Source: a virus | Strand: one strand, 5' to 3' | Virus record (IMG/VR): IMGVR_UViG_3300029309_000001 | Coordinates: 1 to 64,000 of that record | DNA: 64,000 bases | Shown here: piece after piece, positions 1-64,000 of the stretch | How the letters are laid out: every line of letters starts with the position of its first letter | Numbering within the stretch: the stretch's first letter is position 1 | Position numbers and translations under genes: made by a program | The notes under the pieces: model-generated | The model's database searches: none | The model's input: only the letters and a program-made list of their open reading frames with translations | Told to the model about the DNA's origin: nothing

Positions 1-2
1 CA

Positions 3-377
3 AAAAATAGTAGAAGGTGGACAGGTAAATTTTTTATAGCAAGTAAAACTACTATGAAGTATAGAAAAGATACAGATAGTATTTATAAGAAGCATGCAGC
101 TTCTTTTGCAAAAGAATTTGCTAAATATAAATTACCAGTATATGTTTCTTTTAAATTTATTCGTGGAACACGTCATAAATTTGATCATGTAAATCCATTA
201 CAAACAGTGCAAGATGAAATGGTTAAACATGGTTGGATTGAAGATGACAATGCAAATTTTATTATACCAGTTTTAGAAGATTTTGAGTATGATAAAGAAA
301 GTCCAGGAGTATTAATTAAAATAGAAAAAAGTTATGCGTCTAAAAATAAAAGAAAGGATGCTGATAGCAAACCTTAG
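3..377 (+). CDS. RusA-like Holliday junction resolvase, 5'-truncated by the window edge
   Basis: Frame is open upstream of the ATG at 54 back to position 3 (KNSRRWTGKFFIASKTTM). Contains RusA-type motifs R-H-K-F-D-x-x-N, Q-D-x-M and W-I-E-D-D-N. Confidence 0.65.
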   Translation, partial: KNSRRWTGKFFIASKTTMKYRKDTDSIYKKHAASFAKEFAKYKLPVYVSFKFIRGTRHKFDHVNPLQTVQDEMVKHGWIEDDNANFIIPVLEDFEYDKESPGVLIKIEKSYASKNKRKDADSKP

Positions 378-696
378 AGATTCAAATGTATATAAAGTAA
401 TGATAGATTATTCTGGTGGTGGAGATGATGGTTGTATAGATTATCTAGAAGCTTATGATATTAAAGATAAATCTATTAATACAAATCAAGTTAAAAAAAC
501 TTTAAATGAACTTGATGAATTTTTTTATAAATTATTATCTGATAATATAGAATATGATTGGATCAATAATTCAGGTGGTAATGGAAGTGCTACTTTTTAT
601 GTAAATATATTAGAAGTTGAAATAAATCATTATCAAAATATTCAAGAAAATTATGAATATAAATTTGAAATAAATGGCCCATCCGTTACTACATAG
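334..696 (+). CDS. DUF6878-like hypothetical protein
   Basis: Motif IDYSGGGDDGCID and a later WINNSGGNG; adjacent to a DUF6915-like gene. Confidence 0.55.
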   Translation: MRLKIKERMLIANLRDSNVYKVMIDYSGGGDDGCIDYLEAYDIKDKSINTNQVKKTLNELDEFFYKLLSDNIEYDWINNSGGNGSATFYVNILEVEINHYQNIQENYEYKFEINGPSVTT

Positions 697-1021
697 TAGA
701 TCATCAGTAAGAAAATGGGGTGGAAAATCTGAAGACTATATACATATACATGAATGGTTTGATGAAACTAAAGCATGGTTTGGTAATTCAGCTCATAGAT
801 TATGGAGACATCATTCAGAAGGTATTTTTGAATGTGAACAAAAATTTGGAAAATCATTTGTTAATTCAGATGGTAAAACAGTATATACTAGATACGTAGG
901 TGAACAACATGTTAAAGAAGATTGCAACAATTATATACCAACTGCTAAAGAATGGTTACAAGCAATAACTTCAAAAAAACCACCTATGTGGATGTTAAAA
1001 ACAATTAAAATAGAAGATTAA
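674..1021 (+). CDS. DUF6915-like His-rich protein
   Basis: MAHPLLHSRSSVRKWGG..EDYIHIHEWFDETK...HRLWRHHSEGIF...GEQHVKEDC matches the family pattern as recalled. Confidence 0.7.
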   Translation: MAHPLLHSRSSVRKWGGKSEDYIHIHEWFDETKAWFGNSAHRLWRHHSEGIFECEQKFGKSFVNSDGKTVYTRYVGEQHVKEDCNNYIPTAKEWLQAITSKKPPMWMLKTIKIED

Positions 1022-1023
1022 TT

Positions 1024-1431
1024 ATGAAAGAAAAATTAAAAATGGATTATTCATCATTTCTTAGACTTAAACAAATGCTATCAGGTGGTGAAGAAGATCA
1101 AAATGTTGCTTTAGAAACATTATATAATATGATTGGAGGAGCTAATATGAATAATAGTGAAGTTATATTAACTTTATTAGGTAAATCATTAGCACATAAT
1201 GGTAGATATACATTAATGAATGATGAAAGATTTAAAGGATACTTTTTAGTTGAACCAAATCAATTAGAATGGCAAATTTTATTTCCAATTATTAAAAAAC
1301 ATTTAAAACCAGAAATGGAATTAGAACAAAAAATAATGCGTGATTTAGTTATAAAATTAGTTAAAGATCATTTATTATATGATAACTTTCATAACATTAT
1401 AAGAGATATTAAAATAGAATTAAACATATGA
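1024..1431 (+). CDS. Hypothetical protein
   Basis: Tightly packed ORF, ATGA-type overlap with the next gene. N-terminal helix motif resembles segments of 3874..4950 and 4943..6106. Confidence 0.7.
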   Translation: MKEKLKMDYSSFLRLKQMLSGGEEDQNVALETLYNMIGGANMNNSEVILTLLGKSLAHNGRYTLMNDERFKGYFLVEPNQLEWQILFPIIKKHLKPEMELEQKIMRDLVIKLVKDHLLYDNFHNIIRDIKIELNI

Positions 1432-2594
1432 AAAATCAAATTGTTCAAGATAAGCTTGCAAGAGCAAGTAAAACATTAATATTAGAAGAGCCCTTTTACG
1501 GGCTCTTTCTTATTGGACTTAACAAAGTCTTTAGAACTGATTTACCTACAGCAGGTGTATCTCCAAAAGGTATTGGAGTACAATTAGCAGTAAATCCAGA
1601 ATTTTTTATGAATCTACCTGATAAACATCAAATTGGATTATTAAAACATGAATTGTTACATGTATCTTTTGGACACATGACAATGAAAGATAGATTTCCA
1701 AATCATAAATTATTTAATATTGCAGCAGATATTGAAATTAATCAGTATATAGATCATAACTACTTACCAGAAGGTGGTTTAACATTGGATACATTTAAAG
1801 ATTTACAATTACCTACAAAAGCAGGTACTTCAGTATATTATAAATTACTAGAACAAGCTTGTGAAGATGGTACATGTGATGCATTAAATAATGTTATGCA
1901 ACAAATGGATGGAGATAGCCCATATGATCATAAAACATGGAAAGAATTTGATGATCTATCAGAAGCTGATAAGAAGCTTGTACAAAAACAAGTTGAACAT
2001 CAACTTAAAGAAACTGCAGAACAAACTGAAAAAAGACGTGGTAGTATACCAGGTGAATTAGCAGGTTTAATTAATAGACTTACACATGTTGAACCACCAT
2101 CATTTGATTGGAAAGGTTATTTAAAAAGATTTGTTGGTAATTCTACTGTTTCTTACACAAAAAAATTGAGACGTAAATTTAATAAAAGATATTCAGGTAA
2201 CCCTGGTCTTAAAATTAAATTTAAAAATCATATTTGTGTTGGTGTTGACACAAGTGGATCAGTATCTAATAGTGAACTAAAAGAATTTATGAATGAACTT
2301 GTGCATATGCATAAAACAGGTCATAAAATTACAGTTGTACAATGTGATACACAAATCAACTCTATAGAAGAATTCAATCCAAGAAGAGATTGGGAAATTA
2401 AAGGTAGAGGTGGTACAGAGTTTCAACCTGTTATAGATCATTATAATGATATAGGTAAATATACTGCCTTAATATATTTAACAGACGGTGAGTGTTATCC
2501 ACCTGAAGATTGCCCAAGAAATGCATTATGGGTACATAGTAGTAACTGTCAGATAAATGAAGATTTACCAGGACAAAAAATACAAATTAATTAA
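1428..2594 (+). CDS. Metallopeptidase plus vWA domain protein (DUF2201-like)
   Basis: HELLH zincin motif, NIAADIEIN, vWA MIDAS VDTSGS, GRGGTEF and IYLTDG. Confidence 0.9.
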   Translation: MKNQIVQDKLARASKTLILEEPFYGLFLIGLNKVFRTDLPTAGVSPKGIGVQLAVNPEFFMNLPDKHQIGLLKHELLHVSFGHMTMKDRFPNHKLFNIAADIEINQYIDHNYLPEGGLTLDTFKDLQLPTKAGTSVYYKLLEQACEDGTCDALNNVMQQMDGDSPYDHKTWKEFDDLSEADKKLVQKQVEHQLKETAEQTEKRRGSIPGELAGLINRLTHVEPPSFDWKGYLKRFVGNSTVSYTKKLRRKFNKRYSGNPGLKIKFKNHICVGVDTSGSVSNSELKEFMNELVHMHKTGHKITVVQCDTQINSIEEFNPRRDWEIKGRGGTEFQPVIDHYNDIGKYTALIYLTDGECYPPEDCPRNALWVHSSNCQINEDLPGQKIQIN

Positions 2595-2611
2595 TTAAAA
2601 TAAAAAAACAA

Positions 2612-3874
2612 ATGGCTCAAGTAAATTTAAACATTGATGAAGTAAAAGGTTTTGTAAATCACATAATTGCAAACAACAGATTTCTACAAGAAAATGGTAA
2701 AAAACCAGTAGCAATAGAAATTGTAGGTGAATCAGGTATTGGTAAAACAACATCTGTAGTACAATTAGCTAAAGAACATAAATTAAATTTTGTTAAGTTA
2801 AACTTAGCACAGATAGAAGAGTTGGGTGACCTTGTAGGTTTTCCAGTTAGACAGTTCCAAATGTTTAGAGAAAAAAAAGTAGCACAAAAGATTGATGATC
2901 TTAATTACACTGCTGCACAAAAGGCTGCAGCCTCTGCACAAGTTAGTAATGCTACTATAACTAAAAAAGTTGGACAATGGGTTGATGAACTTGCAGTAGA
3001 AGAATATCTCAAACAAGGTTGGAAAATGACAGGTAAGAATAGAATGTCTTATTGTGCACCAGAATGGATTGCAGATAAAAAAGATGGAGGTATACTTCTT
3101 CTTGATGACTGGAATCGTGCAGATATGAGATTTATTCAAGCTGTTATGGAATTAGTTGACCGTCAGCAATATATTTCTTGGTCTTTACCAAAAGATTGGC
3201 ATATTATATTAACTAGTAATCCAGACAATGGTGACTATATGGTTAATAGTATTGACTCAGCACAAAAAACTCGTTACATTACTGCAAACTTAAAGTTTGA
3301 TGTAGATGTATGGGCACGGTGGGCAGAAGAAGAAGGTATAGATACACGTTGTATTAACTTCTTATTGATGCACCCTGAACTTGTAACACAAGAAACCAAT
3401 GCTAGGTCTATTACAACTTTCTTTAATGCTATATCTAGCTTTGATAATTTTGAGTCACAACTATCTATGGTTCAAATGATTGGTGAAGGTAGTGTAGGTG
3501 ATGAATTTGCATCTATGTTTACTACATTTATTAATAATAAATTAGATAAACTTGTAACACCAAAAGATTTATTAACACATGATAATGAACAATATATTCT
3601 TGGTGAACTTGGTGGTTGTGTAGGTACAGGAGATGCATATAGAGCAGATATTGCTTCAACTCTTGCTACAAGATTAGCAAACTATGCTGTAGTTTATTCT
3701 AAAGATAATACTATAACACAAAAAATTACTGATAGATTAATTGCACTATGTACTAAAGAGTATTTTACTAATGATCTTAAGTATTTAGTTATTAGAACTA
3801 TCTTTAATGGTAATAAGCAGAAGTTTAACAAACTCATGATGAATCCTGAAATCATGAAAATGACTGTAAAATAA
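2612..3874 (+). CDS. MoxR-type AAA+ ATPase
   Basis: Walker A GESGIGKT, LGDLVGFP, Walker B LLLDDWNR, sensor TSNP; adjacent to the vWA gene. Confidence 0.9.
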   Translation: MAQVNLNIDEVKGFVNHIIANNRFLQENGKKPVAIEIVGESGIGKTTSVVQLAKEHKLNFVKLNLAQIEELGDLVGFPVRQFQMFREKKVAQKIDDLNYTAAQKAAASAQVSNATITKKVGQWVDELAVEEYLKQGWKMTGKNRMSYCAPEWIADKKDGGILLLDDWNRADMRFIQAVMELVDRQQYISWSLPKDWHIILTSNPDNGDYMVNSIDSAQKTRYITANLKFDVDVWARWAEEEGIDTRCINFLLMHPELVTQETNARSITTFFNAISSFDNFESQLSMVQMIGEGSVGDEFASMFTTFINNKLDKLVTPKDLLTHDNEQYILGELGGCVGTGDAYRADIASTLATRLANYAVVYSKDNTITQKITDRLIALCTKEYFTNDLKYLVIRTIFNGNKQKFNKLMMNPEIMKMTVK

Positions 3875-4950
3875 TGGCAACAAAAAATGTATATCAAAAA
3901 CATTTAGATGATGCAATTGCACATTTTAATATTAGCTGTGATCCTTATGGGATCATGGCTAATGGTGCAAACGGCACTATAGAAACTGTATATGTAGATG
4001 AATCACATTGTACTTTTAATAAACTATTAGAAATATTATCTGATAATTCTGATGAATCTCAAGCACCTGATTTAACAAAAATGAAAAAAGCATTTGTATT
4101 ACCAAATGCAGATTTATCTTTAGATAGAATCAAAGCTGCTTTAAAAGAACATAAAATTACAGTGACAAATGATTATACACAAGCAGATTTATTTATAACT
4201 AATGATAATCTAAAAAAAAATTTTGATAATTGTGAGACAATTCAAAATAGAATTATGTTTCCTAAATTATGGAACTATGATGCTGTAGAAGATGGATCAA
4301 GCATAATTACAAACTATACACAAAATCCTGATAACATGAGGAATGGTGAATATGCTAGAGTAATTATAGATGGTAAACTAGATGATTGGACAAGGCGTAA
4401 TTGGACTGAAGAACATTCTTTACCAGTAGATTCTTGGTTATTAACAGGTCTTGCAGTAAATTCTGCATATCATGTTGAACAAGGATTAGCTGAAGTATGG
4501 GATGTTGAGAAAATTATGAATCAATCTGCTAATAAAGTTGAATTAACAGTACAATTAATAAAAGATTTAAAATCATTATCATCTAGTTATAATGATGATG
4601 ATACTGCTATGGTAAAAGCAATATTACCTACTATAAAGTATACTGAAAATTATCATTTACTTTGGGAATTATCTCAAAGAATAGGTAGTAGCTTATATAA
4701 ATATTCTAGTAGAAATAAAGATGTCCAATTTTGGATAAATGTTTCTGAAATAGAAGATTTTTATCATAAAAATGCTTTAGAAATGATTAATTGGTTAGAA
4801 AAAAAGGAAAAACTTGACAATAAAAGTTTTAAATATTTAGAATCTATTGTTAGAAAAGAAATAAGAATAGAAAATAGAGATTTATATACTTTTAAAGTCC
4901 AATTAAAACCTGAGTATAGAAAATATTTAAAACAAAAAACAAATGAATAA
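3874..4950 (+). CDS. Hypothetical protein with a BRCT-like segment
   Basis: KKAFVLPNADLSLDRIKAALKEHKITVTNDYTQADLFIT fits a BRCT-like pattern; TAATG coupling to the ATPase gene. Confidence 0.6.
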   Translation: MATKNVYQKHLDDAIAHFNISCDPYGIMANGANGTIETVYVDESHCTFNKLLEILSDNSDESQAPDLTKMKKAFVLPNADLSLDRIKAALKEHKITVTNDYTQADLFITNDNLKKNFDNCETIQNRIMFPKLWNYDAVEDGSSIITNYTQNPDNMRNGEYARVIIDGKLDDWTRRNWTEEHSLPVDSWLLTGLAVNSAYHVEQGLAEVWDVEKIMNQSANKVELTVQLIKDLKSLSSSYNDDDTAMVKAILPTIKYTENYHLLWELSQRIGSSLYKYSSRNKDVQFWINVSEIEDFYHKNALEMINWLEKKEKLDNKSFKYLESIVRKEIRIENRDLYTFKVQLKPEYRKYLKQKTNE

Positions 4951-6106
4951 AATAATTAAATTAAGTTTTAGAACTCCTGATGGAAAAACATCTCCTGTAG
5001 AACATTTTGATGCAAATCAATTGGGTTATTATATAGGATCATCATCACGTTGGAATGATCGTAATACACAAATCATGAAACAATTAGATGATTCAACAAA
5101 TAAAAATAATTTAGATAATATAGATAATCAAACATTTTATAGATGTAAAAAATTATCTTTACCTAGAGAAAAAATGAATTCTATTTGTGAAAAATATAAT
5201 GCTAAAGTTATTAGAGATATAAATGCAGCTGATAGAATAATTATAAGTAGAAAATATCTTGAATTTATAACTAAAAATATATGGAGTAATGTTATATATG
5301 GGGCTGATTTATTAAGTATCATTGATCTTATTAATAAAACAAAACCAAATACTTTTAGTGATGCTTTAAAAATTAAACTTAATAATTTAGAAGCTGATGT
5401 TTATTATATAATGAATGTGCCTTATGGTTATTATAATGAAAGTGATTCTATAGAAATATTTCATAAAGCTCTTAAAAAAGGTTATAACTCAAAAGGTTAT
5501 CATTGTTATATAGAAACTGATGATAAAGAAATGACAGATACACTTTTATCTAATCAATCTAAACTAGTTTGGGATACTGCTTTAGCAGAAAAAGCTACAG
5601 AAGATTCTTTAATTATTAATACTGAAATATATGAAAGACTATGTCAAATGTTTAAAGGTAATGATAAAGAAAATTATACACTAGGTTTAGAAATGATGGC
5701 TAATTGTAATTTTGAAAAATCTAAAGGTTTTTTAGCATTATTATTTTTTAGATTTACTGAAAGTCAATTTAAAAGTGTTAAATCTTGGAATCATGTTAAT
5801 GTAAAAGCAATGAGACAAAAGTTTGAAAAATATAATTTATCTTATGCTAGACATAATGCATCACCATATGATCAGTTTATAAAACATTTAGCTAAAGATA
5901 AAGGTTTAACAACTTTTGTTATGGAAGCTATGCTTGATACTGTATATGAAAATGTAGTTGAAAGTACTTTTGGTCTTAGTGCAGATACTGTATTTGAATT
6001 TACAAGATCTAATTTAAAATTAAAAGCAGAGTATGCTAAAAAATGTATAGATAAAAACATTGGAGAAGTATTACTCAAAGAAGCAATAGATGATTTACCA
6101 TTTTAA
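4943..6106 (+). CDS. Hypothetical protein with a BRCT-like segment, apparent paralog of 3874..4950
   Basis: QTFYRCKKLSLPREKMNSICEKYNAKVIRDINAADRIII; C-terminal YERLCQMFKGNDKENYTLGLEMMANCN. Confidence 0.6.
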   Translation: MNKIIKLSFRTPDGKTSPVEHFDANQLGYYIGSSSRWNDRNTQIMKQLDDSTNKNNLDNIDNQTFYRCKKLSLPREKMNSICEKYNAKVIRDINAADRIIISRKYLEFITKNIWSNVIYGADLLSIIDLINKTKPNTFSDALKIKLNNLEADVYYIMNVPYGYYNESDSIEIFHKALKKGYNSKGYHCYIETDDKEMTDTLLSNQSKLVWDTALAEKATEDSLIINTEIYERLCQMFKGNDKENYTLGLEMMANCNFEKSKGFLALLFFRFTESQFKSVKSWNHVNVKAMRQKFEKYNLSYARHNASPYDQFIKHLAKDKGLTTFVMEAMLDTVYENVVESTFGLSADTVFEFTRSNLKLKAEYAKKCIDKNIGEVLLKEAIDDLPF

Positions 6107-6108
6107 TT

Positions 6109-7092
6109 ATGAAAATAGATAAACAAAAAGAAAAAGAATTTATGGATTCTAAGTTTAACTTTAGTTATTCTTCAATGAATAGACTATTGTTTTCACCTAG
6201 AATCTTTTATAAAGAATATATCTTAAAAGAAAAAGAAGTTAAGATGGACAAACATTTAGTTGAAGGGAGAGTTATACATACTCTCCTTCTTCAACCAGAT
6301 GACTTTGATAATATGTTTACAGTATTACCTAGTAAAGTGCCATCTGATGCTGTTAGACGCGTTTTAAATGAGCTTAAACAATATCCTAAAAATAATTTAA
6401 ATGATTTAGACTCAGAGATTATAACAGCTTTACAAAATCAAAATCTTTATCAATCTTTTAAAGATGATAATAAAAGACTTGCTAAAATTCAAACATCTGA
6501 AAATGAAGAATATTTTAAATTTTTACTTGAAAGTAATAAAGATATTATAGATCAAGATACACTAGAACGTTGTAAAAACCGTGTTGAAATGTTAAAAGAT
6601 AATGCAAATATAATGTCTTTATTTACTCATGAAGTAACAGATTTTGAAATGGATAGTTTAGAAGTATACAATGAGAAAAAGTTAGATTGTAAACTTACTA
6701 AATATAATTTTGGATTAAAAGGTATTGTTGATAGATATGTTATTGATCATGAGACAAAAACAATTACTATAATTGACCTTAAAACTTCAGGTAAAAGTCT
6801 TATGGATTTTCCAGAAACTGTTGATTTTTATAAATACTGGTTACAAGCAGCAATTTATGTTATTCTTGTTGGAAAAAATGTTGATGAAAAAGTTGCACAA
6901 ACGTATAATATTTCTTTTAAATTTGTAGTTATAGACAAATATGATCAAACTTATGCATTTGATGTAAGTAATAATACATTGAATCAATGGACGGATAATT
7001 TGCATAAACTATTAGAAATTGTTAACTTTCATTATACAAAGTGTAGATATGATTTACCTTATGAGTTTATAACTAGATCAGTAACACTTTAA
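6109..7092 (+). CDS. PD-(D/E)xK exonuclease (RecB/Cas4-like superfamily)
   Basis: FSYSS, GRVIH, KGIVD...IIDLKT and YWLQAAIY motifs. Confidence 0.85.
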   Translation: MKIDKQKEKEFMDSKFNFSYSSMNRLLFSPRIFYKEYILKEKEVKMDKHLVEGRVIHTLLLQPDDFDNMFTVLPSKVPSDAVRRVLNELKQYPKNNLNDLDSEIITALQNQNLYQSFKDDNKRLAKIQTSENEEYFKFLLESNKDIIDQDTLERCKNRVEMLKDNANIMSLFTHEVTDFEMDSLEVYNEKKLDCKLTKYNFGLKGIVDRYVIDHETKTITIIDLKTSGKSLMDFPETVDFYKYWLQAAIYVILVGKNVDEKVAQTYNISFKFVVIDKYDQTYAFDVSNNTLNQWTDNLHKLLEIVNFHYTKCRYDLPYEFITRSVTL

Positions 7093-7096
7093 TCTA

Positions 7097-7753
7097 ATGG
7101 AATTTAGTTTTGACTTTAGTCCAGAAGATATAAAAAAATTGATAATAAAAAACAAAAAGCATTTGAATAGTATATATAAAGAATATTTTCAAAAAAGCAA
7201 GGTGTTTCTTTACCCTTTTCTAAATATAAAGAAAGGGGTAAAGTTTGTACCTAATAATACATATATGTCTTGGGACAATGTGTATAAAACAGAAGATTAT
7301 CAATTTATATGTGTTTACAAAGTTACACCTAAACAAATAGAAAAATTTAGAGACTTTGAACTATTAATATTAAAATCTAATAGATTATTTAGACATAGTA
7401 TTTATATAGAAAATAAATCTATTACTACAATTATTGTTACTTTTGATTTTTCTAGATATAAACCTGATGTAAATAGAATTGCTAAAGGTAAATATTCACA
7501 GTTATCAAAAGGAGGTAAAGAAACAATCTTGGATTTCTTTGGAGACAAAGGAACTATTGCAGAATATATAGAAAGTTTTTTATTTCCTGAATATTGGCAT
7601 GAAGATTATGCTAATTTACTTAATGTTAACTTAAATATTATACAGGATGTATATGAATTATGTGATAAACCAAATCTAGAAAAAGAATGTTTAATATTTA
7701 ATTCAACTGAGATACAATTATTTAAACAAAATATTATATCTTTGCAGAGTTAA
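7097..7753 (+). CDS. Hypothetical protein
   Basis: 218-aa ORF in the operon; no motif recognised. Confidence 0.7.
   Translation: MEFSFDFSPEDIKKLIIKNKKHLNSIYKEYFQKSKVFLYPFLNIKKGVKFVPNNTYMSWDNVYKTEDYQFICVYKVTPKQIEKFRDFELLILKSNRLFRHSIYIENKSITTIIVTFDFSRYKPDVNRIAKGKYSQLSKGGKETILDFFGDKGTIAEYIESFLFPEYWHEDYANLLNVNLNIIQDVYELCDKPNLEKECLIFNSTEIQLFKQNIISLQS
7737..7744 (+). promoter_or_regulatory. Possible Bacteroidota sigma70 -7 element
   Basis: TATCTTTG fits TAnnTTTG, 26 nt upstream of the ATG at 7771; no clear -33 TTTG. Confidence 0.45.
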
Positions 7754-7770
7754 CAAAATTAAATTTAATT

Positions 7771-8247
7771 ATGGCAAAAAAAGTAAAAACCACAGAATTA
7801 AAAGTGGACAAAAGTATGATGTTAATTACATCTAATTGGGGGCCTTACAAATCATTTAAGGCTATTCCAGTCACTGATGCTTGTCCTTATATGGAAGCAA
7901 TCTTTGATCCAAGTAGTAAAATACTTGCAGTAATTTCAAAACATTCAAAACAATCATATCATATGCTACCAAAGCTTGATGATAATGGTGATCCAATGAA
8001 ATTAAAAATTTCAAAACGTGAGAATGGTAAAGATTACAGAGAAGAGAGAAGATTAATAGAAACATATGCTGAATATTATGTTTCTGAAAGAGAAGAGATT
8101 GAATCTTTTCTTAAAGGGTTCTGTTTAAATGCTGATTCATATGATTATACACAGTATTTAGATGTAGAACTTAATAACCAAATAAATGCAGCAGACCCTG
8201 CAGGAGATCCTATTATGGAAGCTGCTAATTTAAAAGTTATGAAATAA
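7771..8247 (+). CDS. Hypothetical protein
   Basis: 158-aa ORF with an AT-rich leader, followed by a terminator. Confidence 0.75.
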   Translation: MAKKVKTTELKVDKSMMLITSNWGPYKSFKAIPVTDACPYMEAIFDPSSKILAVISKHSKQSYHMLPKLDDNGDPMKLKISKRENGKDYREERRLIETYAEYYVSEREEIESFLKGFCLNADSYDYTQYLDVELNNQINAADPAGDPIMEAANLKVMK

Positions 8248-8266
8248 AATATATTTAAAATTAAAG

Positions 8267-8292
8267 AAAAGGGACTTTGTGTCCCTTTTTTT
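8267..8292 (+). terminator. Intrinsic terminator, possibly bidirectional
   Basis: AAAAGGGAC-TTTGT-GTCCC followed by T7. Confidence 0.85.
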
Positions 8293-8316
8293 GTCTCTAT
8301 ATATAAATTAATTAAT

Positions 8317-10227
8317 ATGAATCACTGGATAATGGATTATGAGACTTTAAATAATTGTTTTGTAGCAGTATTTAAACATTACAAAAGTGAGGAAACACAT
8401 ATTTTCTCTATTTGTAAATTACAAAATGATTATAATAAGTTTATAGATTTTCTAAAACAAAATATAGATAACAATGAGTGGCACATATCCTATAATGGAT
8501 TAGCATTTGATGCACAAGTGACCCACAATATAATAAAAAACCATAAAGAAGGTAACCATGATAAAATGGATGGAGAAACAATTGCTGAAGAAATATATGG
8601 TTATGCACAAAGAGCAATTAATAAAGCTAATGCTAAAGAATTTCAAGATTTTCCTGAGTGGCAAATGAGTATTAAACAAATTGATTTATTTAAACTTAAT
8701 CACTGGGACAATCCAGCTAAACGTTCTAGCCTTAAGTGGATTGAATATACAATGGATTGGGATAATATATTAGATATGCCTATTCATCATGATACTAGTA
8801 TAGATACAAAAGAACAACTTGATCTTATAATAGAATATTGTATTAATGATGTTGATGCAACAAAAGAAATATTTGAAAAATGTAAACCATTAATTGCTTT
8901 AAGAAAAAATCTTACTGAACAATATAATATTAATCTTTATAGTGCATCTGAACCAAGGATTAGTAAAGAGTTATTTGCTTATTACCTTAGTAAAGAACTT
9001 AATATACCTAAGTATGATCTTAAAAAACTTAGAACATATAGAAGTATAATTACAATTAAAGATTTAATACTTGATTATATTAAGTTTGAGACACCTCAAT
9101 TTACTAATCTTTTAGATAGATTTAAAGCAGTAGAATTAGACCCTCTTTATACTAAAGGTGGATTTAAATATTCTGTTAAGTATAAAGGTGTTAAAACTGA
9201 TTTTGGTTTAGGTGGTGCACACGGTGCAGCTAGACCAGGTGTATATGAATCTGATGAAGATAATGTTATAATGTCTTCTGATGTTACATCTTTTTATCCT
9301 AATCTTGCTATTATGAATAAGATTGCACCTGCACATTTAGACAAGAAAGCATTTTGTGAACTATACGAATGGTTCTTTACAGAAAGAAAAAAAATTCCTA
9401 AGAGTAATCCTATGAACTATGTATATAAAATTATACTTAATAGTACATATGGTCTTAGTAATGATAAAAACTCTTTTCTATATGATCCACAATTTACTAT
9501 GTTTATTACTGTTAATGGTCAACTTACACTGATGATGCTTTATGAAATGATCATGGAAGCAATACCAGAAGCAACACCTTTAATGCAAAATACAGATGGT
9601 GTTGAGACAATAATACCTAGATCTAAACAAGATTTATATATGGAAGTATGTAAAAAGTGGGAGGAGATTACTAATTTAAATCTAGAACACGGTACATATT
9701 CTAAACTTGTTCTTGCTGATGTTAATAATTATATTGCAGTAGATGAAAATGGTAAAGCTAAATGTAAAGGACGGTTTGAGTTTGAAGGATTAGCTCTTCA
9801 TAAAAACAAATCTAAACTAATTATTCCAAAAGCCTTATATGCTTACTTTGTTGATGGAACTTTACCAGAGTATAGTATTAAACATAATAGAAATATATTA
9901 GATTATTGTATTGGAGGTAAATCTAAAGGTAATTGGAAACAAGTAGCTAGATATATTAAAGATGGTAGTGGACATGAAGACGAACTACAAAAAATCAATA
10001 GATATTATATATCAAATAATGGTGTAAAGCTAATTAAAGTAAATAAAAATGATGGGCGTCAAATACAACTAGAAGCTGGTCATTGGATGCAAACACTTTA
10101 TAATAAAGCAGAACCACGGGAATGGGCTTCTTATGATATTAATGAAAAATATTATCTAGATGCCATTGAGAGAGAAATAAATAACATTTTAGGTGTAAAA
10201 ACTAACCAAATGAGTTTGTTTCAGTAA
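8317..10227 (+). CDS. polB: Family B DNA polymerase (crAss-like)
   Basis: Exonuclease motifs DYE, YNGLAFD and YCINDV; polymerase motifs DVTSFYPN, KIILNSTYG and NTDG. Confidence 0.92.
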   Translation: MNHWIMDYETLNNCFVAVFKHYKSEETHIFSICKLQNDYNKFIDFLKQNIDNNEWHISYNGLAFDAQVTHNIIKNHKEGNHDKMDGETIAEEIYGYAQRAINKANAKEFQDFPEWQMSIKQIDLFKLNHWDNPAKRSSLKWIEYTMDWDNILDMPIHHDTSIDTKEQLDLIIEYCINDVDATKEIFEKCKPLIALRKNLTEQYNINLYSASEPRISKELFAYYLSKELNIPKYDLKKLRTYRSIITIKDLILDYIKFETPQFTNLLDRFKAVELDPLYTKGGFKYSVKYKGVKTDFGLGGAHGAARPGVYESDEDNVIMSSDVTSFYPNLAIMNKIAPAHLDKKAFCELYEWFFTERKKIPKSNPMNYVYKIILNSTYGLSNDKNSFLYDPQFTMFITVNGQLTLMMLYEMIMEAIPEATPLMQNTDGVETIIPRSKQDLYMEVCKKWEEITNLNLEHGTYSKLVLADVNNYIAVDENGKAKCKGRFEFEGLALHKNKSKLIIPKALYAYFVDGTLPEYSIKHNRNILDYCIGGKSKGNWKQVARYIKDGSGHEDELQKINRYYISNNGVKLIKVNKNDGRQIQLEAGHWMQTLYNKAEPREWASYDINEKYYLDAIEREINNILGVKTNQMSLFQ

Positions 10228-10245
10228 AATTAATTTATATATTTG
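10215..10245 (+). promoter_or_regulatory. Bacteroidota housekeeping promoter (-33/-7)
   Basis: TTTG at 10215-10218, 19-nt spacer, TATATTTG at 10238-10245; ATG at 10260. Confidence 0.7.
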
Positions 10246-10259
10246 TAAAAAATTAAGAT

Positions 10260-11117
10260 ATGGGATATAGTAAACCAACTAATGTTTCAGAGGTAGATCT
10301 GTGCAATGCAGAGCTACCACTTCATGGAAAAACTTACACAGTTATTCCTCATAAAAGTATTATAGATCACACTGAGAATCTATTAAAACAAAACAATTTC
10401 ATTATAAAAAAGAAAACATTTAGATGTAATGCTAATGCACGTATTGCACAAGGTATTTATCAAATAGTTACTACACATGATGATGATATGGGTATGATGT
10501 TTGCTTGGACTAATTCATATGATAAAAGTACAAGATTTCAATGCGGTATAGGAGGTTATGTATTTGTATGTAATAACGGTATGATCCACGGTGACATGGC
10601 TACATTTGCTAGAAAACACACAGGGTCTGCTGATATTGAAGTGCAAAGACAAATTGCATCACAAGTTAAGTATGCACATAAACACTTTAATCAGTTAATC
10701 CAGGATAAAGATGAGTTTAAAAAAACTAACTTATCTCTTAAACAGCAAGCTGAATTACTAGGACGTTTGTTTGTAGAAGAAAAAATTCTAGATGCAACAC
10801 AATTATCATCTGTTAAAAGAGAGATTGACAAACCATCATTTGATTATAATGCAAATTCTAATAGTGGATGGGCCTTTTATAATCACGTAACACATGCTCT
10901 TAAGTTATCACATCCAAGATCGTGGATGACAGATCAACAAAAGTTCCATAAGTTTATGACGTCTGAATTACTAAGTAACGTCAATATAAAAACTTATGAC
11001 TCAAGCTCGTTACCAAGTTATATACCGCATAATGGTGTTTATACTGGAGACGTAAATGGAGTTTTAGCTGATCTTGAAGCTCAAGACTTTGATACATTCG
11101 GAGACTTTAAAATTTAA
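10260..11117 (+). CDS. DUF932-like protein
   Basis: YTVIPH, WTNSYDKST..G.GGYVFVCNNGMI, RKHTG and WAFYNHVT motifs. Confidence 0.75.
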   Translation: MGYSKPTNVSEVDLCNAELPLHGKTYTVIPHKSIIDHTENLLKQNNFIIKKKTFRCNANARIAQGIYQIVTTHDDDMGMMFAWTNSYDKSTRFQCGIGGYVFVCNNGMIHGDMATFARKHTGSADIEVQRQIASQVKYAHKHFNQLIQDKDEFKKTNLSLKQQAELLGRLFVEEKILDATQLSSVKREIDKPSFDYNANSNSGWAFYNHVTHALKLSHPRSWMTDQQKFHKFMTSELLSNVNIKTYDSSSLPSYIPHNGVYTGDVNGVLADLEAQDFDTFGDFKI

Positions 11118-11139
11118 ATCACTGACATGATTGGACTGA

Positions 11140-11174
11140 AGAGGGGGTTATTCTTACCCTGTGTAACTCCCTCT
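11140..11174 (+). other. Intergenic hairpin
   Basis: AGAGGGGGTTA pairs with TAACTCCCTCT (one G-U), 13-nt loop. Confidence 0.6.
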
Positions 11175-11195
11175 AAAGTTTTTAAACTAATGCTT

Positions 11196-11369
11196 ATGAC
11201 AAAAAAAAGAAAATTAAATAGTAAAAATCCTAAATATTGGAGTGCATCTAAAAAAGATGGACCAAGTATATTAAAAAAAGTACATATGTGTGATGCTACA
11301 CTTAGAAACGCACAAGGTAAACCTACTGGTGATAAAGCTGCAGTGTATGCTGTATGGTATAAAGATTAA
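11196..11369 (+). CDS. Small basic hypothetical protein (MTKKRKLNSKNPKY...)
   Basis: Track ORF 11127..11369; start moved to the ATG at 11196 (11190 is an alternative), downstream of the hairpin. Confidence 0.6.
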   Translation: MTKKRKLNSKNPKYWSASKKDGPSILKKVHMCDATLRNAQGKPTGDKAAVYAVWYKD

Positions 11370-11372
11370 GAT

Positions 11373-11537
11373 ATGAAATGTTGTATATGTAATAACACTA
11401 TAAAGAACTATGGGCATAATCCTAGCCCAGTTAAATCTAAAGGTGAAGCTTGTGATACATGTTTAGTAGAAATTGTATTACCTGAAAGATTAAAACAATC
11501 TCAATTTAATGTTAATTTAAAAACTGTAAAAAAATGA
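11373..11537 (+). CDS. Small zinc-finger protein, 54 aa (not in the ORF track)
   Basis: Hand translation MKCCICNNTIKNYGHNPSPVKSKGEACDTCLVEIVLPERLKQ...; two CxxC pairs and GHNP; ATGA overlap with 11534. Confidence 0.75.
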   Translation: MKCCICNNTIKNYGHNPSPVKSKGEACDTCLVEIVLPERLKQSQFNVNLKTVKK

Positions 11538-11722
11538 ATGAAGTAATTATAGTACTAATAATTTTATTTGTAATGTATTTATTAGGTAAATATGCTATAG
11601 AACAAGGAGTTAGAGTAGAACAACAAAAAGAATTAGAAAAAAATTTAAATAATTATGACAACGCAAGAAAAAATAAAAGTAACTATGGAAAAAGTAACAA
11701 AATTGTTACTGAAAAAAAATAG
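11534..11722 (+). CDS. Small membrane protein
   Basis: N-terminal hydrophobic helix VIIVLIILFVMYLL. Confidence 0.6.
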   Translation: MNEVIIVLIILFVMYLLGKYAIEQGVRVEQQKELEKNLNNYDNARKNKSNYGKSNKIVTEKK

Positions 11723-11981
11723 TAGTTATGGTGATTCTGCAACAAACCCAAGAAATATATTTGCAAAAGGATCTGCTATAGAAAATATATGTGCAAGAAT
11801 AGATGACAAAATAGCACGTATTGAAAATGCTGGTCTAACACCTGAAGTTTATGATACAGTAGATGATCTTATTGGTTATCTATGTTTATTAAAGATTGCA
11901 ATTGATGAAGAACAAGAAGAAAAAAGAAAAAAAACAAAAGAAAAAATTAAAAAAGCAATACCCAAAACAAGACCCTATTAA
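11655..11981 (+). CDS. DUF1599 / nucleotide-modification-associated domain 1 protein
   Basis: KKNSSYGDS, ARIDDKIARI and DTVDDLIGY motifs. Confidence 0.75.
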   Translation: MTTQEKIKVTMEKVTKLLLKKNSSYGDSATNPRNIFAKGSAIENICARIDDKIARIENAGLTPEVYDTVDDLIGYLCLLKIAIDEEQEEKRKKTKEKIKKAIPKTRPY

Positions 11982-12039
11982 AAAAAATTATGACAAAGAA
12001 AAATTTATCTTCATTTACTGGGAATAATATTGTAGTTAT

Positions 12040-12876
12040 ATGGCCATAAAACGGCAAGTAACAAAAACATTAATAACAAAGACAAATAATAATAGTAGTG
12101 ATTGTATAGCACCAAACATTATATATGGATGTTTTGGTGGTTGTGTAAACACTTATTGTTATATGTCTAGATACAATGGTAAAAGAGTTTTTGTTAACTT
12201 AAATGTTAATGAAATATTTAACTCTGTAGTTGAGTGGGAAAAAAAATATATTAAAGTTCCTAATCAACAAGATCCAATATATACAATGGTAGACATTGCA
12301 TGCAATTCTGATTTAGTTTTAATGCAACATAAAATGCCTGAACCATTACATGATTATTTAAAAAGATATGATAATCATCCACAACTTAATAGTACTATGG
12401 CTACTAAGTATCCAGGATTACTTAAACTTGATGTTAATCATTTTAATAAAAAGCCTAGAGTCCGTGTTAGTCTTATGCCACAAAAATATTCTAATATACT
12501 TGAACCAAAAATGCAAAAGATATTATCTAGAATACATGATGTTAATAGACTAAAAGATCTTGGATGGGAAGTACATTTAAATTATAGTCCACTTGTTTTT
12601 TATCCAGGTTGGAGTAAAGAGTATGATTCTTTATTTAGACTTGTAAAAAAATATGCAGGAGAAAATAAATGTGAAGTTATTGCTTTAACTAATCATGTTA
12701 ATCAAATGATAAGATCTTCTGAAGAAGTACGTGAATTAATGAAATACTCTGATGAACCTAAAAATCTTAATGGTACACTCAGGTATCCAATTAAGAAAAA
12801 AACAAAAGCATTAGAAAATTTTAAAAAAATTTACAGTAAATATTTTAATTTAGATACTATTAGATATATATTTTAG
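12040..12876 (+). CDS. splB: Spore photoproduct lyase-like radical SAM protein
   Basis: GCFGGCVNTYCY cluster motif, DIACNSD (SPL conserved Cys motif), ATK, RVRVSLMP, RIHDVNRL..LGWEVHLNYSP. Confidence 0.75.
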   Translation: MAIKRQVTKTLITKTNNNSSDCIAPNIIYGCFGGCVNTYCYMSRYNGKRVFVNLNVNEIFNSVVEWEKKYIKVPNQQDPIYTMVDIACNSDLVLMQHKMPEPLHDYLKRYDNHPQLNSTMATKYPGLLKLDVNHFNKKPRVRVSLMPQKYSNILEPKMQKILSRIHDVNRLKDLGWEVHLNYSPLVFYPGWSKEYDSLFRLVKKYAGENKCEVIALTNHVNQMIRSSEEVRELMKYSDEPKNLNGTLRYPIKKKTKALENFKKIYSKYFNLDTIRYIF

Positions 12877-12881
12877 AACAA

Positions 12882-12959
12882 TTATGTATAGGTTTCTCTT
12901 CCATATCCTAAACCAACTCTTTCCTATACATAAAGCCCAGTAGTTACTGCTGCTGGGCT
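12882..12959. terminator. Tandem hairpins at the convergence of the + and - transcription blocks
   Basis: TTATGTATAGG/CCTATACATAA (12882-92, 12923-33) followed directly by AGCCCAGTAG/CTGCTGGGCT (12934-59). Confidence 0.6.
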
Positions 12960-12969
12960 ACGTTCTAAT

Positions 12970-13308
12970 TTAAGAACCAGGAGTCCAAGTTATAGCAGTT
13001 ACATCAGTTATACTTGTATCATAAATAAGAACAGAACTATTATTACTAGGAGAATTAATTGCAAATATTGCTGGATGAACTGATAATAAAAAAGAATAAT
13101 GTACTTCTTGTGATTTACCACTATTTGTTGTTAATGTAATATAACCATTACTACTAGCACGTGTATTAACAGGATCACTAAAATAAATTCTAACTGTTGT
13201 AGCGTTTACTGCTTCAGATCTAATAATTAATGATGAAGGTATTGATATATCTAAAGGATTACCTTCTCCACTTAATTCTTTAAAATATAAAAGTCTATAA
13301 GGTCCCAT
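12970..13308 (-). CDS. Hypothetical, probably virion, protein
   Basis: Ser/Thr-rich beta-type composition; last gene of the late operon. Confidence 0.65.
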   Translation of the reverse strand: MGPYRLLYFKELSGEGNPLDISIPSSLIIRSEAVNATTVRIYFSDPVNTRASSNGYITLTTNSGKSQEVHYSFLLSVHPAIFAINSPSNNSSVLIYDTSITDVTAITWTPGS

Positions 13309-13439
13309 TACTTAATCATTACCATTTTACAACTAGATTTAGGTTTAGATTTAGTTGTAGGTTTAGTGCTGCTATTTTTAATAATAGAATTTAATTTATT
13401 ATTACCAATAGGATAGTTATACTTTCTATCTTTAGACAT
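13308..13439 (-). CDS. Small basic protein, 43 aa (not in the ORF track)
   Basis: MSKDRKYNYPIGNNKLNSIIKNSSTKPTTKSKPKSSCKMVMIK; stop overlaps the next start (TAATG) and the start abuts the upstream stop. Confidence 0.6.
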   Translation of the reverse strand: MSKDRKYNYPIGNNKLNSIIKNSSTKPTTKSKPKSSCKMVMIK

Positions 13440-13613
13440 TTATTTACTTTTTACAGTTTGCCCTTTTGTTGTTTTAGCTAAAGGTGTTGCTTCAGTACTT
13501 CCATTAATAATTCTATCAGGTATTACTTCTGTTTTAACTTCACCTGTACTTTGATATTTAACTTTTAAACTCTTTGCAGCTTTTTTTAATGCTTCTTTAT
13601 AACTATTTCTCAT
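13440..13613 (-). CDS. Small basic protein, 57 aa (not in the ORF track)
   Basis: MRNSYKEALKKAAKSLKVKYQSTGEVKTE...; packed between coupled ORFs. Confidence 0.6.
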   Translation of the reverse strand: MRNSYKEALKKAAKSLKVKYQSTGEVKTEVIPDRIINGSTEATPLAKTTKGQTVKSK

Positions 13614-13782
13614 CTTTTTTAACTTTTTTAACTTTAACTTTGTCTTCTATTTTTTCAACAAAACTAGTTAATCCAAGATCATATGCTTCTTTTAAAGCTG
13701 CTTGATCCATTTTTTTCCATGAAAATTTTCTACCTAATGCTTGAGTTTCATCTCCGTCAGTAATTACTTTATATTTTGCCAT
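13603..13782 (-). CDS. Small hypothetical protein, 59 aa (not in the ORF track)
   Basis: MAKYKVITDGDETQALGRKFSWKKMDQAALKEAYDLGLTSFVEKIEDK...; AT-rich leader. Confidence 0.65.
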   Translation of the reverse strand: MAKYKVITDGDETQALGRKFSWKKMDQAALKEAYDLGLTSFVEKIEDKVKVKKVKKDEK

Positions 13783-13800
13783 AATATTATTTTCTTAAAA

Positions 13801-13872
13801 TTAACATTTATTGTGAGAACCATCACATGAACCATCCTCAGCTTTTGTTTTACCACATGCACATTTAACCAT
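13801..13872 (-). CDS. 23-aa CDGSH iron-sulfur motif micropeptide (not in the ORF track)
   Basis: MVKCACGKTKAEDGSCDGSHNKC; TAATG coupling to the holin stop codon. Confidence 0.7.
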   Translation of the reverse strand: MVKCACGKTKAEDGSCDGSHNKC

Positions 13873-14264
13873 TATTTCTTTGTTTTTTCTAATGAACGAC
13901 CACCAAAATAGGCACCAATCACCGTAATTAATACTATTTGTAACAGGTCAGTCCATTTTTCTTCTACTACAAATTTAATTGAACCAGCATCAATAAATAT
14001 CATTAATACTGTACAAACAACTAAAAAAATAAGAACTAATGGTCTAACATTTTTTGACAACCAAGAGTCAGATTTCATATCAGCCTGCCATCTTGTTGTT
14101 ATTTCTTTTTCCATTTGAGTTTCATAGCTAGCTATTAACTCTTTTACTTTTTGTGCAGCTTCTAGCTTTTCTTCTTTAGAAGTATGTAAATCATCTATAA
14201 CTCCACCAACACTTTTAACAAGATCACTAGCACCACCAGTAAATAAATTACTTAAAATACTCAT
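13872..14264 (-). CDS. Holin (GTA 3TM holin-like)
   Basis: DDLHTSKEEKL, RWQADM.SDSWLSKNVRP, two TM helices and AYFGGRS.EK. Confidence 0.8.
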   Translation of the reverse strand: MSILSNLFTGGASDLVKSVGGVIDDLHTSKEEKLEAAQKVKELIASYETQMEKEITTRWQADMKSDSWLSKNVRPLVLIFLVVCTVLMIFIDAGSIKFVVEEKWTDLLQIVLITVIGAYFGGRSLEKTKK

Positions 14265-14572
14265 GATCTTCTTCTTCCATAAGTACTTCCACCACCATAG
14301 TATCTCATTGCTTTTACTTCACCTTTCTTTTTATATTCTTCATTAGGCATTCCTCCTATTGGACCACCTTTCATTTTATAACCCATAGTATTACGTACTT
14401 CTTCAGATAACATAGGTAAACCTTTATTATCACTTGGAATATTTTTAAGTTCTTTACCAGCTTTTGCCATCATAGGTGGTACAATCATTGAACCTTCCAT
14501 CATTTGCATTTTTGCCATTGCAGCTCTTTCCGCTGGTGTCATCATTAACATATTTTTTTTCATATTAGGCAT
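14261..14572 (-). CDS. Small Met/Lys/Gly-rich protein
   Basis: NKGLPMLSEEVRNTMGY plus MKGG and YYGGG motifs. Confidence 0.7.
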   Translation of the reverse strand: MPNMKKNMLMMTPAERAAMAKMQMMEGSMIVPPMMAKAGKELKNIPSDNKGLPMLSEEVRNTMGYKMKGGPIGGMPNEEYKKKGEVKAMRYYGGGSTYGRRRS

Positions 14573-14590
14573 AATTTCTAATTTTAATTA

Positions 14591-14785
14591 TTAAACAATA
14601 ATAGAACCACCCATTTCTTTACGTGGTCTAAATTTATTAAATGTCTTCCATAATGTACATCTCTTCTTTGCTTTAGCAGAAGGAGGATTTTTACAATACT
14701 CAGACTTACTTTTCCCTGCTTTTTTAGCAGCTGCATTTAAAGCACCAGGCTTTTTTACAGCTGTTTTCATCCAATCTTTTGCCAC
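14591..14785 (-). CDS. Small basic protein
   Basis: DWMKTAVKKPGAL, a pattern recurrent in aquatic phages; C-terminal EMGGS. Confidence 0.7.
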   Translation of the reverse strand: MAKDWMKTAVKKPGALNAAAKKAGKSKSEYCKNPPSAKAKKRCTLWKTFNKFRPRKEMGGSIIV

Positions 14786-15516
14786 TATGCTGCTGTAAAG
14801 TATGAATATTCAATTGTACTTGTACCAGAACTAGTGACAGTATCTACTTTTAAATTTAAAGCTTCTTCAACAGGAAAAAATAACCATTCTGTTGGTGCTA
14901 AATCAGCAATAATTTGTCCATTTCCTATTTTTATATGAACATTATCAGATGTTCCTATTGTACCAGTATTTTTTGCATATAAATATACTCGTTTATCAGT
15001 TTCTGAAGATGTAACACATGATGAAGCTCTTCCATTTACACTTAAAAAATCAAACTCAACATCTCCTTTTGAAAACTGAAACTTAACCGTTCTATCAAAA
15101 CTAGTAGCTGCTACTGTAAAAGTATTTGAACCTAGCGTTAATGCTGTTGCAGGTCCAAAGAAATTTTGTCCTGTAGATGTAGTTTTAAATACTCTAAAAT
15201 TAGCTCCTCCAGAAGGTAACGTTGTAACATTCATTGTAAACGTTTGAGCTCCTTGACTAACTACTCCATCAGCTTTAAGTACAGCTGTAAGAACATGTGG
15301 ATAAGAAGTAGGACCTGAAGCAAAATCAGAACAAGCATTTATAAATGTTTTAGATGGTGTTCCAGGAACTAAATCTATTGCAGTAGATGTAACATTTAAT
15401 GTCCCTGATTCTATAGCAGGAAGTGTAACATTAAAAGTACTTGATTGTGTAATAGATAAAACATCTGATGTTACACCTGTACCTGATAAAGTTAATTTTG
15501 AAGTTATAGTTGACAT
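14785..15516 (-). CDS. Putative virion structural protein with an inserted domain
   Basis: Termini resemble 16349..16714 and 16725..17447 (LTLS.., YLY.KN, L.P.EW..P, EY.Y). Confidence 0.65.
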   Translation of the reverse strand: MSTITSKLTLSGTGVTSDVLSITQSSTFNVTLPAIESGTLNVTSTAIDLVPGTPSKTFINACSDFASGPTSYPHVLTAVLKADGVVSQGAQTFTMNVTTLPSGGANFRVFKTTSTGQNFFGPATALTLGSNTFTVAATSFDRTVKFQFSKGDVEFDFLSVNGRASSCVTSSETDKRVYLYAKNTGTIGTSDNVHIKIGNGQIIADLAPTEWLFFPVEEALNLKVDTVTSSGTSTIEYSYFTAA

Positions 15517-15530
15517 ATCTTTTTATTTAT

Positions 15531-16346
15531 TTAATTAGTTGTTTTACTTTTAGGAGTAGATGCAGGTTTTGAAGGGTTAAGATATGAAGTAAATATACCT
15601 GTTAACTTTTCAAAATCTGGATCATTAATTCCTGAAATTAAATCTCCTGAATATTGTTTTATAAATGCAGGAGTTACAAACATATATGTATCTTTATGTA
15701 TTGTTAAATCTGTTGATGTTGATTCTTCACTAAAACATGGACCAGCTTTAAATGATTGAGACTGTGTTTCCATATCTGCAGTAATAACTATAGCACTAAT
15801 AACTGGCATTCCTAATAAATATTCACAAACAAATATAATATTAGCAACTTTTTTTGAGTCAGAGGTAGTACGTCTACCTATTTGCAATCCTGCTTTACCA
15901 ATAGAACTTACCATAGCTTTTGCAAATGCTAATTCACCAGTTCCTGTAGCTAATCCAAGAACAGCTTCTACTAATTCTTTAGAAAATGTTACACCCCAAG
16001 AATCTGTTTTGTGATTTACATCTTCTTCATTCACTTGTATAAAACAACCAGAATTATCTATAATCTTTTTTAATGCATTATAATCATATAAAGAAAAGTT
16101 ATATGCATTACCTTTTGTACCTGTTATAGTACCATCTTTGTCTATACCTTTCATATCATCTGCAGCATTTTTTTCTAATGCTTTAGTCATAGCTGCAAAA
16201 AATACTGATACTTCAGCAAATACATCTCTTACACTTTGTTCTATTTCTTGACTTTGCATGTCTGTAGTAGACATCATTATATTACCTGTCTCATTAAAGA
16301 CAAATCCTTTTTTTACTTCTACGTTATTTGGGTCTATTGTTGCCAT
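15531..16346 (-). CDS. Evf (Erwinia virulence factor)/Cyt-fold-like protein, tentative
   Basis: About 270 aa with FNETGNI, VFAEVSVFFAAMTKA, IFVCEYLLGMP, GPC and HKDTYMFV. Start reassigned to MATID at 16346. Family recognised from memory only. Confidence 0.45.
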   Translation of the reverse strand: MATIDPNNVEVKKGFVFNETGNIMMSTTDMQSQEIEQSVRDVFAEVSVFFAAMTKALEKNAADDMKGIDKDGTITGTKGNAYNFSLYDYNALKKIIDNSGCFIQVNEEDVNHKTDSWGVTFSKELVEAVLGLATGTGELAFAKAMVSSIGKAGLQIGRRTTSDSKKVANIIFVCEYLLGMPVISAIVITADMETQSQSFKAGPCFSEESTSTDLTIHKDTYMFVTPAFIKQYSGDLISGINDPDFEKLTGIFTSYLNPSKPASTPKSKTTN

Positions 16347-16348
16347 AA

Positions 16349-16714
16349 TTATGATTTTTTCCAATAAGCATATTCAACAACACAAGATGCAGTATTAGCT
16401 AATAGTTCTAAACCTGTTGCAGAATAAACAGGAAGCCACATTGCTTCATGTGGTCCCAACTTTGCTATTACTACTCCAGCTGCTGTTCTAACATCTACTA
16501 TATTAGTAGGATCCATATTTCTTAAATAAGTATATAATGTATCTGTTCCACTTGCAGCAATAATATCAGTTCCTGAACCTGTATGTAAAACTGTTACTCT
16601 TGATACCCCTGCAACTGGATTAGTTGTATTTAATGTATCACTTACTTCTAAATTTACAGTAGCACTAGTTGATGTAGAGCTTACTAAAGTTAATTGTGTT
16701 GTTACTGTTGCCAT
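16349..16714 (-). CDS. Putative virion structural protein (minimal paralog)
   Basis: Thr-rich beta protein with YTYLRN, LGPHEAMWLP and VEYAYW. Confidence 0.65.
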   Translation of the reverse strand: MATVTTQLTLVSSTSTSATVNLEVSDTLNTTNPVAGVSRVTVLHTGSGTDIIAASGTDTLYTYLRNMDPTNIVDVRTAAGVVIAKLGPHEAMWLPVYSATGLELLANTASCVVEYAYWKKS

Positions 16715-16724
16715 TTTATTTATT

Positions 16725-17447
16725 TTAAACTATTCTATACCATCCATATTCACAAGGTGCATCTGCAGTTGCTGTTGTATTTACAATTGCATTTGCAGCT
16801 ATAGGTATAGTTATCCACTCACCTGGTTTTATAGTTGCAAAATTTTCACTTGTTACAGTAGCATTTAAAAAATTTCCTGTTCTAACATTTGCTAAAGTTG
16901 AAGTTACTACAGTATTACCTGCTAAACCTTTTGTAGCTTGTGTTAATCTTAATGTACCAGCACCATCATTATCTACAACTATTTTTCCTGCATGTCCTGT
17001 AGATGCTTCAATACAAGCTTCTAGTGAAGTTGCTACTTCAGCATCAGTACCAGTTCTTTTAAATTGTAAAGAAGCAACATTTTCTGCATCTTTAGCTATA
17101 TATGTTTTGCTAGTACCATCTGAAGATATAAGAGTTATTGTTTGATCAGCTGTAGGATCTCCATAAACAGTTATAAAAGTACTTGCACTAGTAGAACCGC
17201 CAACACTAAAAGTAATAGTACCATCTGTAGATAAACCTGTATTTTTTACATATAAAAGTCTAACACTAGAATTATGAGTTCCATCAAAAGTAGAAAAATT
17301 TGCATTAGTAGTTTTAATAGTTATGGCTCCTGATTCAACAGTAGGTTGAGTAATACTATAAGTATTTAATTCACTTATATTAATTCCATCTGAACTTACG
17401 CCATCTCCAGATAATGTTACACGTGCAGCAATTGAATATGTTGACAT
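16725..17447 (-). CDS. Putative virion structural protein with an inserted domain
   Basis: LLYVKNTG ... IKPGEWITIP ... CEYGWY around a central insert. Confidence 0.65.
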   Translation of the reverse strand: MSTYSIAARVTLSGDGVSSDGINISELNTYSITQPTVESGAITIKTTNANFSTFDGTHNSSVRLLYVKNTGLSTDGTITFSVGGSTSASTFITVYGDPTADQTITLISSDGTSKTYIAKDAENVASLQFKRTGTDAEVATSLEACIEASTGHAGKIVVDNDGAGTLRLTQATKGLAGNTVVTSTLANVRTGNFLNATVTSENFATIKPGEWITIPIAANAIVNTTATADAPCEYGWYRIV

Positions 17448-17459
17448 TTTATTTTAATT

Positions 17460-20081
17460 TTAATTCTTGATTATATTATAATTTACAATTTTATTTTGAT
17501 ATTTAATAGCAAAATGGTAAATTCCTTTACTAAAACTTGATATATCAATTGTATTTACTTCTTTTTCTTGTAATATAGCTTTTCCAACATTATTATACAC
17601 AGTAACATCTAATAATAAATTAAACTTTACTATTCCTGTTGTTGGATTAGGATATATATAAATTTGTTGTTCAACCCATCTAGCAGGTGGTTGTGGTCCA
17701 CTCCAATTACCTCCACAATAATTATATGTTGCTTGACATATAGTATCCCATTCGTTTTCACAACAGTAGTTATCTACTGATATAACCCAAGCATAACACT
17801 CATCATTTAACCAATAAGGATTACCAGGACCAGTGATACAAGCAGCATCATATAAACAAGACAAGGAATCATTAACATTTGCCAATGCTTCATAGTTCCA
17901 CGCAGTTTGGTCCATACATCCTGTAACCACTTCAATACAAGAACCATTTTCAGTATTAGCCAATGAATCATAGTTAAGGGCACTACTATCAGTACAACCA
18001 TAAATGAAAGGTATACAACTGAAATCTTCTGTATTAGCTTGGGAGTTATAGTTAAGCATGCTAGGGTCAGTGCAACCATAGATGTAAGGAATGCAAGTAT
18101 TATTATCAACATTAGCCAAAGGGTTATAGTTAAACATAGTGCTGTCAGTACATCCATATATAGGAAGTATACAGCTAAAATCATCTGTATTACAAGAATC
18201 ACAATAATTAAGAGCTACAGGATCTGTGCAGCCATATATATAAGGAATACAATTATTATCACTTGTATTAGCAATAGGATTATAATTAAACATTGTTGAG
18301 TCCATACAACCATAAACAAATGGTTCACATGATCCATTGTCTACATTAGCAAGTGCATTAAAATTCCACATTGTAGGATCAGTACAACCATACACAATTC
18401 CAATGCAAGAAGAATCTTCTACATTAGCTAGCGGATTATAATTAAATGCATTTGGATCAGTGCAACCTGGAATAGGTAATACACAAGAACCATCGTCAGT
18501 GTTTGCTGCTGAGTTATAATTAAGAGCTATAGGATTTGTACAACCATCTATGACTGGTATACATGTTGAGTCATCAACATTAGCATTAATATTATAATTA
18601 AATGCTAAAGGGTTTGTGCATCCTTCTACTATAGCAATACATGATCCTTGTAATTCTACATTAGCTAAAGGGTCATAGTTTAATGCAGTAGAATCCATGC
18701 ATCCTAATACAATTAAAGTTGCACAAGATCCATCATCATAGTCAGCAGCTGAATCATATTCTAAGTATAGGGGATTCATACATCCAGCTACATAATAACA
18801 AGAAGTGTCATCTGTATTTGCTAAAGAATCAAAATTTAATGCTAATGGATCTGTACAACCAAATACTTTTTCTATACAAGTATTACCACAATTAGTAATA
18901 AATGAATATGGAAATAAAGGTTGTATAAATGGTGGTTGTATACTAATTAAAGTATCTCCTTCAGGATTCATTAAAGTAAATCCACACTCTATTGTTGTAA
19001 GAGATGCTTGAGGAGTTATATTAAATCTAAATGTTGCTGGATCTGGAGCATCTATAGTAAATTGATATTCTTGATTAAATCCTCCTAAATGAGTAAATAC
19101 AAAAGATGTATCAGGTAATAATAATTCTAAATTAGATCCTATCCATCCATTACCCATAAGATCGTGAAGTATTAATGTAAACTCACACTGTGGGATTAAA
19201 TCCATTGTATTTGCATTAGAATCATAATTATACATAGTTGAATCAATGCATCCAAATACTTTTAATGTTTGACAGCTACTATCATCAACAGTAGCAAATG
19301 GATTCCACTCTAAATAATCATCATCAGTACATCCGTATATAGGAGGGCAAGAGTCAATAACAAAAATATGTGTGCTGTCTAATCCAAATGCAGGATCTGT
19401 TCCATATACTAAAGTGTCATTGCATTGTTTTACAAAATAAGAACCATCTTGTCCTTGCCATAAAGAACCTTGCATACCATCTCCATAAGCATCAAAAATA
19501 GTAAAATTTAAAGGTCCTAATGGTAAACATACAGGTACAATAACTGTACCATAATCAGGTTGAGCATTATACCCACCACCTGATGCTACTACAAATCCTA
19601 GTGAATCAGTTATTTCCCAAGATGTTTCTGATTGATATTGATCTAAATTAATAATAACTTTAGCAGGTAAACATAAAGCAGGAGGAGGGGGATTAGGAAA
19701 ACAGGGAGGTACCATTCTAGTTTGATATATACCACTATTAAAAGTAATAGTTGGTTTATTAATAATAGTATCTCCACATACAGCAACATAATAACTACCG
19801 TCCATTCCATCTCCATAAGTATCTCTTAATAAAAACACTATAGTACTTATACTATCAGGTATATAACATGTGTCTACATATCCTGTATTAGGTTGCGTAT
19901 AATGTCCAGGAGGCACTTCGTATATAGTATCACCATATAAAGAATCTGCCATTAATATCCAATAAGTTTCATTTGGATAACTATCTGTTTGTAAACTTAT
20001 AATAGTTTCTTTTCCTTGTCCAAAAATAAAACTTGAATTAAAAAATAATAATAATAATAATAATTTTTTTAACATTTCCAA
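17460..20081 (-). CDS. Secreted Cys-repeat protein with a T9SS type A C-terminal sorting domain
   Basis: Signal peptide ending FG-Q; about 15 GC(T/M)D..A.NY...AN.D..SC repeats; C-terminal IYPNP...VYNNVGK...IDIS...KGIY...IIK. Confidence 0.85.
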   Translation of the reverse strand: MEMLKKLLLLLLFFNSSFIFGQGKETIISLQTDSYPNETYWILMADSLYGDTIYEVPPGHYTQPNTGYVDTCYIPDSISTIVFLLRDTYGDGMDGSYYVAVCGDTIINKPTITFNSGIYQTRMVPPCFPNPPPPALCLPAKVIINLDQYQSETSWEITDSLGFVVASGGGYNAQPDYGTVIVPVCLPLGPLNFTIFDAYGDGMQGSLWQGQDGSYFVKQCNDTLVYGTDPAFGLDSTHIFVIDSCPPIYGCTDDDYLEWNPFATVDDSSCQTLKVFGCIDSTMYNYDSNANTMDLIPQCEFTLILHDLMGNGWIGSNLELLLPDTSFVFTHLGGFNQEYQFTIDAPDPATFRFNITPQASLTTIECGFTLMNPEGDTLISIQPPFIQPLFPYSFITNCGNTCIEKVFGCTDPLALNFDSLANTDDTSCYYVAGCMNPLYLEYDSAADYDDGSCATLIVLGCMDSTALNYDPLANVELQGSCIAIVEGCTNPLAFNYNINANVDDSTCIPVIDGCTNPIALNYNSAANTDDGSCVLPIPGCTDPNAFNYNPLANVEDSSCIGIVYGCTDPTMWNFNALANVDNGSCEPFVYGCMDSTMFNYNPIANTSDNNCIPYIYGCTDPVALNYCDSCNTDDFSCILPIYGCTDSTMFNYNPLANVDNNTCIPYIYGCTDPSMLNYNSQANTEDFSCIPFIYGCTDSSALNYDSLANTENGSCIEVVTGCMDQTAWNYEALANVNDSLSCLYDAACITGPGNPYWLNDECYAWVISVDNYCCENEWDTICQATYNYCGGNWSGPQPPARWVEQQIYIYPNPTTGIVKFNLLLDVTVYNNVGKAILQEKEVNTIDISSFSKGIYHFAIKYQNKIVNYNIIKN
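17850..18865 (-). repeat. 13 tandem ~26-aa (about 78-nt) Cys-rich coding repeats
   Basis: Units such as YGCTDPTMWNFNALANVDNGSC and YGCTDSTMFNYNPLANVDNNTC; two further units near 19200-19340. Confidence 0.85.
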
Positions 20082-20356
20082 CGTCTTCTAGCTTTACAAA
20101 TTCTTTTATCTGGTGTTTTACTACAACTTATATTATGCATTCTCATCTGACCAGCTGATCTAGCGCAATATGATTTTTTACGTTTACCACCACCTGGTTG
20201 TGGAGCTTTTAAATTAGAACCTGTTTTACGGTTAATTCTTTTACGTCCTTTAGCAGTAAGACCTCCTTTTTTACTTTTACAACCATTTTTGATTGTACAT
20301 CCAGCCATACCACCTTTTTTATATGTATCTAATTCTATTATACTTGATTGCATCAT
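20069..20356 (-). CDS. Small basic protein (DUF6321-like)
   Basis: KGGLTAKGR...GSNLKAP...RKKSYCARS...ARRRWKC. Confidence 0.7.
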   Translation of the reverse strand: MMQSSIIELDTYKKGGMAGCTIKNGCKSKKGGLTAKGRKRINRKTGSNLKAPQPGGGKRKKSYCARSAGQMRMHNISCSKTPDKRICKARRRWKC

Positions 20357-20360
20357 AACA

Positions 20361-20687
20361 CTATCTTATTATTGCTTTTGACATTTCACCACCACATTTT
20401 AATTCCTTTCCGCACATTGCTCTTGTAACTTTCTTTTTAGTTTTCTTTTTGCTTTTTTTCTTTTTATATCTACTAACTCTTCCTTTAGTATCTTTTTCTT
20501 TTTTTGCTCTAGCTTTTTCAGCTGGAGTTAATTCAGACCAGGTGGTTGGTGTATCTTTAGTTACACGTTTAGTAGGTCTAAATGTGTTCTCACCTCCACT
20601 GTAGTCTTTCTTACCACTAGGTGTTCTCCACTTTTCTTTAAACCATCTTTTAAGGGCTAAACCTTTTTTAGTTTTTCTAACAGCCAT
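20361..20687 (-). CDS. Small basic protein (DUF5872-like)
   Basis: LKRWFKEKW, RPTKRV..DTP.T.SEL; Lys-rich tail. Confidence 0.65.
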   Translation of the reverse strand: MAVRKTKKGLALKRWFKEKWRTPSGKKDYSGGENTFRPTKRVTKDTPTTWSELTPAEKARAKKEKDTKGRVSRYKKKKSKKKTKKKVTRAMCGKELKCGGEMSKAIIR

Positions 20688-20688
20688 G

Positions 20689-20940
20689 TTATTTTCCTAC
20701 TTTTTTCTGTGCCATTTTATGAGAAGCTCCAAATGATGCTCCATTTTTCATAGCATTAACCATCATTGCTATATGTTTTTTTGAATGATGCACAGAATGC
20801 TTTTCTAATGTTTTTTGTTGTCTCATTGTTAGTGAGCATACATCAACACCTTTTACTTTACCTATACAGTTATTTCCACCTTTTTGTTTTTTAGATGGTC
20901 TACCTACTTGAGATCCATATGTTCCTTTACCTTGTGGCAT
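20689..20940 (-). CDS. Small basic protein
   Basis: MPQGKGTYGSQVGRP fused to a KHSVHHSKKH..M...M..G.SF..SH..A domain. Confidence 0.7.
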   Translation of the reverse strand: MPQGKGTYGSQVGRPSKKQKGGNNCIGKVKGVDVCSLTMRQQKTLEKHSVHHSKKHIAMMVNAMKNGASFGASHKMAQKKVGK

Positions 20941-20964
20941 AATTTTAAATTTTAATTGTTAATA

Positions 20965-21150
20965 TTATTTTTTCTTTGATTTATTACCCCAATTAGCAGC
21001 TCCAACTTTACGACACTTAGCCATTGCACCACTTCTGTATGCAGATGTTTTAGGTCCATAACGTCTAACTACTTTATGATAACATGCATCTTTTTTACTT
21101 CCACCTTTTTTATATTCTATTATACTTTGTCTTTCCATTTTAAAAATCAC
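20965..21150 (-). CDS. Small basic protein
   Basis: KKDACYHKV..RY....SAY.SGA..KCRKVGAANWG; true start is probably the internal MERQ. Confidence 0.7.
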   Translation of the reverse strand: MIFKMERQSIIEYKKGGSKKDACYHKVVRRYGPKTSAYRSGAMAKCRKVGAANWGNKSKKK

Positions 21151-21478
21151 TCATTAATTGTTCGTCAATAATTTCTTGTACCTCTTCTCTAGTTGCTGAC
21201 ATTTTAAAACTAATATCAGCTTGAAAACGTTTTACTTCTTCTCCGTCTTTAAATATAATTATAGTTGGTACAACAACTACTTTATATTTATCTTGCACTT
21301 TAGGATCTTTTCCTATATCATATGCTTTTACTTCACAATCACTTAAGCCATTCTTTTTTTCATGACACCATGATACTCCGTTTGCTTTATTCCATTCAGC
21401 ATTAAAATATCTAACAGTTACTTGTGCATATATATTTATAGGTAGAAGAAACAGTAGTATAATAAATAATTTTTTCAT
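21140..21478 (-). CDS. Exported thioredoxin-fold protein lacking CxxC
   Basis: Signal peptide ending YA-Q; FNAEWN at the usual WCxxC position; VVPTIIIFKDGEEVKRF. Confidence 0.75.
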   Translation of the reverse strand: MKKLFIILLFLLPINIYAQVTVRYFNAEWNKANGVSWCHEKKNGLSDCEVKAYDIGKDPKVQDKYKVVVVPTIIIFKDGEEVKRFQADISFKMSATREEVQEIIDEQLMSDF

Positions 21479-21759
21479 CTTAGCTTATCTATTTTTTCTT
21501 CAATCCTTTTTATATCTTCTTTTATTTCATCCACATCATCAGCTGTAGTTTGAATGGTTTGTCTAATTAATTGATCTTTCATGTCATATTCCATTCTAGT
21601 TACATCTGGTGGAGGAGCAACAGGAAGTTCTTTAGCTTCTTCTATGTCTGCTTGCAAAGCATACCACATACCAACAACTGTTGCTATACCAATTGCAATA
21701 CCAATTAGAGTTTTAATACTAACTCTAAAACCTGTATCTTCATTTAATTCTTTTGTCAT
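21475..21759 (-). CDS. Single-TM coiled-coil protein
   Basis: TM helix LIGIAIGIATVVGMWY; C-terminal heptads. Confidence 0.7.
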   Translation of the reverse strand: MTKELNEDTGFRVSIKTLIGIAIGIATVVGMWYALQADIEEAKELPVAPPPDVTRMEYDMKDQLIRQTIQTTADDVDEIKEDIKRIEEKIDKLR

Positions 21760-21761
21760 AA

Positions 21762-21911
21762 CTATTTACCACAACCACATCCACCACCTGTTTGTCTTCT
21801 TACAGGTTTTGTAGGAGCTGTGCCACCATATACCTTTTTTTGTTTTATGCCTTTTGCATTTTGCAAAGCACGTAACATATTAGGACTCATATTCATACTT
21901 TTATTTCCCAT
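21762..21911 (-). CDS. Small basic protein, 49 aa (not in the ORF track)
   Basis: MGNKSMNMSPNMLRALQNAKGIKQKKVYGGTAPTKPVRRQTGGGCGCGK; TAATG coupling. Confidence 0.65.
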   Translation of the reverse strand: MGNKSMNMSPNMLRALQNAKGIKQKKVYGGTAPTKPVRRQTGGGCGCGK

Positions 21912-22165
21912 TATATTTCAAATCCAAAATTTAACACTATTACTCTTAATCTTTTTCTAGAACAGTCTTCTTCACAAAACAAACAAGCTTTAACTTCTAA
22001 TAACGTTAATCTACCTAAGCGTATAGAAACTTCATACTTTTCTTTTTTGTTACCTTTTGCCCAACTGTTAATCCAATTTATTTTTTCCATTTGTTCTAAT
22101 TTTTTTATTTGTTCATATGATAAATTTCTTGTTTTATCATAATAATATTTACTATGCTTAGTCAT
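21911..22165 (-). CDS. Hypothetical protein
   Basis: INWINSW..GNKK and C-terminal LNFGFEI; coupled to neighbours. Confidence 0.65.
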   Translation of the reverse strand: MTKHSKYYYDKTRNLSYEQIKKLEQMEKINWINSWAKGNKKEKYEVSIRLGRLTLLEVKACLFCEEDCSRKRLRVIVLNFGFEI

Positions 22166-22176
22166 ATATAATATAC
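22163..22176 (-). promoter_or_regulatory. Candidate phage late promoter (copy 2)
   Basis: GTATATTATATATG, whose final ATG is the start codon of 21911..22165. Confidence 0.45.
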
Positions 22177-23234
22177 TAAAAAATTACGTAATTAACACCA
22201 AATTTAAAATCATACCATTTTTTATTCCAGTATTTATTATATTTGCCTTCTACAAAAGCACCTAAACTTTTATTTAATTTGTATCCAAATATTAATCCAC
22301 CTGAGTAATCTAACCACTGACCTTCATTAAAATTGTAATAACTAAATTCATTTTTGTCATCACTATAATGAAGAGGCATTACATTACCCCAAGCATGCAA
22401 CCAAAACTCTTTACTATACTTATAGTAATCAAATCCTGCTACCCATGAATGTGTCCATTGTATAGGTAATTCATTTCTTTTTTTCTCAGTATAATTTTTT
22501 AACATCTCAGGTATTGCAACTGCTTCCCATACTTCTGGATTAGTTGCAACTAGTGAGCCAGAAGGATCATAGTATTCTGAATTAAAAACATCTATTGTAT
22601 ATCCTTCTTGTATAGCAAGATATGTATAATGTATATCTCCGTTTTCTAGCACCCATTCTTCTAATGGATCATACCCGTAAGGTTCTGCTACTCTTTGAAC
22701 TATCCCTGCGTTAAAAGAAAGTTTATTATCTACTTTATATCTGTATCTTTGTGATGATTCAAAAAACTTTATATCAGCAAAACCATCTTCAAGATATTCT
22801 ACTTTAACTATATATTTATCATCTACATGTCTGACAAAATGATGTTGATCTAAATAGTCTTCACCTTGTTCTCTTCTAAAATCTGCTTGAAATAAAAATT
22901 CTAAACCTCTTACTTTACCTATAGTAGCAGCATCTGAGTATGAACTTTCTGTTCCATCGTAAAAAGTATTTGCTCTATTCTCATATCCAAATCTAGCTAT
23001 CTTTCTAATACCCAACGTAATAGCGTAATCATATGGTGTTTCTATAGTTTGTGTTTCTAATCCATTCGTTACTGAATATATATCAACATCTGAAATAGAA
23101 TTACCTCCATTTACTGCAGCGTAAAATGTAGAAAACTTAAATGTTTTTTTAAGATCTATATCTTGACTACAACATTTTTTTGGTGCAGCACAAGATGCTA
23201 TTATGAATAATATTATTATTAAAAGTTTTTTCAT
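22176..23234 (-). CDS. Putative outer-membrane beta-barrel protein
   Basis: Signal peptide with possible lipobox IASC; alternating aromatic strands; C-terminal beta-signal-like YDFKFGVNYVIF. Confidence 0.65.
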   Translation of the reverse strand: MKKLLIIILFIIASCAAPKKCCSQDIDLKKTFKFSTFYAAVNGGNSISDVDIYSVTNGLETQTIETPYDYAITLGIRKIARFGYENRANTFYDGTESSYSDAATIGKVRGLEFLFQADFRREQGEDYLDQHHFVRHVDDKYIVKVEYLEDGFADIKFFESSQRYRYKVDNKLSFNAGIVQRVAEPYGYDPLEEWVLENGDIHYTYLAIQEGYTIDVFNSEYYDPSGSLVATNPEVWEAVAIPEMLKNYTEKKRNELPIQWTHSWVAGFDYYKYSKEFWLHAWGNVMPLHYSDDKNEFSYYNFNEGQWLDYSGGLIFGYKLNKSLGAFVEGKYNKYWNKKWYDFKFGVNYVIF

Positions 23235-23521
23235 TAGAATAAAAATAGTTTTACTAAACCTCCTATTACAGCAACAATTAAGGCTTTAATTAATATATCA
23301 GTTGTTTTTCTCCATCTTTTCATAGCATATATTTCACCTACTAAATCTTCCATTTCATTACGGAAAATAGTATTTCTATTTACTCTTGCCGTTACACCAT
23401 GATCTGGATCTAATAATTTTTCTGTTATCATATCAAGCTTTTCATCAAGCTTGTCTAATTTATCTTCCATTGAGTCCATTCTTAATTTCATAAGTGCTAT
23501 TTCTTGTGCAGTAGTTTCCAT
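23234..23521 (-). CDS. Coiled-coil protein with a C-terminal TM helix
   Basis: Heptads MEDKLDKLDEKLD; C-terminal ILIKALIVAVIGGLVKLFLF. Confidence 0.7.
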   Translation of the reverse strand: METTAQEIALMKLRMDSMEDKLDKLDEKLDMITEKLLDPDHGVTARVNRNTIFRNEMEDLVGEIYAMKRWRKTTDILIKALIVAVIGGLVKLFLF

Positions 23522-23525
23522 TTTT

Positions 23526-24659
23526 TTATAAAGTTAAAAGATAAGTTCTGATCTTTTCCATTTCATCATTTGTTAAATTAGCATTCCATATAGCATGACT
23601 TCCTATAAATGTAAAATTTGTATTATTTGTACTAGCTAAAACTGTATTATTAAATTTTTGCGGATATTCAAATGAAACACCAAGTTCTTCTGTATTAACT
23701 TGGTTTGATTCAGGTGTACTGTATGAACCTGCCTCATTTGCTACAGGAATAGATACAACACCCTCACTTAATTGTATAAAAATAGGTTTTTGTTGATAAG
23801 CTCTTGCAGAAGCATGTGAGTTTACATCATTTGTAGTAACATCAAATGTATGAAGATCCAACCATCTACGGTTGCGTTCATCAAATTTTTGTAAAAATAT
23901 TTTTAAACCAGTATTATTTAATATAAACCTTAAAATTCCATCATCTCCAGTATTTTCAAATGCTTTACCTATTAATACCGTTTGACCAGCACTTAAATCT
24001 TGTGGTTGAAAAGAACACATTATTGTAAATGAATTAAAATTTGATCCTGATAAAGTTGGTAAAACTAAACCAGTTGAAGGTATATTAGCTAAAAAAATCA
24101 TAGAATGAGTTGCATATACTGTATCTCTTATAGAAGCAGAACCATCACCTCCTACAGCACCATCAGGCATTGTTATTCTTGCATTAGATACAGCATCATC
24201 CCATTGTCTAATATATACATCGTTATATTCTACATTTGCACTATCAACAGATTCAGGATTACCTGCTATAAAATTTTCAGATATACCTACTGTCTCTCCA
24301 TCTTCACCTGTAGAACGCATTATTATTTTTGGTAACCAAGCTGCTACTAAATTATTTCTTTGTGTACCTGAAATAGTAAACTCTATACTTGCTTGTTCAC
24401 TTCTTGTTGAAGTCATATCAGAAAGAATCCAATCCTCATTAGAATTAATATATGCAATCATATCTGTTCTACTAGCAAATTTATTTACATAATTAGCACC
24501 AGGAATAGTCTCTGTACTACTTATTACAAATTGAGTACGTTCTTTATTACGTCTTAAATTACTTGTATCAGAAGGGTTTAAAGGCTCTCTTGTTTTTCCA
24601 GGTGCAAGTCTATCTGCTTTTGAAACTTCTATTATATAATATGATCCAGGTATTGACAT
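23526..24659 (-). CDS. Putative virion protein with a degenerate LamG-like C-terminal domain
   Basis: FTIMCSF and IGSHAIWNANLTNDEMEKIRTYL ending. Confidence 0.55.
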   Translation of the reverse strand: MSIPGSYYIIEVSKADRLAPGKTREPLNPSDTSNLRRNKERTQFVISSTETIPGANYVNKFASRTDMIAYINSNEDWILSDMTSTRSEQASIEFTISGTQRNNLVAAWLPKIIMRSTGEDGETVGISENFIAGNPESVDSANVEYNDVYIRQWDDAVSNARITMPDGAVGGDGSASIRDTVYATHSMIFLANIPSTGLVLPTLSGSNFNSFTIMCSFQPQDLSAGQTVLIGKAFENTGDDGILRFILNNTGLKIFLQKFDERNRRWLDLHTFDVTTNDVNSHASARAYQQKPIFIQLSEGVVSIPVANEAGSYSTPESNQVNTEELGVSFEYPQKFNNTVLASTNNTNFTFIGSHAIWNANLTNDEMEKIRTYLLTL

Positions 24660-24662
24660 AAT

Positions 24663-25574
24663 TTATGCTTTATTTGTTGCGTCAAATGAAACTCCGTTAT
24701 TTGTTAAATGAAAATTATTTCCAGAACTATCAGCAAAATTATTTTCAAATCTCCACCATCCTTTTAAGTTAGCAGCTTTAGAATGTGATAATAAATTATT
24801 TGGTGTACCATCTGTGCTACCAGCTGCTTGTGTTCCGTTCCATATTTCTAATACTTCTGCGTCTGTTAATGCTACATCCCAAAAAGCCATATCATCTAAA
24901 TTACCTTCCATTCCTGTTGAATTAGTAACTAAATTAGCACCTATTTGTAGTTGTTTTGCTGTTCCACTTGGAAATGTTACATTTTGTGGATTTTGATCAT
25001 ATATAAAATCACCACCTCCTAAACTGTTTCCATTCCAATACATTTTAAATCTAACTGCACTAAGAGTAGCACTAAGAGAAGGATCATAAACTAATGTAAC
25101 TAATGTAAAATCATTTGTATTTTTATAACCACGGTTAGCACTAGACCATCCAGAGGATGAACTAATACCTAAACCACATTTAGAATTATGATTATGTAAT
25201 GCCCACAAATTTAAAGCCCAGTTACCACCAGTTCTAAACTCTCCTATTAATCTATTTAAATTTCCACCACCATTAGTAAAATAAAATCTCATAATATTAT
25301 CATTCCAATTTCCTGTATTAACTCCTATATTAAGAAATTGTCTTGAACCGTTTGATTGAAGCCACTCTGGTTTTACCCATACAGAAATTGAAAACGGATC
25401 TGTTGTATCAAAATTAGTCCAATATGCTGAATTATTAAAACTATAATCTGTTCCTCCATACTCTGAAGAAACACAATTATAATCTGCACATATAGCTGTA
25501 GCATTACCAACACCATCATGAATAGTATGCGTCTTTCTTGATAAGATTTTTTGTCTATTAATATTAGTAGCCAT
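24663..25574 (-). CDS. LamG / concanavalin A-like lectin domain protein
   Basis: FSISVWVKP, VTLVYD, MYWNG, QIGA..MEGNLDDMAFWDVALT..EV, WWRFE and DSSGN. Confidence 0.85.
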   Translation of the reverse strand: MATNINRQKILSRKTHTIHDGVGNATAICADYNCVSSEYGGTDYSFNNSAYWTNFDTTDPFSISVWVKPEWLQSNGSRQFLNIGVNTGNWNDNIMRFYFTNGGGNLNRLIGEFRTGGNWALNLWALHNHNSKCGLGISSSSGWSSANRGYKNTNDFTLVTLVYDPSLSATLSAVRFKMYWNGNSLGGGDFIYDQNPQNVTFPSGTAKQLQIGANLVTNSTGMEGNLDDMAFWDVALTDAEVLEIWNGTQAAGSTDGTPNNLLSHSKAANLKGWWRFENNFADSSGNNFHLTNNGVSFDATNKA

Positions 25575-25585
25575 TTAACTAATGT

Positions 25586-25906
25586 TTAATAAGTTCCTGC
25601 TACTATTGCTGTTCCAGTGCCAGTTGTTATTGTTAAATCACCAGACATAATTGTTCCATTCATAGCATCAAAATTTACAGTAGTTAATGCAGGAACTGTA
25701 ATAGTTTCTGCTGCTACATTAGTAATTGTAATGGTGTTTGTTGCATGAGTATTCATAATAGATACTGTACGAAAACCAATTGTAAGATTTTCAGTTACAC
25801 CAGCTGCTAAATTTTTCATGAAAGTTTTTTTAGTGCCTGTTAATGCTTTTAAAATAGTTTCAGCAAAATAAGTCCAATTATATTTTTTTATTACACTATA
25901 ACTCAT
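25586..25906 (-). CDS. Putative structural protein
   Basis: Thr-rich small beta protein; first gene downstream of a candidate late promoter. Confidence 0.65.
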   Translation of the reverse strand: MSYSVIKKYNWTYFAETILKALTGTKKTFMKNLAAGVTENLTIGFRTVSIMNTHATNTITITNVAAETITVPALTTVNFDAMNGTIMSGDLTITTGTGTAIVAGTY

Positions 25907-25939
25907 TTGATTAAATTTTTTTATTTATAAATAATATTA

Positions 25940-25947
25940 TACTTTTG
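25940..25947 (+). promoter_or_regulatory. Possible Bacteroidota -7 element for the RNR gene
   Basis: TACTTTTG fits TAnnTTTG in the divergent intergenic region. Confidence 0.4.
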
Positions 25948-25952
25948 TAGTA

Positions 25953-25966
25953 CATATATAATATAC
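25953..25966 (-). promoter_or_regulatory. Candidate phage late promoter GTATATTATATATG
   Basis: Identical at 22163-22176 and one mismatch at 60798-60811; all lie at or upstream of - strand gene starts. Confidence 0.55.
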
Positions 25967-26102
25967 AAAAAGAATATCAAAATTAAAATTAAAATAAGAA
26001 TGAATTTATAGCCATTCTCTTTCATTCTTAAAGATATTTTATTTATCTTGTATTTACCGCTTAAGGAAAAACTAATTATTAACTTATATAAAATAAACAA
26101 AA

Positions 26103-27962
26103 ATGAATTTAAACAACAAGATTCTAAGTGACATTACTGTCCATATGAAATACGCAAAATATTTACCAAAATTAGAAAGAAGAGAAACATGGGAAGAACT
26201 TGTTGATCGTAATAAAGCTATGCATATTAAAAAATATCCACAGTTAAAAGAGCAAATTGAAGATGTATATAAATTTGTATATGATAAAAAAGTTTTACCT
26301 TCTATGAGATCCATGCAGTTTGGTGGTAAACCTATTGAGATTTCTCCTAATAGAGTATATAATTGTGCATATCTTCCTATAGATAGTTTAGATTCATTTA
26401 GTGAATGTATGTTTCTTCTTCTTGGCGGAACAGGAGTTGGCTATTCTGTACAAAAACATCATGTAGAAAAACTACCTCGTATTAATAAACCTTATGGTAA
26501 AAGAACAAAAAGATACCTTATTGGAGATAGTATAGAAGGTTGGGCTGATGCAGTTAAAATTCTTATGAAATCTTATATGAATGGTAGATCATCTAAAATA
26601 ATATTTGACTATTCAGACATTAGACCTAAAGGTGCAGCATTAGTTACATCAGGTGGTAAAGCTCCTGGCCCTCAACCACTTAAAGAATGTTTAGTTAAAA
26701 TAGAAGGATTGCTAAGTTCAAAAGAAGATGGAGATGTTTTATCAACAATAGAAACACATGATATTATTTGTTATATTGCTGACGCTGTGTTAGCTGGTGG
26801 TATTAGAAGAGCTGCTCTTATTAGTTTATTTAGTGCTCATGATGAAGAAATGATTGGTTGTAAATCAGGATCATGGTGGGAAAAAAATCCACAAAGAGGT
26901 AGAGCTAATAACTCTGCTGTACTTATGAGACATAAAATAACTAAAAAGTTTTTTATGGACTTATGGAAACGTGTTGAATTATCTGGTTCTGGTGAGCCAG
27001 GTATATACTTTAATAATGATAAAGACTGGGGTACTAATCCATGTTGTGAAATAGCATTACGTCCTTATCAATTCTGTAATCTGTGTGAAGTAAATGTATC
27101 AAATGTTGAGTCTCAAAAAGATTTTGAAGCTAGAGTTAAAGCTGCTGCATTTATTGGTACACTTCAAGCGGGTTATACTAACTTTCATTATTTAAGACAG
27201 ATATGGAAAGAGACAACAGAAAGAGACGCTCTTATAGGTGTGTCAATGACAGGAATAGGGAGTGCCGTTGTGCTCCAAATGGATATGAAGGAAGCTGCAA
27301 ATATAGTAAAAAGAGAGAACGCAAGAGTAGCCAAATTAATAGGGATAAACAAAGCAGCTAGATGTACAACTGTAAAACCTGCAGGAACAACATCTTTAAC
27401 TCTTGGAACAAGTTCTGGTATTCATGCATGGCATAATGATTATTATATAAGAAGAATACGTGTAGGTAAAAATGAATCTATATATAATTACCTAGCTATA
27501 AATCATCCAGAGTTAGTTGAAGATGATTATTTTAGAGCTCATGATACTGCTGTAATTAGCATTCCACAAAAAGCCCCTGAAGGATCTATCCTTAGAACAG
27601 AGTCACCATTCCAATTATTAGAAAGAGTTAAAAAAGTTGCAACAGAATGGGTAACACCAGGTCACAGAACTGGATCAAATACTCATAATGTATCAGCAAC
27701 TATATCTTTAAGAGAACATGAATGGGATGCTGCAGGAAAATGGATGTGGGAAAATAGAGATTATTATAATGGTTTGTCTGTATTACCTTATGATGGTGGT
27801 ACATATACTCAAGCTCCATTTGAAGATATAAGTAAAGAAAAATATAATGAAATGAAACAATCTTTATTAGATATAGATTTATCTAAAGTTGTTGAAGTAG
27901 AAGATAATACTGATCTTAAAGGTGAGTTAGCTTGTGCAGGTGGTGCATGTGAGATTACATAG
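26103..27962 (+). CDS. nrdJ: Class II (adenosylcobalamin-dependent, monomeric-type) ribonucleotide reductase
   Basis: RRETWEE, VYNC, GTGVG, GGIRRAALI, TNPCCEI, TTVKPAGT, C-terminal ACAGGACEI; no beta subunit gene nearby. Confidence 0.9.
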   Translation: MNLNNKILSDITVHMKYAKYLPKLERRETWEELVDRNKAMHIKKYPQLKEQIEDVYKFVYDKKVLPSMRSMQFGGKPIEISPNRVYNCAYLPIDSLDSFSECMFLLLGGTGVGYSVQKHHVEKLPRINKPYGKRTKRYLIGDSIEGWADAVKILMKSYMNGRSSKIIFDYSDIRPKGAALVTSGGKAPGPQPLKECLVKIEGLLSSKEDGDVLSTIETHDIICYIADAVLAGGIRRAALISLFSAHDEEMIGCKSGSWWEKNPQRGRANNSAVLMRHKITKKFFMDLWKRVELSGSGEPGIYFNNDKDWGTNPCCEIALRPYQFCNLCEVNVSNVESQKDFEARVKAAAFIGTLQAGYTNFHYLRQIWKETTERDALIGVSMTGIGSAVVLQMDMKEAANIVKRENARVAKLIGINKAARCTTVKPAGTTSLTLGTSSGIHAWHNDYYIRRIRVGKNESIYNYLAINHPELVEDDYFRAHDTAVISIPQKAPEGSILRTESPFQLLERVKKVATEWVTPGHRTGSNTHNVSATISLREHEWDAAGKWMWENRDYYNGLSVLPYDGGTYTQAPFEDISKEKYNEMKQSLLDIDLSKVVEVEDNTDLKGELACAGGACEIT

Positions 27963-28084
27963 TACCTAAAGCAAAGACAACTATCATTATTAAAATATAT
28001 ATTGCTGGGGTTATATCTATACGTTTCATATAAATAATATATAAATTATAACCTCAGTTTATGTTAACTAAACATTAAATAATT

Positions 28085-28255
28085 ATGAATAAATCAATTG
28101 ATAAAATAGCAGAAGAAATATCTTTTAAACTATTGGCAACAAAAGATCATCCTGATCATGAATGGTTAAAACAAAAACTAAGAGAGCTTGTTAGAGAAGA
28201 AATAAATAAATTCTTTATTGAATCTGAAAAAACAAACAAAGATGTGTTGGATTGA
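28085..28255 (+). CDS. Small hypothetical protein, 56 aa (not in the ORF track)
   Basis: MNKSIDKIAEEISFKLLATKDHPDHEWLKQKLRELVREEINKFFIESEKTNKDVLD; AT-rich leader. Confidence 0.55.
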   Translation: MNKSIDKIAEEISFKLLATKDHPDHEWLKQKLRELVREEINKFFIESEKTNKDVLD

Positions 28256-28275
28256 AAAATTATATTATGGGTATC

Positions 28276-31200
28276 CTATTTAATATAGAAGTTTTTAATA
28301 TTATCAAAAGCTAACCATCTATTAATAGTATATACTAATGGTATAAAGTCTCCCCATTCTTTACCTAATTTAGCTTTACCTTTTCTTGATCCTCTTGTAT
28401 AGTATAATCCAGAATCTTTTTTCCATTGTTCAAATTCATATGTACCATCTTCTTGACCTAGATATGCTGGTAAATTAGGTATCCACCTCATTGTTTCTAA
28501 CATAGCTTCACTAAACTCACCTGCTATTCTAGTTGATGATATAGGACTTTCTAAAATTTGTATTTGTTCTCTACCTCCAAAGACTGGAACATATAATAAC
28601 ATTTCTTTTTGTAATCTATTTGCTTGATACATAAATGCATTTTCAAATCTTTTTCTTGTAGCTGATTTCATTGAATCATCATCATCTTCATCCCAATTAG
28701 CTAATAGACTATTTAACATGTATACAGACATAAAAATCATTAGTTCTCCTAAAGTTCTATGAACATTTCCTAATTTCATTTTACCTTTATCTCCATGATA
28801 TTCTTTATAGTTAGCTTGAAGTTTTCCTATGCTTTGTAAATTTCTTGCAGCATAAGCTAAAAAATTAAGCATTGATCTATATCTACCTTCTTTCCAACCT
28901 AAATTTTCATCAAAGTATTCTGTTCTAAATCTAGCTCTTACAGCTGGCGCAATCCATTTATGAAATTGTGCTGCAAGCATACCAATAGTATGTGCTTGAA
29001 TAACCATTCTATCTTCTCTTGCATAGTTACCATGTACTTCTTTATTTACTTCACGTATGTAATTTCTTACTTCAAATCTAACTTTATCATTCCATTTTTT
29101 TCTTTTACCACTTTTTAAAGTTACATGAGTATATCCATCTTTCATACTCATTTTACCAGTAGTAGCATCATATTTTAATGCATCATATAATGATATAACT
29201 TTTCTACCACCTTCTCCTTCTTGTTTACCATTATCTACTTCTAAACTATATAATATAGATAGTCCTATTTTAGTTTGTACATTATATTCAAATGCATCGT
29301 TTAATGAATATGCAACAGAGTTAAGCATTCTAGAAGCTCTTCCTTCTACACCTGGAGTTTTAGTTGTTTCACGTATATCTGTTTTGTCATCTAACATTCT
29401 AAAATAATCTACACTTGCTTCAAACTTACTATAAGGTTTATACTCTTCATACTTACCTGTACCAAAAGCACCATAATAATTATGAGCCCATTTATTAAAA
29501 TAATCAAATCCCATACGTTTGTTAAACTCTGCAGTAGCTTTAACATATGCTGATCTATCAAAATATAATCCTCCTATTGCTTCAATACCATTATTAACTC
29601 TACCCATTACAAAGTTATTAATGTTACCAAATACGTTAAATCCTACATAACCTAAAGATGAAAAAGAAACTACTTTTTGTGATAATTTATCATACCATTC
29701 TAAACTTCTTTTTTCATTATCATAATAAGTCATACTCATCCACTTACGTGCTCTTTGTAATAATCTTGCTTCACCTCTTGTAGATCCACTACCTTTAAGA
29801 CCAACTCTTTTAAATCCTTCTTTTAACTTACTTACTACTTTAAATTCAGCAGGTTCATAATTTCTTTTTTCCATAGTATGCATAACAGCTTTTAAAGTAT
29901 CTTCTATTTGACCTAGACTTTCATAGTTTTGTGCCATAGCTCCAAATCTTAAAAGATTGTCTGCCATATCTCTACTCATTTGTTTTGTAGTAGGTGCATT
30001 TTGTAATCTGTTTCTTTCTAATCTTAATTTTTTTAATTCTTCTTTTAATGACTCTTCTTCTTTAGCATTTTTTGCTGTTTTTATTTGTTTTATTTTAAGT
30101 TGTATTTTATTATTAATTTCTGTAAGATCTTCTTCAGTTTTAGGATTACCTATATAATAAATAGGAAGAGTATCTTCTACAAAATTTCCATACTCATCAA
30201 AAGCAACTATCTCTTGTTTTGTAGTAGTGTTCCAAAAATTTGTCCAACCTTCTCCCATTTTACCCCATAGTCTTTTAACTATATCAGGTTTTTTTTCTAA
30301 CTCTCTCATAAACCTATCTCTTATAATAGGACTTTTTCCTGACATTAACATTTCAATATTTTTAGGTAACATAGGAAGTAATTCATCTTCATATATTCTT
30401 CTAAACATTAAATAGAAATCTTTTTGTGCTCTTTCTAATTCATTTTGTGGATTCATTATTTTAAGATACTTTGAATCTCTCATTTCTTGTCCATCAGAAG
30501 TAACTTCTCTTTTTTCTACATAATCTTTTTTAATTACATTCATTGTATCTAATTTAACTAGACCTGTAAATTCACCATTAGAATTTTTAATTTTTCTATA
30601 ATATGTTATTTCATCATAGTATTTATTTTTAAAATTTTGAATCTCTATATCAGATACACCATTCTTTCTAACGTATTGTCTAACAGAAGGTTTATATTCC
30701 ATAACTCTATTTCTAGCATCTAAAAATTCTTTAGTTAATCTATGATATTTACCATCTTTTCTACCTTCTCTAGTTAATTCTTCAGGACGCATAAATTCAG
30801 AAAAAGCTTCTTTTGCTTTTGCTAATTTTATATTATGTTCTTTTTCTGCATCAGTTAATTCATCACCATTTAATCTTTCTATATATCTTAATGCATTTCC
30901 TTCTGAGTCAGAAAGTTTATCATATAGTTCATTAAGCTTACTATAATATTGAAAACCTATTTCTTTTACATATCTACCTGTCCATTCACCTTCATCAAAC
31001 ACTTGCATAAAACTATAATCAATAGTATTACCAGGAATGAGTTTTAATAATCTTGTAGCTGCTGCTCTTATCTCTTCATTTCTATTTTGAATTTTATCTA
31101 ACAACTCTTGTTTTTTAGCTTTAAATTCTTTTGCCATTAAAGCTAACAATATATCTTGTGAAGTATCTGCATCACCTGTTAAATGACCTATCATTCCAAT

Positions 31201-33879
31201 ATCTTCTGTGTGTTTTATCATTGCTCTCACATCATCTTCAGTAAGATCATTTCTGTTAGTTTTTTCAAAAGCCCAAGATACAACATAGTTTTCTAAAGCA
31301 TTATCTAATATACCTGGTTCTTTATCTCCTCTATCATTTTGATCTGGACCTACAAGATCATTTAATCTTGTTTGAAGTTTTTCTTTTAATATTAACTGTG
31401 TTTTATTTAAACCATCTGCATCTGATATATTTGCTAATCCACGGTATGTCTCAATAAATTTTTTCCAATATAGAACATGTTTAATATATTCAGGATCATT
31501 AAAATTATTTTTATCACCTAAATATGCAACTACATCATCTATTTTTTTAATTGCATCTTGTAACATATCTGTAAATACAATATCTACTGTACCTCTAAGC
31601 ATTGCTACATTAATAGCTGATATAGTTTGTTCTAATTCTTCTATGTATTGTGATTGAGACATGTTAAATAAAGTACTTCTTCTTAATGACTCAATAGCTT
31701 TTTTTCTTGTTATTGCTTCTTTTTTAAATGTATTTACAGCATCAAACATAGCACTGTATGCAGCATCTGTAGGTGCATCATCTTGTGGTTCTTGTTCTTG
31801 TGGTTGTTCATTTAATACTTTATTTGGTTCAAATATACCTGCAGCTTCAAGAGCAGAATCTAAAGTATTTTCTGAAGTTTGATTAACTCTATAAGGAACT
31901 ATTTGATCTACATATCTTTTGCTTTCAGATGATGGATGAAATCTTGTTCCATCTAATTTAAAGTAACCAGTAAATTTTTGATCTTTACCTTTACCTTCTA
32001 TACCAACCATCACATGAAAAGTTTGTGATTGCTCATGAACTTCATAACCTTTATTTTCTAATATTCTTTTGTATAGATTAGTTTGTATAGCATGTTGTTG
32101 ACTTGTTGTAAATACTTTTTTATTAGGATCTTTTGAATCATAAAATATACTTCCTTCTGAGACAGGATAAACTACATCTGTATAACCAAAACTTTTACTT
32201 GAATTTTTACTAGACTTTAAATCTATAATAGTAAGGGTACCATCAGGATGTATACGTAATAAATCAATCATACCTGCAATACCACTTTCTTTATCTGATA
32301 CTATAACTTGTGGTATTAAAACACTACCATCTGCTTCTAAACCAAAAGTATAATTTTCTAATGCTGCATAAGCATCTCTAGCAGTTTTTTCATCTAATAC
32401 ATTTAATTTAGGCATTTCTTCAAAAGGAATGTTCATAGTAATACTTTCTAATAAAGTATCAAAGTCATTTCCTAATAATCTATTTAATTCATAAAGACCT
32501 TCTGTATCTGTAAGTTCTCCTTTTATTGCAGTAGTAACAGACTTATAAGTTATATCACTATCAGAAAGATTAATATATTTATGATTTTTTCTATCTAATA
32601 TAACATTATCTGTACTTAATCCGTTTATATCAAACTTAGAATTTTCAACTACATTAAAGAAGTTATCTATAATCATTTTTTGTACATCATTAGATTTACC
32701 TCTAACATAGTCTAGTACTTTTTTAGTATTAGGATCTAATGAATATCTTACTTGTGAATCTATTTTAGGATTAAATAATATTTGTAAATCTTCTGTATTT
32801 AATAATTGAGCAATATCAGTTAGTTTAGAATTAGGTTTTATATCATTAACATTTAATCTTAATTGATCTCCTACAACATAATCTGCTACTTGTTGTACTA
32901 AATTTAAAAACCATTTTAATAAATCTGCTAATTTAGATCTCCAATTTTGTGTAGGATTTTGTTCGTATTCTTGTTTAAAATGACGTGCTAATGATTGTGT
33001 TAACAATTCAATATCTCTATCTATTGGTGTAAAACCTCTACCATCTGTATATACATTATCTATTTCTTGTTTTAATAAAGGAAACATTTCTTTTGCTTCA
33101 TTTAATAAATTGTTATATAAAGTTGGATTATCTTGTTTTGCAGCAGCTACAAAAGGATGTAACATTTCTTCAATAGCTATTTCAGAAGTTACTCTACCTT
33201 GTATTAGTTTAACATTACCATCTTGAACATAAGAATTAATTTGATCAAAAGGAACTTTAGCTTTATGTTCAGAAGGTAAATTATTGTAATATGTTTTTGC
33301 TTCTGCTACAGTAACAGCATCTACATTAACAGTAGGAAATGTTCTTTGTAATTGTGATATAATATCTACAATATGTGTTTTATTTTTATTTACTGTTTCT
33401 TTTATTTCATCTAAATTTTCAAGATTTTTTTCATTTATATCTACTATAAATGTTTCAAAATATGTAGGGTTAGATCTATCTACATTATTTGATATTTTTC
33501 TAAATGTTACAGCTTCAAGAGGTATATTATTAAATTGTAATAATTTTAATACTTTATTATAATTTGTTTTTAATACAGCAGGACTAAAAGCTCTTGTAGC
33601 TGGATTACTATGATTTACTCTGTACTCACCATATATATTATGAATAATATTTTTTCTACTAAGATTTGCAAGAATAGATTTTTTATAATTCTTTTTATTT
33701 AAAGACATCATAGTCTTTCTTCTAGCTATTATGTTTTCAACATCTGCTACAGTAGGTATTTCATCTGATTGAGTAACTCTTTGATAGGTATCTATAAATC
33801 CATCAACAGTTAATTTGTTTTTGTATTTAGTTTCTAAAGCCTTATATTGAGGCGTATTTCTATTATAACAAGTAGCCAT
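28276..33879 (-). CDS. Giant virion cargo protein with a degenerate zincin motif and a PD-(D/E)xK nuclease domain
   Basis: IAIEEMLHPF; IAGMIDLLRIHPDGTLTIIDLKS...QTNLYKRIL; coupled to the vRNAP gene as in crAss-like phages. Confidence 0.75.
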   Translation of the reverse strand: MATCYNRNTPQYKALETKYKNKLTVDGFIDTYQRVTQSDEIPTVADVENIIARRKTMMSLNKKNYKKSILANLSRKNIIHNIYGEYRVNHSNPATRAFSPAVLKTNYNKVLKLLQFNNIPLEAVTFRKISNNVDRSNPTYFETFIVDINEKNLENLDEIKETVNKNKTHIVDIISQLQRTFPTVNVDAVTVAEAKTYYNNLPSEHKAKVPFDQINSYVQDGNVKLIQGRVTSEIAIEEMLHPFVAAAKQDNPTLYNNLLNEAKEMFPLLKQEIDNVYTDGRGFTPIDRDIELLTQSLARHFKQEYEQNPTQNWRSKLADLLKWFLNLVQQVADYVVGDQLRLNVNDIKPNSKLTDIAQLLNTEDLQILFNPKIDSQVRYSLDPNTKKVLDYVRGKSNDVQKMIIDNFFNVVENSKFDINGLSTDNVILDRKNHKYINLSDSDITYKSVTTAIKGELTDTEGLYELNRLLGNDFDTLLESITMNIPFEEMPKLNVLDEKTARDAYAALENYTFGLEADGSVLIPQVIVSDKESGIAGMIDLLRIHPDGTLTIIDLKSSKNSSKSFGYTDVVYPVSEGSIFYDSKDPNKKVFTTSQQHAIQTNLYKRILENKGYEVHEQSQTFHVMVGIEGKGKDQKFTGYFKLDGTRFHPSSESKRYVDQIVPYRVNQTSENTLDSALEAAGIFEPNKVLNEQPQEQEPQDDAPTDAAYSAMFDAVNTFKKEAITRKKAIESLRRSTLFNMSQSQYIEELEQTISAINVAMLRGTVDIVFTDMLQDAIKKIDDVVAYLGDKNNFNDPEYIKHVLYWKKFIETYRGLANISDADGLNKTQLILKEKLQTRLNDLVGPDQNDRGDKEPGILDNALENYVVSWAFEKTNRNDLTEDDVRAMIKHTEDIGMIGHLTGDADTSQDILLALMAKEFKAKKQELLDKIQNRNEEIRAAATRLLKLIPGNTIDYSFMQVFDEGEWTGRYVKEIGFQYYSKLNELYDKLSDSEGNALRYIERLNGDELTDAEKEHNIKLAKAKEAFSEFMRPEELTREGRKDGKYHRLTKEFLDARNRVMEYKPSVRQYVRKNGVSDIEIQNFKNKYYDEITYYRKIKNSNGEFTGLVKLDTMNVIKKDYVEKREVTSDGQEMRDSKYLKIMNPQNELERAQKDFYLMFRRIYEDELLPMLPKNIEMLMSGKSPIIRDRFMRELEKKPDIVKRLWGKMGEGWTNFWNTTTKQEIVAFDEYGNFVEDTLPIYYIGNPKTEEDLTEINNKIQLKIKQIKTAKNAKEEESLKEELKKLRLERNRLQNAPTTKQMSRDMADNLLRFGAMAQNYESLGQIEDTLKAVMHTMEKRNYEPAEFKVVSKLKEGFKRVGLKGSGSTRGEARLLQRARKWMSMTYYDNEKRSLEWYDKLSQKVVSFSSLGYVGFNVFGNINNFVMGRVNNGIEAIGGLYFDRSAYVKATAEFNKRMGFDYFNKWAHNYYGAFGTGKYEEYKPYSKFEASVDYFRMLDDKTDIRETTKTPGVEGRASRMLNSVAYSLNDAFEYNVQTKIGLSILYSLEVDNGKQEGEGGRKVISLYDALKYDATTGKMSMKDGYTHVTLKSGKRKKWNDKVRFEVRNYIREVNKEVHGNYAREDRMVIQAHTIGMLAAQFHKWIAPAVRARFRTEYFDENLGWKEGRYRSMLNFLAYAARNLQSIGKLQANYKEYHGDKGKMKLGNVHRTLGELMIFMSVYMLNSLLANWDEDDDDSMKSATRKRFENAFMYQANRLQKEMLLYVPVFGGREQIQILESPISSTRIAGEFSEAMLETMRWIPNLPAYLGQEDGTYEFEQWKKDSGLYYTRGSRKGKAKLGKEWGDFIPLVYTINRWLAFDNIKNFYIK

Positions 33880-36800
33880 TATTTACAATTATTTATTATT
33901 TCTATAAACCTTTCTGCTGTGCCGTCAAAGTTATTAAATTCTTCTAACAATCCTTCTAAGTTAGATCTTTTTGTTTGATTTAAAGCTTCATATCTATTTG
34001 TTGCAGGATCTGCCCACCAATCTCTAATCTTTTTTATTTCTGTATCAGACTTAGAAGACTTATCATTTTGTTTAGCATTTAACATATTTAATAACATGCT
34101 AGTAGCTGCTAATTGTTGATCCTGTATTTCTTGTGGTGCTTGATCTATATTAACATCAGTTACATCAGATTCTTTTTTAAGATCTGTATTTTCTAATGAT
34201 TTACCATCTATAGTTATCCCTTTATTAGTAGACTGTACATTTTCTCCTGTATTTACTGCTTGATCATATAAGTCTTGTATATTAGATAAATCTAATCCTG
34301 CTAGTTGTTCTTCAAGATCTTTTAAGTCAAGACCTGCAATAAGATTATCTACAGCATCAGATTTATATTTTTTCTTTAATGCATCATGAGTAGGAACTTC
34401 ACCATTAACAAATGCAACAGCTGTGTTTTGATTAGAACCTACTAGTTCTACAGGTGTATAAGTAGCTTGAAAACCTTTTACAATATTTTCTTCTCCTTCA
34501 AGCATGTTTAATATATCACCTGTCTGTGAAAATCTTTTTTCTCTATATACTTGATTTAATTCAAAATAATTAACGTATGTACTTCCAAATTGATCTTGAT
34601 ATTCATTTCTTAAATATAATGGTAAAATCATTTCTAAATAAACTCTACCTTGATCTTCTACTCTATTAAATTTAATTCCTATACTACTTAAATAGCTAGC
34701 ATTTGCTATAAGTTTTTTATACTCATTAGATTTTGTATTTACAAATATAGAAGCTCCTTTTCTTTGTAATTTAAACTTTTTACCTTTTACAACCTTTTGC
34801 CCTTTTTTATTTATAAATGAACTTACACCATTAAATATATTTAATTGTAAGTTACCATCTGAATCAATATGTGCAGCATTAGATGTATCTTTTGTAATAC
34901 GTCTTACTGTAGGTATTAAATAACCATTTTTATTAGCTTTTAAATAACCTTGTGTAAAATCATTATTTAATTCTTCTTGACTCATTCCAAATACAAGATT
35001 AGTATCTGATGCTGTATTTGATTTAAACATTTTATGACCAGTACTAATAGCTCTTAATACTTGATCAAACATAAAAGCAGGAACTGCAGATAAAAAAGTA
35101 TTTCTATCAAATTGCATACCATCTTTAACTAATAAGTAATGCATTAAGTTATATGCATGTTCTCTTAATGCTGGTATACTATATATTTCAGCAAAGCTTG
35201 CTTGTAGATCAACAGCTTTTGTATCAGACATTTTTGTCCAATTATTTCCTTTTAGTCTATTTAAACCAGCTTTATTGTTTTCATTTGATGCTAAATCTAA
35301 ATAAACAAATTTATCTATAAAGTAATTTTCTTGTCCTTTGCTAGCAAAATAATTACGTATACTACTAACAACTTCTTCTATAGTTAAAGTATTTTCTCCA
35401 CCTATATCATCATATATCATTCCGTTTTGTAATGATCCAAGTTTTTGTATACCATTAGGAGTATTCATTAAAAACTGTCTATAAGCTTTAATAGTTAAAT
35501 AACTAAGTATATCTTTTTCTATTTGTAATTTTCTTTTAGGATCTATTATCATAGAGTTATTAACCATGTTTGCTAATACAGTATCTTTTATTCTTTGGAA
35601 TGGTTTAGTTCTTGTAATAAATACTGCTGGTATTAAATCTTCTGTAAACTCTTTAAATATTTTATAATACGTAGCACGGAAATCATTTCCTTTTATAATA
35701 GGTCTAGCATCAAAAGGAACAGGAACTCCATCAGTTAAACTGTCATCTAAACCTTCAGTTATACTCATATAATTTTGATCAGTTAAATTTTTAAAATCAT
35801 TATTATTTAAATCTAAACCTAACTTTTTAAAATCAAGTGCTTTAGAATCTAAAGATTCCATGCTTTGACCAAATCCAGAAAGTAAATCAACTAAAGAACC
35901 TAAATAACCAACATAGTCTGATATTCTTTTTCCATTAATAATTTGTTGATTAATAGCATATTCAATAGAAGCATCTTTATCTGAATATTCTTCTGGTGTT
36001 TGTCCAGTAATATTTTTACCAAAACCTTGTGTTAATGGTTGTGTAGGATCTACCCAATCATTTTTAATTGCAGCTCTTAAAACTTGATCTGTAACAGGTT
36101 GTGTATTTATTTCATAATTTAATTGTAAAAATCTTTGTCTCTTTTTTAGAATAGATACAATACCAGGATCAGTTGGTTTTGATTTATTAAGTGCTAAATC
36201 ATATCCTAATTTGATTACAGGATTTTTAAGTATTAATATACTAGTTTCAAGAGGAACACCTAAAGATGTCCAAGATGCAACAATAGATAATGAACTTCTA
36301 TTTATTCCTAATACATCAGCCAATCTTTCTTTAGCATTATCTGTAGCCATTGTAATTAAAGCTGATATAGCATATTGTGTTCTTGTAGCTTTATCTTTAG
36401 GCTTACCATCTAAAGTATATGGTGTAGCAAAAGTATCAAAAGTTCTTCTGTTAAATCTAACTATACCAGTTGGACCCAAAGCTTCATTTCTTATTTTTAT
36501 ATTGTTTACACCTAGCATTGAAAGAACAACATTAGGACGAACAACTGCACCAATAGCTCCTTCACCAGTTTTAATACTTGCCCATGTTTCTACAAGACCT
36601 AATAAACTATCAGGATCAACATCTTCTGGATTAGCAAAATCTGCTATCTCAGGAAATTCTGCTTGTAATAAATCTCTTATTTCATATAAAGGTTCTAAAT
36701 TAGCAGGTTCATTCCCATAACCTATTTCTCTATTATCTATAGGTTTTACTACACCTTCATTTGCAACTAATGCTATTCTTTGATCTAATATATCATTGTT

Positions 36801-39800
36801 TATTGCAGCTTCATATGGTTCACCATTTTTAGCTACATAATCTTTATATTCTTTTAATGTAACAGGTAAACCTAAACTTTGAAGAGCACCATAAAGATCT
36901 TCGTTTTTATTATATAGTTTTACTATTTGTTCATCTGTAATTTGATCATTAAGTTGTATAATATAATTTATTACTCTTACATCATAAGCTTTATTAAACG
37001 CGTTTACATTAAGAGTTATTTGATTAGCTGTTTCTCTAGCCATATTATCTTGCATCATTTCTATTTCTTCTGCATCTAAAAATGGTGAATCTGTAGTTGA
37101 CCAATTAACAATAGCTTCATTTATAGGAGAACCTTTTTTATTTGCTTGAGAAATAACATATCTAATATAATCTACATATCTATCTTTTTCTGTAATACCT
37201 TTACCGTATTCTTGAAACTGTCCTTTCTTGTAATAGAATTCTTTTAATGCTGTATATAACTTATCAATATCAAAGTCAGCTCCAGATATTTCTATTAACT
37301 CTTTAGGGAACATTGCAGTAGATCCATAATATACAGGTAAAAAATCTACTAATCTTAAACTTATAGCAGAGTGTTTATCTTGAGATGGAATACGTATACC
37401 AAGTGCTTCTGCTACAACTTGAGGTATTGTATCTCCAGGTTTAATAAATTTTTGAACTTCCCTATGATGAGGAGCCATCATAAACTCACTATAATAAGTT
37501 TTTGTTTTAGGATCATATACATTATGTTGTAACTCTTGTAATATTACATCACCTATTTTAAGATCTACAAATTTATCATTTACAAATTTATCAACAGGTT
37601 TATATTTAGAAGGATTCTTTTTATATGCATCCATTCTAATTATTTCAGTTTCAAGAGGTTGTCCATTTTCATCTAATTTTTTAACTACTCTCATTACTTT
37701 TGATCCATAACTAGATGCTAATGCTAATGATACACCATGTTGTTTACCAGCTAATATACCTTTACTAAAGTATGCTAAAAATAATTGTTGAAATTTTTCT
37801 ATTGTAATAGGATTGTTTAAATCATACTTAGGGTTACCTGCCTCATCAAATGAAAAGAATTCTAACATTTGAGTTTTTGCTTGTGATGATTCTAATCCTG
37901 CCAATGCATAACGTAAAAATGATCTAAGATTAGGTGTTGTTTTTCCTAAATCTTTACTTTTACCTATTTCATCAAGAGCTGTACCCATATCAAATACTAA
38001 GTTTCTTCTATTTTTAAATCGTAATATAGTTTGTGCAGAAACAGATTTATTATATGCTTCTCTTACTTCACTTAGTTTTGTTGTTTTTCCATTTATAACA
38101 ACCTCTACATTATCAGATTGTTCACTTAAAACTAATTGTTTCATTTGACGTGGATCAACAATTTCTATTTTGTTAGATGGATTTACTACTTGTAATCTCA
38201 TAAACTTAGGATTTAATCCTGTGTCTATTTTTCTATCTCCATATTCTAATTGTAATTCTTCTATAGATTTGTTACTGTACATTTCATCTGCAGATATAAC
38301 ATTCTTTTTCATCATTTTAGAACCTGATGTAGGAATAGCTAAAGCTACAGTTTCTTTACCTTTTTCAAAATTTTCCATCTTCATTCTAAGGTTATGAAGT
38401 TCTTCCATTTGAGGTAAAGGTTGCCATTGTCCAAATCTATCTTTATATGATGTAAGTTCAGGAGTTAAAACAAAGAAAGACATTTTTAAATATGTTTGTC
38501 CATCTCCATATACAAACTTTTTAGAATTTATAAGAGCATTTAATTTTTTATAACCTTCAGTTCCTAATGCTACATTACCCCACATTTCATCTACACCAAT
38601 AGGTTCACCAGTTTGAATCTTATCTAAAAGATTAGCTTGTTCTATAGATAATCTACCTATACCAAAAAACATATATCTAAATGCTTTAACAGTACCAACC
38701 ATAAATGCATCTGTTTCATCAGTTGTTGTTCCAGCAAATTTATTTATAGATTGAGGATCATGATAAGTAAATAAACTGATACTATCATTACTATTAAATG
38801 TATGAGTAATACCTAAAGAAGGAGCTGTTAAAGCAGAAGCTGCATTAGGACCTGCTGCATTTTGCATTTTAGCTCTTTTACTTTCATCAGTAAATGAAGT
38901 AAATAAACGTGCATGATCACCTAATAATACATCATTCATAGATCTAGCATTTATAAATTGATGCATGTATATTTGTAATAAGTTATAATCTAAATCATTT
39001 TCTTTTAGATTAAATAATTTCATTGCCTCTCTACCTTTTTTAGTTACTTGATAAAATGACTTACCTCTTTTTCCTTTTTGAGGTCTTACCATTGTTCCTA
39101 AACCTTCTTTAATTTCTACACTTATTTTATCTAAAGCTTTTGTATTAGTTAACAAACGTCTAAAATCAAAAAAATCAACTAGCATTCTTTCTTCTATAAT
39201 GTCTTTTAATTTGTCTTCACCTATTCTTTCTACTGCTTGATCAAAATTTAAACCTTCTTTAGCAGCATTAATTAAAGTCTCTTCTATAAAATTGTCTGAC
39301 TCAAAGAATTCTACTTGTTGTTCTGTCCCTTCTGTTGTTTGAACTTCTTCAACACCTGTTTCTATATTAGCTTCTTCTGCTGTATCTGCTGTTATAAATT
39401 CATATGCATATAAATTTAAACCATTAAAAAATTTAGCATCTTCTAATCTTTGGAAATAATAAGTTGTATTATCTATTTTTGCTGTGTTTTGTTTTTTCTT
39501 TCCAGCAATAGGTTTTTTACTTACAGCATCTCCTAATTGATCAATGTAAGCTAAAGGATCTATGTTAGATACAGAAACTAAACCTCTATTTTTAACAACA
39601 ACGTTTGCATATTTAGTTTCATTATCAACTTTATATGGTAATAATACAGATGCTTGTTCACCTGCTGGTAAATTTATTTTAGCTTGAGCTTTACCTGATC
39701 TTAATATTATTTTTTGTTTGTTGTTAACAATATCATTAGCAGTTTGATTAGACATTTTAGGTGCTTGTATATCTACTAGTGCTTTAATTTTAGACTTTCT

Positions 39801-42800
39801 TTTAGTAATAAAACCTTTTGATCTTACAAATCTTTTACCTCTATGTCCAACTTCAACACCTTTTTTAATTTTACTTGTGTTAAATAATTCTATTGTATCT
39901 GTTTCAGCAGTATTAGGATCTAGTTCTTTCTTAACTCTATTATATTCTGATTGCAATAAATTATAAACTAAAGCGTTTAATGCTTTATCTGTAAGTTTTA
40001 AATCACCTGCATCATCTTGTTCTACAAATTTTTCAACTGGTAATGCTACAAAATCATTTGTACTAGCATCAGACATTACTTTTAAATCTATAGGTGCTTC
40101 AATATATTTATCATCTTTACCTGTCTCATTATTAAAGTAATCATTTAATGGAACCTCTTGATTTGTTCTATTGTATTTTTCTACATAAGAATTAATTACT
40201 ACTGCTGCAAATTCTGCAGAAGATGAATCACCAAATGATACACCTGCTTTTTGATTTATAGATAAACCTCTATTTTCAACAACAGTTCCAAATTCATTTT
40301 CATCTAACTGACCTTCTTTAGATCCAATAAATCTAGTTACTTTTAATTTACCTTCTCCAACTAAAGCTAAAAACTTATCATTGTTTAGTAAATAGTTTTT
40401 ATTAAAAAATGTATTTTCTTTTATTTTTGTTTGTGCCCAATCTTTAGCATTCATCTCTGCTACTTTAACTAAATGGAATGTAGGCATTTGATGAGCATAT
40501 ATAAAATTACCTTTTGAATCTCTAAATACTGTAGCTCCTACACTCTCATCAAAGAAAGAATTTGTATTAGCTAATTTTCTTAATCTACTTCTTACTCCTG
40601 TGCTTTCTGGTAATTCTTCTGCAGTATTTTGTTCTTGAATTTCATTTTCTGGTATATTAGTTTGATTATCTAAAAAAAGATTTTCACCTCTTGATATTGA
40701 ATTTCTTATTTCAGTAATATCTTCTGCAGAGATTGGATCAGCTCCAGCAGCTATTCCTAATTCAACAATAGCATCTTCCCATTTTTTTCTAATAGGTTTA
40801 TTAGAAAGCATACTATACTTTATAGTTTCTGCATTTATTTGTATTCCAAGCAAGTCATATAAATTTTTAGATGCATTTTTAGCTTCTTCATCTAATTTTT
40901 GTCTGCTTCTTTCTTTTGGATTTACTAATTTAGATCTAAATAAATTAAGAAAATCAACAGCTTTTTTATTACCAGCATTAGAAAGTAGTTGTGGATATAC
41001 TTGTTCAAAATGTTCTGACCATTGATCTAACTGCATATTTCCATCATCTTTTTTATTAGCAGCATAAATATATACAACACCTGTTTCTGCATCTTTGTGG
41101 TTCATCATATAATCAACTTTGAATTGATTAAAACCTTTAATAACTTTTTGTAAGAAATTAGGATTAGCAACTGCTGGTAATGTTTCTAAATCTAATAATT
41201 CACTAGGATCATTTATTCCTATTTCTTTAAATATATTATTAACAACAGCGGCTGTATGTACATTTGTAGAACTAAATGTAGCTAAAGCTTGTAACATTTG
41301 TAAATCAGTTGTTTTATTTGCTAAAGCTTTTAGTATACCATTGTATGCAAAATTATAATCAACAGTTGTTACAATAGGAATACCATCTAAAGTTTCTTTA
41401 TTACCAAATAAATCTTGTTCTTCTAATACTGTTGTAGCAATAAATTCTCTTAACATTTGTGGTAAAGAAGTATAACCACCTATTTGATTTGCAGTTTTAC
41501 CATATTCATCTACTCTTCTTACATTAGTTTCATCTAAATTTTCATGATCTTCAAAAGCTTCTTGCTCTAAATTAAATGTATTATCAAATGTACTTAAATA
41601 TTGACTAACATTTTCTGCAATAATATCTCTATTATCTTTTAAAGAATTGTAATATGATTTAAGTTTTCTTTTAATACTTTTATAAGCTAAACCATTTTGT
41701 TCTGATAAATAAAAATCTCTTCTTGGATTTAAAAGTTTTATATAATCAGATATAGCTTTATCTAATATTTCTTTTTTAGATAATGAAAGTAAGTCTCCTC
41801 TTTCTATATAACTTCTATATAATGAAGCAATAGTTGCAATCATTTTTCTTTGATCATTGGCAGTCATATATGTATTTGCTAATGATACAATTTCTTGTCC
41901 AGTAAATGGATCTACATAACTATAAGGATAACTATCTATAGGAATTACTTTAGGTGCAGCTGAAGTTGTACCATTCTCAACCATTTCTGATGTAAACCTA
42001 TTATTTTGTACTGATGCTGTTTTATATTTACCTGCATCAATATTTTCAAATAAAGTAGTTAATTCATTTTTAGTAAAGTTTTTAATAACGGCTTTAATCC
42101 ATTCTATAATTCTATTAAATAAACTTTTAACTTCAGAATTAGTTTTTGTACTTTTTGCATTAATTTTAAATTCTTCAAACTTATCTGCTAAATATTCTTC
42201 ATATAATCTTTCTTCTAATTGTTCTCTTGTTAAATTATTATAAATACTATGAGATGATTTAAGTTCATTAAGAGCTTGAGATAATGTTTTACCTTCAGAT
42301 CTTAACTGTACACGTTTTTCTTTTTTAGCTATAGCAAGATATTTTTTAATTTCAGCTTCAGACAATAACATTCTAAATACACCGTGAAAAGCTTCATGAT
42401 ATTTAAATGGTGTTTGTGCACCAACATATATATTTCCTTCTATATTATTTGCTAAACTATTTAATTCTAAAACAAACATACCTGCAGTTTTACCATTTCC
42501 TTTTAATCTAGCAGATAAATCTTGTATATCTTGTATTTGAATAAACTCTGGTAAATTAGTTTTTGCCCATGAAATAAAAGTATCAATTTTTTCAATATGT
42601 TCTTCACCAAATCTTATTTGATCTACAGTTTTTGGTGCAAGCTTCTTTTTAAGATCTTGTATCTGTCTATCATAATCTTTAAGTGTAAAATCATTATCTT
42701 CAGCTTCTTGTGCTGCTTTATTAGCTTCTCTTATTTGTTCTGGTGTAGCTTTAGATCTATCAGGAACAACATTATTAAATGCATCATTAAAAATTTTATC

Positions 42801-45800
42801 TGCATAATCTTCTCTTTGTTGTTCTAGTTCTTCAAGCTTTTCATATGTTTTTTTACTTTCTGATTTTTCAACAGATGTAGTAGCTGATGTTGAATCTACA
42901 TCTAAAGATGCTCCTTCTTCTATAACACCAGATTGATAAGTAAGTTTTAATAAATTAATAGATTCTCTTATATCAGGATTTTTTTTGTTTTGATATATAG
43001 TACGTTCTGCATTAGATAGATTTTCTCCTTTAGCTAATTTTCTTGCTATTAAAGTTATTGTTGCTTCTTCAACATTTTGATAATCATTTTTAAACAGCTC
43101 TCTCATATACTCTGGAGTAAGTTCAGGAGAATCCATTTCAGCATTTAACATTACTTGATCAGTATCATTAATAGCATCTTGAACATCTTTAGTTAAACCC
43201 TCTGGTAATACTGAACTATTAATAACATTATTAATTTGAGCTGAATCAGCAATAACTGCTTCTAATCTAATATTACTTCTTAATGGTTTTTGAAAATTAG
43301 TAAGAGTATTAGAAAGATCTTGTATTGTTGCTTCTTTAGGTATAGATTTTCTAAAGTTATCTTTATTTAATTTTAATTTAAGTTTAACATCTGTTGATGC
43401 TTCTTTAAATTTAATTTTATTATTTATTGCTTGTACAAATGCATTAAAAGGATTTGTATTTTCTTTAACCCCTTTTACATCGTTTTCATTAATTGTAAAA
43501 GTTTGTTTTAAAGGTTTTCCATTTTTATCTTTTCTTTTAGTACTTCTATAGATAACTTGTATATCACCTCTTGCTGTAACTTCTATATCAATAAATTCTC
43601 CAGACTTTCCAAATATATAAAACTCATCTTTTAGTTGTTCATTAAATGCAAAATTTCTTGTATCACTAACTACTTCATCTGCATCATTGATATTTTCTTG
43701 TATTGTTTCATCTTGAGTGTTAAGTATTTTTAACACCATATCATTTTGTTCTTCAGCAGTTAATTGATCTGCTTTTAATTCAACAAAAGTAAATGTTCCG
43801 TTATCTAATCTAGTTACTGCAACATATCTACTTAATGTATAAGCAGGATTATAACCTGTTTGTTCAGAAGCAGCTTCTGCTATAGCAGCTGTTTTATTGT
43901 ATAATTCATCATCAGTAATATTTGTAATAACACCACCTTTACCATCACTACGGTTATCTAAAATCCAAAAATTACCTTTATCATCTATTGTATTTTTAAC
44001 TAGTTCTGAAAATGTTGCTGCATTATCTTTAGTAGCATACATCATTTTACCAGGAGATACTCTTAAATTTAAACCTTTTATATTATTTACATTAACAACT
44101 ACTTCTGTTTCTCCTCCTAATAATTCTTTTAACTTATCATTTAATAAAATGCTGCTAGCATAATTATTTTTAATTATTTGTAATTGTTCTGCTTTAGTTC
44201 TTGTTTGAGTTTTAGTTGTATTATAAATTTCAAAATACTCATCTACTTGATCTTCTGTAAGATTTAAAGGATTAACTACATTTTTTAATGTATTATCTAA
44301 TAAAACAGCTCCTGTTGGCCCTTGTAAAAATCCTAGTATTTCTTCACCATTCATAACAGCAACAGTAAGTTCTTCACCACCTATTCTTAACTTAGGATTT
44401 TTAAATTCTGTAGTTCCTAATTCTGGTAAAGCTCCACCAGGAGTTTCTTTAAAACTTTCAAAATTTGCATTTCTAGAAACTTTAAGTTTTAAATCATTAA
44501 GTTGTTCAGGAGTTAATTCTTTTAACCTATCACTTAATCTAACTTCAGCATCTTGTGCACTTTCATTATCTTGTCTAAAAGCATACATTTTAATTGGTTC
44601 AGATTGTCTAAGCTTTAAAATGTTTTGTTCTTTTGTAGTAGCTTTCAAACTTGTAGTATCTAAAGGTCTATATAAACCTATATCATCTACTTGAAAACTT
44701 GTTTTTCTATCATTAGCAGTTTCTAATGGACGTAAATATAATTTACCACCTTTAGCAAATGATGTTGGTGTAGTTATTACTATAAACTGATTATCATTAT
44801 TATCAAGTAATATTTGTTTAAAATGTAAATCTTGTCCTTGAAATGTAAATGTACTGTTATCAGGGAGAAGACCTACAATAAATTTTTGAGCAGCTATAGC
44901 TTCTGCTTCTGTTAAATAATTATCTCTTAAAATTTTACCATTAGGATCTACACTTTTATATTGTTCATAAAGATTTGTCTTTAAATCATTACCAACTAAT
45001 TCATAATAAAAACTATCATCATCTTGACTTTGACCAGATACTAATTTTTTCATTATATTAACACCTTGTTCAGAAGATATTAATTCATCACCTGCTCTTT
45101 TAGCATCTTGTAAATTTTCTTCTGATACAGCGTCAGCATTTGTTATTACATAATCAGTATATGTACCTCCTTTAGAATTTATAATACTATATACTTCTGG
45201 AGATCTTTTATTTTCAAATAACCATGCATCAAAAGATTTTTCATTTCTTTGATCAGCAGTTAAATTAGTATTGTAATAATTTAATAATTCATTTCTTACT
45301 TCTTTTATTTGTTTAGCTTCTTTGCTGTTTTGCCATTCTTCCCAACTTAAAATTTTACCTTTTTGTCCTGTACTATTTTTAACATAATTTTTCCATTTAG
45401 AAATTAATACAGCATTTGTTTCTTCTGTTATAGTAGTTGGAGTTTCTACTGATCTAGCTAATTCATCAAACTGATCATTCTGTGTTATTTCATCTTCATT
45501 AAGTGCATCACCAGCTTCTACTGTAGATTCTGAAGCATCAGTTTTTTGCCAAGTTTTAATTAAGTTTTGTATAGTATCCCATTTTTCTCTATTATCTGTA
45601 GGGGTAACTTGTCCAGCTTCTGAATGAAATATAGTTGGTATTATACCTTCTTTAAAAAATAAAACAACTTGTTCTGCATCTGGATATACTCCTTGACCTG
45701 CTAATTGATTTATTAATTCATTCTTTTCTAAATCTGAAACATGTTTCTTTACAAGTTTTTCAACTCTTGCTTGATTAGTATCATACAGTGCTTTTAATCT

Positions 45801-48800
45801 TTCAGCAATTCTTTCAGCTACTAAATTCATTGCACCAGGATTAGTAATATTTTCAATAGCTCTAAAGTATTGTTGAGACCTTCCTTGTAAAAATTTATAG
45901 TCTACTATATCTTTTAATACTTCTTCTAAACTTTCTGATGTAATAAATTCTCCTTTTTGTTCTGCTAAGAAATTTAAATAAGCCATAAAGCTTGGTTTTA
46001 ATTTTCCTATCTTTCTTCTATCAAAAGTACCAACCCTTTTACTAGGACTAATTTTTGCTTTAAATCTTTTACCACCAATTTCTATAATGTTATCTCCTTG
46101 CACATCTGAACCTACTTCTTCATATTCTACTTCAGCACCTAATATAATATCAGTACCATCCTTATTAGTAGGAACAAAATTTTCTGGACTAGTTATAACA
46201 TCAAGGTAATTTTTTAATAATTTTAATTTTTCTTTTTTTGTTTCAATTAATTCATTTTGTTCTGCTGTTGTTGCTTCTACTGCTATTTCAGACTCTAACA
46301 TTTCTATTTCTGTCTTAAGAGCTTTAAGATCTAAAAGAACACTGATGTCTGAAGAGTTCATATTACTTATAGCAGAATCGTTTGATAATCTTTGAAATAT
46401 ACTATTGTTTCTTTCTAATGCTCTTTTAAATGTTTCTTCAGTATACATCATAAGTTTTGTAGAATGATCCCAAGCTATTTGTCTAAGAGCTTCTTCATTA
46501 TATTCTTTACTACCTTGTGTATATTGTGATGCATCAAACGGATTAGGATATTTATCTTTTACAAGAGTATATGCATTTTCATATATATCTATTTTATTAT
46601 TAAACTTATCTATTCTTTCTCTTAGCTTACCATTTTTTACTTCATTTTTAAATTCTGGAAATGCAGCTTTTAATTCTTTATCAGACATTTTTAACCAATC
46701 AGTAAGTAAACCTTTAAATTCAGTATTTGTTCCAGTTTCAAATAAATAATGTAATTGAGAAAAATAAGCTTGATCTTTGTCATCCATAAAAGATAACATA
46801 TCTGAAGCATATGAAGATTCTAATAATCTTTGATTTAATTGTTTTTGTTCTGTTGCATTTAATCTTGTTTTACCAAATAATCTCATTGGATCTTCTGCAA
46901 GATTATTAAAAGCATCAATTGCTTTTTCTAAGTAAGCTTCTTTATTTTTTTTGTATTCTTGATATTTTGCTTGTGTTTCTTGACTCCCATAATTACCTTT
47001 TGTCCATTGATATAGTCTAGGTAAATATTCTGTAAATGTTCTTTGTACAGGTTGCACTAACCCGCCCATTAAAAATCCAGACATAAATACTTCAAATCCT
47101 TGTGGGCTTATTTGTGCTTTAATTGCATCATTTAAACTGGCATCAAATAAAGTACTTGTTACTTGTGATGGATCTAAAAATAAACCAGTATAATAATCTT
47201 CTGCTGTTTTAGCAATTACTTCTTGAGATATTTCTTGAAAACCTTCTGCAAAATTAGCACCTGTATATCTTAATGCAAAAGCACCTGCAGCACCAAGACC
47301 TCCTTTAATACCTCTGTTTTTTAATCTTTGTAAAAAAGTTGCTCCTCCATCATATGCAATTCTTCCTCCAAGATCACCCGCTTCTTTTGCAGCTCTTGAT
47401 TGAGCTGGTCCTACTTTACTATTAGCAAATATTCTTTTACCCATACCACGTTGATGTCTTGCTAATAATCTTCCTAATCCACCTGGCATACCTCTAAGTA
47501 TTGTACCTAATACAATTCTATTTGACATATATATTAATGGTGCATTTGCTGTTACAGTAGCACTAGATGCAGCAAGAGCTTTTTGTTGAATATCTTCTAA
47601 TTTTTCCATAGGTGGTTTTTCACCATTAACTCTTACATAATCATGATAAAGTTTATCTATCATTTCATTGTATACTATACCTCCTTCTAATTTAGATTCT
47701 GCTATAGCAAGATTTATTTCTCTAAAGTCTCTATAAAAACCACCAAATGTATTATTAATACTTTTAACATTATGTAAACCACGCAATGTACCTTTAGTAG
47801 TATTAAGAGTTCTAAGGGCATGCATAGTATTAGGAGCTAGAAAATTTAAAGCACCTCTTCCAGTAACACTAAAAAACTGTCTTGCATTTTCTATTTGTTT
47901 AAGATCTTGCATAAGTTGTGCACCTGCACGTATTCTACTTCCTCCTGGTACATTAAAAAAACTTTGTTTTAACGCATCTCTGTATCTACCACCAAAACCT
48001 GTAAATGCTTTTCCAAGTCTACCTACATTAAACGCAGTTCTTGATGCTGCTGCTGGAGCCGCACCTCCTCCTGAAAGTGCTGTAACACCTGCTAATACTA
48101 TTTCTTCTGCAGCAATATTTGCAATAATACCAAATGTATATCCTGAGTTTAATAAAAATCTATTTGTAAATCCTCCTAAACCTTTTTTAGAAGAATTACC
48201 TATACGCATAGCATCAACAAAAGCTTGACCTCCATCTGTATCAGCACCTGTATAATTACCACTCATCCAATCTCCTATAGCATCATATGTAGATGTAAAA
48301 CCTGTTTGAAAAGTATTCCACATCTGTTTTCTAGCTCTTTGATTCTCATCCCAAAATGTAGCTTTAGAATTATATATTTCTTCATTATTCCTATAAGGAT
48401 GAAATCCTAATTGATCATATAAATTACTAGCATAAAATCTATCAAAATTTGTTTCTCTAATCCCCCACTCCATATCTGGTCTATAACCTGGAGCAGATGC
48501 ATTTTTATTTGGAGTAGTCATTGCATCATAAAATCCTTGTTGTAAGAATTTTGCTTTACCATCTTTTGTAGTTAAATCTGCTGGTGTATTTTGTTCATAA
48601 GGATTATATGTTTGAGTTGCTAATCCTGGTTGTGGCATTCTAATATTATTTAAACCAGTAATAGGTGCTACACTATTAATAGGAATAGAAGCCTGTTTTA
48701 GCATTGATTCAAAAATAGGATCAGGACGCATTAAAGCAGAAAGATCACCTGGAGTATTAGGTTGTGTATATACATCTACCACATCTTCAAAATTAATATC

Positions 48801-48935
48801 AGATACAGCAGGTACATTATTTTCCATGCCAGTACTCACAAGAGATTGAGAAGCAGGCATTTGATTATTAACAGGTGATTCAGGACCTGACGGAAGGTTT
48901 ATACCTTCTTGTGTAGTTTCATTTATTTCTGCCAT
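33879..48935 (-). CDS. Virion-packaged RNA polymerase polyprotein (crAss-like), 5018 aa
   Basis: GIRIPSQ followed by SGADFDIDK (GADFDID at 37263-37283); zincin HEAFH at 42384-42398; Gly/Ala-rich hydrophobic N-terminal region. Confidence 0.88.
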   Translation of the reverse strand: MAEINETTQEGINLPSGPESPVNNQMPASQSLVSTGMENNVPAVSDINFEDVVDVYTQPNTPGDLSALMRPDPIFESMLKQASIPINSVAPITGLNNIRMPQPGLATQTYNPYEQNTPADLTTKDGKAKFLQQGFYDAMTTPNKNASAPGYRPDMEWGIRETNFDRFYASNLYDQLGFHPYRNNEEIYNSKATFWDENQRARKQMWNTFQTGFTSTYDAIGDWMSGNYTGADTDGGQAFVDAMRIGNSSKKGLGGFTNRFLLNSGYTFGIIANIAAEEIVLAGVTALSGGGAAPAAASRTAFNVGRLGKAFTGFGGRYRDALKQSFFNVPGGSRIRAGAQLMQDLKQIENARQFFSVTGRGALNFLAPNTMHALRTLNTTKGTLRGLHNVKSINNTFGGFYRDFREINLAIAESKLEGGIVYNEMIDKLYHDYVRVNGEKPPMEKLEDIQQKALAASSATVTANAPLIYMSNRIVLGTILRGMPGGLGRLLARHQRGMGKRIFANSKVGPAQSRAAKEAGDLGGRIAYDGGATFLQRLKNRGIKGGLGAAGAFALRYTGANFAEGFQEISQEVIAKTAEDYYTGLFLDPSQVTSTLFDASLNDAIKAQISPQGFEVFMSGFLMGGLVQPVQRTFTEYLPRLYQWTKGNYGSQETQAKYQEYKKNKEAYLEKAIDAFNNLAEDPMRLFGKTRLNATEQKQLNQRLLESSYASDMLSFMDDKDQAYFSQLHYLFETGTNTEFKGLLTDWLKMSDKELKAAFPEFKNEVKNGKLRERIDKFNNKIDIYENAYTLVKDKYPNPFDASQYTQGSKEYNEEALRQIAWDHSTKLMMYTEETFKRALERNNSIFQRLSNDSAISNMNSSDISVLLDLKALKTEIEMLESEIAVEATTAEQNELIETKKEKLKLLKNYLDVITSPENFVPTNKDGTDIILGAEVEYEEVGSDVQGDNIIEIGGKRFKAKISPSKRVGTFDRRKIGKLKPSFMAYLNFLAEQKGEFITSESLEEVLKDIVDYKFLQGRSQQYFRAIENITNPGAMNLVAERIAERLKALYDTNQARVEKLVKKHVSDLEKNELINQLAGQGVYPDAEQVVLFFKEGIIPTIFHSEAGQVTPTDNREKWDTIQNLIKTWQKTDASESTVEAGDALNEDEITQNDQFDELARSVETPTTITEETNAVLISKWKNYVKNSTGQKGKILSWEEWQNSKEAKQIKEVRNELLNYYNTNLTADQRNEKSFDAWLFENKRSPEVYSIINSKGGTYTDYVITNADAVSEENLQDAKRAGDELISSEQGVNIMKKLVSGQSQDDDSFYYELVGNDLKTNLYEQYKSVDPNGKILRDNYLTEAEAIAAQKFIVGLLPDNSTFTFQGQDLHFKQILLDNNDNQFIVITTPTSFAKGGKLYLRPLETANDRKTSFQVDDIGLYRPLDTTSLKATTKEQNILKLRQSEPIKMYAFRQDNESAQDAEVRLSDRLKELTPEQLNDLKLKVSRNANFESFKETPGGALPELGTTEFKNPKLRIGGEELTVAVMNGEEILGFLQGPTGAVLLDNTLKNVVNPLNLTEDQVDEYFEIYNTTKTQTRTKAEQLQIIKNNYASSILLNDKLKELLGGETEVVVNVNNIKGLNLRVSPGKMMYATKDNAATFSELVKNTIDDKGNFWILDNRSDGKGGVITNITDDELYNKTAAIAEAASEQTGYNPAYTLSRYVAVTRLDNGTFTFVELKADQLTAEEQNDMVLKILNTQDETIQENINDADEVVSDTRNFAFNEQLKDEFYIFGKSGEFIDIEVTARGDIQVIYRSTKRKDKNGKPLKQTFTINENDVKGVKENTNPFNAFVQAINNKIKFKEASTDVKLKLKLNKDNFRKSIPKEATIQDLSNTLTNFQKPLRSNIRLEAVIADSAQINNVINSSVLPEGLTKDVQDAINDTDQVMLNAEMDSPELTPEYMRELFKNDYQNVEEATITLIARKLAKGENLSNAERTIYQNKKNPDIRESINLLKLTYQSGVIEEGASLDVDSTSATTSVEKSESKKTYEKLEELEQQREDYADKIFNDAFNNVVPDRSKATPEQIREANKAAQEAEDNDFTLKDYDRQIQDLKKKLAPKTVDQIRFGEEHIEKIDTFISWAKTNLPEFIQIQDIQDLSARLKGNGKTAGMFVLELNSLANNIEGNIYVGAQTPFKYHEAFHGVFRMLLSEAEIKKYLAIAKKEKRVQLRSEGKTLSQALNELKSSHSIYNNLTREQLEERLYEEYLADKFEEFKINAKSTKTNSEVKSLFNRIIEWIKAVIKNFTKNELTTLFENIDAGKYKTASVQNNRFTSEMVENGTTSAAPKVIPIDSYPYSYVDPFTGQEIVSLANTYMTANDQRKMIATIASLYRSYIERGDLLSLSKKEILDKAISDYIKLLNPRRDFYLSEQNGLAYKSIKRKLKSYYNSLKDNRDIIAENVSQYLSTFDNTFNLEQEAFEDHENLDETNVRRVDEYGKTANQIGGYTSLPQMLREFIATTVLEEQDLFGNKETLDGIPIVTTVDYNFAYNGILKALANKTTDLQMLQALATFSSTNVHTAAVVNNIFKEIGINDPSELLDLETLPAVANPNFLQKVIKGFNQFKVDYMMNHKDAETGVVYIYAANKKDDGNMQLDQWSEHFEQVYPQLLSNAGNKKAVDFLNLFRSKLVNPKERSRQKLDEEAKNASKNLYDLLGIQINAETIKYSMLSNKPIRKKWEDAIVELGIAAGADPISAEDITEIRNSISRGENLFLDNQTNIPENEIQEQNTAEELPESTGVRSRLRKLANTNSFFDESVGATVFRDSKGNFIYAHQMPTFHLVKVAEMNAKDWAQTKIKENTFFNKNYLLNNDKFLALVGEGKLKVTRFIGSKEGQLDENEFGTVVENRGLSINQKAGVSFGDSSSAEFAAVVINSYVEKYNRTNQEVPLNDYFNNETGKDDKYIEAPIDLKVMSDASTNDFVALPVEKFVEQDDAGDLKLTDKALNALVYNLLQSEYNRVKKELDPNTAETDTIELFNTSKIKKGVEVGHRGKRFVRSKGFITKRKSKIKALVDIQAPKMSNQTANDIVNNKQKIILRSGKAQAKINLPAGEQASVLLPYKVDNETKYANVVVKNRGLVSVSNIDPLAYIDQLGDAVSKKPIAGKKKQNTAKIDNTTYYFQRLEDAKFFNGLNLYAYEFITADTAEEANIETGVEEVQTTEGTEQQVEFFESDNFIEETLINAAKEGLNFDQAVERIGEDKLKDIIEERMLVDFFDFRRLLTNTKALDKISVEIKEGLGTMVRPQKGKRGKSFYQVTKKGREAMKLFNLKENDLDYNLLQIYMHQFINARSMNDVLLGDHARLFTSFTDESKRAKMQNAAGPNAASALTAPSLGITHTFNSNDSISLFTYHDPQSINKFAGTTTDETDAFMVGTVKAFRYMFFGIGRLSIEQANLLDKIQTGEPIGVDEMWGNVALGTEGYKKLNALINSKKFVYGDGQTYLKMSFFVLTPELTSYKDRFGQWQPLPQMEELHNLRMKMENFEKGKETVALAIPTSGSKMMKKNVISADEMYSNKSIEELQLEYGDRKIDTGLNPKFMRLQVVNPSNKIEIVDPRQMKQLVLSEQSDNVEVVINGKTTKLSEVREAYNKSVSAQTILRFKNRRNLVFDMGTALDEIGKSKDLGKTTPNLRSFLRYALAGLESSQAKTQMLEFFSFDEAGNPKYDLNNPITIEKFQQLFLAYFSKGILAGKQHGVSLALASSYGSKVMRVVKKLDENGQPLETEIIRMDAYKKNPSKYKPVDKFVNDKFVDLKIGDVILQELQHNVYDPKTKTYYSEFMMAPHHREVQKFIKPGDTIPQVVAEALGIRIPSQDKHSAISLRLVDFLPVYYGSTAMFPKELIEISGADFDIDKLYTALKEFYYKKGQFQEYGKGITEKDRYVDYIRYVISQANKKGSPINEAIVNWSTTDSPFLDAEEIEMMQDNMARETANQITLNVNAFNKAYDVRVINYIIQLNDQITDEQIVKLYNKNEDLYGALQSLGLPVTLKEYKDYVAKNGEPYEAAINNDILDQRIALVANEGVVKPIDNREIGYGNEPANLEPLYEIRDLLQAEFPEIADFANPEDVDPDSLLGLVETWASIKTGEGAIGAVVRPNVVLSMLGVNNIKIRNEALGPTGIVRFNRRTFDTFATPYTLDGKPKDKATRTQYAISALITMATDNAKERLADVLGINRSSLSIVASWTSLGVPLETSILILKNPVIKLGYDLALNKSKPTDPGIVSILKKRQRFLQLNYEINTQPVTDQVLRAAIKNDWVDPTQPLTQGFGKNITGQTPEEYSDKDASIEYAINQQIINGKRISDYVGYLGSLVDLLSGFGQSMESLDSKALDFKKLGLDLNNNDFKNLTDQNYMSITEGLDDSLTDGVPVPFDARPIIKGNDFRATYYKIFKEFTEDLIPAVFITRTKPFQRIKDTVLANMVNNSMIIDPKRKLQIEKDILSYLTIKAYRQFLMNTPNGIQKLGSLQNGMIYDDIGGENTLTIEEVVSSIRNYFASKGQENYFIDKFVYLDLASNENNKAGLNRLKGNNWTKMSDTKAVDLQASFAEIYSIPALREHAYNLMHYLLVKDGMQFDRNTFLSAVPAFMFDQVLRAISTGHKMFKSNTASDTNLVFGMSQEELNNDFTQGYLKANKNGYLIPTVRRITKDTSNAAHIDSDGNLQLNIFNGVSSFINKKGQKVVKGKKFKLQRKGASIFVNTKSNEYKKLIANASYLSSIGIKFNRVEDQGRVYLEMILPLYLRNEYQDQFGSTYVNYFELNQVYREKRFSQTGDILNMLEGEENIVKGFQATYTPVELVGSNQNTAVAFVNGEVPTHDALKKKYKSDAVDNLIAGLDLKDLEEQLAGLDLSNIQDLYDQAVNTGENVQSTNKGITIDGKSLENTDLKKESDVTDVNIDQAPQEIQDQQLAATSMLLNMLNAKQNDKSSKSDTEIKKIRDWWADPATNRYEALNQTKRSNLEGLLEEFNNFDGTAERFIEIINNCK

Positions 48936-48942
48936 GTTAATA

Positions 48943-51900
48943 TTACTCTAACATATTATTATTTGTTAAATTAATAGCCTTCATTATTTCTTGATTTGAT
49001 GTGGCAATTTCATTTAACTTTGCTTCTTGAGTAGCTAGTACATTAGCTATTTGTGTTTGTGGTATTTGCATATTAGTTAATGTAACTTTTTCTCTACTTC
49101 CATCAGAACTAACATTCCAATACCAATCTTCATACATATAAACTCCTGGTGATACTTCAAATACAGTTATTTGTCCTCCATCTGGAACAGCTCTAGTTAT
49201 TCTTCCATCACTGCTTCTTAACTCAGCCATAATTCTTTGCTCAGTCATATTACCAGTTTTATATATATTATTGTCTAATTCTTTTTCAACTAATACAGTT
49301 ATTGTATAATCATTAGTAAATTGATTAGTACGTGGAACTATACCACTTGTTTTTTGATTACTTGCATTTCTTTTTTCTATATATTTTTCTGCCCATTCTT
49401 GTGGAAATGTTATTTCATATAATGCAGCATCTAATTTATCTCCACCACCATTTTTAGAATATGTAATGCTAAAATTAATACCATCTTTTTTAGGAGCATT
49501 ATCAGGGTTACCATAATTTGATGTAATATCAAAATATGCTTCATTTAAAACTTGCATAAGATTTTGATCAACTGAACCTAAAACTTCATCTTCTCCTGCA
49601 ATATATTGTTTACCTCCAACTACACTAAAAGTTCCTGCATCACCGTCTATTGTAGCTATCAAGTTATTAAAGAAATCTACAGCACCACCATTAAAATCAG
49701 CATCAGAAGCATGATCATATTGAAATGTATAAGTAGGAGAAGAATACATATCATCTCCCATCATAGGCATTCCTTCCATAGCTGCAGAAAAATTAAATCC
49801 AAACTTTTCTGAATTTTCTGCATTAGAAGTAACAGTGCTATTTATTTTGTTATACATATAATCATAATACTTTTCAGCATCTCCTTGCATATCTCCTCTT
49901 CGTCTTAAATCTTGGAATGGAACTGGATAATTATCTGCATTTTTTACTTCATTTTGAAATATTTCCCAATACTTCCCATAACCTTGCATTATATCATCAG
50001 TTCCAATATTCATTTGTGGATCAGGAGCAGAATCTGTACCCAAATCAGTACCAGGAAAATCAAATGGCATAGCCATGTAAGCTCCATATCCAACGCTCAT
50101 ATCATACATACCGTCTGCACCATAATCCATTGCTCTGTATGCATTAGGAGATTCTTTTCTAGCTTCTAGTATTTCATTATTCATTTGTTGAGTGGTTAAC
50201 TCATTCCATTTTTCAACATATCTATTAACCCATTCTTCTTTATTAATTAATATACCATTGTTATCAAATATAGAACCACCATCAACGGCTGCTTCTTCAA
50301 ATTCTGAATCAGTACCTACAAGCATTTTTTGTACATCCATTAATTTACTTTTAAACTCATCATTTTTTTCTGTAAAAAATGACATGTCTCCTTTTAAATT
50401 ATTCATGTCTGATTGAACTTTTATTTTTAAATCAGCTGGTAAAGTAGCATAAGATGGTAATTTATTTTCTGCATTATCTATCATATGCTTCATACCCATA
50501 TACATATTGTGAATTAAATCATAATCATTTAATTGATTAAATTCACTCCATGACATTGATTTTATATTTTCATATTCTGTAACATCTGGAGGAATTAAAT
50601 TAGGATTACCTTCTGGAGTTGTACTTGTTTTTTCTTCTGGTATTTCTCCTGGTATAAAATCACCATTTCCTGACATTAAATCCCTACTAAATATAGGAGT
50701 AAAAGAACTAGACTCAAGTCCTAGCTTAGGTGCATTTAAAAGATACATTTGTTTAATTATCTCTTTTCTTTGCTGCATAAGTTTCTCCATTACATCTAAT
50801 TGTTCATCGTATTGAATACCTATAAAATCTGATACTTCTGGATCTCCTTCTATGTTTGATGTTGCTAAATCTACATTACCTCCTGTAGTAGCTTCATTAC
50901 CTGAAGTTCTTCTTAATAAAGGAACTTTTGGTGTTGTAGTAACATTTTCTTGACTTTTTCTTAATTGTTCTAATCTGTCTTTTAATAATATTTCTTGTTT
51001 TCTATATTGATGTTCTGCCCACATTTTCCATTCAGGATTTAATTCCTGTTCTCTTGTCATTGTTTTTAATGCATAAGCAGAAGCGGATTGTAGCATATCA
51101 GAACCCATTTGATGACCCATAGCTACAGTATAAGCTTTAGTTAATAAATCTTTTAAATCAGAAGTTGGTGCAGTAACAGTTTCTAATTTAGATTTTTTAC
51201 TATTAATAGTTTCATCTAATATTTTTAATTCATCTAAAGATTTAATAAAATCAATATCTTGTTCTGATCCTGGTTTTATACCTATATCTTTTGCATAACT
51301 TTCCCAACTTTTAACAGTAACTTCTTTTTCATTTTTCATTTGATCTAAAGTTACTATTTCATTTTCCATTTTTGGAGTATAATTTTTAATGGTTGTATTT
51401 GCCCATTCTTTTTTTGCATTATCTTCTCCACCTAATCTTTCAGAATTTTCTTTAACAAAATTAGTCATATCAACAAAATTTCTTAAATGATATGCAGATT
51501 GTACTTTAGGATCATCAGCTAATCTTTCAGATACATATTCCAAAGCTAAATTTTTTGTTTCAGGAACTTCTATTTCTTTTCCATTTTTATCTTGTACTTT
51601 TATTATTCTACCAGTTGGTGCTGCTGTAATTAATGATCCACTCTTTTGTTTAATAATCCATTTATTATCTTGAGAAATTATTACATCTTCTACATCACCT
51701 AAACCAGAATCTTCTAATAGCATCATTGCTTGTTCAGCTAAATCTACATCTTCAACATATTGTGGTAGACCCATTGACATAGCTTTTCTTTGATCAGCAT
51801 TTTTAAATTGATCTTCCCATATCTTTAAACCTTGCATACCATAATCCCAGTATTTCTCTCTTACAGCTTTTATAGGACTATTTTTAAATGATTCTGCTTT

Positions 51901-52260
51901 TCTTCTTTGTTGTTTTAAAGTAGTTGTTGCTGTTAAATCTTTCATGATGTTTTCATTATCATAAAAAGGTTTAAATAGACCATAAGCTGCATCAACGTTT
52001 TCTTGCAATGATAGATCAAGACCAGAAATTTGTTTTACTTGTGGAGCAAGTTGTTTTGCATACTGATCTCTAACATATTTATTTTCATTTCTTGTTAGGT
52101 CAGCATGTACTACTTTTCCATAAACATTATTTAATTGTTGATAGTTTTTATCATACCTATCTTGTCTTACTTGTAGTACATCAGATAAAAATTTATAATC
52201 TGGTACAAAAGGTTGACTTTGTGGTAATTTATCTTCTAAGCCTGGTATATATGTTGCCAT
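48943..52260 (-). CDS. Large virion cargo/ejection-type protein
   Basis: 1105-aa helical protein directly upstream of the vRNAP gene; no catalytic motif seen. Confidence 0.7.
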   Translation of the reverse strand: MATYIPGLEDKLPQSQPFVPDYKFLSDVLQVRQDRYDKNYQQLNNVYGKVVHADLTRNENKYVRDQYAKQLAPQVKQISGLDLSLQENVDAAYGLFKPFYDNENIMKDLTATTTLKQQRRKAESFKNSPIKAVREKYWDYGMQGLKIWEDQFKNADQRKAMSMGLPQYVEDVDLAEQAMMLLEDSGLGDVEDVIISQDNKWIIKQKSGSLITAAPTGRIIKVQDKNGKEIEVPETKNLALEYVSERLADDPKVQSAYHLRNFVDMTNFVKENSERLGGEDNAKKEWANTTIKNYTPKMENEIVTLDQMKNEKEVTVKSWESYAKDIGIKPGSEQDIDFIKSLDELKILDETINSKKSKLETVTAPTSDLKDLLTKAYTVAMGHQMGSDMLQSASAYALKTMTREQELNPEWKMWAEHQYRKQEILLKDRLEQLRKSQENVTTTPKVPLLRRTSGNEATTGGNVDLATSNIEGDPEVSDFIGIQYDEQLDVMEKLMQQRKEIIKQMYLLNAPKLGLESSSFTPIFSRDLMSGNGDFIPGEIPEEKTSTTPEGNPNLIPPDVTEYENIKSMSWSEFNQLNDYDLIHNMYMGMKHMIDNAENKLPSYATLPADLKIKVQSDMNNLKGDMSFFTEKNDEFKSKLMDVQKMLVGTDSEFEEAAVDGGSIFDNNGILINKEEWVNRYVEKWNELTTQQMNNEILEARKESPNAYRAMDYGADGMYDMSVGYGAYMAMPFDFPGTDLGTDSAPDPQMNIGTDDIMQGYGKYWEIFQNEVKNADNYPVPFQDLRRRGDMQGDAEKYYDYMYNKINSTVTSNAENSEKFGFNFSAAMEGMPMMGDDMYSSPTYTFQYDHASDADFNGGAVDFFNNLIATIDGDAGTFSVVGGKQYIAGEDEVLGSVDQNLMQVLNEAYFDITSNYGNPDNAPKKDGINFSITYSKNGGGDKLDAALYEITFPQEWAEKYIEKRNASNQKTSGIVPRTNQFTNDYTITVLVEKELDNNIYKTGNMTEQRIMAELRSSDGRITRAVPDGGQITVFEVSPGVYMYEDWYWNVSSDGSREKVTLTNMQIPQTQIANVLATQEAKLNEIATSNQEIMKAINLTNNNMLE

Positions 52261-52264
52261 GTTA

Positions 52265-52272
52265 CAAAAATA
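52265..52272 (-). promoter_or_regulatory. Possible Bacteroidota -7 element
   Basis: TATTTTTG on the - strand, 4 nt before the ATG at 52260. Confidence 0.4.
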
Positions 52273-52320
52273 CTAAAATTTATTAAGTTTTTAAAATTTA
52301 TAAAGGTAAACCTTTTATGT

Positions 52321-55300
52321 TTACCACCATCCTCCATTCCTTCTTTCTGCTAGTGCTGCTCTTAATTCACTACCATATTTAGCTTCAGTACCACAATTAG
52401 TACCTATCTCATCAGCCTTTGGAGTTACTCCATCAGGACAACAGCCATATTGTGTACTTCCACAACCTCCTGTTATTTCATCTGGTTTATTATTATTATT
52501 TACATTTCTATTATTATTTACATTTCTATTATCAACATTTATATTATTTCCTTGATAACCAGGAATGGTTTGGTTACCTTTAGGTTGATTTTGAGATTTA
52601 AACATATCATTAACAACTAAACGTGCATTATTCATACAAGCAATTCTTTCTGCTTCAGTACTTATATTACCACATCTTTGTTCAATATATTGATTTTCTA
52701 AAGCTATTCTTTTATCCATTTGTGATTGTGGATCTACTACATTATTTGCAAAGAAATCTTTAGGGTTTGTAATTTGTATATCTCCACCAAAACCTGGACG
52801 TACATTATAATTAGGAGTCATAGTATTTAAATTATAAGTATTAGATCTATTAGTTTCAGCATTAGCACGTGCATCTGCTATTTGTATTCTAAGTTGATTT
52901 TTAGCATTATCATAATTTTGATCTACCGTATTAACTTCATCCATATACTTTTTTAATGCATCTTGATTTAATACATCTACATTTGATGCTACTCCTGCAT
53001 TAAATTGTTGAGCTTGATTATAAATATCTACATTATCATTTTGAACTTTATCTAATGCTCCTGCTATTTGTTGACCTGCTGTTCCTTGTATTTTAGAAAG
53101 TACAGATGCTAATCCTTGACCACTAGTCATTTGCATAGCCATATCTCCAGCAATTTGAGCTTGTTCTGCTATTGCAGCAATTTCTCTTGTAGGATCTTTA
53201 TAAGCTGGATCCATAAAGTTACCTGTAAAAGATTGTCTACTTGGATAATATTTATTAAGATCTACATCAGATAATGCATCTAACTTCATTATATCTTGTT
53301 TCCAATATTCATTTGGTATAGGATCTGGCATTTTAAATTCTCCTTTTTCTATACATTGACAAACATCAGTATCATATCTACCACCTTTTGTTTCACAATC
53401 TACTTTAGCTTTTGCTTGATCAGGTTTTACTTGACCGTTTGCATCAAGATAACATGTTTCAACATTTCTTACTTTCTTTTCTCCTGGTGTATTATTTAAT
53501 TGCATTATTTGACTATTAAATGTATCACCATATTTACCATCTAAAGCAGACCATCTATCTTCTCCCATTAAACCTGATCCACCTTTATCACTTCCAAAAG
53601 CTTCTAAATTAACATTACCTAATAAATTTGACCAACTATCATCTCCATCAGCAGACATTTTTTCAGCATGTTTTTTTAATCCACCTAAACTACTAAATGT
53701 AGCTTGTTTATTTAACACCATATTCATAAGTTCATCTTTATCTGTAGGTAATGGTTCAAAGCCAGCATCAGGATATTTTTTCATTATTTCTTCATAGACT
53801 AATCTATACATACCATTAGGATCTCCATCGCTAAAACCTCCACCTCTTCTTGGCCTATCCCATGCATCATGTTGTTTAATATCATTACCAGTTACTGTTT
53901 GACCATTAGGTAAAGTAATTGTTATACCATCTAATGCTCCTGCTTCATGCATTAAATACTTAAACTTTTGATCAAGCATAAACATTTCTTCATATTCTTC
54001 TTGAGTCATTTCAGGTATTGCTTGAAGATTAGAATATTTATCACGTGCTTTTAAATAAGATTCATATCCAAATTTATTTACTTTGTCCCAATCTTCAGAA
54101 TTATATAAATCTAACATTTGATTATATCTATCCATACCATAAATTTTTTCTCCTCCTTCATCAAATGTTTGTAACTCTTCATAATCTACATATCTATTTT
54201 CAAAATCTTCTCCTCCATATAAAAATTCATTTAATTTATTATTATATAAACCTGCAGGAATCATATTACGTGAATCTGGTGAAGCTGCATTATATAATCC
54301 AGCAGCTACCATACCACCTTTTTGTGCATAGTCTGCTTGCGCATCTTCTTTATATCTTCCATCATACATAGGATCAGGTTTACCTTGTGATTTTTTAACT
54401 AATTGTTCTGCCAATGTAACTAATGATCCTTGATTAATTCCTTTGTTTATATCATTACCATAACTTATTTTTGGATACTTACTTGTAAAATCTTGTTGAT
54501 TAAAAGGTACCATATCTGATACTTCTTGTAATCTATCTGAAGGTAATTTTGAATTTACTTGCATACTTTCAGGAGATTCAAATTGAGCTTTATGCAATCC
54601 TCCACCAAGTTTAAAACCAGGTCCATATAGACTAGGAGTAACTGTTTGTCTATATATCATAGGAGGTGGGGGATTAAATTCACCTGTTGATGGATTATAA
54701 TTAACACCAAATAATTTATTATCAATAGGAGGTTGATACATACTATCTCTATTAATCACTCTTATTTGATTTGCTTCATTTAATGCTTGTTTAGTATCTT
54801 CTATTTCTTTTTGATAAGCATTTAACATACCAGCAACTTCTCCTCTATTTTGAGCTTTAGGTAATGATCCACCATACATTGCCATCATTTGTTGTGGTGC
54901 CATCATACCTTGTGGTGGCATTCCTCCTCCTTGTGGTGGAGCTTGTGGCATAGGTGGCATTCCTCCTGCCATAGGTGGTCCTTGTGATGGAGGACCTCCT
55001 TGGCCACCTGTAAAGTTTTGTAATGATAATATTTGTTTTTGTTCTTCAGGTGGTAACTGATCTATCATTTGCATCATAGCTTGTTCTTCATTAAGTTTAT
55101 TTACTTTTTGAACAAACTGCATTGGATCTATTTTTTTAGACATTAAAAATGGATAAGCTGCTAAAGGCACACCATCTTCAAATTTCTTTTTACTTTCTGA
55201 TACAAATGCTAATTCAGATAATTTCATTTTATTTTTTTCTAACATTAACTCTGCACTTCTTGTAGTTATATCATCTACAAATTCATCATTTAAAGCTGAA

Positions 55301-55692
55301 TAGTATTTGTTTAATGGAAATTTTTTAGATACAGCAGCAGGAGTCATTTTCTTTTTAGAATTAATATTAAATCTAGTAAGCTGATCTTTATTAAGTTTCA
55401 TTTTAGCAGTATCTGAAAAAATAAATGATTGAGGAGGTAAACTTAATGCAGTTCCACCTTGTGGATGTCTTTTACCACCAATGTTATACAGCTCAAAGTT
55501 ACCATCATTAGTTAAATCAGTTAATGCTGTCTCACCTTTTTCTGCTTCTAAATTAGCAAAGGATCTTGGTATAGGTCCTAATGAATTACCATAAGGTGCT
55601 CCACCTGTAGCCATAACTTTTACAATTTTACCATTTTTAAATTTATATCCGTTTGGTAAATTTCCTATTTTTACTTTTACTTTTTTTCCCAT
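52321..55692 (-). CDS. Large modular virion protein with repeated xxGG motifs
   Basis: N-terminal EAEKGE...GKRHPQGG domain, P/Q/M-rich linker, Q/A-rich helical C-terminal region. Confidence 0.75.
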   Translation of the reverse strand: MGKKVKVKIGNLPNGYKFKNGKIVKVMATGGAPYGNSLGPIPRSFANLEAEKGETALTDLTNDGNFELYNIGGKRHPQGGTALSLPPQSFIFSDTAKMKLNKDQLTRFNINSKKKMTPAAVSKKFPLNKYYSALNDEFVDDITTRSAELMLEKNKMKLSELAFVSESKKKFEDGVPLAAYPFLMSKKIDPMQFVQKVNKLNEEQAMMQMIDQLPPEEQKQILSLQNFTGGQGGPPSQGPPMAGGMPPMPQAPPQGGGMPPQGMMAPQQMMAMYGGSLPKAQNRGEVAGMLNAYQKEIEDTKQALNEANQIRVINRDSMYQPPIDNKLFGVNYNPSTGEFNPPPPMIYRQTVTPSLYGPGFKLGGGLHKAQFESPESMQVNSKLPSDRLQEVSDMVPFNQQDFTSKYPKISYGNDINKGINQGSLVTLAEQLVKKSQGKPDPMYDGRYKEDAQADYAQKGGMVAAGLYNAASPDSRNMIPAGLYNNKLNEFLYGGEDFENRYVDYEELQTFDEGGEKIYGMDRYNQMLDLYNSEDWDKVNKFGYESYLKARDKYSNLQAIPEMTQEEYEEMFMLDQKFKYLMHEAGALDGITITLPNGQTVTGNDIKQHDAWDRPRRGGGFSDGDPNGMYRLVYEEIMKKYPDAGFEPLPTDKDELMNMVLNKQATFSSLGGLKKHAEKMSADGDDSWSNLLGNVNLEAFGSDKGGSGLMGEDRWSALDGKYGDTFNSQIMQLNNTPGEKKVRNVETCYLDANGQVKPDQAKAKVDCETKGGRYDTDVCQCIEKGEFKMPDPIPNEYWKQDIMKLDALSDVDLNKYYPSRQSFTGNFMDPAYKDPTREIAAIAEQAQIAGDMAMQMTSGQGLASVLSKIQGTAGQQIAGALDKVQNDNVDIYNQAQQFNAGVASNVDVLNQDALKKYMDEVNTVDQNYDNAKNQLRIQIADARANAETNRSNTYNLNTMTPNYNVRPGFGGDIQITNPKDFFANNVVDPQSQMDKRIALENQYIEQRCGNISTEAERIACMNNARLVVNDMFKSQNQPKGNQTIPGYQGNNINVDNRNVNNNRNVNNNNKPDEITGGCGSTQYGCCPDGVTPKADEIGTNCGTEAKYGSELRAALAERRNGGWW

Positions 55693-55694
55693 AA

Positions 55695-58600
55695 TTATAT
55701 AATTTCTATGTCTGCTCCTGCAGCTAATAATTCATAATACATATCTGTATCAATACTTACTGTTTTTTCTTTTTGTTCACCACCATCTTTAAAGAAGAAT
55801 CCTAAACCTCCTGAATACTCCCAATTACTTGTTGAAGGATTATAAGTAACACCTGCATTTAATAATCCATATCTTGCTTCTGCTCCTATTTTTAATCCGT
55901 CATTGCTTTTATAATCTGCAAATAAATCTAATTGACCTTGAGGAACATAATCATGTTTATCTTTATACATAAATCCAAGACCAGATTTATAAATTGTTTG
56001 AGGAACTGGTGTTTTAAATTGTAAACCTGCTCTTCCACCATAATAAGGACTAACCATTTCTTGATCATTAAAGTCAATACCACCATATCCTTCTAGCATT
56101 ATACCAGCAGGTCCTGAAGTAGGTAACCCATAAAAATCTTGATCAAGTCTTAATCTAGCTCCTATGTCACCTTTAGCTGTCAGTTTAGTAAAAGGATTTC
56201 CTTCATTATCCATTTCTGTAGTTTCAAAAGGGCTAAAGTTAGTATAAACACCTCTTTTAAATCTACCACCTCCTGCATCTCTGCAACTACCACCCCAACA
56301 ATTTACCATATCTGCTCCAAAAAATAAATTTAACGGATGCTCACCACTTTGATATTCAACACCAAATCTTGGATTTGTTAATCTTGTTCCTCTAAAACCA
56401 TATTGAGCATTAGGTAATTCACTACCATATTGACTAAAACCATCTTGTCTTGAAATTACTTTACTATCTGTAAACATAAGTCCTGTGTTTTCATCTTCTT
56501 CTCCTCTAGATAATGTATCAGCTGCCATTACATTGTATGCATCATCTGAAGATCTAGTAGCTAAATTATAAGCTTGTTCTTTTCCTTCATTTATTTGATC
56601 AAATATTTTATTACCAATACCTGCTGCTTCTTTTAAAAACTTTGCACCTTTTTCAAAACCTTGAACTACTTTACTATCTCTAACATAGTTAAGTTTATTT
56701 CTCATTCTTTCTCCAAAAGTATCACCCCATCTATCTCTTCTGTCTTGTCTTCTTTGTTTTCTTAAAGCTTTTTCTTCTTCTTTTGCTGCTTGCATATCTT
56801 CATAAGATTCAAAACCTGCTTCTATAGCTTTATCTTCTCTTCTTTTATCTCTACGTACACCTCTAAGTTGTCTTCTACTTAAAGTATTACCATCTCCTTC
56901 AAATGCAAAATCATCAGTAACATCAAACTCTGGTGTAACATTTGCTTGATCAACAAACATATCTTGTTCTGTATTAAATACATCACCATAGGATCTATTG
57001 ATAGAACCTTCTTTTGGTTTAAATGTATTCATATCTATATCTCTTCTTCTAACATCATATGTATTAGCTGCAGATTTTTTCATTCCTTGATTAACTGCAT
57101 TAGCTGTAAACATATCACCTACATTACGGTTTATTGTACCAGTCTCATCTGAAAATGCATCACCTACTACATTAAATTGATCTGAATCAGGAGTGTTAAA
57201 TCCTTGATTTTCTTCTGTTGCATCTACCCATTGACCTCCTTGCCATACATCACCATATGAACTAATAGCTCCTTCTTTAGGCATACCAGCTTCATAATCA
57301 AATTGTTCTGGATTTACCATATACATTGCTGCTGCATCTTGTGCACCATTTTGTGCTTTATATAATGATCCACCAGTTTGTTTAAAATTACTAAATGCAT
57401 TATAATTTATACTAGGTGTAGTGGTTAATCTTTGTGGTGCATATAATGGATTTACAATTGCACTTGAAAAATCTTTATTTCTATAGTTTTTTAACATATC
57501 TAATTGTGTTGTTTGTTTGCTAAAAGGATTAACATTAAATAATGGTGTTTTAAAATTATCTGCTTGATTTAAACGAGTATTAATTAAATTAACACCTTTT
57601 TGATTTAATGCAGGAAAAGTTTTATTAAGTGTTTTTAATTGATTAAAGTTTTTAGGTAATACATTAACAAGACCTGTGTTACCTACACCACTTAACTCAA
57701 GAGCACCAAGTGCTAAATTACCAAAACCTTCACCAGTTCTACCTTCAGAAAAATCTGTATAAGCTTCAGGTAATGTATTTCTTAAAGCTTCTTGTGACCA
57801 ATATGCATTATTTAATTGACCAAATGTTACTGGTGCTCCTATAGTTGAACTACCTGGTACAGTTACACGTGCAAGTTTATTTGCAAGACCAAGACCTCCT
57901 CTAACTACACCTACACCACCAACTAAAGCAGGAATGTAACCCATTAAACTATTCATTTCATAATCAACTGGACCTTGATCAACAAACATTGGGTTTAATA
58001 AATTTTCGTTATCACCTATACTTAAAAACTCATTGCCTGTATTATAACCTATAGTAGGTCCACCATAACCTCCTTTTGATCCTTTAAAATATGGATTAAG
58101 ACTAGTTAAAACTGCATCTTCATAATTGTCTGGTGTTATTGTTTGATAATCTGATTTATAATTAGCTACAATTTGATTCCTAAAATCTTCATAAGACATA
58201 GGTTCTCCTTCTTTAAGAACTCCATCATTTTGATTTAATATAGGTTTAGCTTTTACAATAGTTCCACCACTTAAATCACTATTATTAATTCTTTTAATAT
58301 TACCATCTGCTGTCCATTGTTCTCCTGAAGCTAAGTTAGGATAATTTACACCAGGTGTACCAATTTGAGGTTTATAATCTCTTACTAATTCTTCATAGTC
58401 TTTAGCTATTATATTTTCATATAATGAAGATCTATTAGCATCATAAAAAGTATTTTCTAAATTTAAATTATTTTCATCACCCATTTCAGCATCTTTTCCA
58501 AAATTATATATGCTAGTTAAAGGTTCTCCATTTACAGTAAGTTTGCTTACATCTTGTAAATTTAAATTATATTGATTAGCAAAATTTATAACATCTTTTA

Positions 58601-60767
58601 AGTTAGAAAAATTTCCTGTTCTTACTTCTTTTTGTTCTACAGTTTCATTTCTATATGGATATACTTGTCCTTCATTATCAACAGTCCAAAATACATTTGG
58701 TGTTGTTTCATACTGTAAAAATGGATCTCTTGATAAATTCCATTCTTGTGCTTGTTTATTTAAATTATATAATTGTGTTCTTCCTTCTCTTGTTGAAGGG
58801 TTAGGAAAATTTGGAAAGTCTCTTATAATGTTTGAATAAAGATTAAATTCATCAGCTTGTGGCCATGTAGATTTATCTTTAATATTTATACTTCCAGCTC
58901 TATAATTAGAATTTCTAGCATCTCCATATCCTGCTCCAAGAGCAAGTAAATCTTCTTGCATTTTTAACCACAATTCTAATTGTTGATCTGTCCAATCAGG
59001 AATTTCACTTTTATTTTGAAAATGCATTAGATCACCACCATCACGTAAAAATGAAAAAGTAGGGATAGAACCACCGTATTTTAAATCAGGATCAAATTCC
59101 ATATCATCAAGATTAGCATCTTCAGGTACACTTTCATTATTTTTTTCTTGTGATGTAGGTTCATTACATTTACAATTTGCTGCATCCCAATCTCCAGGTG
59201 GTGTTAGCTGTGCACATTTTTCCTGTAACTCAAAACAATCATTTGCAGTTTGTTGAGAACTTTTTTCATAAGTTATGTTAGTAGGATTTTCTGCATCAAA
59301 AGGAATATACTTATATTTTTTTTGTCCTCTTTCATCAACACCATCAAATACATAAGAACCTTGTATGCCTGTATTATCTTCATTATGAACAAGCATAACA
59401 GCATCAGGTACATATTCTGTTTCAATCATATCACCTAATAGCTTATCTCCTTGATAAGTTATATTACCATCCATATCCATACTAGATATTTGATATAAAT
59501 CAGGATACGCAGCAGTTCTATTGTTAACATATTGATTATACTCATTCATTCTTTTCTCTTCGTATGTTATGAGTTTATCTGGTTGTGTTGGATCAAAGAA
59601 TCTAGTTTCATCAAATGGATTTGTTATTTTAAATTGTTGATAATTTTCTTTACCCCATCTATTATTACCTGCACTTGGAAATGCAAGCTTTGCCATTTGA
59701 TTTATTTCTTTTTTAGAGGCATCAGGATTTTGTTCTCTTAAAACCTTTTTAAAATTTCTAAATTCTTTTTTAGTTATTTTATTTGGATCAACATCAAAGT
59801 TTTGAAAATCTTTAATTCCACTTTGAAATAAATTTACTATATCACTTAATATGTTAGTATCTTCTCCTGCATTATACATCATAAAAGGTTTAGTATCTAC
59901 TTTATTAGATCTATCACGTCTTCTTTTACCACGTTTAGTTTGCCAATCTGCAAATTTATTTAATATTTGATTTTCTTGATTATTTTTTGCATCAAATATA
60001 TCTGTATTATTATCTAATCCTTCACATACTCCTGTTAAAGAATTATAATTTCCACCTTTTGCAGCACACTCATCTGCTTTTGCAACCTCTGACTCAACTT
60101 CATTTATTATATCTTCTTCACTTTTATTGTTATCTTCAGCTCCTGGATAATTAGTTTCTGCATCTTCCATTCCTTCAACATCATCATTATCTCCATCATC
60201 TTGGAATTTTTTTAAAGATCCTCCATATTCAAATGTAGGCATTTGTTGTTGAGGTATTATAGCTTGTTGAGGTTGCATAGATTGTTCTGGTGCTTGTTGT
60301 TGCATAACCATTTCTTCTTGTGGTGCAACAGCTGGTTCATTTAAACCAGGCATTTGTAAACCTTCTTGTATTTGTTCTACAGTTTCTTTTGATTCTTCAT
60401 AATCAGAAACACTTTGATTTTGTTTACTATAAGAACTGTCATTATTTTTTAATGGTCCCCCTTTTTCATAACTATCACAAACATTTTGTTCAGTGCATTT
60501 AAAATCATTACTCCAGCAATATCCAATATTACCTGACTTATCATTTATACACTTTTTCATTCTATTTGATATGTCAAAAAATATACAAATACCACATTTA
60601 TCTTCTGAACTTGCTTTACCATAATTAAATCTAGAAATAGCTCTTTCTCTATTATCTAAATTTAAATCTTGATCAATAGTAGCATCAGGACATGGCGTAA
60701 CTTGTTGAGTATCACCACCTTCTTGATAAACTTCTAAAGTTTGTATGTTAGGGTATTTTTTTGCCAT
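55695..60767 (-). CDS. Large modular virion protein with repeated xxGG motifs
   Basis: Cys-rich N-terminal domain, at least 8 GG-type linkers and a C-terminal beta-strand module. Confidence 0.75.
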   Translation of the reverse strand: MAKKYPNIQTLEVYQEGGDTQQVTPCPDATIDQDLNLDNRERAISRFNYGKASSEDKCGICIFFDISNRMKKCINDKSGNIGYCWSNDFKCTEQNVCDSYEKGGPLKNNDSSYSKQNQSVSDYEESKETVEQIQEGLQMPGLNEPAVAPQEEMVMQQQAPEQSMQPQQAIIPQQQMPTFEYGGSLKKFQDDGDNDDVEGMEDAETNYPGAEDNNKSEEDIINEVESEVAKADECAAKGGNYNSLTGVCEGLDNNTDIFDAKNNQENQILNKFADWQTKRGKRRRDRSNKVDTKPFMMYNAGEDTNILSDIVNLFQSGIKDFQNFDVDPNKITKKEFRNFKKVLREQNPDASKKEINQMAKLAFPSAGNNRWGKENYQQFKITNPFDETRFFDPTQPDKLITYEEKRMNEYNQYVNNRTAAYPDLYQISSMDMDGNITYQGDKLLGDMIETEYVPDAVMLVHNEDNTGIQGSYVFDGVDERGQKKYKYIPFDAENPTNITYEKSSQQTANDCFELQEKCAQLTPPGDWDAANCKCNEPTSQEKNNESVPEDANLDDMEFDPDLKYGGSIPTFSFLRDGGDLMHFQNKSEIPDWTDQQLELWLKMQEDLLALGAGYGDARNSNYRAGSINIKDKSTWPQADEFNLYSNIIRDFPNFPNPSTREGRTQLYNLNKQAQEWNLSRDPFLQYETTPNVFWTVDNEGQVYPYRNETVEQKEVRTGNFSNLKDVINFANQYNLNLQDVSKLTVNGEPLTSIYNFGKDAEMGDENNLNLENTFYDANRSSLYENIIAKDYEELVRDYKPQIGTPGVNYPNLASGEQWTADGNIKRINNSDLSGGTIVKAKPILNQNDGVLKEGEPMSYEDFRNQIVANYKSDYQTITPDNYEDAVLTSLNPYFKGSKGGYGGPTIGYNTGNEFLSIGDNENLLNPMFVDQGPVDYEMNSLMGYIPALVGGVGVVRGGLGLANKLARVTVPGSSTIGAPVTFGQLNNAYWSQEALRNTLPEAYTDFSEGRTGEGFGNLALGALELSGVGNTGLVNVLPKNFNQLKTLNKTFPALNQKGVNLINTRLNQADNFKTPLFNVNPFSKQTTQLDMLKNYRNKDFSSAIVNPLYAPQRLTTTPSINYNAFSNFKQTGGSLYKAQNGAQDAAAMYMVNPEQFDYEAGMPKEGAISSYGDVWQGGQWVDATEENQGFNTPDSDQFNVVGDAFSDETGTINRNVGDMFTANAVNQGMKKSAANTYDVRRRDIDMNTFKPKEGSINRSYGDVFNTEQDMFVDQANVTPEFDVTDDFAFEGDGNTLSRRQLRGVRRDKRREDKAIEAGFESYEDMQAAKEEEKALRKQRRQDRRDRWGDTFGERMRNKLNYVRDSKVVQGFEKGAKFLKEAAGIGNKIFDQINEGKEQAYNLATRSSDDAYNVMAADTLSRGEEDENTGLMFTDSKVISRQDGFSQYGSELPNAQYGFRGTRLTNPRFGVEYQSGEHPLNLFFGADMVNCWGGSCRDAGGGRFKRGVYTNFSPFETTEMDNEGNPFTKLTAKGDIGARLRLDQDFYGLPTSGPAGIMLEGYGGIDFNDQEMVSPYYGGRAGLQFKTPVPQTIYKSGLGFMYKDKHDYVPQGQLDLFADYKSNDGLKIGAEARYGLLNAGVTYNPSTSNWEYSGGLGFFFKDGGEQKEKTVSIDTDMYYELLAAGADIEII

Positions 60768-60797
60768 TTACTTAATTAATTAATTATAAGCAGTATA

Positions 60798-60811
60798 CAT
60801 TTATAATATAC
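60798..60811 (-). promoter_or_regulatory. Candidate phage late promoter (copy 3)
   Basis: GTATATTATAAATG, 30 nt upstream of the ATG at 60767. Confidence 0.55.
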
Positions 60812-60846
60812 TAAATAATTAGCACATTTTCTAATTATATTACTGC

Positions 60847-63800
60847 TTATATCATACCTAAAGACTTTAAATGTTTAGTTCCTGCAGGTGTAAGTTTATC
60901 TCCATTTTCATATTTTTTAATAAGTCTATCTGTTACTTTATCAACTTCACCTCCCATTTGCTTTTTAGTTATTCCTTCATTAAATTTTTCTATATATTCT
61001 TGAGGAGTTTTATTAGCTTGTCCTGCATTAACTCCATATTTATCTGGAAATACAGATTCTAAACTATTACCATCTCTAAGTACATAACCTAAATATTCAC
61101 GTGTTCCTTGTCTTCCTAAAAAGTTTACTAATGCTGCAACTTCTGTTGTAGTATATGGAAAACTAGGTATTTGTTTGCTATAAATTTTATATAAATCTAT
61201 ACCACTTTCTCTTAGACCTTTTACACCTTCTAACTTACCTCTATATCTATTTTCAAAATATTTATTCTGTGCTTCTATATCATTAGCAAAATCTTGTCTA
61301 CTTCCATCATACATTGTAGAAATTTCACTAAACCTTTGTCCATATAAACCTGTAGCAGTTGATTCTGGATTAATCATTAGTTCACCATTAAGACTTTCTG
61401 CATAAGCAACTCCTTGTTTTAATTTTTCAAAATCAACCCAATTTGCATCTAATTCACTTGGTGGTATTAATTCTTTAGTATCTGGATGATAATATATTCT
61501 TCCATATATATCAAATGGTTTTCCTACAATACTTTCTCCTTCAATATTAAAACCTAAACCTGTTGGTATATCAAAATCATATTCATCATAATAAGCATAA
61601 TAAGGAAGCTCTCTTTCATCATCCATACCTCTTGATATTTGATAATTACTAAGATTAAAACCTCCTGCTGCAGAATCATTTATTTGCCATTTATCTTTTG
61701 ATGCATCTTTTGTAATACCCCTTTCTATTATGTCATCCATAATATCATCAACATTATTAAAAGAATAATAAACAGACTTATCATCTTCTACTCCTAATGT
61801 AGGTTTAAATTTAGATTTAGAAACTGTATTATGTTTTTGATCAAAACCTAAATACATACCCCATAAATCTTCTGAAGCATTTTTAATATATTCTCCAGCA
61901 TTAGGATTATCTTTAAATCTAGGATGATTTTGAAAATCATCAAATGATGTTTCTACACCATCCCACATAAAAGGTTGTTTTTCTCCATAAAGCATTTCTA
62001 CCATTGCTTGATCCATATTATAACCTATAGGTGTTACAGATTTATATAATCTATTTGCTAACCATCCAGGATTATTTTGACCTTGCATTTGAAACTTAGG
62101 TAATCTTTTATTATATTTATCTTTTATTGATCCACCTGTCTTTTTTTCTTCTAAATTATTTAACTCTAAACCTTCTAACGTAGCTGCTGTTATAGGTACA
62201 CCAGTTAACATTTTATTTAAAAGATTTGCAATAAGTTTATTATTTTGTTTAGTATCTTTTGTTTGATCTAATATTCTCATAACATATCCATCATAATCTG
62301 TACCAGGTAGTAATTTAGCATTATCAGCACGTACCTTAGAAATTAAATCTCCTGTTATATTATCATAAGCATCTGATATATATTTATTATCTAATAGATA
62401 TTGTTGTAACTCTGCAACATGAGCAGTAGGCTCTATATACAAAGTTCCTGGTGATTCAAAAGATGGTGAATTAGTTTTTTTTGGAGTAACTGTTTTTATT
62501 GGTTCGGTCATATAATCTTGAGTTTCTTTATTTCTTACTCCAAAACCTTTATCTGCATTACCCCATAGTGAATAACCATCATCAATTAACATTTGATTTT
62601 TTAATAATGCAGATGATGTAAGACCACCATCATCAACAAATTTTAAATTTGGTGAAAACCAATTAGTATTTGCAGCTCCTAATCTTTGATCAAATATTTT
62701 TGTTGCATCATCTGTTATAGGTATAGTAGTAGATCCAAAACCAAAAACATTTTTTTCAGTATTGCCAGAATTTCTTATTAATTTTCCTACATAGTCCAGT
62801 GCATGTTGATCTTCATGTCTAAAAATATTTCTTAACCAATTTTCTGGCAATGCATTTGTATTCATACTTACAAAAGGTAATATACCTTTTTCTAATTGAT
62901 TATAGTTTTCACCTGAAAAGAAATACGGACTATCATCTGGACCATATGAATTAAAATTATTTATAATAGGTATTTGTTTATATGTTGCAATAAATTTATC
63001 TACATCTGTATCACTTGCATTTGGACCTAAATAATTTTCTTTTATTCTTCTACGTCCTTCTGTAGTATTCATTCTTTCAAGAATATCATTTCTTATATTT
63101 AAATAAGATGTATTTCCTGTTAAACTTTTAGACATATCTTTAACGTCCATTGAATGACTACCTGCACCTAATACTGGTTTACCCATTTGAAGTGTACTTA
63201 TATATTCAGGATTATATATAAGACTTTTTAAATCTAATGGTTGAACCATAGAAAAATCTTCAAATAAACTTGTTGTTGGTGTTCCTACCTCTCCTGTTCC
63301 ATAAAGATCTTCAAATGCATTATAATTAACATTTCCCCTAGCTTCTCTACCTATTGCTTCATTATGTATTCTTATTAAATCATCATCTAGATCATCTTTA
63401 AAAAATGCTAAATCTTTTTTACTTTGATCAACTATATCTGTAAAAGTATTACCTGTTAAACCATGATAATTTTGAAAGTATCCTGGTTGTGCATTATAAT
63501 AATCTTTTCCAACATTTGATATATTTTTTGATGTGCCACCTAACCAAGTTGGTAAATAACTACGAAGATAATCTTTTGTATCTTTTACTGTTTGTATTGT
63601 TTTTTTTATTTTTGCAGGATTAAACAAATCTTTATATTGTGCTTTTGGTAATGAACCACCAAGTTTATATAAATCTTTTCCTTTAATAGGTATTATTCCT
63701 GGAGATTCTATATCTAAATTATATTTAGATAAATAACTATCAGGCACTTTAACTCTTATATATTGATTTCCTTTTTGATCAGTAATAATTTCATAAGGAT

Positions 63801-63999
63801 AATCTTTTCCAAAAACTTTATTAATATCTTTTTTAAGTTGTTTTTCAGTATTTTTATTTAATATACTTTGATACCTTTTTGGATAAGCAGATGGATTACT
63901 AATAGCAGTTACATCATCAGGATTATATCCTTGATTTGTTAAAAAATTATTTCTAATTTCTTCTATTTTATTTTTTTGTTCTTGAAAACCTCCTGAAAT
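60847..63999 (-). CDS. Large modular virion protein with a zincin motif and a lytic-transglycosylase-like C-terminal domain, 5'-truncated by the window edge
   Basis: Frame is open from 63999 through the GTG at 63747. HEDQH at 62803-62817; C-terminal VAYAES....NPESTATGLYGQ. Confidence 0.7.
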   Translation of the reverse strand: MSGGFQEQKNKIEEIRNNFLTNQGYNPDDVTAISNPSAYPKRYQSILNKNTEKQLKKDINKVFGKDYPYEIITDQKGNQYIRVKVPDSYLSKYNLDIESPGIIPIKGKDLYKLGGSLPKAQYKDLFNPAKIKKTIQTVKDTKDYLRSYLPTWLGGTSKNISNVGKDYYNAQPGYFQNYHGLTGNTFTDIVDQSKKDLAFFKDDLDDDLIRIHNEAIGREARGNVNYNAFEDLYGTGEVGTPTTSLFEDFSMVQPLDLKSLIYNPEYISTLQMGKPVLGAGSHSMDVKDMSKSLTGNTSYLNIRNDILERMNTTEGRRRIKENYLGPNASDTDVDKFIATYKQIPIINNFNSYGPDDSPYFFSGENYNQLEKGILPFVSMNTNALPENWLRNIFRHEDQHALDYVGKLIRNSGNTEKNVFGFGSTTIPITDDATKIFDQRLGAANTNWFSPNLKFVDDGGLTSSALLKNQMLIDDGYSLWGNADKGFGVRNKETQDYMTEPIKTVTPKKTNSPSFESPGTLYIEPTAHVAELQQYLLDNKYISDAYDNITGDLISKVRADNAKLLPGTDYDGYVMRILDQTKDTKQNNKLIANLLNKMLTGVPITAATLEGLELNNLEEKKTGGSIKDKYNKRLPKFQMQGQNNPGWLANRLYKSVTPIGYNMDQAMVEMLYGEKQPFMWDGVETSFDDFQNHPRFKDNPNAGEYIKNASEDLWGMYLGFDQKHNTVSKSKFKPTLGVEDDKSVYYSFNNVDDIMDDIIERGITKDASKDKWQINDSAAGGFNLSNYQISRGMDDERELPYYAYYDEYDFDIPTGLGFNIEGESIVGKPFDIYGRIYYHPDTKELIPPSELDANWVDFEKLKQGVAYAESLNGELMINPESTATGLYGQRFSEISTMYDGSRQDFANDIEAQNKYFENRYRGKLEGVKGLRESGIDLYKIYSKQIPSFPYTTTEVAALVNFLGRQGTREYLGYVLRDGNSLESVFPDKYGVNAGQANKTPQEYIEKFNEGITKKQMGGEVDKVTDRLIKKYENGDKLTPAGTKHLKSLGMI

Positions 64000-64000
64000 T

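Follow-up and report, generated by a model that had tools for sequence, protein, structure and literature searches.

A block of three giant ORFs

The window analysed here is a 64,000-nucleotide stretch (positions 1 to 64,000 of IMG/VR record IMGVR_UViG_3300029309_000001) of the complete 119,026 bp genome (CheckV 100%) of a marine crAss-like phage. An earlier sequence-only reading of the window had reported a short motif that recurs in three giant virion proteins, here called A, B and C (Table 1); the motif is confirmed in all three, but A had been truncated by the window edge and is really more than twice as long as the part seen. On the minus strand the gene order is portal, major capsid protein, 2528-aa virion protein, A, B, C and ORFs of 1105, 5018 and 1867 aa. 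A, B and C lie between the 2528-aa virion protein, which is muzzle-like, and a block of giant putative RNA-polymerase-associated ORFs; this is the gene position of crAss-type cargo, and crAss001 gp45 and gp46 occupy the same slot between a large tail-tip (muzzle-like) gene and giant RNA-polymerase-associated genes. The portal is matched by crAss-like phages at 21-26% identity and belongs to the same PHROG as the crAss001 portal. From gene order we infer that the virion carries A, B and C as cargo and ejects them on infection; they are probably injected proteins.

Like the crAss001 cargo, A, B and C are long, partly disordered chains, but they are 1.4-3 times larger than gp45 (90.8 kDa) and gp46 (60.2 kDa) (PMC10172136) and are mosaic (2226, 1690 and 1123 aa, respectively). 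No Pfam domain was found above threshold in any of the three, and A had no above-threshold match in PHROGs either. None of the cultured phages searched carries A, B or C: tblastn against 50,697 phage records returned no match in crAss001 or other Crassvirales, and the only matches were one for a Cys-rich domain and one to a Cellulophaga "tail protein".

Table 1. Coordinates of genes, motif copies and other sites in the three proteins
Feature	Coordinates	Strand	Remarks
Portal gene	95428..98211	-	
Major capsid protein gene	91578..93218	-	
2528-aa virion protein gene	67527..75113	-	
Protein A	60847..67527	-	2226 aa; C-terminal 1050 aa = 60847..64000 in window
Motif copy A, GGQLPKAQ	genome 65680..65703	-	beyond window
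Motif copy A, KLGGSLPKAQY	GGSLPKAQ 63637..63660	-	aa 1290-1297; conserved in homologues P0015, P0016, P0018
HEDQH in A	62803..62817	-	
Split motif copy A, GGSI-KDKYNKR-LPKFQ	62089..62136	-	aa 1798-1813; 7-residue insert
AESLNGELM in A	61375..61401	-	within C-terminal module
Protein B	55695..60767	-	1690 aa
Motif copy B, EYGGSLKKFQ	GGSLKKFQ 60201..60224	-	aa 182-189; preceded by Q/P-rich stretch
Double unit B, YGGSIPTFSF then RDGGDLMHFQ	59016..59078	-	aa 564-573, then motif aa 577-584 (GGDLMHFQ 59016..59039)
Motif copy B, QTGGSLYKAQNG	GGSLYKAQ 57351..57374	-	aa 1132-1139
Motif copy B, QYGSELPNAQY	GSELPNAQ 56403..56426	-	aa 1448-1455
Protein C	52321..55692	-	1123 aa
Motif copy C, MYGGSLPKAQN	GGSLPKAQ 54850..54873	-	aa 274-281; after P/Q/G/M-rich stretch; in pLDDT<50 segment 253-290
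Motif copy C, KLGGGLHKAQF	GGGLHKAQ 54583..54606	-	aa 363-370; in pLDDT<50 segment 313-516
Degenerate motif copy C, KYGSELRAA	52363..52380	-	close to C-terminus

Definition and conservation of the motif

The motif has the consensus Y-G-G-S-L-P-K-A-Q, or in longer form [K/F/M]-[K/R/Q]-[Y/D/T]-G-G-[S/D/E/Q]-L-P-K-[A/F]-Q-x-[G/Q], and every motif string quoted in the sequence-only reading was found in the translations at or near where that reading had placed it. The regular expression G[GS].[LIVM]..[AF]Q, run on the complete genome (119,026 bp) translated in all six frames, gave eight matches, all eight within ORFs A, B and C; 78 further ORFs, each 100 aa or longer (31,715 aa in total), gave none, versus 0.23 expected. 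In 2000 residue shuffles of A+B+C the mean was 0.06 matches and the maximum 2. A scan that did not use the regular expression, comparing 8-residue windows and requiring 6 or more identities, yielded 54 pairs in A+B+C, compared to 4-30 in 20 shuffles and 28 in a 5072-aa set of neighbouring giant proteins; by our count 30 of the 54 pairs are the YGGSLPKAQ motif. The short xxGG forms, which had been listed together with the extended one, stand only in part: they are not enriched as such (GG dipeptides observed and expected are 11 and 11.6 in A, 20 and 13.0 in B, and 22 and 9.4 in C, a Gly-rich protein), but some of the sites are conserved in B homologues, for example K1660/G1662/G1663/E1664 and G103/G104.

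The motif residues are invariant across 11 B-family sequences (35-88% identity) with variable flanks. It is present in 23 of 24 A homologues, which have 63 copies per 51,977 aa (about 1 per 825 aa); copies per genome range from 2 to 8, and in relatives the motif is restricted to the same syntenic proteins. Inserts of 1-7 residues between GG and LPKAQ are tolerated, as in the split copy of A and the similar split motifs YGGEYGYLPKAQ and YGGQKDLPKFQ of C-family proteins, and about 11 positions are constrained. But is it the peptide or its coding DNA that is maintained? Fifty distinct GGSLPKAQ instances are encoded by 39 different 24-mers in which synonymous codons vary freely; the core 24-mers, in AT-rich genomes, have a mean identity of 86% and their flanks 36%. 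The peptide is fixed while synonymous codons and flanks vary; the motif is real and is maintained by selection on the peptide. All 45 matches of the corresponding DNA pattern in IMG/VR are in frame and in long ORFs, while matches in cellular genomes (596 Gb) are at chance level, which makes the motif a cheap signature of this phage clade. None of the cultured phages searched has it, and no mention of it was found in the literature searched.

Location of the motif between modules

A, B and C are mosaic multi-module proteins whose modules are joined by this short linear motif. In B a Cys-rich module at the N-terminus is followed by hydrophobic stretches rich in Gly (about aa 943-1040), a module that is conserved (1140-1447) and, at the C-terminus, a further module (1456-1690). 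The AlphaFold model of C, which gave no Foldseek match at E ≤ 0.001, is folded at aa 35-229 and 517-1035, with low-confidence linkers spanning 230-290, 313-516 and 1036-1108. All three motif copies that were modelled (in two AlphaFold models) fall in segments with pLDDT < 50, predicted disordered linkers between modules.

Comparison of homologues agrees with this placement. Of the internal HSP ends (n = 1157), 25.8% are no more than 10 aa from a motif, versus 2.0% for random positions, and one upstream module is joined to differing downstream modules with the switch exactly at the motif. A homologues, which span 8-77% of A and have highly mosaic architectures, mostly have its C-terminal module in common. 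Of the three largest insertions in the B homologues, two are no more than 3 residues away from a motif. The biggest (530 alignment columns) follows residue 574 in the double unit; P0005 has a 206-column insertion at the aa 1448-1455 copy with a motif copy on each side of the insert. Invariant in the 11 sequences are Y181, G182, G183, S184, L185 and Q189 of the first B copy, and G1448, E1450, L1451, P1452 and Q1455 are invariant in the last. In the aa 1132-1139 copy G1132, G1133, L1135, A1138 and Q1139 are invariant, and it separates a variable upstream flank (0.36) from a conserved downstream module (0.89). The earlier proposal that the motif punctuates interchangeable modules is supported by the breakpoints and whole-module insertions at it, by the disordered linkers predicted in the models and by its restriction to the same syntenic proteins in relatives. 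The motif marks sites where evolution swaps effector modules and predicts domain boundaries in otherwise unannotatable giant ORFs.

In these respects the proteins resemble the polyvalent proteins of Iyer, Burroughs, Anand, de Souza and Aravind (2017; PMC5512222), in which unrelated modules are carried on each injected polypeptide and domain shuffling is extensive. A homologues likewise contain several unrelated domains, mosaic across relatives, and the modules found in relatives include LysM, YkuD, SLT, SET, ART-PolyVal (PF18760) and zincin-like HExxH. The accessible text of that paper specifies neither a cleavage motif nor a linker motif, and the word "linker" is absent from it. What is new here by comparison is the conserved peptide at the module joints.

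Processing, docking or linker?

What might such a peptide do? We tentatively place first the reading that a sequence-specific protease recognises it and cuts the chains into modules. A protease would cut A, B and C at the motif, after packaging or after ejection, the candidate scissile bond being that after Q or that after GG; released cell-wall modules would work in the periplasm and the remaining effector modules in the cytoplasm, and the enzyme would either come from the host or be a phage protease that is so far unrecognised. This reading draws on the restriction of the motif to A, B and C, its selection at the peptide level, its junction position and its accessible linkers, and on the fact that the LysM, YkuD, SLT, SET and ART-PolyVal modules of relatives would act in different compartments. 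Several copies per chain, and 2 to 8 per genome, are easier to reconcile with a site at each junction than with a single tag on each protein. There are also precedents in the polyvalent proteins, for which processing into separate domains is predicted and a zincin MPTase is named as the likely enzyme (PMC5512222), and in the giant phage SPN3US (below). The evidence for processing is wholly positional, and we give it modest odds.

Ten Pfam families gave no match in the complete genome: the prohead-protease families S77, S78, S21 and S49 (PF03420, PF04586, PF00716 and PF01343, searched at E ≤ 1), the clan-CE families C5 and C48 (PF00770 and PF02902), and Trypsin_2, C39, Prok-JAB and Transglut_core; the S21 profile was silent in every control genome too, and that one test is uninformative. 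Pfam and PHROGs searches of 28 late-region proteins gave no protease above threshold. The only candidate is the zincin-like HELGH module of A. Its Pfam matches (Reprolysin_2, E = 0.006; Reprolysin_3; M91) are all below cut-offs, its AlphaFold model (mean pLDDT 58) has no Foldseek match, and it is detectable in only one of five other motif-bearing complete genomes, so that its distribution does not follow that of the motif. The module is also present in Cellulophaga phage phi17:2, in which a scan of 15 late proteins (gp036-gp050, including the one with the HELGH-module match) found no motif. Since a phage protease is not detectable, a host enzyme is possible, and a true processing site would then point to a host enzyme on which these phages depend.

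The evidence speaks against two analogies drawn in the sequence-only reading, and that with adenovirus and ASFV has no support. Adenovirus protease and ASFV pS273R cut after the glycine pair of xGG-x sites, and the motif likewise has a Gly-Gly pair after a non-random residue; however, its strongest conservation is C-terminal of GG (L, K, A/F, Q), extending six residues past it, GG is not enriched in A, and a Peptidase_C5/C48 homologue is lacking. T4 gp21 and phiKZ gp175 recognise short processing motifs. Likewise, SPN3US gp245 cuts giant-phage ejection proteins after A-X-E, and 13 of 14 SPN3US sites remove N-terminal propeptides (PMC10052503). These prohead systems resemble the present motif in that a short code recurs, at multiple sites in each substrate, in head proteins that are internal or ejected, but their protease gene can be recognised (T4 gp21 family), whereas no T4-type, HK97-type or S49 protease is detectable in this complete genome; their code is 3 residues with Glu at P1 rather than about 11 with an invariant Q last, and SPN3US sites mostly free N-terminal propeptides, whereas the present motif lies where modules join. 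No complete ORF has its first motif copy closer than 54 residues to the start, which is unlike an N-terminal targeting peptide of the T4 type.

Two further points count against processing: about 11 constrained positions with tolerated 1-7-residue inserts are unusual for a single protease subsite, and in crAss001 the cargo protein gp45 is one chain that spans tail and capsid, the accessible text of the structure paper containing neither "protease" nor words beginning with "proteoly" or "cleav" (PMC10172136). That text does not describe a repeated junction motif for crAss001 either. It is conceivable, if doubtful, that YGG-S-LPKAQ is a dedicated, sequence-specific "junction code" at which the injected arsenal gains, loses and swaps cassettes in evolution and modules are released during infection by an enzyme, possibly the host's; this uncultured marine crAss-like clade would then have, again with considerable doubt, a polyprotein strategy in a tailed-phage ejectosome.

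The motif may instead, though we think this somewhat unlikely, be an uncut docking motif that binds a repeated virion site (portal, tail-barrel rings, muzzle or inner capsid) or an assembly chaperone; as such it could possibly load and order the long cargo chains, with multiple copies adding avidity. A short conserved peptide in disordered regions under peptide-level selection is typical of many binding motifs, the L-x-x-[A/F]-Q spacing past the GG break would suit a short helix, and crAss001, of the same virus order, offers a precedent, as its ring and muzzle proteins bind short segments of cargo (gp45 residues 214-245 and a 14-residue helix that is unassigned) in 12 and 6 copies (PMC10172136); the negative protease searches also favour docking. 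However, genomes differ in their number of copies (2 to 8), the motif is lost at two A junctions where homologues retain it, its position is tied to module junctions as a loading tag would not need, and AlphaFold put no copy against a neighbouring domain. In addition, 123 of the best 150 C-family representatives have no match to the regular expression, so the motif is unnecessary for loading the C family.

We regard it as unlikely that the motif serves as a portable linker or an adaptor for recombination, that is, a flexible joint whose coding sequence of about 24 nt provides microhomology for phage recombinases that swap cassettes, and equally so that it persists by travelling with cassettes and is read by no protein. 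The location of insertions and breakpoints at the motif, the P0005 module bounded by two copies, the extreme mosaicism of the A homologues and the higher identity of core 24-mers than of their flanks are all as such a linker would have them. Yet the peptide is fixed across 39 different 24-mers, the L, K, A/F and Q side chains, none of which a hinge needs, stay unchanged at orthologous sites even where identity falls to 35%, and both halves are retained in split copies.

The cargo protein of crassviruses amounts to megadaltons, and how it is loaded and ordered and what becomes of it after ejection are open questions (PMC10172136). A 9-11-residue junction peptide is a concrete handle on such proteins: it can be mutated, used as bait and, in proteomes, looked for as a new terminus, which would distinguish processing from docking.

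Finally, a purely speculative and very improbable role is that of a modification or cross-link site, K and/or Q being joined by a transglutaminase-type K-Q isopeptide bond, or K to peptidoglycan by a YkuD-type L,D-transpeptidase, which would anchor the ejected conduit to the cell envelope. The core conserves K as well as Q, and some relatives have YkuD and LysM modules, but Transglut_core has no match in the genome, the searches of A, B and C themselves detected neither YkuD nor LysM, and some copies have H, N or R in place of K. Among the modules themselves, residues 26-106 of B weakly match by tblastn a phage gene annotated "high potential iron-sulfur protein", A carries HEDQH as well as HELGH, and one relative that shares the HELGH module of A carries Pfam SLT.

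Occurrence and conservation of the junction peptide

Gene order suggests that the three adjacent giant ORFs called A, B and C here encode injected cargo proteins. The sequence-only reading had picked out a short peptide that recurs between their modules, and every string it quoted is present in the translations. When this peptide (consensus Y-G-G-S-L-P-K-A-Q) is written as the regular expression G[GS].[LIVM]..[AF]Q, a six-frame translation of the whole genome contains 8 matches, two in A, four in B, two in C and none elsewhere, and 2000 residue shuffles of A+B+C gave a mean of 0.06 matches and a maximum of 2. The proposed enrichment was borne out, in that a search of every other ORF that reaches 100 aa (78 ORFs, 31,715 aa) gave 0 matches versus 0.23 expected. 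One more copy, at A 1798-1813, is split (GGSI, 7 residues, LPKFQ). Without the regular expression, a comparison of 8-residue windows within A+B+C gave 54 pairs that agree at 6 or more residues, compared with 4-30 in twenty shuffles and 28 in the neighbouring giant proteins; by our count the junction motif accounts for 30 of the 54, and no second short motif joining more than three sites was found in A+B+C. The shorter xxGG forms, which had been counted with the longer one, fared unevenly: GG dipeptides are at the expected level in A (11 observed, 11.6 expected), mildly above it in B (20 versus 13.0) and above it in C, which is Gly-rich (22 versus 9.4), while some such sites are invariant among homologues (B G103/G104, B K1660/G1662/G1663/E1664 and, where the C-family domain begins, G30/G31).

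Late genes and minor features of the genome; genome positions, of which 1 to 64,000 are the window
Feature	Position	Strand	Remarks
Terminase region		-	first of the late genes
Portal	95428..98211	-	PHROG 6547; after terminase region
446-aa ORF	93974..95314		unannotated, outside window
223-aa ORF	93279..93950		unannotated, outside window
Major capsid protein	91578..93218	-	after portal; tail genes next
2528-aa 'virion structural protein'	67527..75113	-	after tail genes, before A
A	60847..67527	-	2226 aa; C-terminal 1050 aa alone inside window
B	55695..60767	-	1690 aa
C	52321..55692	-	1123 aa
ORFs of 1105, 5018 and 1867 aa	beyond C	-	in that order; 5018-aa ORF at 33879..48935
169-aa ORF	36211..36720	+	nested in 5018-aa ORF; probably spurious
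Second short motif, B copy	57393..57410	-	aa 1120-1125; 6 residues upstream of junction motif
Second short motif, A copy	outside window	-	aa 757-765
Second short motif, A copy	about 63310..63340	-	aa 1397-1405
B Cys-rich module	60450..60692		aa 26-106
B Gly-rich stretches	57888..57941 and surroundings		aa ~943-1040
C N-terminal domain	55000..55590		aa 35-229

The motif occurs 3-5 times in each of ten B relatives, whose BLASTP identity to B is 35-80%. In the B alignment Y181, G182, G183, S184, L185 and Q189 of the first copy are invariant, as are G1132, G1133, L1135, A1138 and Q1139 of the copy at 1132 and G1448, E1450, L1451, P1452 and Q1455 of the copy at 1448; conservation is 90% or higher at G577, G578, L580 and Q584, and in the flanks mean column conservation falls to as low as 0.36. 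At the DNA level the eight copies in this genome differ from one another in their synonymous codons, and 50 distinct instances of exact GGSLPKAQ (in which one copy per IMG/VR locus was ascertained with a pattern that fixes TCN and TTR) are encoded by 39 different 24-mers, with 30+30-nt flanks that are 36% identical. A logo of 138 distinct instances reads [K/F/Y/M]-[K/R/Q]-[Y/D/T]-G-G-[S/D/E/Q]-L-[P]-K-[A/F]-Q-x-[G/Q] and its conservation ends at about -5 and +3; its positions G0, G/S1, L3, A/F6 and Q7 are set by the regular expression itself, so that the independent evidence there is the orthologous alignment.

Module junctions and distribution among relatives

The idea that the motif lies in linkers agrees with the AlphaFold2 model of C (61-sequence alignment, mean pLDDT 68.9), in which the folded parts are 35-229 and 517-1035 and both motifs fall in segments with pLDDT<50 (253-290 and 313-516). 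The motif in the model of A 290-640 (mean pLDDT 58) is within an unstructured tail, 295-351. The tail of the HELGH module (the zincin-like HExxH module of A) appears unstructured in a low-confidence model, and no docking into its own active site is visible there. Among homologues of A and B, 25.8% of 1157 internal BLAST HSP ends are at most 10 aa from a motif (the pairs are non-independent), compared with 2.0% of random positions. The three largest insertions in the B alignment come after residue 574 (530 columns, close to the motif at 577), residue 1081 (224 columns) and residue 1447 (206 columns, next to the motif at 1448). The module inserted in the homologous protein P0005 has a copy on both sides. 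Module swapping, also foreseen in the sequence-only reading, shows in one upstream module (...FGQSNFMSRDGGQLPKAQ), after which A, P0022 and P0026 each continue with a sequence unrelated to the other two. At two junctions of A the motif has been lost (KKKKHGGED versus KKRDGGSLPKAQ, and NYQSTGEVLPN versus LQEDGGSLPKAQDGD) and is kept in relatives. Single-linkage clustering of the inter-motif modules gave one component and was uninformative.

Searches of A, B and C with Pfam and PHROGs found no family above threshold, Foldseek searches of the C and A 290-640 models against the PDB returned nothing at E <= 0.001, and among PDB sequences the profiles of A1, A2 and A3 matched only LysM (from relatives) and polyQ/polyP low-complexity stretches. 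Modules found in relatives include LysM, YkuD, SLT, SET and ART-PolyVal, whose putative functions fit cell-wall-breaching and effector roles of ejected proteins.

Three IMG/VR contigs with 43% identity to B have the same layout, with 4 copies in the A homologue, 3 in that of B, 1 in that of C and 0 in the flanking ORFs. Overall, 23 of 24 A homologues contain the motif (63 copies in 51,977 aa), and the expression matches 27 of the best 150 of the 1753 C-family representatives; other C-family members have variants that bear inserts, for example YGGEYGYLPKAQ. In IMG/VR, 45 stretches (GC 27-41%) match a DNA pattern that encodes GGSLPKAQ, and every one is in frame, with 256 aa or more free of stops around it; by our count 26 have additional copies in the same ORF, and there are often 2-3 adjoining motif-bearing ORFs. 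A looser pattern applied to five further records (97-100% complete, 114-246 kb) matched one strand only and one block in each; in one record the block wraps over the record ends and there are two outlying matches. A 245,646-bp record (L049 / G005, CheckV 100%), twice the size of the others, has 4 clustered copies, and the motif is therefore not confined to ~120 kb genomes. The motif-bearing giant ORF of four crAss-like contigs (L009, L019, L041 and L053) is upstream of PhoH, terminase and portal and not beside the RNA-polymerase block.

The same pattern gave 29 matches in 596 Gb of cellular genomes, which is about chance level: 24 are in frames <140 aa, none has a second copy, most are in GC-rich DNA, and extending the pattern by x-G left 0 matches. 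None of the cultured phages searched has the motif. Among 50,697 phage records the sole match to A is the 'tail protein' of Cellulophaga phi17:2/phi4:1, through the HELGH module, and phi17:2 gp036-gp050 contain 0 copies; the syntenic slot of Leptolyngbya phage Lbo-JY46 holds three small proteins (495, 674 and 484 aa) with 0 copies. A full-text literature search on the peptide found no phage paper. A, B and C are counterparts of crassvirus cargo proteins by genomic position and polyvalent proteins by architecture, and the conserved junction peptide is a new element relative to the portions of both descriptions used here.

How the peptide may be used

That particular side chains of a disordered linker are under selection at the peptide level implies a reader of the motif. 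We rank site-specific proteolysis first, as a tentative reading, because each junction has one site, copy number tracks module number, and modules expected to act in different compartments share one chain. Precedents exist in the processing predicted for polyvalent proteins (PMC5512222) and in SPN3US, whose gp245 follows an A-X-E code (PMC10052503). The enzyme side of the proteolysis case is weak. Ten protease and cross-linker families (S78, S77, S21, S49, Trypsin_2, C48, C5, C39, Prok-JAB and Transglut_core; the S21 test is void, as its control gave no match in any control genome) are absent from the complete genome, Pfam and PHROGs scans of 28 late-region proteins found no protease, the HELGH module, a zincin match below threshold, could be detected in just 1 of the 5 other genomes with the motif, and the relevant part of the crAss001 paper mentions no processing and describes gp45 as one unbroken chain (PMC10172136). 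The analogy with adenovirus and ASFV maturation, originally offered for the GG, fails in the tests run here, as no clan-CE protease was found and conservation is mainly after the GG.

It is possible, if somewhat doubtful, that the motif is instead a docking site; as a precedent, short cargo segments of crAss001 are bound to ring and muzzle proteins (PMC10172136). Docking is a poorer account than proteolysis of why the motif sits at junctions and why its copy number varies. A portable recombination linker is unlikely; it would account for the breakpoints but leaves unexplained that invariant side chains go together with free synonymous change. An explanation of some kind not considered here is improbable, and a K/Q cross-link site is speculation to which we give very little credence.

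Neighbouring genes shared by three or more loci were considered as a candidate protease or receptor, and no protease is among them. They include, in 11 loci, a cluster of large proteins (up to ~2500 aa), then further clusters of ~900-1100 aa and, in a second genomic context, genes for portal, terminase, PhoH and exonuclease along with small ORFs of unknown function.

Minor features of the genome and the three proteins

The virus record is one contig of 119,026 bp (CheckV, 100% complete) with ~29% GC, and the window is its first 64 kb. Its portal is 21-26% identical to those of crAss-like phages of Bacteroides, Flavobacterium, Cellulophaga and Azobacteroides and has its closest cultured match in Lbo-JY46 (33%), and the portal therefore does not fix the host. 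The 5018-aa ORF sits in the virion RNA polymerase slot, and its sole similarity to Lbo-JY46 is to a 1552-aa protein (21% identity, E = 4e-4). The portal-to-capsid interval, the classic site for protease and scaffold genes, holds the two unannotated ORFs; the ESM Atlas leads for the 446-aa ORF as protease or scaffold (0.81-0.83; scaffold proteins and a Prp cysteine-protease cluster) are weak and unusable as evidence.

Three copies of another short motif, (R)G-x-[IV]-N-Y-N-A-F-x-[DE], occur in A and B. Paralogy of the A modules that bear it is undetectable, and the best BLASTP match between A 617-1297 and 1298-1990 has E = 0.083, which led us to reject tandem paralogy. A very large family is defined by the domain at the N-terminus of C, whose signature is G-x-R-H-x-x-G-G-T-P-L-x-L-P-x-Q-S-F-I-F-S; it numbers 1753 50%-identity clusters at E <= 1e-3, and mainly residues 36-280 are shared. 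Neither a Pfam or PHROG model nor a PDB fold match exists for this family, and none of its members is among the 50,697 GenBank phage records, where C as a whole has no tblastn match. The Cys-rich N-terminal module of B is invariant in all 11 B-family sequences and weakly matches, by tblastn, a 'high potential iron-sulfur protein' gene of Actinomycetia phage DSL-LC01 (29% identity, E = 1e-6). Gly-rich hydrophobic stretches in B (GYIPALVGGVGVVRGGLG and GFGNLALGALELSGVGNTGL) look like glycine-zipper or membrane-inserting segments and would fit a channel-forming ejection protein; similar stretches follow motifs in the relative P0192 (L028).
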